From: Nemertoderma westbladi
Taxonomy: Eukaryota; Animalia; Xenacoelomorpha
Direction: 5' to 3'
Assembly (NCBI GenBank): GCA_032718475.1
Contig: JAUCBJ010005681.1
Coordinates: forward strand, 1 to 35,112
DNA: 35,112 bases
Shown: in pieces, positions 1-35,112 of the stretch
How the letters are laid out: each line of letters begins with the position of its first letter
How positions within the stretch are numbered: the stretch's first letter is position 1
The notes under the pieces: model-generated
The model's input: only the letters and a program-made list of their open reading frames with translations
Databases searched by the model: none
What the model was told of the DNA's origin: nothing
Program-made: the position numbers and the translations under genes

Positions 1-645
1 GCAGGTTTTTTGCCTTACCATGTCCGCCAAAACACGTATATAGCAGAATGACTTTTATGTCCGTTAAAACACCTGTAACGGTACCTTGCGGGCGAGGGGA
101 ATATATATACAGTTAGAGAACCTTTTTAGAGTATTCCAGCGCCTGGGGGGAAACTGGATTGCGAAGCAAAAGGGGCCAGTTATATCCCACAGAAGCTTTT
201 ACAAGAATTGTAGAGAGGATAAAAAGTGCCCGAGGCAAGACAATGACAGGAGGAAGGTTCCCAGAGGGGACTGGAGAGGACAATTAAAACTCAGACGAAC
301 AATGGAGGGGCAATGTGCCTAGAAGGCACCATCAGGTTAATAGATTTATATTTTTACACTAACCCAGTCTAATTAATTTACGTAGTTCAATCAACCAGAG
401 CAATAAGTAAAATTTAGATCGCTAGATATAGTCAATATATAACAAAAATATTAAGTATGCACTATGGAAGTCAGATATAACCTTTCTCAACTAGCTAGTG
501 GGATGGGGGACTTACTGATTGAAACATGAGGACGAGGCAATGAACGGATCCCATTTATTACGTATAAAGCTCTCATATGTGAGACTGTGGGAACCTAAGG
601 AGAATGAGAGAATATGGTGAGGTTGAGTGGCGAGGATGCAACCTC
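1..645 (+). mobile_element. 3' end remnant (ORF tail, PPT, start of 3' LTR) of a diverged relative of element B
   Basis: GGAGGGG (304-310) followed by TGTGCCTAGAAGGCACCA resembles B's PPT/LTR junction GGAGGGGGAGA-TGTGGGGATGCCTGGAAGGCACCA. Further co-linear blocks match B's U3: TAACCTTTCTCAACTAGCTAGTGGGATGGGGG vs TAACCCTTTTTCCAACTAGCTACTGGGACTGGGGG, and TGAGTGGCGAGG vs TGAGGGGCGAGG. The upstream ORF peptide KKCPRQDNDRRK resembles B's RKRPRQDDDKGK. Confidence 0.6.
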
Positions 646-722
646 CATGAGAATATGGAATAGCGTTATATGAGCGAATATGAGCATATAATTATGGTTA
701 TAATAGCCTAACAAGTAAATTA

Positions 723-1108
723 ATCAAACTCTGGAATAAATTGCCTAAAGAAACTAGAAAATCAAAAAGTTTACCCATCTTTAAATGTAAATTATCAGAA
801 ACAACACAAACACAGTATTCCAGAGAAGAAGTGACATTACATCTACATTGTTATATTACATAATACATTACATAATATAACATGTAAAATACAAATGGGT
901 TGACTGTTTCGGTGTTTATTACAGCAAGCTGTAGATAAATATATTACTGTATACTATTGTAGGTAAATTATTTAATTATAATAAATAGTAGAATGACTAC
1001 TGATGCTTATACCCATGTCAATTATCAGCATTAATGCTGCATTAATGCTGTAATAATTATTGCAGTTTTTATGGGAATAAAAGAGATTATTATTATTAAT
1101 ATTATTAT
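723..1108 (+). mobile_element. 5'-truncated LINE (CR1/L2/Crack group): ORF2 C-terminus, 3' UTR and tail
   Basis: Translation from 723 gives IKLWNKLPKETRKSKSLPIFKCKL, the WNxLP...S...FK..L end typical of CR1/L2-group ORF2. AATAAA at 1076 is followed by an (ATT)n tail at 1086-1108. Possible TSD ATAGCC (703-708 / 1107-1112). Confidence 0.7.
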
Positions 1109-1183
1109 AGCCCCTGGTTAACCACTGACTCTCTGTCATGTCCTCGTCTTGGACCTCCTGGTTGTCCTTCCTTGTCTGGCCTC

Positions 1184-1467
1184 TGTAAAAGCTTTTGCGG
1201 ACATAACAAGTCATTTTCACGCAATGCGCAGAATACTCTAAAATAGCCCTAAAATTGTTCAACTACGCATCGGAAAGAAATTAGAACCAAGATGACGAAA
1301 TCTGTCAGCTGATTCTTTGTGTACGTGGAGGTTTCTTTGTTCAGGCTTATTCAGCCAATCAGAGCAATCTTCCCAGTTATGCCAGTAGAGACCTACCTTA
1401 GGAAACTAGCGCAATGCATTATGGTTATCGTTATTCTGAGAATTAGATTCATCTCAGAATTCTGTAC
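1184..1467 (+). repeat. 5' LTR of element A (portion shared with the 3' LTR; true right end not determined)
   Basis: 284 bp ungapped match to 14375-14658 with 9 substitutions by my count (~3%). Starts with TG. Confidence 0.9.
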
Positions 1468-1876
1468 CAAGTACGGTCGTTTCAGACTTTGGCCCAAGAA
1501 CATCTGATGGCCTTAGTTATAAGAACGTAAATCTATTAACTGAACATGGACTGAATCACTCATCTCACATCTCAATACGACCAAACTGAACTTCATGAAC
1601 ACATACTGACTGTTCACCGCACTGTTTTACTGCTGTTTTATATTGTGTTAATTGTTGTTTATTTTAATGGATGTTATATTTGGAGAATACCGATAAATAA
1701 TCATAAACCCCCTCAATCTTCTTGATTACTGAGGTAAGCGGAGAAAGAGTCTGCCGGTAGCAACTGCGACTTAAATTATAGTGGTTTTTATGTGAATTAA
1801 ATGCTATTTCATAATTCCTACGTGTGTCAGTTGCAATCCTCCTTATATATGATCAAAATCAGTGACAGTCGGCAAA

Positions 1877-1926
1877 TTAGTGTGAATTAGTGTAAATTAG
1901 TGTGAAGTAGTGTGAATTCGTGTGAA
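1877..1926 (+). repeat. 10-bp tandem repeat (TTAGTGTGAA)x5 in the 5' leader of element A
   Basis: ttagtgtgaa ttagtgtaaa ttagtgtgaa gtagtgtgaa ttcgtgtgaa. Confidence 0.8.
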
Positions 1927-3379
1927 GGTTAATAAAGCATCTCCTAAAGAATGCGCTATTTACGAAACTCTGTGGCCATCTAGTTGTGATTAGTATAAGT
2001 CATAACTCTGTTTTTATACTTAAAGCGCCACGTCCTAAAGGAACTGTTAATATTTCCCGAAAGTAAATATAGTTGTCAGAGATTATATATTTAATAATAT
2101 ATATTATATTAATTTTAAATATTATTAATTTGTAATATTTATTATTCAGAGTTTATGCAAGTATTTGCAACCTACAACTCCCCAAGTTTATTCCTTACAG
2201 TAATTGTGCTTGTTATGCATACCGTTATAGTTAAATTAACCCCGGTACTACTTCAGGGCTGCTCGGCGTAGGTAAAGACTGGTGATTTTGTGCTCTGGTC
2301 ACTCCAGCAGATACCGTGGTTCTTTTGGCTGTTCATGTATATCTAACTGCTAGTTATATGTTATATAAGTACTTGTACCTAATTTAGGGTTTAGAGTACA
2401 GTGCTTTCCTGAAAGTAACTTAATGTGTAGGCAGTATATTTGTGTTGTAACGTGGTTAATAGGTCCGTTAGCTCTGGTTGGCTTCGATAATTAACCTCTA
2501 GGTATAGGACACTCCGGTTACATAACGTAGTGCTTATAGTTTAAGACTATAAGCCGTCAGATGGTGGCATTTCCTTATCTGGACAACGCAACGTACTTAC
2601 TACTACTTTATTGGTTTCAAATACCGTAATTTCCTGTCAGTTTGTAAGAACCAGAAATTCTAAGTTAGGCCCTGTTAGGGTTAGGCTGGTTAGGCTTATT
2701 CATAAATTTCTTGTTAAATTACCCTAAAAAATTGTACGTGTAACTTGTTTACTGTTTATTTAGAGATTGTGTAATCTCAACCCGTTACGTAAGTAATTTG
2801 TAGTGATAAGTAACTTAGTTAAGTAGAATTATCAGTATTAGTGTCTAACAATATAGCACTCCACTGAGAGCGTTCAGCTTCTGTGTAGTGACTTCTTACT
2901 TAGAAATAATAACATTTATTTCAAATATTGTCAAAACCCATTACGGGTATATATATATATATATTTATAAATCAACTCAATCAGATTTATAAAATAATAG
3001 GCCTGTTATACATCAATTAGGTCTTAATATCAGTTGAACTACTGCTTAATATCAGTAATAAAGTAAAGGGAAGTAATCCCTAAAATTTGGATAATCAGTT
3101 ATTATTAAATTATTGACATTACCGGTGTTTACGGTAAGCTTATTATATTTATATAAATTAGGCTAAACTTATATACCGGTATTCTGTGACTGATCCTAGT
3201 CTGTAATAATACTGATATATATATACTATAGGTGTATACCGGTATTCTAATATTAAATATATACCACGTTACATTGAGTAGCGATATCGGTAACTACTAG
3301 ACTGACAGGTGATACTGATTTCCCCTAGACTTGCTTTAACTGTTATTATAGTAGTAGGCATTCAACTGTAAAATAAATT

Positions 3380-6300
3380 ATGTCTGACACAAAGCAAACA
3401 CTGTCAGATAGTCTCTTAGAAAGAACGATCTGTGACCCAGATCAAAGTATAGAACATCTCAGACCGAAGTCTAAGTCCCCTCCTACTGTAAGAAAGTTTA
3501 TCGCTACAGTAGTGGTATCGGACCCTAGGCTAGTAAAGCACCATAGGTCTATTATAGGCACTAGGGCTCAAGTTAAGCGAGACCAGGAGACGGCTGCCAA
3601 ACAACAACAGCACCCGAACCGAGAACTTATTTCTCAACTGCGTAGTAACTCTAGTTCCGACACCGATGAGTTAACGCCCGAGATCGGAACAAGGATGGAA
3701 GAAGCGGTTTATCCAGATCCACTTCTAATTCTTCCTGGAGCCGTACTCACTAGAGTACTTATCGCTGTAGAAGAACATCAAGCGGATTGGATGAGGAATA
3801 AGAGATCGACCAGGGACCGTTATGCAGGATATCCGATGGAAGAACTAAGGTCTATTGTAGAGACACAATGGAACTTCCCCGTACCTGGACTCCCGTTTAA
3901 CTTATCGGAAGCTGCCTGGGAAGACTTATACCAAATGGGGGTAGTAAGGGACACCCGAGATCCCGCTGTATGGAAGAGGTCAGCAGCAGGATATGTCCAG
4001 GGATTCTTCAACTCCTTGGAAAGAATAGAAATACTATTATTTCAACAACACAAGGACCCCAAGAGCAGGGAGAGATGCTTTACCAAGTGAGAGAACGTAT
4101 CTTGAGGATCAGGTTAATCCTTTCAGCCTTTGAAGAGGCCTCGAAGAGAAGTCAAGACACGTCGTTGCAAGTGTCTGTAAAGACTTGGTTCCAACGAGTG
4201 AATGTTAAAGTCCAGGGAACAACACAATGGAGGGTTCAGCTAACTGAACGCATAACCCACTGAGAATCAACAGATGCAACCTTTTCTCATGTGGAAGGCG
4301 AGGCGGTATCCGAAAAACCTCAGAAGAAGGATGCCATTGACATCTATCTGTCGGATTATCAACGATTTATAGGTGACAAAGAGCTAAGGAGATGTCTAGC
4401 TGGACTTCATCCCAATAGTGAGGGAGCCAAATTCGTGCTGGACTCTTTAGATGCGGAAATATTAGCTGCGGAGCAGGCTAAATTTGATGAAAGCATTCTC
4501 ATCACAATGGACCAAGAAGAACAAATAAAGAAAAGGCAAATAGAAGACCGAAAGGTAGCAGCAGCGGCGGCAGCGGCAGAAGCTGAAAGAAAAGCGGCAG
4601 CGGCAGCGGCAGAAGCTGAAAGAAAAGCGGCAGCAGCAGCGGCAGCGTCAGAAGCTGAAAGAAAATCCCAAACAGTCCTGGACGCCGAGCAAGACATTAT
4701 AAACAAATTGTCTCCCATCCTCCCGATGTGCCATCCAGCTACTACGTTGGCGACTCCCACCTCCGCGGTTGAGTGGATGGATGAGGGACGACGGGGGATG
4801 GAGCAGTTGCTCGGATAGCTCAAGGATAATAAAATTGAGTCTTCCAAACAAGTCCGAGAATTGGAAGGGACTGTTCAATTGTTAAAGGGAACAGTAAGGG
4901 AGAGTAGGTTAGAGCTGCAAGAAGTACACCAAAATATCGCTCTAGAGCACGATAAATTAGTAAATATACAAATGGGTATACCACCACCCCCTGCAACAAT
5001 GTGTCAGCCCGTGAGGTCTGAAGTATTTCATGCGCAAGGTGTGGAGCCTACACGCATCTATACTGCTAGCGAAGTAGAAACTCCAATAGTAAACCCTATT
5101 AATGGTATTAATAAACCTGTTGATAATGATATTCCATACAGATCTGACAATAATCCGAGAAATTTATATACCGATAATTCGATATAAATAATACGATGGC
5201 TCAAGAAAGTTTTACACGTCAGATGGCTAGAATGGAAGCCCGTCAAGCGGTAAAGGTGGGAGAGGAAGTCAAGTTCAATGGGGATGAGATGAAGTGGTTA
5301 CCTTTTAATGAATATTACAAAGATAACATACAGAACTCCGTAATATCCAACGGAGAGAAACTACGATTCCTCATCGAGTGCTTGGAAGGACCTCCCAAGT
5401 TAATGGCGTTAAAGTTTATTGGACATCCGGACGGATTGAGACAAGTTTTGGATACATTAAACATCAGGTATGGTAACAGGACTAACATAGCTAGGTATTT
5501 GTATGCAAAATTAGTAGCGCCCCGAAAGTTTCTTAGCAGCGGGATTATAGAGTTTTCCGATGAGATTCAGGAGATCTGTAGACAGCTAGACTGGTTAGGT
5601 AAGTCTCAGGAATACCAGAGTTCTCTGGTTGTTGGAGCCGTAGCATCAACTTTGCCAAAGGGTGGAGTAGGTACTCGCTGGGACAAAAAGGTTCTCTCTT
5701 TGATGGACCAACAACATAGAGATCCAACCATGGCGGACCTTCTGTCATTCTTAAACAGAGAGGTAAGATTACAACTCCTAAAACAGTCTAGAGAGAAGAC
5801 TCCGGAAAGTAAGGTAAGTGAGAAACCCGTTACTAGGAGGTTACTAGGTAACACCAGTGTGTTATACGGATTGTGGGAGTCAGACGACGTCTTATGACGA
5901 AGATAGTGGCAAGGACACCGAAAGATCTTATTATGTAAACAAAGTTATAAAAGACGTAAGTAAATCTAAGTCTCGAACCAGTGACAAGAGAGAACAGGTA
6001 ACAACTCCCCCTACGTCTCCTAAGAGAATTCATGGAAGAAAGCCTGAAGAAAGAGCTAGAATCCACAATACGACGCAGGTTAAGGTAAGTAACATCAAAC
6101 CTAAGTGTGTATTATGCGACGGGCTGCATCGCTTGAGTGGGTGTGAAGAATTCTTAAGGAAAACATTGAAGGATAGACGTGATGTCATGTGGGATAAACG
6201 GTTGTGCTATAACTGCCTCAGACGAGGACATCAACGAAGAACCTGTTACTCAGAAGCGAGGTGTGCTAAGTGCGGCGCGAAACATCATATTTTGCTGCAA

Positions 6301-6498
6301 ACCGAATTCGATAGGACCCGGACGAGTCAGGTAAGTGAGCCCGAACTACATGTCCAATTCAGTGATGTGAACGACACTGACCAGAGTTCGGAGATGGAAG
6401 GATTCTACACTGATGAATTTTCAGACGAAAATGAATCCTGTTATATGATCAACACAACTGTGTATCGAGCACTTACGTATGAGACTGAAACGGAGTGA
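3380..6498 (+). pseudogene. gag: Disrupted gag of element A (long N-terminal region, BEL/Pao capsid core, three zinc knuckles)
   Basis: Consecutive ORF pieces are split by stops and frameshifts. KFNGDEMKWLPF...SNGEKLRFLIECLEG...RYGN is a DUF1759-like core. CVLCDGLHRLSGC / CYNCLRRGHQRRTC / CAKCGAKHHILL is the BEL/Pao triple knuckle. An (AAAAAEAERK)x3 repeat lies at ~4555-4663. Confidence 0.88.
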
Positions 6499-6582
6499 GA
6501 AGAACCCCGACTGTCTATTCCAGATCGACAGCTCTCTGGTAAAGCGCCAACATCATCTGTCGGTATCCGAGAGTTTCCCGTA

Positions 6583-7200
6583 GTGCAACTGAGGGTCCAT
6601 GGGATAGGGAAGAGCTTAATAGTGAACGCCCTCCTTGACTCCGGCATTACAGGCACTTTTATAGACAAAGACCTAGCCGAAGATATCTTTGCTGGTCAAC
6701 CAAAGTTCCGAACCAAACTGAACCTTTCTGGAATTATGCAGGTTTGGAAATCCACAGTATCCACCAATTATTACATGGGTTCGTTGTCCACTCCCCAGGA
6801 TGAACTAGGAGAAAATAGTGTAAGGTCAGTTAAGATGGTGGCGATAAAGAAATTTGCTACTAGCCAAGTGGAGCCTTACAACTGGGATGAAGATCATTTT
6901 GCCCAGCAATACAACATACCTAGATTCAGTTCCGAATATCCAGGGGTACAAATATTACTCGGCCAAAATGCGCACGAGGTGCTTGAGACAATAGAAAAAC
7001 AGCCTGCTCGACCGCGACCACTCCAGACTTACGCGGGAAGAACAAGAGTAGGTTGGTACTTCACTGGTCCTTCCCACAGGACTTTACAAGAAAGACTCCC
7101 GAGCGAACAAGTCCATCAGGTCAATAAGTGGGAGGAAGACATACGTGAAGAAGGAATCCCAGCTGAGGAAACCCCATACTCCTCAGATAACGACGATATA
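6583..7200 (+). pseudogene. Aspartic protease domain of element A
   Basis: VNALLDSGITGTFI active-site motif, then QILLGQN and RTRVGWYFTGP (BEL/Pao protease end motifs). Confidence 0.85.
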
Positions 7201-9198
7201 CATATACTCAGTCGCTCTAATATAGATCAATGGAGACCAAATCAAATCAAAATCAAATTGCCCTGGGACGATTAATCCAGCTGACATCGCTTCCAGAGGA
7301 GCAACTCCTCAAGAATTGATAGATACTCCAGACTGGTTAGGTGGACCCGACTTCCTAGGTAAAGAAGAGGAGGAATGGCCCCCTCATCTCACCACGGCGG
7401 AGATCAGACAAGCCAAGGGAGCGGAGAAAGTCAAACCGAAAACCCGGATGAGTAAATCAAAGCTGTTTAAACCAGCGCTGGATCTGTCTGTACTACACAC
7501 CGCCAGTGACACCACTGTAGATCTAAAACTCACCCGTGGATGATACCCGAGCTATAAATAAATCCGTTATAGAAATCAAGGAAAGAGACTGGAAATCTAG
7601 AACACCAGACGTCTCGCAAGGACTCTCTCCTCTCCTACAAAGAGCGATAGATCATTATAGCTCCTGGAATCAGCTCTGCAAGGCCATTGTGTATCTGAAA
7701 AGATGTTTCCATCATGACTATTCCAGGACGAAGATCGCTAATGGTACCGCTCCAGTAGTAGCTGAAAAGGTCCATGCTACTAAAGACCTTCCCACTTATA
7801 GAGTGTCTGACAGGTTTCTGACTGAGAAGATCAGTTACCAAGAACATGATGATACCAATAAACAGATACTGAGACTCCTGCAATGTTACGAGGATTCCGA
7901 TAAGTATTTCCTGTTGTTGAGAAATCCACAGATGCGCTTAGGGGTCGTTTCTCTAGCACAATGATAGATGGGTTGATACGTGTCGGAGGGAGATTAACCA
8001 ATGCTCCATTGTCCTTTGACACTAAGTTTCCCATACTCATTAGAAATCTTGAAATACAAATCAAGATGATTGTAGATGTTCACAGTAAGCTTTACCATGC
8101 TGGTAGAGAACGAGTTCTTAGCGAAATTCGAACTCGCTATTATTTCTACAAGCCCCGTAGAGCTCTAAACCAAGTTCTTAGGAACTGTATACCCTGTAGG
8201 AAAGCATTTAGTAGGCCTTTAACACAGCAAGAGGCAGAATTACCTAGGGAACGAGTAAGCTGTTATGAACCACCCTTTACTAATACTGGTGTGGATTTAT
8301 TTGGCCCTATTGAAGTATATCGAGCTAGGACTATAGTCAAGCGATGGTGCGTCATCTTTGTCTGTATGAATTGTAGAGCGATCCATCTAGATATGGTGAA
8401 CGATCTATCTACCAACAGCTTCATACTGAGTTTACGCCGACAAATCGCTCGTTTTGGGACTAGCAACACTATGAGATCTGTCAGAGGAACAAATTTCATT
8501 GGCGCCAATAACGAGATCAAAGATTATGTAAAGGATTTGAACCAAAGACAGGTGGACGATCAGCTAAGAGTAACAGCATCTAGCTGGACCTTCAACGCCA
8601 CCGACGCCCCTCGGTGGAGAGGAAGTTGGGAGAGACTCATACGAAGCATAAAGACCGCATTTCACTTTATAGTGCCATACCGCGCGTATCTCACCGACGA
8701 ACTTTTGCGGACGTTAATGGAAGAAATCGCCGCCTATCTCAACGGGAGACCGCTTATGCCAGTCTCATCTAGTCCCGATACCCTAGAAGCGCTAACACCC
8801 GCGCATTTCCTACTAAAGAAACCTGTAGCTATGCTCCCGCAATCGGAAATAACAGACGGAGACGAATACTGCCGACAAACTTGGCAACTTATGCAGTTAT
8901 TATCCCGTCGTTTCGCTGACCATTTCGAAAAACATTATCTTCCTACGCTACAACTTCGAACAAAGTGGTTTGCGCAGAAAGAAAACATCAGCGCCGGAGA
9001 CATGGTCCTTATCGTGGAATCAGATCTTCCCCGTGCCAGACAGGTCGTATCATCGAGACTCATATATCCGATGATAGTTTAGTGCGATCGGTAGAACTCG
9101 TCGTCATGCGACATAACTTTAAGAAACCTGGAATTGTGTTCGAAACGCAACAAATTAATCGCCCGGTTGGTCATTTATGTTTACTGGAAAGAGATTGA
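7201..9198 (+). pseudogene. pol: RNase H C-terminus plus integrase of element A (frameshifted)
   Basis: PGTINPADIASRG...WLGGPDFL (RNase H end); DGLIRVGGRL; HSKLYHAG...CIPC (HHCC); TGVDLFGP, RSVRGTNF (catalytic D changed to V), WERLIRSIK; DUF5641-like tail DSLVRSVEL...RPVGHLCLL. Confidence 0.92.
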
Positions 9199-9861
9199 GA
9201 GTTGTCCGGTAACTATGGAAGGCAAGAGACTCTTCCCACGACCACCTCCCTAATCCAACAAACATCTAGGGTCTCCCCAATGTAATAACGTTCGGAGTGG
9301 GTGTGTGACCACATTATTTTATTTTTATATTTATGTATGTATTACTATATAATTTTTATTATTATAATCGTTTTCTTTAATTTTATTTAGTAGAATAATA
9401 TTTTAACGATTATTCAGTAGATTAGTGCAATATATTCGTGTTTTATTACTTAATTACTTAGTATAATATATTTCGTTTAACGGTGAAAAATAATTCATTT
9501 TCTCTTTCCTTACTGTCCGTATCATACTATAAATACGTGACTACAGTAAGATGAAATGTCAGTACTTATTAAAGTACAATATCCCGCCCCTACTATACTT
9601 AAGTATTATTGCTAAGTAGAGTATTAGGAATGCAAAGTTCAGATCCTCGTGTCTCGGCTAAACCAAGCTCTGGGTAGACCTTGGAAACGACTTGCCTCTT
9701 CTCACTGACATTGCTTCTTGCAATATTGCTCTCATACCGTATCTTAAATAATACGTATAGTAGAATGATGTCCATTTAACAGTAGCGATTGAAGCACAAA
9801 ATATTTGTTAAACAAATCTGTTAATCAATCTTCAAATAAATCTGTTAAACCATTTGACCAT

Positions 9862-10178
9862 CTGAAATTCTAGTTGATTAAGATATCGCGGCACCCACCG
9901 ATATACTTGAAAGACAAAATTCTAGAATCAGTGGTTAACATCCCCAGACATGTTCTGGAATAAATAGGTGCCCATCCTAAATATTAAATATTTAATAAAT
10001 ATTTACAACGTTTGTTATAACAAATGTTAAAATAGAGAAAAATATAAATTGAGTATGTTAAAATTTTAGATCCTCTAAAATTCTAGTCGATTGAGATATC
10101 GTAGTACTTACTGATACTCTTAAAAGACAAATTTCTGGAATTAAGGATCCTAGTTCCCAGACATGTTCTAGAATAAAA
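9862..10178 (+). repeat. Diverged direct repeat (~105 bp core, ~213 bp offset) in the pol-ORF3 spacer of element A
   Basis: aaattctagt.gatt.agatatcg...aaagacaaa.ttct.gaat...cccagacatgttct.gaataaa occurs at ~9862-9965 and ~10075-10178. Confidence 0.75.
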
Positions 10179-11000
10179 TTGTGTCTATTTTAATATCAAA
10201 TAATAAAATTCATGGGAATAAATTTTAAATTCATATCCTCTCATGAATTTGATAAATTGTCATTTTATACAATTTATAAACATTCCCAAAATTCCATTAA
10301 TTAATAGATCATGGGAGCGGAGATTCACCCTATTAAGTATATCAGTGTGAGAGAATCTCCAGTGTACAGTCAATAGACGATAAAATTCATAAAATCATGT
10401 ATAAGGGGAATATTGACAATTAAAGAATCACTATTAAATAGCATCCCAGATCTGTATGCATGAGAAATACCCTAATTCTACCGCTAGCTTTGCATAATGT
10501 CACCATAGTAACAACCACGCTAGAATTAGAAGTGAGTTAAAATAACAATAGAAAGCTTGCCCCATTGAATATCATGCGGAATAAATATCACCTTGCTAGT
10601 ATCTAGGGATACATAATAATAATGTGGCATTCTGGAAGGCCTTTGACTAACGGACAAATGGCCCTAATTTGTACAAATTGTGGCAGGAATGTGGAATTTG
10701 TGTATTTATAGGTGAATGTTACTACTAAAGTGTGTTTACAGTAGCGAGTCGCAGTTGTGAAAGTTACTCTGCATCTGTAGCAAGTACCTCCAGTATGTCC
10801 AAGCCCTTGGGACGGACAGTGGGGTGACTCGCGCTGGTTATTGTTGTCGTTGTGTAGCTACTACGTTGGCGAGAGGCACAGCAACGACAGTACATCAGCG
10901 CTGAGGATCTCATGCTGTCTGGGGGCATAGAGGGGGAGGCAGCGACGACCACTAGCCTGATTATTATTAACTCTAATATCGATAAACTCATATAGCAGCT

Positions 11001-14000
11001 ATGACTGAGTTGATAGAAGATGCTCTTGGTATCAGGGAGCGATATACCCTACCACTGCAAGCGTTTATTGATAGTTTGATAAGCGGCGATGCTAGTCAAC
11101 ATACGACGGAAGATGATGGCCATTATATCGAACCACCAATGTCAAAGGAACAGCTCAAGCGTGAATTGGACTATTGGAAATTCACCGCTCGCTATACGCA
11201 TCGTAATGGTATGTATATGGACTTCTTAACTACTGGTCATCATATCGATTTACATGATACCGAAAGTGTAGACACCGAAAGGGAAATGATTCTATTTAAA
11301 TATCATGCCCAGCAGAATCGGAATGATAAACTGAGAATTGAACATGAAAATTCTATTTGAAACCGGATCGAAAGAGAAGATGTTGAAGAACCGTATAAAC
11401 GTAGTGACTTCAACGAATATTTAGAATTCTTGAGAGAAACTTATCTCAATGTGGCTAGTCAACAAAATCTAGAAACTCGATATCCTCAAGGTATACATCA
11501 TAACCCTATGGTAGAACTCAAACGACTCTATTTTACTATGATGTATCTTACCGCCGATCGACCGATACCTGTTGTACCGGATAGCTTCGAATGGATGGAG
11601 GAATATTGTAAAACTGGAGAAAGATCACCTGCATTTTCCCTACAAGACGTGCGTCTTTGGTATTACTGCGATGAATGCCCTAGACCCAATCAACAAACAG
11701 AAAGACATAAAAATCCGCGGAGACGTTGCGCTAAACACAGTTTTACTCGCTATACTTATGGGAGTTTTGAGCAAAACTTATTCAACGTATCACCTACGCT
11801 CACTCGACTCAAACGATCCTTAAATAAACCTATGATCAGAGTTCCGGAATACTCGGTCAGACCTCCTCATTCCCTGGTGCGACCTCAGACTCTTGATCCT
11901 AATAGTATGACGGACCCTCCTGAGTTGTACTCATTGTTCAAAGATCTAGTGTTACCTAAACAATTAGTCGGTGGCACTCCGGTTGTGGGCTCTCTAGATA
12001 TTCGCCCATCCTTCCTAGCCGGATTGGGACATGGACATCTAATATCTCCGTTCAACCCGTATAATCGTCCCGGTTTAACTCCGATACAACCTGTCACCGA
12101 GGTGGAGGAAAGCGTTGTACGAAATGCGCTAGACGCTATTCGGCAAAAGATCAGAAAAGGAACCTACGATTGATTAGACAAAAGTAGCTCTTAACGTTAT
12201 CGAAATGTATGGAGTTGTCACTTATGATATCGAAGGTAGCGTTCCGGTTGGAGAACTGGGAACTACACGAATGATACACATACAAGGACTAGCTGGTTCT
12301 ACCCATGTATTTACTCGAGCGTGTTCCGACGTGATCGATTATTCTTTTGAGACTCTTACAGAGATACAAAAGAAACTCCGACATGGACAATTCGAACTCG
12401 CGCAGCGTTATGTTTCCGATACCGAGCGCAAACTGGCCATGGGTATAGATGGATCTATGCTACCCCAGCCAGTGCTCGAGATGCTGTTTGACGAGAGAAT
12501 CCTTAAAATTGGCTCAGCTGTTTATGGAGATCTCCAAAATGACTTCAGAAACATGGAGAATATCCCCTATCCTTTCGTAGACACCCAGCTGATTGCACCC
12601 TGGGCAGAAGGCCGAGGTTTCTTCCGAACCATGTATGCCAATACATCAAGCGGAATCAATAAAGTACAAAGAATCTCTATCAGACATCTTGCCTTCCAAG
12701 AATACGGATGGAATTTCATTGTTGGAAATCCTGTCAGTTATCAACAAATATATGGAGACCATTATTCTCGATTATATTTTGACAGACCATTAACTGCACC
12801 TGGAGTCTTCTATAGCTTTATGAGTGTTCCACTCCGTCCCTCATTAGCTATATACACTATCTTCGAGAATGCCGCACTTGCCGGTTGGCTAGCCGATGTG
12901 TGCAGTCGCACTATACGCGCTCATCCCTTAGTGCTTGGAACCTAACTCACCAAGCTAGATGAACACAATAAATTCATCCGATTCGAATGCTTTAGGCACT
13001 TTCTGACTCCGTTCCGCAACGTTGATAGTCAGTTCAATGACCACGCTTTGACCAAGCTCAGCTTAAGAGATTCAGCAGCTGAGAAGTTGGACAACGCTGG
13101 ATTTGCCATTTTTAAGGACGTTTGTATACAGAACCTACATTCATCTGTCATACAAAGACCCCGAATCCCCACAGGTTATTCTATTGTGGAAGTTCAAACA
13201 GTGGGTTCACTTGAGGAAACAGCTGTACCTATCTCAGCTATGCAAGTGGAAGTAGAACCAATTTGTTTGGAATCCGAAGACATTCAACCCACACCCCCCA
13301 GGAGTAGCGACAATGATTATGTGTTGGAATGGTATCAGGGTCCACAATGTCTCATGGCATATGATTATCGGCATGCCAATTACATTTCTAGGAAACATTG
13401 CCGATTATGTGCATCACGAGACCACTTTACCCCGGTGGACTCCAGCGAACCCTGCTCCTACTTTAAAGATCAACCTATTATGGAGATTTATTGTGCGTAT
13501 TGTAGACTCAACAATCTACACATCTTCGCCGTCTGCCCCTAATTTATGACTCAATGTCACCATTGTCAGTTCAAAGGACACGCAAGTTTTGATTGCACTT
13601 TCAACCGAGATCTGGAGAGCATAGACGAAATAGTTACCCTGCGCTACATCAGAATCACGTCACCGATACTATCCAGAACATGCGTATGAAGGAATCTATG
13701 CATTTCACCCATACCTCTTTGCATCCATCGAACAAAATTCTCGCATTCCCAGTTACGAACTGATGAAGCGTGTTGGCAAGAATATTTCATCTAAATATGT
13801 TTGCAAATATCTTAGGAATATTAATCCCAATAACCTGAATTCCTATAACTTGATCAACTTCATTCATCAAGATCAGGAATACGGCGACTTGTTCATAAAC
13901 TTGCATCCTGAATTACAAGAAATTCATAGACGACCCTATGAATATAAAGCCAGAGAACGCGAATTAGAGAGAACAATTAAACCGCGGAAATTTCTCACTA

Positions 14001-14296
14001 CACACAGTCAACCTACCGCTGTCGTACAAACGACCCATCAAGGACCGGTAAGAGCTGCCATCCTGAAACGAGCTCTAAAGGTTGTTCTCCCTCATTCCAC
14101 CGATGTTGACATCGATCAACCGGGTACCTCGACCGGCGGATACACCGACCGTAATCCAAAACCTTCTGATGCAATCGTATTGCACCCTTCACCCCGGAGT
14201 TATAGCCCTCCTAGTAAAGTGGCTCGCCCCAAAGAGAAAAAGACTCTTACTAGTCTCAAAAAACTTCGTAAACGCCGTTCACGAAAGAAGGACTAA
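11001..14296 (+). pseudogene. Accessory ORF3 of element A (~1,100 aa reconstructed): Cys/His N-region, DEDDy 3'-5' exonuclease, three zinc knuckles, basic tail
   Basis: ORF pieces join through single in-frame stops (11358, 12171, 12943, 13540) and about two frameshifts. Motifs: YDIEG (ExoI), LPQPVLEMLFDERILKIGSAVYGD (ExoII), FVDTQ, IYTIFEN (ExoIII-like); CRLCASRDH, CAYCRLNNLHIFAVCP, CHHCQFKGHASFDC. Confidence 0.82.
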
Positions 14297-14365
14297 TAGT
14301 TTAGAGTATTTTTGTATTTTAGAAACTGTGATTTTTTATATTTTATAGACTTAAATCCCATTTTC

Positions 14366-14374
14366 TGGGAGCGG
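14366..14374 (+). other. Polypurine tract of element A
   Basis: TGGGAGCGG lies directly before the TG of the 3' LTR. Confidence 0.7.
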
Positions 14375-14658
14375 TGTAAAAGCTTTTGCGGACATAACAA
14401 GTCATTTTCACGCAATGCGCAGAATACTCTAAAATAGCCCTAAAATTGTTCAACTAAGCGTTGGAAAGAAATTAGAACCAAGATGACGAAATCTGTCAGC
14501 TGATTCTTTGTGTACGTGGAGGTTTCTTTGTTCAGGCTTATTCAGCCAATCAGAGCAATTTTCCCAGTTATGCCAGTAGAGACCTTCCTGAGGAAACTAG
14601 TGCAATGCATTATGGTTATCGTTATTCTGAGAATTCGATTCATCTCAGAATTCTATAC
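14375..14658 (+). repeat. 3' LTR of element A (apparently truncated on the right)
   Basis: Matches 1184-1467, then switches abruptly to unrelated GC-richer sequence. There is no terminal CA and no full copy of the upstream flank GCCTC. Confidence 0.88.
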
Positions 14659-16105
14659 GCCGCGCACGGGCTGGCTTCGGCGGATGTAACTTCAGTACAC
14701 CAGGTAATTGGTAAGGGCTAAAGTCGATTCATAATCAAAAGGACATTTAAAATTGGCAGGTTAAACTGCTAAAGGTCTGAAAGCGCGAACAGCCTCGTAC
14801 AATCACCCAACCCATCGTCATTCCGTCAGGCCGCACACCACTTGTAACACCCTGTTGGCCGGTGGTCCTGTAGTACTCTCGCCGTCATCTCGTTTCGACT
14901 CGAGCTCCTCCCCCTGTACCAATCCGCGTTCCTCGTCCTCAACTGACCTGCAGCCCATGTGACAGATCTGGTGTAGCGGGCTGGTACTGCTGGGTCGCAG
15001 CCTCCCGAATATTTAAGCCCATCTCACTGTGTTCTCTCGCCTCCCGAACTTTAGGGCATCCCAAGTTTGCTCATCGTCGTCGCGTCATCGGTGATCTTGT
15101 CGTCAACATATTGTCATCTCCGGTGATGTTTTCACTGTTCAGCATAGTTTTCCACTAGGACAGGATCCCAGTTGGCCTGAGATCCCGGCCATTTGACTTT
15201 GGTGATGTTCCCTATGTGCGTGCTGGCTAATGCAATGGCTGACTGGTGGTTGGACTGACTGACTTGGCCGTAGGCCAGTGAAATAAAAGAGTTTGTTTGG
15301 TGAACTTTACTATTAATTGACTGACTGATGAATATGGTGTACCGGTAGTGATGATAGCACAGCATAGTGGAGGAAAACTATTTCTCCTCTACTACACTGA
15401 ATAAATGCCAACTGATTGCACAATACATGTGATCATTAATATAAAGGGGTAAATACATTGCCTACCTACATGCTAATACGTTTTAGTGACCTGTGATCGA
15501 TACACTCTAAGATGCCACATGCAGCCCTCCCATTGGCTGCCTTATCATGCCATAAACCTGCCTCCCTATGGCTTCTGCTAGACTCTGCCCACCGAGGTAG
15601 ATTGTTAGTCCACTGCCAGGCTAGCCCTATTGAATCATACCTTTGCTGGTATGCCCTATTGGATACCTTGATGGCCAACTTGGTAAATCGGCTCCCCCCA
15701 CACTTTGTGGGTTGGAATTGCTGAGCGGAATGGATCCGCTAACAAGACACAATCATTGCGAAAAAATCATTCAAGGGAAAATACAATTTTGCGATTTATA
15801 TTTATATCGCGACATTAGAGACTACCTGTACTTCACACATGATATCTCGTGAACGAAACAAGATATGTAAAAACTGTTTTTAGATTTGGAATCACCAATA
15901 CATTCGATTCAGATGGGATGGATATACTTAAAAGGATAATTTTGGTACATATTATTACTTTAAATAAATTTCAGTAATATTTGAACCCTCAATGATCTCA
16001 AATATGTTTGTATGTTATTATATAAAGTCGAATTTTATAGTTATCCAAAGACAAGCTACTTTCAACTCCTCCCAGCTTCTTAACCTTCTTAGAACAAATC
16101 CATCA

Positions 16106-17422
16106 TTAAATAATAATTATCACCTTACAGTACTTCACGTAATCATACACTTTGATCTTGTCCTTCCACTGACCAGTTAGTACACCTAATGCAACTCCAT
16201 TATCTGTAACTTGGCAATCGATGTGGCACTTCTTTAGTTCGGGGATACATTGTTTATTAAACTTAAGATCGCAAATATCCGATATAACTTGTATTTGTAA
16301 AGGGCTTATTGGTCCAATAACTTCTATGCTTCTTAACTTCCTACAATCTCTGACCAGAGAAACGAAGTCTGCTCTGATTGTTTCTCCATCTCCAATCTGT
16401 CTCGCCCAGCACCACCATATCCAATCTTCTAGACAGGTCCAGAAACTATACCGCAGATATCGCAATAGACTCGATACATCCTCGACTGTTTCCATTTGAA
16501 CATTCAATATCAACGTTGTCAGAGGAGGGCGCCCTTTTATCAATCGAATAACTGATTGGAAGTTAACTATGCCACTGAAAGTCAAAAACATATGAACTGA
16601 GAGGTCAGGGTTGGCCATTCTCCATGGGCTGCTGCTGCTATCATAGGCAAGAGGTTCAATATCAGCTGATTCTTGTGCATCTATACGCAGCATCAATCTT
16701 ATGAGAATGAGAGAAGGACAGTGAGTGAGAATTCTCTGTAAAACATCCCGATTCAGGTAATTGTACGTTATTCTCAAATTTGTCAACTTCCCTAGAGTGC
16801 TGAGTTGTCCCATAGCAGAGGGAAAAGGAATTTCTGTAGAAGCAGCAGAAGAGTCAATTAATCCAAATATTTCGAGGTTTCTAAGAGACCTGTGGTTGTT
16901 TCTGACGAGAATCCTTATAAGTTGGTCGGCTTCACTTAGTAGTTTTATACCGATACCATTTAAAGTTAGTTTTTCTAGAACTTTCTGTGAATCCATAAAT
17001 GCATTCAGAAGCTGATAGAACATGATGCTGTTAAGTTTTATGTCACAGTATCTTCCGCATAAAGTGAATTCTGTTAGTTGTGATTTCATGAGATGGATCA
17101 TTGATTGAATGAGGTGGTTTATAACTTGTTGCCGAAATATGAAACCGCCGAGATATATTGAAAACTTTTTCATATGGTGTCCGTATTGCCGTAATACTTC
17201 TATCTCATTACATTGTTCGCCATGGATGGTAATACTTCTCCTTCTCCAAAGACTTGCGTCTCTCTGGATCTCATTCCATCGACGACAGGTTTCGCCAGCG
17301 GAGAAACGATCGCGTTCTGGTAGGAACCTGAACAAATGGAGAAGTAGTTCTTTCGGGAGGAGCCATTGCCAATCAGACCCTTCGCTTTCATCGCTGGAGT
17401 GGTATCGCTCTCTATTGTTCAT
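16106..17422 (-). CDS. F-box protein with degenerate LRR-like repeats (438 aa, single coding exon)
   Basis: Uninterrupted ORF. LLPKELLLHLFRFLPERDRFSAGETCRRWNEIQRDASLWRR is an F-box. LxxLxL repeats follow (LEKLTL, LRNLEI, LTNLRI, CPSLILIRL, CRKLRSIEV). ATG at 17422 has a TTCCAG acceptor-like site just upstream, suggesting a 5' UTR intron. Confidence 0.88.
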   Translation of the reverse strand: MNNRERYHSSDESEGSDWQWLLPKELLLHLFRFLPERDRFSAGETCRRWNEIQRDASLWRRRSITIHGEQCNEIEVLRQYGHHMKKFSIYLGGFIFRQQVINHLIQSMIHLMKSQLTEFTLCGRYCDIKLNSIMFYQLLNAFMDSQKVLEKLTLNGIGIKLLSEADQLIRILVRNNHRSLRNLEIFGLIDSSAASTEIPFPSAMGQLSTLGKLTNLRITYNYLNRDVLQRILTHCPSLILIRLMLRIDAQESADIEPLAYDSSSSPWRMANPDLSVHMFLTFSGIVNFQSVIRLIKGRPPLTTLILNVQMETVEDVSSLLRYLRYSFWTCLEDWIWWCWARQIGDGETIRADFVSLVRDCRKLRSIEVIGPISPLQIQVISDICDLKFNKQCIPELKKCHIDCQVTDNGVALGVLTGQWKDKIKVYDYVKYCKVIIII

Positions 17423-17628
17423 CGTCGCTCTCACTGGAAGAGTACCGGTACATTATCTATAAGCTTTTGGATAATGAAATTAATTACTTAAAAGTAATCA
17501 ACATATTCATAGGTTACGAAACTGTTATGCTACTGTATATCACATAGGTATAATAGTATAATAGTTACATAGTTGTGATATTATAATAGTTACCAATCGT
17601 TGTTAATAATTGTGAAAAAATGTTTTAA

Positions 17629-18421
17629 GGGGGGGGGGGGGGGGGGGGGGTACACCATTTTGGTCCAAAATATGTCGAAATTTTTTTATGGTCTATTATA
17701 ATGCACCATTGAATGGTATTTCCAATTCTGAAAACCGCTATTTAATAGCTCTTTTAGTTTTCAAGTTATAAAAATTTCCATTTAGGGAATCCTATTGAAA
17801 TTACTATTACGAATTCCTATTAATGAAAGGTCGATTATCTCCAAATATTTTTTTATGAAATTGTCAACTTCAAAACCCTACTACTTCTACAACGTTTGAG
17901 TAATTAAAAAAAATTAATAGATAAACTAATAGACAAGAACTAATAGAAAAACTAATATTAGTCTGAAACTTCCTGTGGGTGTCTAGATAGCCACCCTGCA
18001 TAAAAGTATCAGACAACTTTTCGAAATATTTTGTTAATAAAATTTAATACTATTTATAAAAAACCTAACAATTAGCATAAATTTGCAGCGCCACCTAGCG
18101 GTGCAGAATCATTTTAACAAAGTTTCACCTGATAGTTATGTTGCCCCATCTTTGATCTATCATATAAATCTCATATAAATCTTTCATGTGATTAGGTTCA
18201 AAACTGTAAAAGCCTTAGGGTTTTAAGCGCAACCAAGTTTTTTTTATTGTTAACTACAGTAGTATTAACTAATATTAAATAGCGAAAAATTTTTTTTTCT
18301 GACCTATCATGTAGAATAGCATCTTAGGCACCTATATGCCAAATTTTAGCCAAAACCAAACAATTTTGAAACGCTGAGAGTGATAAATCGAAGAGTTGTC
18401 CGAAAATGGTGTACCCTCCCC
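17629..18421. mobile_element. Non-autonomous DNA transposon (Kolobok-like MITE)
   Basis: TTAA target duplication (17625-17628 / 18422-18425). TIRs are G(n)TACACCATTTT / AAAATGGTGTACCCTCCCC. Purine termini plus TTAA fit Kolobok rather than piggyBac (CCC termini). Confidence 0.8.
18085..18101 (-). promoter_or_regulatory. CTCF-like binding motif inside the MITE
   Basis: Minus strand reads CCGCTAGGTGGCGCTGC, close to the CTCF core consensus CCRCYAGRKGGCRS. Confidence 0.45.
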
Positions 18422-18500
18422 TTAAGAATACGTAAAGGAACCATAAAATTGTGGGCGTAGGTCTCTTCTATATGTGATAAACAGAACATATCACTACTTT

Positions 18501-19588
18501 GGCACTACTATGTTATGGGTACCCACTCTTTGACCATTTATTTGACAATGTTAATGGCTATTATCTTGAGGTTTTTTGTTTTAGAACATTAATGTCATCT
18601 TCTGTTAGACGTTAGCTATTTGGTTTTTTATGGTAGCTAGTGATTTCTTTTAGGTAGCTACTGTTTTTAAAATTACAAAATCAAATTTTTGGTACCTCAT
18701 TTTTGATCAATTTTTTGTTCAATTTCACCTTCTGAGAGAGGTTACCTATTATTTTGTATTAAGGTAGCTAGTGTTTTTAAAGGTAGCTAGTGATCTTAAA
18801 ATTACAAAATAATATTTTGGACCATGTTAATGGATATTATCAAGATGGCTTTTTGTTCTAGAACATACATTTTTTCTGAGAGAGGTTAGATATAATTTTT
18901 ATTATGGTAGGTACCGGTAGTGTTTATAAAGGTAGCTAGTGATCTTAAAATTACCAAAGAAATTTTGTAATGCCCCTTTTATTTAGACAATTTCCATATC
19001 ATCAATATATTCTCGCAATTAATAAAAATATAAATAAATCTAGTAATAAGTAAAATAGGCCTAAATAAATAAAATAAGTAAAAACTCTATTTTGACATCT
19101 GCCTATATTTTGTATAAAATATAAAAATATAGCTAGTGAATAATTACTAGCTACTTTGACTATCAAATAAAAATTACTAGCTACACCATGACTCATAAAT
19201 TATTCCATGCAAATATATAATTGAGAATTAAATTACCGGTATATCCTACATTTACTAGCTAATAAATAGTACTAGCTAACACAAAATCAAAAGTACTAGC
19301 TACCATCTTACTGTCAGAAGGTCAAATATTTGTTCTAGAAAAAAAAACCTCATAATAAAATACATTTTTACAAGAAAATCTTGGTAAATTTTTTTTTCAA
19401 TTTTTCAATTAAATTTTTTTTCACTAGCTAATAAAAAGTACTAGCTAAAACACAAAATCAAAATTACTAGCTACCGTCGTACTGGCAGAAAGTTAAATAT
19501 TTGTTCTAGAACAAAAACCTTATGATAAAAGCCATTTTCATATTAAACAATTTGTTTAAAAAGTGGGTACCCATAACATAGTAGTACT
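18501..19588. mobile_element. Non-autonomous foldback-like DNA transposon (Merlin-like MITE)
   Basis: Perfect 24-bp IR ACTACTATGTTATGGGTACCCACT (18504-18527 / 19562-19585). 8-bp TSD ACTACTTT (18493-18500 / 19589-19596). Left terminus GGCAC fits the Merlin GGNRM pattern. Long imperfect arms are built from GGTAGCTAGT / ACTAGCTACC units. Confidence 0.75.
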
Positions 19589-20084
19589 ACTACTTTCTAG
19601 TATAGAAAGTAATAGGGAAGATTTCCGCATTCTTCCCCATTTCCAATATATATATTTCTAGCTATTATTAGGCAGTGTTTCATATATGTTATTGCTAGCT
19701 ATCATTTTTAATGGTATAGCTAGTGATTTACATACACCAGTAGCTAGTATTTTTAAAAGAAGATGAAAGAAAGAGAGGTAGAACTAGAAAGACAATGTCA
19801 GAATGTATGTGAGTCTGTAAAAAAGCAAAAGGTACATTCATGACCTACTATATATTCGACCGTGAAAGCTGCATTCTACCTACAAAATTTAGTAGGCACA
19901 CGTTCTTAAAATAATTTTTCATATATTTGAAGGATTTTATAATAAAAGTCTTCAAGACCAATTTTTTATGATTTATTTAATAGTAAATACTATAATTTTG
20001 AAACAACTTATTTTAATAGCTATTTTTTGGTAAATAGCAGTTCAACTTCGTTAGTGCGTACCTACACCATCTCCTGGAATATTG

Positions 20085-20485
20085 TGTCTTAATTCAGTGA
20101 CTTAAAGGCCACCAATTATTCTACAAATCTTAATGAGTTTGAATGAAATTTGAATTAGATATTGATTTACCTCCCTCATTCATAATGGATGCGTCAGAAT
20201 ATTTATTTTTCCTTCAATCCTTAACTACATATACACCTACACTACATATACACCTACCTACACCTACACTACAACTACATATAAAGTGTTTTATTGAGTC
20301 TATTTAATTACTATCTATTAGGACACAGTTTTTATTACATTCTTTTTTATAGAGTGTTCTACAGTAGATTGTTTAGCATTTAAATAGCCTCGAGATGGTG
20401 CTAACACTTGCCACTTTCGAATGCTAATATTCCACTCAATTTCATTAAGATTCAGAGGGGGGTGGGGTTGCACTGAATTAAGACA
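20085..20485. mobile_element. Possible small MITE
   Basis: 15-bp perfect inverted repeat TGTCTTAATTCAGTG / CACTGAATTAAGACA, plus an inner IR AATCTTAATGA / TCATTAAGATT. No clear TSD. Confidence 0.45.
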
Positions 20486-20535
20486 TGAAAAATTAATTGT
20501 ATTTTTAATATTATTTTTTGTTGTTTATAGCTAGC

Positions 20536-21206
20536 TGTGACGGGATCAGGGGATCCCGACCGGTTTATTTCGTTACGCGTCACCGTGTAATTGAGAAGAA
20601 GATAGTTTGTGGTTGTCGTTGTGATATTGTCATATGTTAACGCAAATATAAAATAACTGATATAAATATGATAGCACAGTTGAGCAAGGAATGTACAGAT
20701 AAATGTTAATAGATTGTACCGGTAGTAATGGTGACGTTAGGTGACGGTACGAAATGTCACTGGTGCCCACTGTGTGACTGAGATAACTGACCGGTAATAT
20801 AATTAACTGGTAATATATATTCACCCTTACTCTACTGTGGCCTTACTACCTAGTGGATGCTCTCCCTCGCCCCTCATTGGCTAACAACCTAATTCTCGGC
20901 TCCCACCTCTGTGGGAGTGCTTCCCCCCCCCCCCCCCCCCGCTGCTGTTACTTTCCCTTCTCAAGGGTGTCAAGTGTGTAGTGCTATGTCTAGTCTCCCG
21001 TCCTCTTGCCATAGTCAATTGGCCCCCAGTCCCAGTAGCTAGTTGGAAAAAGGGTTACATGACTATAGTACTTACTTTGATTATATTGGTTATATGATTA
21101 TATTCTAATGATTATTACATACGTACCTACTAATTGCACTTTTAATTAAATTTGCACTTAGGAGTTCGTATTACTTCACATGTGGTGCCTTCCAGGCATC
21201 CCCACA
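20536..21206 (-). repeat. Complete 3' LTR of element B (671 bp)
   Basis: Minus strand TGTG...CACA termini, immediately preceded by a PPT. 20536-20966 matches 30901-31318. Confidence 0.9.
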
Positions 21207-21217
21207 TCTCCCCCTCC
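21207..21217 (-). other. Polypurine tract of element B
   Basis: GGAGGGGGAGA abuts the LTR TG, a few bases after the ORF3 stop at 21223. Confidence 0.85.
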
Positions 21218-21222
21218 AAGTT

Positions 21223-23755
21223 CTAGTTCGCTCCTCCTGTCTTTGGGAACCATCTCAGTTCCTTCCCTTTGTCGTCGTCCTGTCTTGGTCGCTTTCTAGT
21301 TGTCGCCGCTCCCTTGTTCTTGTCCCCCTTAAGGTTCCTGATCCTTGCCGTTACTTCCCTACTGATTCCCGTCGTCGACTCCTTGGGCGCTGGTGTTATT
21401 AGCTCCCGGTATCGCTTCGCAGGTGGCCCCTCCGAATGCCCCTGCTGCTTCCCCCTAGTGGCGTCCCATAGGATCACCTTCATGGCCCGTGGCACATGCT
21501 CCGCCAAGAAATCTCTGAACTCTCCCCGGTTCTCTGGTGTCCACCTGTCTAAATACCTCTGTGTATTTATAACTCCGGCATATGACGCCGCCATTGACAC
21601 TTCCTGATAAGTAAACGGAAGTCTCCGTTTGATGATTTCCAGGTGGGCCTCCTGGTTAATATTAAAGAAGCCCCACCGGAATTCCTGGGCCTTCATCCGC
21701 TGCTGCGTCATGATGCCATCCAGTCGCATTGGCGTCCATAGTGCCCCCGGAAGTTGCACTTAGAACACCGGTTGTGCAACCATGGACACGCCCCCATCCT
21801 ATGACTCGACTCGCGGCAGTAGAGGCAACTCGTCCCATTCTGGAATCGGTACAAGCAGCTCCTTTCCTGGTGAGCAAGCCTCCCGCAGTGATCGCAGCCG
21901 AGTACCAATGCCTCCCGCCCCATGTCGTCTTTCGTCCCAAGCGATCTCCTCGGTCTATGGAGTTGCTGGTAAGCGAACTTCTGGATGTTAGTGTCCCTGT
22001 CCATGCCTATCTCCTCGTCTCGCCTGGGCATCGTCTCTCCGAATACTACCCGTGGTGCCGTTCCTGGTTGCTCGCCCAACCTGATGGTGCTCCCCGCGAA
22101 ATCCATCGCCAGCTCCTCATGCACCCAGGCCCGCTTGCCGGGTCTATCCCAGAAGGCCCTCGCCCCGCTGGCCGTCACCACTCTCCCGCCAACCCAGTCC
22201 GTGTCTGAGTGGCCGATTCTCCCGATGGGCGGCATCTCTCCGAACTCGTCGTCGTCCTCGTCCTCCTCTGGCAGTGGCTCCAAACCCGGTACTGTGTCCC
22301 TTCCCATCTTGGCTCTCGCCCGTGACTCTCCATCCTTCCAGTTCCCCTGGCCTTCTCTTCGCGAAATCACCCTCGGCGCCCGCTGGTATGGGCATCGTCT
22401 GCAATCCCGATGTTGACTGTTTCAGCGATCCTTCCGCCCACCCCAATTCTCGCCCTAGAGACTCGCCCGAACTCCCTGATGTCCAGTGTAGATCGTCCAA
22501 GGCCGCCTGGGCCTCGAACCCATAGCCCTCTCCTCTAGCTTCCGCCTCTCTTTCTTCTGCCTCCATCCTTTCTCATCTAGCGATTTCTTCCAATCGCTTC
22601 GCCTCTCGTCTATCCGCCTCTAGCTGCTCCCACATCTGATATGGTGTATCCACCTCCCTGTCTACTAGATATCAGCAGTTATAGTATACCGACTCGCCCT
22701 TCAGCCCCGGGTGGTCTACCAGACCCTCGAAAGCCACTTTGAAGGCTCTTCTGTAGTTCAGGGGTGATCCCAATAGCAGAAATGCCATTGGTTGTCTTTC
22801 AATAACCACAGTCATGAATAGGTTTAGCAAACCTATCATTATCCAGTCCTCCTGCAGGATATATCGCTTCTGATATATCTTTATCGCTCCTCTCCGGAAT
22901 TGATACACCCCTTGCTTCCCCGGCCTCGCTCCCCACTTCAGCGAGTTCGCCAACTCCGCTCCATACTCCTCCCTGAATTTACCCCAGTCCACTGGCTTGT
23001 GGCATACGAGCCCCATTAGCTGGCCCATCGCCACCGCTCCACAATGGCCCGTGTTCTCTACTAGTCCCAACTCGGCTGGCCCCGACATAGCCATGTAGAC
23101 CGTTTGCGTGTCCAGGAGGTTGGGGGTCTCCGGACTGATGATCCTCTCCGCATCGTCGCGGATCACCGATCCCACCTTTATCGTCGACTTCTCTCTTACT
23201 ACGTTCTGCACCGCCCTTGGCAACCGGTTTAACTTCGGCCCATTCTTCTTCCCATACGTTCCCAGATCGAACAGGAATATATCCCCATTTGGCGCGGCCA
23301 AATGCAGGAGTATGGTTCTGGCCGACCCCGCCGACCCTCTTCTTGAACCTTCCTCGTCTTCCACGGTCCCTTCGTTGTCTAGGACCATGTATCCTCCCCT
23401 GCTGACGGACTCTACAAACCTCTTCCAGTCCTTTTTCGGTGGTTCCCTTGGATACTTCGGTATCCCGAACTTCGCCTCGTCTCCCTTTACCACGTAGTGG
23501 AAATGCTCGAAGATCGCGTTGTCTAGCGATGGTGTCCCGTAGGTCCCGACCAGCCGCTGCTCGTGCACCTCCCTGAAATGGTCCTGCAGCGCTCGCGCCT
23601 TGTGACCCTTCTCTAACCGCTCGTAGTATTCTTTTGGTGAAATCTACCAGTATCTCCTTTCCTCCCAACTCCGCCTTTCTCTTTCTAACAAGTTTCTCCG
23701 CCATTTCGAACTCTCCCGATCGCTCACCTATAAGGGGGCTTTTACCAAGGCTCAA
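21223..23755 (-). pseudogene. Accessory ORF3 of element B (~840 aa reconstructed): DEDDy 3'-5' exonuclease, acidic linker, three zinc knuckles, basic tail
   Basis: MVLDNEG (ExoI), LLHLAAPNGDIFLFDL, LPRAVQNVVREKSTIKVGSVIRDD (ExoII), NLLDTQ, QKRYILQED (ExoIII-like); CDHCGRLAHQERSC, CLYCRESSHRMGACP, CSKCNFRGHYGRQC. Broken by TGA stops and frameshifts. Confidence 0.85.
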
Positions 23756-24112
23756 TATAAGTGAGTGATGTAGTTAGGATGGTCTGTACGGTCCGATAAT
23801 GGCCTATCTCTCTCTGAACGCTAGGTTATTGCCGAATTTTCTTATTCTACTCCCTAAAAGGTGCCAAATTTCATAAATTCCCTAATTTTGTCAGTTACTT
23901 TTATTATGTTCTAGAATATCCTGCCTACTGTTACCATAATTTGTCTAATTTTGATTTTAATATTTTATTTTAAATCCTACAACTGTATCAGTATCTATTA
24001 ATGGATTATTTATTTTAATCCCCCTTCTGACCTATTCTACGGGCCGTGCAGTACAGTAGTATGTCTCGTGCGGCCTATACGATCTGTCCTGCTGTACCCA
24101 CGTGCCCCCCTC

Positions 24113-24925
24113 TCACTACTCACTACTAACTCTACTAACTTTTACTAACACACTAACTCTTACTAACATTCTAACTAACTTCTACTAACTCTTACTATGT
24201 ACCCTCTTACTAACTCTTCTACTAACGGTACTACACGTACCGTTTTACTAACTCTTCTACTAACGGTACTACACATACCCTCTTACTAACTCTTCTACTA
24301 ACAGTACTACACGTACCCTCCTACTAACTCTTATACTAACTCTCACTAATGGTACTACCATTAGTAATTAATCTTACTAACTAACTCCACTAACTCTTAC
24401 TAATGGTACTACGTACCCTCTTACTAACTAACTCCACTAACTCTTACTAACGGTACTACGTACCCTCTTACTAACTAACTCCACTAACTCTTACTAACAG
24501 TACTACGTACCCTCTTACTAACTAACTCCACTAACTCTTACTAACGGTACTACATACCCTCTTACTAACTAACTCCACTAACTCTTACTAACGGTACTAC
24601 GTACCCTCTTACTAACTAACTCCCCTAACTCTTACTAACGGTACTACGTACCCTCTTACTAACTAACTCCACTAGCTCTTACTAACGGTACTACATACCC
24701 TCTTACTAACTAACTCCACTAACTAACGGTACTACGTACCCTCTCACTACTAACTCCACTATCTAATGGTACTATGCACCCTCTTACTAACTAACTCCAC
24801 TAACTAACGGTACTACGTACCCTCTTACTACTAACTCCACTAACTAACGGTACTACGTACCCTCTTACTACTAACTAACTCTCTAACTAACTTCTATCTG
24901 CCTACTTACTTACTACGTACCTACT
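24113..24925. repeat. CTAA-rich minisatellite (47-bp core unit, shorter variants at the edges) inside element B
   Basis: Unit TTACTAACTAACTCCACTAACTCTTACTAACGGTACTACGTACCCTC repeats with a 47-bp period from ~24374 to ~24720. Confidence 0.92.
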
Positions 24926-25069
24926 ATGTACTATCACCCTCCTTTCTCTTACTCTCTTTCTATTATTTTTATTGTTTTTATTTTTTTTATATTTTGTGTG
25001 GGAAGGGCGTCTCGCCCTCAATCCCACCCCCTCAGTCCAACACTTGGATGACTAAACTCTATGAGCCCC

Positions 25070-26570
25070 CTATCGTAGTACTAGGTAAAGTGCTGCTCCG
25101 TATGCTTCCAATGACGCATCGGAGAACATGTGTAGATCCAGATCCGTCATGTCCCCATCCGGGAAATACACGCGTGGCATGCTGTACGTCCCCATCTGTT
25201 CTAAACTCTCCGTCCACTTGCTCCATTGCTTGCTGATCTCTTCCGGGACCTCTGTATCCCATTCGTCCTTTAGCTTATATACTTTCTTAAGTATCTGTTT
25301 CCCCGTGACTAACAGTGGGGATGCTAGGCCTAGGAGATCGTATATCCTTGCTATGTATGATACATAGCCCCTCTTTGTGTGGATGTCCGCGCCCTCCTGG
25401 CTCAGCTGATACTTGAACTCGTCTGTCTCCCGGTTCCACACGATCCCTAGTGCCTTCTGGTGGGACTCTACTCGTTTGTCCGCCATGTTCTGTCCCTTGG
25501 CTGTCGTGGGGTTATTCATGGTCGACTCTGGCCTCCTGTCCTCTATGGCTTTCATAAACTCTTCTGAGCTGGATTTGAACTTGGTCAGGTTAAACCCGGA
25601 TCCCTTCAGGATGTCGCGAATCTCGCGCCCTGTATCCAGTAGTTCTTTAACCGTGTTTCCAGACTCCATTCCGTCGTCTACTTAGAGGCCGCGTCGAATC
25701 ATATTGACGGCTTTGGCGCTATATTTATCCTCTTTCCCCTCTACTGTATCCCTCACAGCCACAGTCGTCGTAAATGAGGACGACTTAGCCCCCATATTCT
25801 GCACCACCATCTTGTACATCGGTATTGTCGATGGTTCCTCGTCACCGTTGTACCATAGGAAGCGCTGGCTGTCACTATCCTCCTGCGTCACACGGACTTG
25901 GTTGAACATGCCTTCAATGTCGCAGGTGAAGGCGTGCCTCCCGTTTCTGAATCTCAGTAGGACCTTGATTCCTGAGTTATAGATATTGGGGCCTTCCAGC
26001 AGGTAGTCGTTTAGGCATTTGCCGTTGGTCTTAGCCGATGCGTCAACTTCCATCCGTAATTTACCTTTCTTTGGATCTAGAGCCACGTGAAGTGGCAGAT
26101 AATAGGTCCTATCCGTGTTCGGTTCGTCGACCGGTAACTCCACGGCCCATCCTTTCTCGATATACTTCCTTATCGTCTTGTGGATGTACTCATCCTTTTC
26201 GGGGCTCCGCCTCAGCGTTTGCTTCAGTTTGCGGAGCCTCGTGAGTACCATTCCCTTGTTATCTGGTAGCGGTAATTTTGGTTGTTTCCACACCATCCCT
26301 ATGGTGTACTCCCCCTCGTCGCATTTCATCGACTCCTTTACGCTTTGTATTGCCTGTTTATCTTCTACCGAGGTTCCCACCTCGGTCTCTATCAATCCCT
26401 CAAAGTCCTGTCTGAGTAGTCTCCTGAGCTGCTCCTCCGCTCCTTCATCTTAAATCTCCCTCATAGTTCCCGCGAACATGCACCCTGATGTCTCCGACAT
26501 CCTAAACGGAATCTTGGTTCTAATTGAGCCGCTTATCGTCCACCCGAATGGTGTTAAAATTGCCACCTGG
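25070..26570 (-). pseudogene. pol: Protease tail, reverse transcriptase and RNase H N-terminus of element B
   Basis: AILTPFGWTISG; YYLPLH...KLRMEVDASA...LNDYLLEGP...LLRFR...DIEGMFNQV...QRFLW; catalytic YVDD reads *VDD (TAA at 25682-25684); KALGIVW, TKRG...YDLLGL, LHMFSDASLEAYGA. Confidence 0.93.
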
Positions 26571-29500
26571 TCACGCTGTCTGTCTTCGTCTTGCCAATAT
26601 CTGCAGTTCATGGTCTGATGAAGTGCGTTCGTGTGTAATTGGCATTTGTTGTTTGGATTATAGCCGTCCTTATACAGTGCGCTGCGTATCGCACTTGCAT
26701 TCGTACCTAGATCCCTACTATTCTTATTGTTTGGTTTCAGCCTACTGGGCGTGTTGGGGTTATGTTTGTTTATGTTGTTATTTTTCCCCTGTCCGCTCCA
26801 TGGTGTGGCCCTACCCCCGGCTACATGTGGACTAGTAGTCCCCTGCATCGCCACGTATGGCAGCGATTGTCTGAGCTTTGGCAATGCGTTCGCCGTGTTG
26901 TGTTCTGGTTTCGGCCTGTTATATTTGGTCTTTGGCCCCTTTCCCAGACTATCCTCGCTATAGACTGGGTCTGTGATCAATTCGGCTTCGTAGTTGAGGA
27001 AGATCGACATTTCTTCTAGGCGTGGTTCCGCACGCTTCTTCTCACGGGTGGAGAAAGCGATTTTTCTCCATTTATTGCGCAGCCAGATCGGCAGCGCCTG
27101 CGCTATCGTGGTGATGTTATTAGATGTGTTGAGTTCATATGGCGCGTCTAGCATCTTCAACACGATCAGTGCCTTCTCGACTTTGTTCGCAAATGTCTTT
27201 ATGCTAACGGGGTTATCCTGTAGGCCACCCGATGTTATACTCATATATCCTATTGATAGTGATATCTCAGAGTCTGCCGGATGATCTTGGCTGGGTGCCC
27301 GTACTCCCTGTCCAGGGCCCGCCATGCAGTCGTGAAGCCACCCTCGATGCCCTGGTACTGCCTCACGATGTCATACTCTGGGCCTCCTGTATATACCTTT
27401 AGATATTTTAGGCACTCCGCCTGCGTCAGGTTCTTGGTCAATATCTCGTTGCTGTACATGCGACGGAATTGCAGGTATTCTACCAGCCTACTTCCATCGA
27501 ATTTAAATGGCTCCACGGGTGGTAGCTCGATCCTGGTCTTGAGTGCATCGATTAATGTAGCCATTCCCATCGCCTGTGCTTCCAATGGGTTCGAAGGATG
27601 CTGTACAGATTCTCCCGTTGGGTGCGGTCCGCCCATCCTGTTCGTTGCTTTCCGTTGTGTCGGATATACCATTGGGGGTAATGGCCCCCTCCATATTTCC
27701 GTGTCGCAAGATCTGTTCTCGTCCAGGGGATTCGATGTTCTCATTCCTGTTTGAATATATTGTTGATATTGCAATGGGGGAATGTCACCCTGTCCCCCCC
27801 CCCCCCCCAACGATGGTATGTTTTGTACTGGGGTTGATGTTAATATATTGGGGCCCATACATCTACCTGCAATATCCCCCTCAACCGGGTATTTGCATAT
27901 ATTTGTTCTTGGTTGTTTATATTGCCTATCTGCAATATCCCCCTCAACCGGGTATATGTTATGTCCCTGCATGCTATAGTCATACTTTTGTGCTGGTACA
28001 GGTATAGGCCTATCCACTTCTTGCCTACCTACTGGTATGTACTCCGCAACTTCTGGATCTAATCCTGCCGTTCGCGCTACCCTATCGCCTACACTATCTC
28101 TCCCAGCATGGCCTATAGTATGTGCAGTAAGGCCTACAGTATGTCCTGCGCTCTGCATGTGCCCTTCCGGACCGAAGTTTAATCTTCTCGAATCTCAAAT
28201 CTCCCTGCGACTACCGTTATCTCGATCGGCAGCTATATCCCCTCCACTTTCGATCCCCTCCACTATTCTCGTCCTCGTACCGGTACGCCCTGTACCCTTC
28301 TCTCGGCGTATAGTACACCTCGCCAGGTTGCGTCTCTCCGGGACGACGGCAATCTCCCAGAGTTCGACCCCACCGCCTCTCCAACTCCATCTCTACTACC
28401 GACGGCTCGCTATCCGTCCTCGCTCTCCTGTCGCTCGGAACGACACTTCTTCTACTCTCTTCTCTCCTTCTTTCTGCAGTGTAGCATCCCCGCTCGTGAG
28501 ATCTCTCGTCGACCTCCCAGTTCAACTCCACTGTTTTTCTTCCCTCTTCTGACTGGCCTCGACATCTTGTCGCTCGCCCTCTCGTGACGCCACGGTCTCT
28601 CTACCCGGTCGCACGCCGATGGGGATATTCCTAATCCCCCTATTACTCTCCATCGTCGGGTGCTGCGGTTCACCTAACTCGCCCCGCGCATTGTCCGCCG
28701 ACGCCTGTGGGACACTCTCTGCCCCCCCCTCTTGCCGCTAATCTCTCGTTGTGGGGCTCCTGTAGCCCCCCCCCCCCCCCCACTCGCCACCTATCACTTC
28801 ACTATCTCTCACTTCGCCTCTGCGTCCCTCTCTAGTCGACGCACTTTCCCTACTGTGGCTGGGTCTATTCACCCCCGCCTCTCCATCTATCACTGCGTGG
28901 CCTGGAAGGCTCCCGTCGGGTTGACTCACCCCCACTACTCCCTGCGTATTAATTACGTGGCCTACCAGGCTCCCGTCGGGGTCTCTCACCCCGTTACCCC
29001 CTGCGTACTGATTATGTGGCCTGGCAGGCTCTCGTTGGCCGGGCCACCTACATCTGCCGCGTTTATATTGATAGCACCAGTATCAATATTATTTTCTAAA
29101 TTATTTAAATTATTAGAATTATTCTGTGCTGAATTCGGATTATTATTTAAATTATTCTGTATATTTGAATTAGAATCGGGATTATTTTGCTTGTTTGAAT
29201 TAAAATTATTATTTAGATTATTTTGCGTATTTAAATTTAAATTATTTGAATTATTTTCTACATTTAAATTAGGATCGTTCGGATTTAAATTACTATTATC
29301 GGGCAAAGTATTATTTCCTGCAATGAAAGATTGATTAGGGTTATCTACTACGGTACTATTAATATTGACGCCTTCTAGCGTATTATTATTACCCCCCCCC
29401 CCCCCCCCCCCCCCCGCCCGTACGGTTACACCAGTCTTGGGTCGGTCGTCCGGTCCCTGTAAGTGGGGTATTAACAAAAGTTTCCATTACTTCTGGCTCC

Positions 29501-30833
29501 TCGTAAACACTACCCGAGCCAGCCTCACTCTCTGATAGCCCCAACTGCGCCAGTTCTAATCGGCGCTTCTGTTTGGCCTGATATTGCATAAGCCCCCTCA
29601 ACCGGGCGTGCATGTCATCCCGCACATGCTTTCCCGTTCTCTCTCTCTCCCTATCCTCTCGCAAACTCTGCTCGGCCAACTCCGCCTCTCTTGCAATCCT
29701 CTCAAGCCGCCTCGCCCCATGCTCTTTTCGCTCGCTCGCCCCTCTCGCCTCATGCTCTTTACGCTCGCTCTCCTCTCTCGCCTCACGCTCTTTACGCTCA
29801 CTCTCCTCTCTCGCCCCTCTCGCCTCATGCTCTTTATGCTCGTTCGCCTCTTTCGCCTCTTGCTCTTCTCGCTCCTTTCCTTCCCTTATTTCTATCTCCT
29901 CACACTCTCTAAAGTTTCTCGCGACCCTCTCAGCCCTCTCTTTATTCTCTCTCGCCAGCTCTCTCTCTCTTTCTAACAACGCAGTTCCCTCTTCCAACTG
30001 CCTCTCTGGTCTAGCGCCACCATGTCTAATTGACACGCCAGATCTATTTCTAACACCCTTCTTGCTTTTGCGGAGGATGTAGCGGACTTGTCGGTCGTGA
30101 CGGACCCCCGTCGCCCCTCTGTCCTACTAACTTTCCCCCGCTTTCTGGGGTTCTCGCTAACTGACGAGACCGAATCCTCGGGGTTAATCTCGGATTCGCC
30201 TTCATGTGGGTCTGCCCAACCCACTAACTTAATTCCCCTAGCATCCACTAAATACGGCCCTATGTACACTACTTGGGGCTCCATTATCCCGGACTGCCAC
30301 AGTTCCAATAGTTCGGTGGCGACCCCTCTCGCTCTCTCACTGGCTAGTTCTCCCTGCCCGAAACGAACTAGGTATCTGAAATGTTTATTCGACTCACCTA
30401 GTCGCTGGCTCAACTTCCCTTGGTCTACCTTTGCTCCCTCTCTGGCCTCCCTGAGCTGTTTCTTCGTCACGTTGTAGGCTCGTCGGAGCCGATCACTGGT
30501 TCCGACGTCCTCGTCGCCGACCTCTCCTCCTCCCCTCCTGGTTTGGCGTCGTACCGGCGGCCCCACCGTCGCCGTTCCGGGGGGCTGTCCGTCGCCCTCG
30601 GCCTGTGGCTGGCTGGCGACATCGGTACTTCGACCGCCGTCGTGCATCGACTCGTCCCCTCGTTGTAGTAGACGGCCGCCCTCCGCTTGGGCTGCCGGAT
30701 CGTCTCTCTCCGGCGAATCCGGCGTTGCGGGTCGATACCGTCGTGTTGCGGCCTCACGGATCATTTCGTTGGTATCGTCCGGAGTCCGTGGCGGTGTTCT
30801 TTCTCCCTCTAGGTCTCGGGGCTCTGTGCTCAT
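26571..30833 (-). pseudogene. gag: Disrupted gag of element B
   Basis: ATG at 30833, 67 nt inside the 5' LTR. Contains INPEDSVS, an E/R coiled coil, ELPPVEPFKFDG...LKYLKVYTGG...AWRALDREYG (DUF1759-like), ALPIWLRNKW and one surviving knuckle CQLHTNALHQTMNC. Several frameshifts. Confidence 0.85.
28890..29040. repeat. ~60-bp tandem repeat (about 2.5 copies) in the gag region of element B
   Basis: GTGGCCT...AGGCTC(C/T)CGT(C/T)GG recurs at ~28897, ~28957 and ~29016. Confidence 0.75.
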
Positions 30834-30900
30834 CTTTTTTAACTTTTTTCTTTTGGTGGCTGGCAGTCACAGTTTAGCAGTGGTACTCGGAATTTCGTAC

Positions 30901-31318
30901 TGTGACGGGATCAGGGGATCCCGACCAGTTTATTTCGTTACGCGTCACTGTGTAATTGAGAAGAAGATAGTTTGTGGTTGTCGTTGTGATATTGTCATAT
31001 GTTAATGCAAATATAAAATAACTGATATAAATATGAAAGCGCAGTTAAATGTTTAAAACAGATAAATGTTAATAGATTGTACCGGTAGTAATGGTGACGT
31101 TAGGTGACGGTACGAAATGTCACTGGTCCCCACTGTGTGACTGAGATAACTAACCTGTAATATAATTAACTGGTAATATATATTCACCCTTACTCTACTG
31201 TGGCCTTACTACCTAGCGGTTGCTCTCCCTCGCCCCTCATTGGCTAACAACCTAATTCTCGGCTCCCACCTCTGTGGGAGTGCTTCCCCCCCGCTGCTGT
31301 TACTTTCCCTTCTCGAGG
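30901..31318 (-). repeat. 5' LTR of element B, missing the first ~240 bp of U3
   Basis: Matches 20536-20966 with scattered substitutions, a poly-C length difference and one rewritten ~15-bp patch. Similarity stops at 31318. Confidence 0.9.
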
Positions 31319-31384
31319 TAGCTTGACCTCTAACCTCTTTTGTGTGGCTCTTTGGGGCTGTATGTTGTCCCCGTTATTGGTTGT

Positions 31385-31416
31385 GATACGAGGTTAATTT
31401 TGATTAACCTCGTATC
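31385..31416. repeat. Perfect 14-bp-stem hairpin
   Basis: GATACGAGGTTAAT-tttg-ATTAACCTCGTATC. Confidence 0.85.
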
Positions 31417-33147
31417 CCCAATATTGCTGAAAAACGCCACTTCCCAACTTTATGGGGATGGTGAGGCGGAATTGAATCCGCTCACACTAGCTAGTGTTTT
31501 TCCAAGTATCTATTGTAATGAATTTAGGTAAATTTAGATTTTTGGTCGTTTCCCAATCTCCCCTTGCATTATATTTCACTGACATTATATTTCACTTTTC
31601 ACTGATAAATTAATAAATATAAGCCAACTTTACTATGGATATTCATAATAATAATATGACTTGTTGGTATTTTTAGTTTTTTTTATGCCGTTTCTATCTA
31701 ATTTAATGATGCTCGCATGGCTTTTGGTGAGGTCAGTGTTAATGCCACTAGTGAATGGCATTTACCTCGCAGGCTCGCCCCATATTGTTAATTTACTTCT
31801 GCCAGTGAATCATTATGTTATACGGCAAGGGCCATGCAGAATAGCTCTGATTGGCTAATACCCATTTGCATTCAGCTTACCAGCCCCAGCCTATATATAG
31901 TATAGCATTATATCAGTTGGTCAGCCTAACTATTGAAGATTTATTAGTTAACAGCTCACTAGCTGTTAGTAGATTTGTGGGTCGGAATATTCATGTCAAT
32001 TCGTGACATTGCCGATGTCAATTTGTGATAATGATTCGTGTTATGTCGATTTATTGTTTGCCTATTAATTAATTTGTTATATCAGTTGAATTATTGCGAT
32101 TTATGTTATTATTATGTTATCGATAAAGATAAAGAGAATGGATTCAAGTCATTCTGTTGTTGATTTAACGTTGGTAGCACAATAACATTGAGGTTGGTGG
32201 TCTATAGACTGTACGGTATTGCAACTCATCGCACTGGGGTGTGTGTTACAGTATTGTCATATGACGCCTAATATTAATAGCAAACTAACATATTTTAATA
32301 CGTGCACAAAATTAATTCCTGTGACATCGGTATCTCGGATTGTCAGTTTCATAAATCCGACTTCCATAAGTCTCGAATGAATACAGTTTTCAGTTAGACA
32401 TAAAGACGTAAGCAGTCCAGACACACAACTTAAAGGAACTATTTATACGGGGTTTCAAATCTGTTTATAGTAATGCCAGTTTTATATGCAACAATAAATT
32501 ATTCTACGAGTACAAGTAACGGTTACTAGCGCCCGTTTCTTGTATATACAGCTGGTCGTAAGTTTAGGCTCATTATTTGCAAAATTGAATTGTAGCGCTA
32601 ACAGTCAGTTTGTAATAATAAGACTTATCAATAAATATCATTATCGTGTCAATCTGTCAATCCTATTAAGATGGTCATTTTGCTTAATGTGAAATATATA
32701 GCTGCAGTACTGCTATATTGCTGAACCATAGGATAATACATAAAATTATATGAATATTGAATATACTGCAACATATATTTTCTAGAATCGCGTATCAGAG
32801 CAATTTCTAAGAAAAGAGTATATCTTTAGGTAAAAATGGTATTATACATCAATTATAGAACATTTTTTTAAAATTATACGATTATAGTTTTAGCTAGTTT
32901 CCGTAGCAATATGCGAAAATTAACAATAAACATACAATATTGCAATGTTCTAGAGTTAATATACGGAAATAATAACCTGAAGCAAATAAAGCTGAATAAT
33001 CACTGATGCCGTTCCAGAAGCGAATTAACCTATATAATTACCGAGGCCGCAGGCCGAGGTTATTATATTATGTTAATTTGGTGAAGAATAAGGCAGAAGT
33101 GATTTTTACAGTTTTATTCGCTTTTTCCACAGATGTAGTTATTCTTT

Positions 33148-33482
33148 TCGAAGAATCTACAGTTTGGATTTCCATAACGGAATATCCCGAAAGTATTTTG
33201 GGTCTCTGCAGAACAGCGGAATGCATATTATTTTGAATGCAAACGTCTATAAATATAGCGAATCCGGCACTACCTAGTTTCTCAGCGGCGGAGTCTCGCA
33301 GGCTGAGTTTGGTCGGTGCGCGATCTTTAAACTGACTATCAACGTTCCGAAACGGAGTCAGAAAGCACCTGAAACATTCAAATCGGATGAATTTGTTATG
33401 TTCATCTAATTTTCGCGAGTTTAGTTCCCAGGATAAGTGGATGGGAACGTATGGTTCGACTGCACACATCGGCTAACCATCC
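33148..33482 (-). pseudogene. Isolated fragment of an element-A-type accessory ORF3 from a sister family
   Basis: GWLADVCSRTIRSHPLILGTKLAK/LDEHNKFIRFECFRCFLTPFRNVDSQF...TKLSLRDSAAEKL aligns codon by codon with 12883-13210. Confidence 0.92.
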
Positions 33483-34994
33483 AGAAAGTTTAGAAACACT
33501 TTATAATTAATGAAGACATCCCTGTTTAATATTATAAAATAAATTCGATGTAAAGAACATCATCAACGAAATTAGAGACTTTTATCATGAACGTGGAAAA
33601 TTCTAAGTAAAAAGTCAATCTTTCACATCTACGTATCTACGTTCTAGAAATGTTATACAGTAGCTAACTGTAAATACGTTACATGTATTATTTATCAAAT
33701 TACAACACCATGCACTTGAATGTTGTTGTCTTATTTCAGTAGTTATTACTGTGCCAAAAGGATTTATGTTTTAGAATAAACATTTGACCTTATCTGACCT
33801 GACAGCAAGATGGTAGCCAGTAATTTTGTGATATTGGTACTAGTATATATAGTATGTATAACCAGTACTAGTACAGTATGTATGTATACAGCACATTTGT
33901 GTTTATTTATTGGGTATTGTGGCATTTTATTATGTTCTAGAACATTGGTGAATGTTCTAGAACCTTACTAGAAATTTTTTTTATGGTGCTCGTTTTTTTT
34001 ACTAGCTACTATTTTTTGAAAATAAAAAAATATAATATTGTTTTATAGTGTTTTTTTTATATTGGTGAATGTTCTTAAACCTTAATATATATTTTTTATG
34101 GTTGCTAGTTTGTTTTATTACAGTAGGTGGATAAGTGTTCATATTCGGGACATGAAGTCCCTACCTCACACAACACTCTCAGCAATTTCTTGATGGGGAT
34201 TGGGTTGTACGAGAAACATTGTGTTGATTTTCAGCACTTCCAGTGGACCAAGTACATGAACAGGAGAACAAACTATTAAAAGGCGATGGAAGAATAATTG
34301 GGCTAACAGAAAACCCATAGTTATTGCAGCATTGGCTTCTTGTAGCACCTGATTAGTGCAATTTTGTAACAACGAATGATTTTATTATACTTATAATTAG
34401 TAAGAAATGAAATGGTATATAAGACAGAATGATTTTCAAACTTTTAATTTAAACATCTATATATATTCATTTAATTCACCAAAAAGGTATTTAAATTATG
34501 TACAATAAAATATTCGGGATATTATTAAAACAGGAGTTAGCACTTTAATAATTTTAATATTTAAAAATAAAACTAATAGTAAATAAAATATGTTTGTTTT
34601 CCATTTAACCCCGAGCCCAATGACTAAGGGATATTTTATTCTCGGGACAATCGAGCAGATGGTATATTGTTGCCACGCCGCCACATAGATCGCAAATACA
34701 ATCTTCATTAGGCGAATGAATGATAAGAGGAGTTCTTACAATATTTATAGTGGAACCCATGCATGGCAAATCGAGTGTAATACATGTAACCTCTTTAACT
34801 ATTTACAATTATTATAGCTGAGCTGTAAAATGGACTGAGACATATAAGAAAAATGTATGTATTCTTTTCTATCATGGTCAACTCCCGTATATGGGGCTAT
34901 GGTTACCTGTACCGGTACATTCCAAGTCGATTAACTAAAACTAATTTAATAAGCTGTAGGGCCTCTCTCTGGTGTGAAAAACAAAATATATTTG

Positions 34995-35056
34995 ATATAT
35001 GTTGAGTTATGTATCCGAAATATCATATATGTTGAGTTATGTATCCGAAATATCAT
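34995..35056. repeat. 30-bp tandem duplication
   Basis: ATATATGTTGAGTTATGTATCCGAAATATC occurs twice in tandem. Confidence 0.8.
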
Positions 35057-35112
35057 CAAGTTCATCATATCTGTGAAACAAACCTTTCAAAAACGTTTCA
35101 ACATAACTAGTA

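Follow-up and report, generated by a model that had tools for sequence, protein, structure and literature searches.

The rotifer retrotransposons Juno and Vesta are gypsy-like LTR elements. Both of them, as well as the Athena elements and Terminons, carry a third gene, ORF3, of the DEDDy exonuclease type (PMC5408684, PMC6431247, PMC5718144 and PMC6338049, each in the portion accessible), and in the available text of PMC5408684 the function of this gene is not established. A fusion of exonuclease and knuckles is found in a cellular enzyme, RNase D of T. brucei (TbRND), which joins an RNase D exonuclease to four CCHC knuckles (PMC7797062; PDB 7c42). As described in the accessible part of that paper, TbRND depends on its knuckles for binding RNA and cleaving it efficiently, and its overexpression depletes guide RNAs. 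The third genes of Belpaoviridae are env-like and lie between pol and the 3′ LTR (PMC8742986; PMC3118150, in its accessible part). PMC8742986 describes no exonuclease among them, the word "exonuclease" does not occur in the available text of PMC3118150, and the available portions of PMC7998251, PMC8220671 and PMC7968707 contain nothing on BEL/Pao exonucleases. DEDDy-type ORF3s are already published for rotifer elements, as an earlier note on this DNA had stated (PMC5408684, in part). The second precedent that it named, in nematode Cer elements, was not found, nor was any report of an exonuclease ORF3 in BEL/Pao, in the literature searched (few subscription journals, with Repbase and Dfam outside).

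The locus described here lies in a stretch of 35,112 nucleotides from Nemertoderma westbladi (the window). It contains element A, a dead copy of a BEL/Pao LTR retrotransposon that spans 1184-14999 and is flanked by a 5-bp target duplication. Its features are:

1184..1467, + strand: 5′ LTR remnant (first 284 nt), with 9 mismatches in 284 nt against the 3′ LTR; GCCTC precedes it at 1179-1183
5178..6498, + strand: gag, broken; DUF1759 (PF03564) E 2e-11, nucleocapsid knuckles zf-CCHC_4 E 0.011
6499..9200, + strand: pol remains, comprising protease, the end of the RNase H region and integrase; Asp_protease_2 E 0.013, Integrase_H2C2 E 4.8e-8, DUF5641 E 3.7e-9
11001..12170, + strand: N-terminal part of ORF3, about 390 codons, with a stop at 11358 and CX2C-X16-CX2H at 11667
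12178..12942, + strand: predicted RNase D/WRN-like (DnaQ-fold) exonuclease domain; D12226, E12232, D12529, Y12853, E12865
12946..13398, + strand: conserved post-exonuclease segment, apparently under purifying selection by comparison with fragment C, then an acidic linker
13399..13596, + strand: three Cys/His knuckles, one atypical and two CCHC-type, with knuckles 2 and 3 separated by the stop at 13540
13634..14296, + strand: C-terminal part of ORF3, with a basic tail in which 13 of the last 25 residues are K/R
14367..14374, + strand: short polypurine-tract-like run of 8 nt, GGGAGCGG, 70 nt past the ORF3 stop and directly before the 3′ LTR at 14375
14375..14999, + strand: 3′ LTR with TG...CA ends; GCCTC follows at 15000-15004

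The assignment of element A to BEL/Pao, made in the earlier note, is borne out by its two LTRs, its target-site duplication and the domains DUF1759, DUF5641 and Integrase_H2C2; these and the Peptidase_A17 domain that accompanies DUF1759 in element B (below) are markers of BEL/Pao. The 5′ LTR is partly deleted: the distal LTR part has no second place within the window, and no tRNA primer-binding site was identified in element A, where the end of the 5′ LTR is missing. Reverse transcriptase and most of RNase H are absent from pol, with a gap near 7270 that has recognisable motifs on either side. The run before the 3′ LTR is purine-rich but has 8 nt, against the approximately 10 nt of the BEL/Pao criterion for a polypurine tract.

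ORF3 occupies the env position (11001-14296, from an ATG at 11001 to a last stop at 14294-14296), about 1.8 kb downstream of the end of the integrase reading near 9200. It is broken by three stops (TGA 11358, TAA 12943, TAA 13540) and by two frame changes (near 12171-12200 and near 13634-13686). The earlier note had correctly placed this decayed reading frame of about 3.3 kb between integrase and the purine run, and the motifs YDIEG, LKIGSAVYGD and FVDTQ and the Cys/His clusters at 13399-13596 are where it had reported them; the upstream Cys/His segment is also present, with a spacing of X16 instead of X15. In a 19-residue hydropathy scan, which is not a dedicated predictor, the maxima are 1.04, 1.19 and 0.58 in the three parts of this ORF3 and reach 1.46 in that of element B. 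Because the maximal mean in element A is 1.19 and the N-terminus is acidic, ORF3 of A appears to have neither a signal peptide nor a membrane segment and, as had been claimed, does not look like an Env. It shares the position of the env-like genes of Belpaoviridae but offers a putative nuclease and knuckles instead. The N-terminal part has no match in Pfam, NCBIfam or the PDB and no detected counterpart in element B, the similarity being at chance level (1472/2000 shuffles). The C-terminal part has no family or PDB match, and its similarity to that of B is equalled in 64/2000 shuffles and so is unproven. No HRDC domain was detected in ORF3 with Pfam.

The central domain very probably adopts the DnaQ exonuclease fold, judging from profile comparisons of the 12178-12942 frame. 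Its best match among the 18950 models of NCBIfam is TIGR01388 rnd (E 0.0014). With our own RNase D profile it scores 22.1 bits (E 8.1e-7); the match is beyond chance, since the frame ranks first of the 154 stop-free frames in the window and its score is reached by none of 1000 shuffles. A WRN-like profile places A first and B second among the 154 frames. In hhalign, each of the three reference sets used in that run puts A at the top of 29 long frames, and ExoI is joined to ExoII. It was for the stretch 12205-12890 that the earlier note had made its proposal depend on a DnaQ-fold match, and the RNase D profile, NCBIfam rnd and hhalign all provide one. Language-model neighbours in the ESM Atlas are PF01612 for A (0.88; we take this as no more than a lead) and, for B, PF01612 in 30/30 named matches (top 0.93).

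Plain homology searches were silent. Pfam, which the earlier note had proposed as a check, returned no exonuclease family for A or B. No relative was found among 5.8 billion proteins with the 503-residue read-through of A, with B or with the A+B alignment (longer proteins); among 1.84 billion proteins with A; or in the PDB by sequence with the A, B and A+B exonuclease. Viral and metagenome contigs gave no relative, and phages and plasmids gave only rows of E 0.6-8, one of them an RNase D on the ExoII stretch at E 4. A was not detected by a 30-row profile built from short RNase D-like proteins or by a 6-row Pol I domain profile (hhalign E 0.27). Element B does not rise above noise with the RNase D profile (64/1000 shuffles as high), and the A and B exonucleases taken alone, at 22% identity, do not match significantly (184/2000 shuffles; BLASTP E 0.075).

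Single-sequence AlphaFold of A reached a pLDDT of 30.5, and a fold search with that model gave a best Z of 5.0, on helices only. A model guided by DEDDy rows, and hence not independent, reached 62.4 and shows DnaQ-type structural matches; the Foldseek check proposed in the earlier note succeeds to the extent of E 0.002-0.07 for DEDDy-family domains, with no PDB row reaching E 0.001. EXD1, EXD2, WRN, Nibbler/Mut-7, Egalitarian and diDNase/NrnC share the fold of the guided model (Z 10.8-12.7 among the rows listed; identity 8-17%), as with Exd1 (Z 11.9, rmsd 4.0, 155 aligned) and Egalitarian (Z 10.8, rmsd 3.6, 154 aligned), and these domains also share the KxG..xxD style of ExoII. The structural rows lie too close together, and the model is too biased, for a donor to be named. 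We know of no protein of the EXD1, EXD2, WRN, Nibbler, Egalitarian or NrnC type with such a knuckle fusion.

The recurrence of this gene within the window is documented by three further features:

21223..23703, − strand: ORF3 of element B, broken; putative exonuclease (stop-free frame 22675-23643), three CCHC knuckles (21896-21726) and a tail with KRPR
25070..28194, − strand: gag-pol remains of element B, with DUF1759, an RT region and Peptidase_A17; PF05380 E 1.1e-28, PF03564 E 6.8e-7
33153..33489, − strand: fragment C, a sequence match that is a diverged copy (74% at the nucleotide level) of A 12876-13208

Element B carries LDNEG at 23382, IKVGSVIRDD at 23181, LLDTQ at 23118 and YILQE at 22863, and its ORF3 stop lies directly before a purine tract and 3′ LTR. 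The gag of B is 25% identical to that of A. No integrase frame was seen in B, and its RT and RNase H frames have no match at E 0.5 in 3301-11000 of the window; the domains surviving in the two elements fit the order PR-RT-RH-IN, A lacking RT and most of RNase H and B a visible integrase frame. Mismatches between A and C fall at 20/110, 9/111 and 52/111 of codon positions 1, 2 and 3, and pN is 0.078 and pS 0.865 over 62 codons, in the segment after the exonuclease and outside the catalytic core. Among 6403 family contigs from 4 runs aligned on 12150-13700, there is 1 indel row. As read from these sequences, ORF3 is kept under purifying selection and recurs in two distant BEL/Pao families. The near absence of indels in family contigs, the pN/pS of fragment C and the same putative exonuclease and triple-knuckle layout in element B support its being a family trait and not the one-off insertion that the earlier note had allowed for.

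The predicted active site appears to depart from the DEDDy pattern in its last motif. ExoI (YDIEG, D at 12226, E at 12232) and ExoII (LKIGSAVYGD, 12502-12531, D12529) are followed by FVDTQ at 12574; D12529 lies in the best-scoring stretch of all profile matches, and the D, E and D of the first two motifs are invariant in a 70-row alignment whose references had been trimmed to start near ExoI. The Y-x3-D of ExoIII is absent: no YxxxD follows FVDTQ in the first 300 residues of A, and Y-xxx-E occurs in both elements. YILQE of B is its top window against 65 reference blocks. The best candidate in A, YTIFE at 12853-12867, is suggested by an ungapped match to B, by one of three global hhalign runs and by a predicted helix (221-248); its register is uncertain, with MAFFT placement varying with the setting and YTIFE only joint third among the windows of A. 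An alternative register, RPLT...YSFMS, is considered less likely, since it contains no acidic residue, is predicted to form strand and loop, and aligns elsewhere in B. The earlier note had named no ExoIII motif. Its RNase D-like fold stands, but the site appears to be D-E-D-E-y and not strictly DEDDy. Loss of the fourth Asp nearly abolishes the activity of TbRND, according to the accessible part of PMC7797062, which counts against catalysis here, where the fourth ligand is not Asp. On balance we still consider it more likely than not that the exonuclease is active and that Glu serves as its fourth metal ligand.

Only knuckles 2 and 3 of A fit the CCHC pattern; knuckle 1, which the earlier note had counted with them, is an atypical C-X2-C-X4-H-X9-C, whereas all three of B are CCHC. 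The knuckle blocks of A and B align, and none of 2000 shuffles does so as well. The A+B profile finds Air2 best in the PDB (E 1.4e-4; the five-residue C-to-H spacing of A knuckle 2 is shared), although Cys/His-rich matches of this kind are prone to composition bias, and also resembles retroviral NC (E 0.039). Air2 is part of the TRAMP complex and cooperates with the Rrp6 exosome; unlike ORF3, it has no nuclease domain. By analogy with TbRND, the knuckles quite likely serve RNA binding.

The comparison with described systems can now be drawn. Like the ORF3 of Juno, Vesta and Athena, as far as their accessible descriptions go, this gene is a third gene downstream of pol, predicted to encode an RNase D-like exonuclease without a membrane segment and with one active-site Asp replaced by Glu. 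The rotifer hosts are not BEL/Pao, or are Penelope-like (Athena/Terminons), and the text of PMC5408684, in its available part, gives their motif as DEED, against D-E-D-E here, where the third residue is Asp. The available descriptions mention no multi-knuckle fusion, only a Cys-His-Cys motif in Vesta2/5. The architecture, which the earlier note thought new, does have a precedent in TbRND, where tandem CCHC knuckles likewise lie C-terminal to the exonuclease (PMC7797062, in part). TbRND, as partly described there, has four knuckles, a 28-residue linker and a canonical DEDD site; ORF3 has three knuckles in B, and in A two of CCHC type beside an atypical one. Its linker in A spans about 150 codons, it has extra N- and C-terminal parts, and it is encoded by a mobile element. 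The fold of TbRND matches the guided model of A (Z 10.3, rmsd 3.9, 156 aligned), but the exonuclease has no sequence match to it in the PDB and only the knuckles of B match its knuckle domain, weakly (E 0.094).

What ORF3 does may be considered in the light of these likenesses. We tentatively propose, as a reading with less than even odds, that it is a long-kept BEL/Pao accessory gene whose product, a predicted RNase D-fold 3′-5′ exonuclease, would grip single-stranded RNA through its zinc knuckles, feed the RNA end to the active site and trim or destroy host silencing small RNAs, blunting small-RNA defence. That the protein is made separately from Gag-Pol and acts in trans, perhaps in the nucleus given its basic tail, is somewhat favoured; if the enzyme is active, guide RNAs or their precursors have about an even chance of being its target. 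The more specific version, in which an old BEL/Pao lineage encodes a one-chain RNA-decay machine (D-E-D-E-y nuclease plus Air2-like knuckles) that destroys host piRNA/siRNA guides, is rather doubtful. Mature animal piRNAs are 2′-O-methylated, which hinders 3′ trimming and so makes small-RNA trimming less likely. The suppressor reading is also weakened by the rotifer study, according to the accessible part of which ORF3 and copy number are not clearly linked (PMC5408684). Both the anti-silencing and the RNA-processing roles were put forward as inferences in the earlier note and are so here.

The replaced fourth Asp could also be that of a weak or dead nuclease serving as an RNA-binding adaptor, as in EXD1, called inactive in the available text of PMC5408684, and Egalitarian. 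ORF3 would then escort its own gRNA in protection, nuclear export or transport, much as CERV of Cer1, a nuclear Cys-rich accessory protein, is required for gRNA export (PMC10309623, in part). The basic C-terminal tails of both ORF3s and the presence of Exd1 and Egalitarian among the structural neighbours of the guided model are in keeping with such a role, which is nevertheless unlikely: both distant elements retain the Tyr and four acidic residues, which pseudo-nucleases usually lose. An active nuclease might instead serve the replication of the element by trimming the gRNA 3′ end, the tRNA primer or cDNA, or by proofreading for RT, with nucleocapsid-like knuckles. This has been proposed for the rotifer ORF3s (PMC5408684 and PMC6431247, in part) and suits both the resemblance to retroviral NC and a family that includes DNA exonucleases such as WRN. 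However, ORF3 lies unfused 1.8 kb beyond pol and has no obvious way into particles, gag and pol suffice for replication in most BEL/Pao elements (PMC8742986), and the Pol I-type profile finds no match; we regard this role, too, as improbable. That a host gene was captured once and carried passively, or that the motifs are look-alikes without the fold, would accord with the empty Pfam and homology searches and the poor single-sequence model. It is largely refuted, and very improbable, given the purifying selection between A and C, the scarcity of indels, the recurrence of layout and position in element B and the controlled profile matches.

Two distant BEL/Pao families with a putative ORF3 exonuclease under selection extend the theme of the rotifer elements to another retroelement family. 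With Glu apparently in the fourth metal position, ORF3 would provide a natural test of DEDD chemistry. Its knuckles resemble those by which trypanosome RNase D holds on to guide RNAs, and ORF3 is a defined protein to assay. Animal retrotransposons are restrained by small RNAs, and element-encoded enzymes of counter-defence are, to our knowledge, barely described. If the silencing-suppressor reading is true, an animal retrotransposon would, in ORF3, encode an enzyme that suppresses silencing.

The element that we call A is bounded by a 284-nt direct repeat (1184-1467 and 14375-14658; 9 mismatches). Its 3' repeat copy extends to a CA at 14999, followed by GCCTC, and the same five bases stand directly before 1184; GCCTC on both sides of the repeat-bounded stretch thus sets the limits of A at 1184-14999. 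The predicted Pfam content (DUF1759, nucleocapsid knuckles, a protease trace, Integrase_H2C2 and DUF5641) is that of a BEL/Pao element. A is a dead copy: the distal part of the 5' LTR is deleted, and reverse transcriptase and most of RNase H are absent near 7270. If other family members share this loss, they would form a non-autonomous subfamily that retains ORF3. The features of the region are as follows.

1184-14999: element A; 13.8 kb despite deletions, exceeding the 4.2-10 kb of BEL/Pao elements in the ICTV profile (PMC8742986); 5' leader of 2 kb
3377-4818: long N-terminal gag region of A with alanine-rich AAAAAEAERK repeats
9834-10193: 147-nt direct repeat (213-nt spacing, 71%) in the pol-ORF3 spacer of A
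11001-14296: ORF3 of A, the third gene, at the env position
16106-17452 (-): between A and B, an unbroken 448-codon frame encoding an F-box at the N-terminus (F-box-like, E 1.1e-12) and possibly leucine-rich repeats; it resembles a host F-box gene without introns
18504-19585: MITE-like, AT-rich element; its 73-nt ends are inverted repeats of each other (79%), and it contains subrepeats
20535-31420 (-): element B, also BEL/Pao and decayed, whose ORF3 is laid out as in A
21223-23703 (-): ORF3 of B
24108-24915: tandemly repeated units of 38-47 nt, in the B spacer upstream of ORF3
28986-29486 (-): Asn-rich low-complexity frame in the gag region of B
33153-33489 (-): fragment C, a diverged copy of part of the ORF3 of A

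The LTRs of B are alike over their last 432 nt only (92.6%) and no target duplication was found around 20535-31420, so one end of B may be rearranged. The pol-ORF3 spacer of A is covered by family contigs, and promoter or splice signals of ORF3 may lie within it.

ORF3 of A runs from an ATG at 11001 to a stop at 14294-14296 as three long readings in succession, in three frames; the frame changes twice, and stops at 11358, 12943 and 13540 interrupt it. All of the motifs named in an earlier note, which had proposed a DEDDy exonuclease with three zinc knuckles, were found in place, including an upstream Cys/His motif whose spacer measures 16 residues rather than 15. Hydropathy over 19 residues never exceeds 1.19, so that ORF3 is not an Env, in agreement with the earlier note. 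The ORF3 of B has a colinear exonuclease (22% identity) followed by three knuckles and a tail of basic residues, and it stops immediately 5' of the purine tract of B; no counterpart of the N-terminal 390 codons of A was detected there. The gag sequences of the two elements are about 25% identical.

Standard searches gave no exonuclease family match in Pfam and no relatives of ORF3 in the PDB, 5.8 billion proteins or 1.84 billion representatives. Weaker but controlled tests of the exonuclease frame of A (12178-12942) concur among themselves. Its best NCBIfam match is ribonuclease D (E 0.0014, residues 97-141). Reference profiles were built from 83 distinct bacterial PF01612 domains (RNase D, 7 rows; WRN-like, 40; short RNase D-like, 30; Pol I, 6). 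With the RNase D profile the frame ranks first among the 154 stop-free frames of the window (22.1 bits, E 8.1e-7), a score reached by none of 1000 shuffles. The WRN-like profile places A first and B second, weakly (4.6 and 3.7 bits; shuffles as high, 1/1000 and 0/1000), and the short RNase D-like and Pol I profiles detected neither. In hhalign A is first among 29 long frames with all three reference sets tried, and the match of the A+B alignment extends from ExoI through ExoII, about 95 columns in all (E 2.5e-5). For both elements the ESM Atlas points to PF01612. AlphaFold gave no usable fold for the A domain without an alignment; supplied with 68 reference rows that stop short of ExoIII, it produced a model (pLDDT 62.4) whose top structural matches are DnaQ-type nucleases only (best Z 12.7, rmsd 4.0, 154 aligned). 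Because that cut was chosen after MAFFT had misplaced A, the model illustrates a DnaQ-type fold and is no proof of it.

Assignment of the ExoI D-x-E and the ExoII Asp is firm. Downstream of ExoII neither exonuclease frame holds a Y-x3-D; both hold a Y-x3-E (YTIFE, 12853-12867, in A; YILQE, 22863, in B). Against 65 reference ExoIII blocks the B motif is the best of all windows (5.0 vs -0.4), and that of A is joint third among its own. YTIFE pairs ungapped with the B motif over 20 residues, with an aromatic residue twelve positions upstream also matched; of three global hhalign runs, one places it on the reference Tyr and Asp; and it lies within a long predicted helix, modelled without reference rows in that part. 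Together these observations suggest that the active site is D-E-D-E-y, and the DEDDy assignment holds for ExoI and ExoII but not in its strict form.

The three knuckles expected in A are present (C-X2-C-X4-H-X9-C, C-X2-C-X5-H-X4-C and C-X2-C-X4-H-X4-C), though only two fit the CCHC pattern; B has three regular ones. Six-frame translation of the window yields that pattern eight times: two in A gag, two in A ORF3, three in B ORF3 and one with an internal stop. The knuckle blocks of A and B align beyond chance (0/2000 shuffles; tblastn E 7.7e-5), and their joint profile best matches Air2 (E 1.4e-4), with Lin28 and HIV nucleocapsid next.

ORF3 is a family trait under selection, and not a one-off insertion. 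Three DNA runs are listed as containing part of the stretch. Family contigs were compared from four DNA runs, which represent no more than three samples and may include the sample that the window itself came from; they span all 30 bins of 1000-16000 and 28-30 of 30 over 12150-13700. There, 6403 contigs, mostly 80-95% alike, show one indel row, and the stop at 12943 is absent from the other copies compared; the 15-kb comparison has 307 indel rows, of which the 12 listed all fall outside reading frames. Among 40 listed difference rows of 366, 21 are at third codon positions (p 0.01) and none touches the five catalytic codons, an absence that proves nothing in a partial list. Fragment C shares 74% identity with 12876-13208 of A; over 62 codons the comparison gives pN 0.078 and pS 0.865. 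The contigs are too short to show linkage of ORF3 to pol in other copies, for which A and B themselves, with their common layout, are the evidence.

There is precedent both for exonuclease capture and for an exonuclease-knuckle architecture. DEDDy-like ORF3s are described from the rotifer elements Juno, Vesta and Terminons (PMC5408684, PMC6431247, PMC5718144, PMC6338049), as the earlier note had stated for rotifer LTR elements; PMC5408684 gives their site as DEED, in contrast to D-E-D-E-y here. For the nematode Cer elements that the note also named, and for BEL/Pao at large, no exonuclease ORF3 was found in the literature searched, a partial coverage without Repbase and Dfam; the ICTV profile lists third genes of BEL/Pao as env-like only (PMC8742986). 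The combination of both in BEL/Pao, in two distant families and with a D-E-D-E-y site, appears to be undescribed.

The nearest working model is Trypanosoma brucei RNase D, in which a DEDD exonuclease is joined to four CCHC knuckles; according to PMC7797062 these knuckles bind RNA and are required for efficient trimming of guide-RNA tails. Its knuckle domain matches the B block weakly (E 0.094). By analogy, the knuckles of ORF3 would hold single-stranded RNA and the exonuclease would trim its 3' end. Retention of four acidic residues and the Tyr over the distance between A and B makes it probable, as far as sequence can tell, that ORF3 is a working enzyme; that it is a weak nuclease with an RNA-escort role seems unlikely. 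Processing of the element's own intermediates is likewise a doubtful role. A protein separate from Gag-Pol, with a basic tail at its end, would be expected to work in trans, with cellular RNA as its substrate. We tentatively prefer the reading that ORF3 removes silencing guides or their precursors.

Follow-up and report, generated by a model that had tools for sequence, protein, structure and literature searches.

BEL/Pao retrotransposons (Belpaoviridae, Semotivirus) share a DUF1759 capsid, the domain order PR-RT-RH-IN, LTRs and a purine tract, and their third genes have been described as env-like only (ICTV profile, PMC8742986). The accessible text of a 2011 survey (PMC3118150) contains the word "exonuclease" 0 times, and the available portion of PMC6431247 describes an AIR1 motif in planarian Burro elements. 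DEDDy exonuclease genes have been found in other retroelements: the accessible sections of PMC5408684 report DEDDy ORF3s, with the motif DEED, in the rotifer Juno and Vesta elements, whose lineages are called retrovirus-like, and in Terminons. Those sections put the number of ORF3 gains at two or more, describe exonucleases of this kind as previously unreported in retrotransposons, and leave ORF3 function untested. A cellular enzyme, TbRND, the mitochondrial RNase D of Trypanosoma brucei (PDB 7C42), is described in the available part of PMC7797062 as an RNase D nuclease joined to four CCHC knuckles with affinity for U-rich RNA, a combination its authors call "very unusual"; the knuckles raise RNA binding and cleavage, and overexpression of the enzyme depletes guide RNAs. 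We found no precedent for an exonuclease gene in BEL/Pao elements in the full-text literature, which was mostly open-access and did not include Repbase or GyDB. The Cer elements of C. elegans reportedly contain extra domains, and an earlier BEL/Pao precedent is therefore possible.

The window analysed here is a 35,112-nucleotide contig of Nemertoderma westbladi (JAUCBJ010005681.1) that contains two LTR elements, A on the plus strand (1184 to at least 14658) and B on the minus strand (31318 to 20536), lying tail to tail with a single-frame F-box gene between them. Each has a third gene, ORF3, in the env position between pol and the polypurine tract, and the product of both ORF3s very likely combines an exonuclease-like domain with knuckles. 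The features are as follows.

1184-1467, plus strand: A 5' LTR, the part common to the 3' LTR (9 differences in 284)
3377-9198, plus: A gag-pol, with capsid, triple Cys-His box, protease, RNase H end and integrase, lacking reverse transcriptase and most of RNase H
11001-14296, plus: A ORF3, ~3.3 kb, with 4 stops and 2 frameshifts
12178-12942, plus: A RNase D-like domain
From 12223, 12523 and 12577, plus: A nuclease motifs (D-x-E, motif II Asp and DTQ, respectively)
From 12808 and from 12850, plus: two candidate motif III sites of A
13399-13596, plus: three A ORF3 knuckles, the first irregular (CX2CX4HX9C)
14375-14658, plus: A 3' LTR, shared part, downstream of a purine tract
20536-21206, minus strand: B 3' LTR, TG...CA, ~670 bp, its start placed from the polypurine tract
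21207-21217, minus: B polypurine tract, as read from the sequence
21223-23704, minus: B ORF3, ~2.5 kb, with 2 stops and ~3 frameshifts (candidate ATG at 23704, stop at 21223)
21223-21720, minus: B ORF3 post-knuckle region and basic tail
21726-21896, minus: three B ORF3 knuckles, CX2CX4HX4C
22675-23643, minus: B ORF3 open stretch, 323 aa, with the RNase D-like domain
From 23382, 23163, 23115 and 22866, minus: B nuclease motifs (D-x-E, motif II Asp, DTQ and Y-x3-E-D, respectively)
23760-25030, minus: AT-rich spacer of B, from pol to ORF3, containing 11 copies of a 47-bp tandem unit (24372-24876)
25070-26449, minus: B reverse transcriptase and start of RNase H (PF05380), the remaining RNase H and integrase being absent
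26450-30866, minus: B gag region, with DUF1759 capsid and one knuckle remnant, most of the nucleocapsid and the protease being absent
30901-31318, minus: B 5' LTR remnant, a 92.6% match to the last ~430 bp of the B 3' LTR
33104-33494, minus: fragment C, an isolated piece of an A-type ORF3 with 74% nucleotide identity to A

Both elements are BEL/Pao copies with internal deletions. Pfam matched the DUF1759 capsid in both (E 2e-11 in A and 7e-7 in B), PF05380 in B, and the integrase zinc finger and DUF5641 in A, and the triple Cys-His box of Gag is complete (3/3) in A and reduced to a single remnant at a deletion in B. A search with the A integrase returned 698 proteins; the 120 listed are Pao-type polyproteins with 34-43% identity, the highest values among them (42-43%) belonging to BEL/Pao proteins of fish and other contigs. 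On a reference profile made from the 62 longest polyproteins among these listed matches, all A and B pieces fall in the order PR-RT-RH-IN. A lacks profile positions ~718-1214, which hold reverse transcriptase and most of RNase H, while positions ~354-625 and ~1118-1781 are missing from B, so the two copies have no pol region in common and the capsid is their sole shared part. The elements resemble known BEL/Pao members in capsid, domain order, LTRs and purine tract, in the triple Cys-His box and DUF5641 integrase of A, and in the Pao reverse transcriptase/RNase H region of B, whereas their third gene, unlike known ones, is not env-like. The A and B capsids are 21% identical over 199 columns, and mean capsid identity to 60 of the 62 references is 18% for A and 21% for B; by this measure, A and B are separated as widely as unrelated BEL/Pao families. 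Both elements have two LTRs, each pair matching in part, and a polypurine tract. As had been predicted, the LTRs of A are unrelated to those of B (no match between them by self-BLAST) and the two differ in base composition (ORF3 GC content of 0.43 in A and 0.56 in B).

Read across its breaks, ORF3 has the same layout in both elements, in which the RNase D-like (DEDDy) domain is followed by three knuckles of the CCHC type and then by a basic tail. Its frame is broken in both window copies. The motif pairs quoted in the original prediction are all present in the sequence, the first A motif spanning a stop and a frameshift, and the basic tail before the polypurine tract is evident as described, with 14 (A) and 9 (B) Lys or Arg residues among the last 30. 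A purine tract followed by TG lies 5 nt downstream of the ORF3 stop in B and ~70 nt downstream in A. We ruled out that ORF3 is an env gene, as it has no hydrophobic segment (top 19-residue hydropathy, 1.46). The longer N-terminal region of A ORF3 contains a C-x2-C-x17-C-x2-H motif (11665-11750, plus strand) for which no counterpart was seen in B.

Pfam exonuclease models did not match either ORF3 at E values up to 10, and searches of the PDB to the same limit returned no match to either domain, TbRND included, although TbRND and an Rrp6-type RNase D-family nuclease were matched when E. coli RNase D was the query. In the ESM Atlas, PF01612 was the family found for both B (25 of 30 matches, 0.93) and A (0.88), and A matched the NCBIfam RNase D model TIGR01388 at E 0.0014, far under its curated cut-off. 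With an RNase D-type profile built from 29 bacterial PF01612 domains, A scored 11.1 bits against at best 0.7 for 200 shuffles of A, and B scored 4.2 bits against at best 3.5 for 200 shuffles of B, a thin margin. Profile-profile comparison with the RNase D type gave probabilities of 32% for A, 10% for B and 91% (E 1e-6) for A and B aligned together. Predicted models of the two domains had pLDDT values of 33 and 28, and a fold search with them gave no match.

The D-x-E of motif I, the motif II Asp and the DTQ of RNase D are present in both A and B. B aligns with bacterial enzymes on motifs I and II and A on motif II, motif I of A having been placed via the A-B alignment and not by MAFFT with the bacterial rows. 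Neither domain has the canonical motif III, Y-x3-D: B has Y-x3-E-D at the aligned place, and A has Y-x3-E-N in pairwise register with B, while MAFFT with the bacterial rows puts A motif III at an earlier site that has no acidic residue. The active site of A and B was read as D-E-D-E. Judging by spacing, the Gln of DTQ would correspond to TbRND Gln164, which binds a 2'-OH according to the accessible part of PMC7797062. We consider it somewhat more likely than not that the ORF3 product is an active nuclease.

The preprint bioRxiv 2025.08.03.668247, in its available part, describes large animal RNA-binding proteins with an RNase D-like domain, as in ORF3, and shows that acidic residues can be intact where catalysis is not needed (Egalitarian) and that Exd1 works through an inactive domain. 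ORF3 might likewise encode an RNA-binding adaptor in which catalysis is unimportant and which binds element RNA for export, transport or packaging. The non-canonical motif III would be consistent with such a protein, as would the same preprint's account of Egalitarian as a protein of ~1000 aa, close to A ORF3 in size, in which an RNase D-like domain lies centrally and which recognises signals in I-factor RNA. However, the D-x-E of motif I and the motif II Asp have been kept in both families over ~80% divergence, and B retains E-D at motif III. We regard an adaptor without catalysis as unlikely. Egalitarian and Exd1 also differ from ORF3 in that they are host genes for which the available text describes no knuckles, and no sequence match to them was found with the A+B profile.

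The knuckles provide the clearest likeness between the two ORF3s. Knuckles 2 and 3 of A and B are identical at 13 of 37 positions (E 1e-6), and their score was reached by 2 of 1000 shuffles in which C and H were kept in place. The ORF3 knuckles differ from the Gag knuckles, as originally stated, scoring no higher than -3.7 bits on the 62-polyprotein profile, which includes Gag knuckles; these profile scores and a comparison with the Gag regions ruled out that they are a duplicate of the Gag knuckles. The best solved-structure match of an A+B knuckle profile is yeast Air2 (E 0.003), so part of the likeness between A and B may belong to a wider type, and the B knuckles match those of TbRND weakly (E 0.098).

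The original prediction that the ORF3s align motif by motif is borne out by significant alignment for knuckles 2 and 3, but not for the exonuclease domains as a whole or the post-knuckle region. Direct comparison of the exonuclease domains gave E 0.075 by BLASTP and 0.4% by hhalign, and the A-B score was reached by 37 to 486 of 500 shuffles across six settings (55 of 500 at the standard local setting). The N-terminal half aligns globally (2 of 2000 shuffles reach the score) and the C-terminal half does so weakly (103 of 2000). Alignment of the post-knuckle regions was not significant (100 to 430 of 2000), and comparisons of the N-terminal regions, linkers and tails were either not significant or matched the wrong frame. 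In the joint alignment the two exonuclease domains are 15% identical, lower than the 20% and 17.5% that A and B share with the best bacterial enzyme. In pairwise register, and by eye, both domains have a Glu at motif III, and their stretch from R-P to the Tyr of motif III is 12-14 residues longer than in RNase D. Two unnamed eukaryotic clusters are among the top three ESM Atlas matches of both nuclease domains. One has a length of 213 aa and 81 members, the other a length of 214 aa and 83 members; they are from Basidiomycota where the source is known, and they may be other mobile-element exonucleases.

We consider a single origin of the two ORF3s likely, mainly because slot, order and tail are the same and because the stretch before motif III is longer in both. 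Whether ORF3 was then inherited along with pol and not swapped is closer to an even question, and we lean slightly against it. The competing account, to which we give a little less credence still, is that the ORF3s were captured independently, or that one old module was swapped between BEL/Pao lineages, such that the likeness is of a generic DEDDy and Air2-type kind and defines no lineage. It would explain why exonuclease and tail have no significant direct alignment and why the knuckle pattern also occurs in yeast Air2. According to the accessible sections of PMC5408684, rotifer DEDDy ORF3s were gained at least twice, are shared with Penelope-like elements and have been exchanged between unrelated retroelements, which makes an old swap a live rival. 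Agreement of A and B in slot, order and tail argues against independent capture or exchange, as do the longer R-P-to-Tyr stretch and motif III Glu seen by eye, the two Atlas clusters shared at the top for both domains, and the A-B knuckle score of 77, which exceeds those of all 70 Gag knuckle regions tested (65, 66).

Trees of the gag-pol sequences bear on the same question. We used 32 of the 62 references, hand-picked to span the clades of an earlier tree; the references had been chosen by likeness to the A integrase and so form a biased set. On the 199 shared columns, A and B have long branches and no free tree unites them as sisters, as independent capture or exchange would predict, and the placement of B varied between runs. 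Yet the best tree constrained to hold A and B together improved on the free one by 1.25 log units (p-AU 0.53). An A+B clade is therefore allowed, being neither shown nor rejected by these alignments, and the proposals that ORF3 is a vertically kept module and that it defines a lineage are accordingly unproven.

Both ORF3s were under coding selection while their families were active. The B family is abundant, with 17,747, 32,493, 17,927 and 319 contigs on B in four DNA runs (three samples) and coverage of 30/30 bins; loose contig ends near the B pol deletions look like diverged sequence. Within the open nuclease frame of B, the 40 best-supported of 164 variable sites are split 4/7/29 by codon position, and 29 of the 40 are synonymous, against 34% expected for random transitions (p ~1e-6). 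For the A type, the comparison available was that between A and fragment C, which differ at 29, 11 and 54 of 120, 120 and 121 first, second and third positions, respectively (p 3e-7). The GC3 of each ORF3 is close to that of its own pol (0.38 vs 0.42 in A, 0.67 vs 0.62 in B), and the A-B likeness of ORF3 (15-22%) is in line with that of the capsid (21%). Among 1.84 billion protein representatives, the A+B profile found no relative, its sole match being a repetitive protein that we dismissed. No relative was found for the B domain among longer proteins or for the A domain among similar-length proteins, and none for ORF3 in metagenomes, viral contigs, phages or PHROGs.

The absence of a relative in this set, together with the agreement of GC3 with pol and of ORF3 divergence with that of the capsid, upholds the original view that ORF3 is old and not a recent host-gene capture. 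It is also conceivable that ORF3 is a passenger fragment of a host gene with no role for the elements. Both window copies are indeed broken, and the accessible sections of PMC5408684 report no clear departure from neutrality for the rotifer ORF3s. Third-position bias in two families, GC3 values that follow each pol, contigs that cover ORF3 together with the rest of B, and the failure to find a host-like relative leave the passenger reading largely refuted and, in our estimate, highly improbable. A selected ORF3 with an RNase D-like domain and a triple knuckle is thus real in two very distant BEL/Pao families.

The function proposed below is modelled on TbRND, which, like the A and B ORF3s, has an exonuclease followed by a CCHC array in one protein. 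In contrast to ORF3, it is cellular, has four knuckles 28 residues past the nuclease and a canonical motif III Asp, and is reported from trypanosomatids in the available part of PMC7797062; A and B have three knuckles ~150-260 residues away and extra N- and C-terminal regions. The layout that they have in common with TbRND is likely convergent. The RNase D-family nuclease and Air2-like knuckles (E 0.003) also recall Rrp6 together with Air1/Air2, although those are separate host proteins and no HRDC domain was seen in the A and B ORF3s. Rrp6 and Air1/Air2 are partners in TRAMP/exosome nuclear RNA surveillance. As described in the accessible sections of PMC5408684, the rotifer Juno and Vesta ORF3s resemble those of A and B in occupying the env slot of an LTR element, in encoding an RNase D-like DEDDy domain and in lacking a transmembrane segment, and differ in that a Cys-His-Cys motif is given with no mention there of a triple knuckle and in the motif DEED as opposed to D-E-D-E. 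This comparison is one of descriptions; sequence searches with the A or B domain returned no Juno, Vesta or Athena DEDDy ORFs.

Our best explanation, which we put at roughly 40% as a whole, is that ORF3 is an element-borne accessory gene, selected while the families were active, that probably goes back to a single ancient source in A and B, and that its product would be an RNase D-type exoribonuclease, working 3' to 5' on RNA supplied by the knuckles and blunting host RNA silencing. Since ORF3 begins 1.3-1.8 kb behind pol, past an AT-rich spacer, we infer that the protein would be made from its own or a spliced transcript. The basic tail may take it to the nucleus, where, in the manner of TbRND, the knuckles would hold the ends of single-stranded RNA and pass them on to a two-metal site. 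The enzyme could act on small silencing RNAs or the precursors of these, or on decay tails carried by element RNA. A separate gene, the lack of a hydrophobic segment and the basic tail together make a trans-acting nuclear protein more plausible than an enzyme of the particle. Most BEL/Pao elements do not have this gene, and the selection on it hints at a conflict with the host, for which reason counter-silencing is favoured over both processing of the element's own nucleic acids and a binding-only adaptor. We propose counter-silencing as the job of ORF3 tentatively.

The same enzyme could instead act on the element's own replication intermediates, trimming primer or cDNA ends or proofreading, and so allow long elements. 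A is at least 13.5 kb long despite ~500 missing pol positions and B is 10.8 kb despite ~930, both above the family range of 4.2-10 kb (PMC8742986), which is descriptive and not defining. The ORF3 knuckles resemble nucleocapsid, the accessible text of PMC7968707 links the nidovirus proofreading ExoN to genome growth, and that of PMC5408684 suggests 3'-end processing for the rotifer ORF3s. Against an action on replication intermediates, the extra length of A and B is largely ORF3 and its spacer, ORF3 stands apart from Gag-Pol and ends in a basic tail, whereas cytoplasmic particles are the assumed site of reverse transcription (PMC8742986), and RNase D-type motifs suggest RNA over DNA. We consider this role rather improbable, less so than that of an adaptor. 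An extended form of the counter-silencing reading, in which a deep, undescribed BEL/Pao lineage of >13 kb has kept a nuclear TbRND-like enzyme since near the root of the group and destroys host small silencing RNAs with it, is unlikely; were it true, an animal LTR retrotransposon would encode an enzymatic silencing suppressor.

The function of the rotifer DEDDy ORF3s has been open since their first report, in the accessible sections of which no selection is described (PMC5408684). The rotifer Juno and Vesta elements are gypsy-like; A and B, which belong to a different LTR group and lie far apart within it, both show selection on ORF3, and the B family is abundant. Because the role of the knuckle array has been solved in TbRND, ORF3 comes with a concrete biochemical prediction, and the B nuclease domain sits in one natural open frame (22675-23643). 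With small RNA as its target, ORF3 would provide an animal transposon with an enzymatic counter-defence of a rare kind; with element cDNA as its target, it would be a proofreading aid to reverse transcription.

Several further features of the window were observed. No TGG-type primer-binding site directly follows the B 5' LTR (30860-30900, minus strand), and B priming may be atypical or the site may have been lost; the first 18 bases after this LTR start and end with GTAC. The LTR match of A ends after 284 bp and is followed by GC-richer sequence (14659-15900), which may be an insertion or the unmatched remainder of the LTR. Purine-rich tracts between the pol remnant and the spacer (9285-9300, plus, in A; 25020-25040, minus, in B) are possibly older or central polypurine tracts. 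The B spacer contains nested tandem arrays of 38, 47 and 40 bp (24108-24921), the A spacer contains a 73% duplicate (9843-10202), and an Asn-rich low-complexity frame lies in the B gag region (28986-29486, minus). The F-box frame between the elements (16106-17452, minus) runs uninterrupted for 448 aa, carries an N-terminal F-box (E 1e-12) and leucine-rich-looking repeats, and is probably a host gene, intronless in that stretch. At 18504-19585, inverted repeats of ~70-160 bp flank ~0.9 kb with internal repeats, an arrangement like that of a small non-autonomous DNA transposon.

Follow-up and report, generated by a model that had tools for sequence, protein, structure and literature searches.

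A predicted exonuclease and zinc-knuckle ORF3 under purifying selection in BEL/Pao-type retrotransposons of Nemertoderma westbladi

Third open reading frames (ORF3s) that encode a DEDDy exonuclease are known from the Juno1/2, Vesta2/5 and Athena/Terminon elements of bdelloid rotifers (PMC5408684). According to the available text of that paper, the rotifer ORF3 has a DEED motif and an unproven activity, and sequence variation was examined for the env and GDSL ORF3s only, where it looked neutral within the genome. Three further papers, in the parts that could be consulted, repeat the rotifer ORF3 account or deal with a DEDDh gene carried by Kolobok DNA transposons (PMC6431247, PMC6338049, PMC9587614). 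The Belpaoviridae are described with gag, pol and env only and with a length of 4.2-10 kb (PMC8742986). No published exonuclease ORF3 of a BEL/Pao element was found in the open-access literature searched, and the word 'exonuclease' is absent from the available text of PMC3118150 and PMC8556966. Among host genes, Egalitarian, EXD1 and MUT-7 have eukaryotic RNase D-like domains that act on or bind RNA, as is predicted for the gene described here, and Egalitarian is a weak match to it in the PDB; these host genes differ from ORF3 in having other partner domains. MUT-7 acts in small-RNA production, according to the available text of PMC11347159.

The window, that is the whole stretch of 35,112 nucleotides analysed (contig JAUCBJ010005681.1), contains ORF3s in two elements, A and B, and a third, decayed ORF3 piece, fragment C. 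These ORF3s are like those of rotifer Juno, Vesta and Athena elements in that an RNase D-like exonuclease forms a third gene after pol, with no transmembrane segment, one altered acidic position and an activity that is only predicted. They differ in the carrier, which is BEL/Pao-type here, no BEL or Pao element being named in the available text of PMC5408684. The predicted site is D-E-D-E here and DEED in the rotifer ORF3, the two being compared by published description, and there are three CCHC knuckles in frame, whereas the available text of the rotifer paper notes only a Cys-His-Cys motif, in Vesta2/5. Finally, selection is measured here on a DEDDy-like ORF3, whereas the rotifer variation data, in the same text, are for env and GDSL ORF3s.

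The window consists of two BEL/Pao-type LTR retrotransposons, one F-box gene and AT-rich repeat debris. Element A (1184-14658, forward strand) has LTRs at 1184-1467 and 14375-14658 that are 96.8% identical to each other, a gag, and protease and integrase remnants; its relatives are found in very many contigs in the DNA runs of one organism. Element B, a distant relative of A, lies on the reverse strand (20535-31318) with LTRs at 20535-20966 and 30900-31318. The likeness to Belpaoviridae comprises the LTRs, a DUF1759 gag with three knuckles, Peptidase_A17, DUF5641 and the integrase. In Pfam all matches are above cut-offs, with DUF1759 in the gag of both elements, DUF5641 and Integrase_H2C2 in A and Peptidase_A17 in B. 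The full PR-RT-RH-IN set is seen in neither copy, and the RT families of Pfam gave no match. LTR lengths of 284 bp in A and about 415-430 bp in B are inside the 0.2-1.2 kb of Belpaoviridae. Unlike in that family, the elements measure 13.5 kb (A) and 10.8 kb (B), both above its range, and the env slot holds a nuclease-knuckle gene; in both elements this extra coding DNA lies between pol and the 3' LTR and is preceded by an AT-rich spacer over 1 kb long. The oversize of A and B is explained by ORF3 and the spacer, and because the size falls outside the range the two are termed BEL/Pao-type only.

The LTRs of A align only to ...TAC and are bordered by a 5-bp target duplication with one mismatch (1178-1500, 14375-14664). 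Element B fits TG...CA and has a 7-bp target duplication, also with one mismatch (20528-20545, 30870-31326). GTACG stands behind the 5' LTR in both elements, and TGG is absent within 12 nt after the 5' LTR in both, each of which is a decayed copy; Belpaoviridae have a primer-binding site for tRNA-Arg or tRNA-Gly at this place. Nine nucleotides behind the LTR of B are complementary to LTR position 197, a post hoc observation reached by 9 of 300 shuffles, and are a possible hint of self-priming; no such complement was found in A.

Several other features were seen in the window. About 1.7 kb of A (7429-9157), integrase region included, are skipped by contigs of several runs, pointing to deleted non-autonomous versions of A. 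The spacer between pol and ORF3 of A contains a 147-bp direct repeat, 71-73% alike (9834-10202). No integrase match was found in B, which has tandem arrays of 38- and 47-bp units between the broken pol and ORF3 (24108-24915). Between A and B there is an uninterrupted frame of 448 amino acids with an F-box (PF12937, E 1e-12; 16106-17452, reverse strand), either an intronless host gene or a retrocopy. A repeat-rich element at 18504-19585 has inverted ends (18504-18576 and 19513-19585), and related pieces at 33759-34120 adjoin fragment C.

The exonuclease domain of ORF3 in A, predicted from sequence profiles to be RNase D/DEDDy-like, is at 12178-12942 on the forward strand. Its predicted site comprises Asp 12226 and Glu 12232 in ExoI, Asp 12529 in ExoII, and Tyr 12853 and Glu 12865 in ExoIII. 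Three Cys/His knuckles follow in the exonuclease frame of the same strand (13399-13596, with starts at 13399, 13492 and 13555); the first is irregular in spacing. Two open frames of 124 and 270 amino acids upstream of the exonuclease (10986-12170, forward strand), in another frame and with no Pfam match, are possibly the N-terminal part of ORF3. The longer of these (11361-12170) has a C-x2-C ... C-x2-H motif and may be an N-terminal domain. After the knuckles there is an open frame of 220 amino acids in another register than the exonuclease (13634-14293, forward strand), with a basic tail and no similarity to the database protein P0003 described below, which is possibly the C-terminal part. 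In B the exonuclease-like domain is at 22675-23643 on the reverse strand, with the ExoI Asp at 23379, and the three CCHC knuckles (21896, 21827 and 21767) and a C-terminal piece lie in broken frames at 21226-22421 on the same strand.

A HMMER search of 1.84 billion proteins gave three matches at E<=0.001. P0003 (E 1.2e-4) is a single sequence of 648 amino acids from a 9449-bp ENA contig, with exonuclease, linker and three CCHC knuckles in one frame; its knuckles, like those of B, are regular in spacing. The other two, P0001 and P0002, were rejected as repetitive, unrelated proteins matched by chance. P0003 is similar to A in the exonuclease (pairwise E 4e-12), with the knuckles also aligning, and to B in the exonuclease (3e-8), the knuckles (3e-9) and, weakly, the C-terminal piece (0.03). 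Direct BLAST between the exonucleases of A and B was not significant (E 0.075). Since P0003 matches both, it links the ORF3s of A and B. Its knuckles match retroviral nucleocapsids (E 1e-4). The highest 19-residue hydropathy was 1.46 in the ten sequences scanned, all ten being without a transmembrane segment, and ORF3 is therefore not env-like. Word-index homologue searches gave nothing new for A (276-881 aa) or for alignment A1 (140-454 aa) and returned for P0003 only itself, and scans of metagenome contigs, viral contigs and phages for ORF3 relatives gave no match.

No Pfam family passes its cut-off in the exonuclease region, and the best NCBIfam match of A is RNase D with an E of 0.0014, far below the cut-off. 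The profile built from the three sequences (A, B and P0003) matched three PDB entries, the top two being RNase D and Egalitarian with weak E values (0.23 and 0.8), and in E. coli it had a single match, which is rnd. At E<=0.5 it matched 38 of the 81 bacterial genomes searched, where DEDDy domains contain 28 of the 30 best loci. With hhalign the probability was 78% against a bacterial DEDDy set of 25 rows (30 rows minus five wrong-frame rows) and 90% against RNase D (35 RNase D-size proteins; E 2e-6), with ExoI and ExoII aligned. An ESM feature search with residues 30-300 of P0003 found PF01612 in 25 of 30 hits (score 0.93), the three best matches being unnamed fungal clusters of about 214 amino acids. 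PDB searches with A or B as single sequences gave chance rows only, and two AlphaFold models had pLDDT values of 32.9 and 33.3, with nothing found by Foldseek.

The motifs agree with the RNase D / DNA polymerase I 3'-5' exonuclease family (PF01612, TIGR01388) in ExoI DxE, ExoII K..D, DTQ, and PL-x3-Q-x2-Y before ExoIII. All three sequences have the ExoI Asp-x-Glu, aligned to DTE of RNase D, and the ExoII Asp, aligned to SEDL. The ExoIII motif of DEDDy exonucleases is Tyr-x3-Asp, and all three sequences have Tyr-x3-Glu instead. Around it they read PL/AI-x3-Q/L-x2-Y-x3-E, where RNase D has PL-x3-Q-x2-Y-x3-D; this pattern was written after the sequences had been seen and was reached in a lenient control by 20-27 of 5000 shuffles, and ExoIII of B is aligned with the other two by BLAST but not by MAFFT. 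Because of the Glu in place of Asp, ORF3 is filed as DEDDy-like and not as a canonical DEDDy member. It also departs from the RNase D family in that the region conserved in fragment C has no match, that knuckles are present instead, and that no score reaches the curated cut-offs. All three sequences, although only 20-27% identical, keep the acidic residues at the three ExoI and ExoII positions and the Tyr of ExoIII. From the profiles and motifs together, ORF3 very probably adopts a DEDDy-like fold with a D-E-D-(Y)-E site.

Fragment C is an isolated, decayed ORF3 piece of 337 bp on the reverse strand at about 33152-33489. When the window is compared with itself by blastn, 33489-33153 pairs once, with 12876-13208 on the forward strand in the ORF3 of element A (74.3% over 338 columns, E 2e-53). 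The initial annotation called it a third ORF3 copy; the homology with ORF3 stands, while the status of a copy does not, as there is only a 337-bp fragment. A 1-bp insertion near 33410 and one extra codon, both proposed there, were confirmed, the inserted base lying in an A-run and the codon, by codon pairing, at 33230-33232. The fragment preserves the helix that follows the predicted ExoIII motif, and the conserved region beyond that helix. It begins three codons past the last predicted catalytic residue (12865), extends from 22 codons before an in-frame stop of A to about 87 after it, and ends about 63 codons short of the first knuckle (13399), and so contains neither catalytic residues nor knuckles. 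An HRDC-like identity of the conserved region was not supported; full-length RNase D, including the C-terminal part, gave a probability of 0.1%. Tblastn around the fragment found no further ORF3, nor a possible extra eight codons upstream of 33489, and tblastn with the ORF3 pieces of B gave no match at the fragment. Judged by these matches, fragment C belongs to the lineage of A only and not to that of B. An imperfect, MITE-like palindrome (32980-33123) adjoins its end; the apparent open frame of C down to 33068 arises because the frame enters this palindrome, and the tail is not ORF3.

The codon alignment of C with A comprises 108 codons (12883-13206). The synonymous codon pairs quoted in the initial annotation are present in it, and the in-frame TAA of A at 12943 is opposite a sense codon in C. 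Mismatches number 20, 9 and 54 at codon positions 1, 2 and 3, and 87 of the 108 residues are identical. Over these codons pS is 0.756 and pN 0.102 (Fisher p 1e-27), giving a pN/pS of 0.135 in the ORF3 frame, compared with 0.34 (antisense, same register) to 2.97 in the other five frames. Because pS is saturated a codon model with kappa (5.8) was fitted, covering 107 sense codons with the stop codon dropped, for one sequence pair and the region after the active site only. In this model dS is 2.5 and dN 0.105, and omega is 0.042 (profile interval about 0.013-0.083), not near 1; omega=1 is rejected (p 1e-22).

The 20 codons before the stop of A contain 9 synonymous and 2 non-synonymous differences, and the 87 codons after it 36 and 18. 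The bias is thus found on both sides of the stop, and both sides were therefore selected in one register. Sixteen positions at which A is listed as differing from the contigs of its family lie in the aligned stretch. Seven of these are first or second codon positions, and C differs from A at all seven: one is in the stop, and six make up 6 of the 20 amino-acid differences, where A departs from at least 80% of the contig depth. Part of pN is thus the divergence of A itself from its family, and omega is if anything too high. ORF3 is kept by strong purifying selection as a protein. In this sense the earlier statement that it was functional is upheld; the activity of the enzyme is only predicted. 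The dS of 2.5, set against an LTR divergence of 3%, indicates that C would come from a long-separated sister subfamily and not from the burst of A itself. Fragment C thus appears, from sequence, to be the remnant of a sister subfamily of element A.

Element A has two in-frame stops that contig depth identifies as private to this copy, at 12943-12945 and, inside the knuckle region, at 13540-13542 (both forward strand). The stretch 12860-13600 was compared with the contigs of three DNA runs (X1-X3; two samples, two studies), which are contigs and not copies, and one run may be the source of the window. No RNA run was listed for the sequence beside them, a result with no bearing on expression. 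For the stop at 12943, the contig depth whose first letter is not that of the window amounts to 28248.7 of 28260.6, 52623.1 of 52623.1 and 57037 of 57036.9 (34, 21 and 25 contigs). The corresponding values for the stop at 13540 are 157104.7 of 157141.7, 239278.8 of 239316.9 and 163941.4 of 164135.7 (45, 39 and 29 contigs). The depth without a stop is therefore 99.96-100% at 12943 and 99.88-100% across both stops in all three runs. Since any stop codon must share the first letter of that in the window, the family is without a stop at 12943 and 13540, and its consensus does not keep the stop at 12943. No indel with a share of at least 80% was found in 12860-13600 in the three runs. The lack of family stops and indels, together with the open stretches of A itself, means that a single frame spans 12178-13686 in the family. 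Contigs without gaps that are about 80% alike to A cover the stretch measured against C, as expected of sister subfamilies. At about 13210-13290, where fragment C stops, there is a dip in summed contig depth; such depth is unable to rank parts of the gene.

The initial annotation had concluded from fragment C that exonuclease and knuckles were one reading frame under purifying selection. The fragment alone, with no catalytic residue and no knuckle, is insufficient for this, and it is the contigs and P0003 that support the claim. The homology, the selection, the private nature of both stops of A and the same one-frame layout in the independent protein P0003 are virtually certain.

The best explanation as a whole, a selected one-frame exonuclease-knuckle gene with the role proposed here, has about an even chance of being right. 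ORF3 would encode a predicted RNase D-like 3'-5' exonuclease followed by three zinc knuckles, which likely grip single-stranded RNA while the nuclease trims its 3' end, and the enzyme is moderately likely to be active on RNA. Encoded in the env slot, the protein would probably have a message of its own and act in trans. Its role may be counter-defence, in which the RNAs shortened or destroyed would be, tentatively, either host silencing RNAs or aberrant RNAs of the element that feed silencing. A trans-acting counter-defence is favoured because the gene occupies the env slot, away from pol, and is missing from most BEL/Pao elements. In its most specific form, an old, undescribed BEL/Pao branch whose D-E-D-E exonuclease and three nucleocapsid-like knuckles would destroy small RNAs and so blunt host silencing, the proposal is rather unlikely to hold in full.

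ORF3 might instead be an active nuclease for the replication of the element itself, trimming the primer, the end of the genomic RNA or cDNA overhangs in the particle, with the knuckles as a second nucleocapsid. The ORF3 knuckles resemble nucleocapsid knuckles, RNase D is the nearest named family, and a 3'-end processing of element RNA is raised for the rotifer ORF3 by Rodriguez et al. in the available text of PMC5408684. The missing TGG within 12 nt of the 5' LTR in A and B suggests that priming may be non-standard, but the primer sites are read from decayed copies. ORF3 is moreover placed apart from pol, behind an AT-rich spacer of >1 kb, and most BEL/Pao elements have gag and pol alone, with env in some (PMC8742986); a replication role is unlikely.

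Alternatively, the exonuclease may have little or no catalytic activity, and the protein may serve as an RNA-binding adaptor or decoy in the manner of Egalitarian, EXD1 and Maelstrom. The Glu in place of Asp in ExoIII of all three sequences is consistent with this, as is the presence of Egalitarian among the three PDB matches of the profile, and EXD1 and Maelstrom are inactive DEDD derivatives that keep RNA binding, according to the available text of PMC5408684. However, four acidic positions and the Tyr are kept across an identity of 20-27%, a pattern that would sooner be expected of a metal site kept intact than of one that has decayed, and an adaptor or decoy is unlikely. That the synonymous bias has another cause, be it a host gene remnant, an overlapping frame or mutational bias, is very improbable and already largely refuted: the measurement comes from a single pair and transitions are strongly favoured (kappa 5.8), but the model that includes kappa still rejects omega=1 (p 1e-22), the ratio is low in the ORF3 frame only, and the measured stretch is also spanned by the gap-free contigs, about 80% alike to A, described above.

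If the counter-defence role is true, an animal retrotransposon would carry a gene for an enzyme that counters silencing, and this may help to explain the abundance of the family of A. Fragment C in itself is ordinary retrotransposon debris, yet it gives good support to a novel form of an accessory gene already known from other elements, an exonuclease-knuckle ORF3 on BEL/Pao-type elements. The rotifer paper, in its available text, left open whether nuclease ORF3s benefit the element (PMC5408684). Two subfamilies with saturated synonymous sites and about 10% difference at replacement sites are direct evidence that the gene was needed in at least one lineage. The exonuclease cargo is thereby extended to BEL/Pao-type elements, with a predicted enzyme whose unusual active site is testable.
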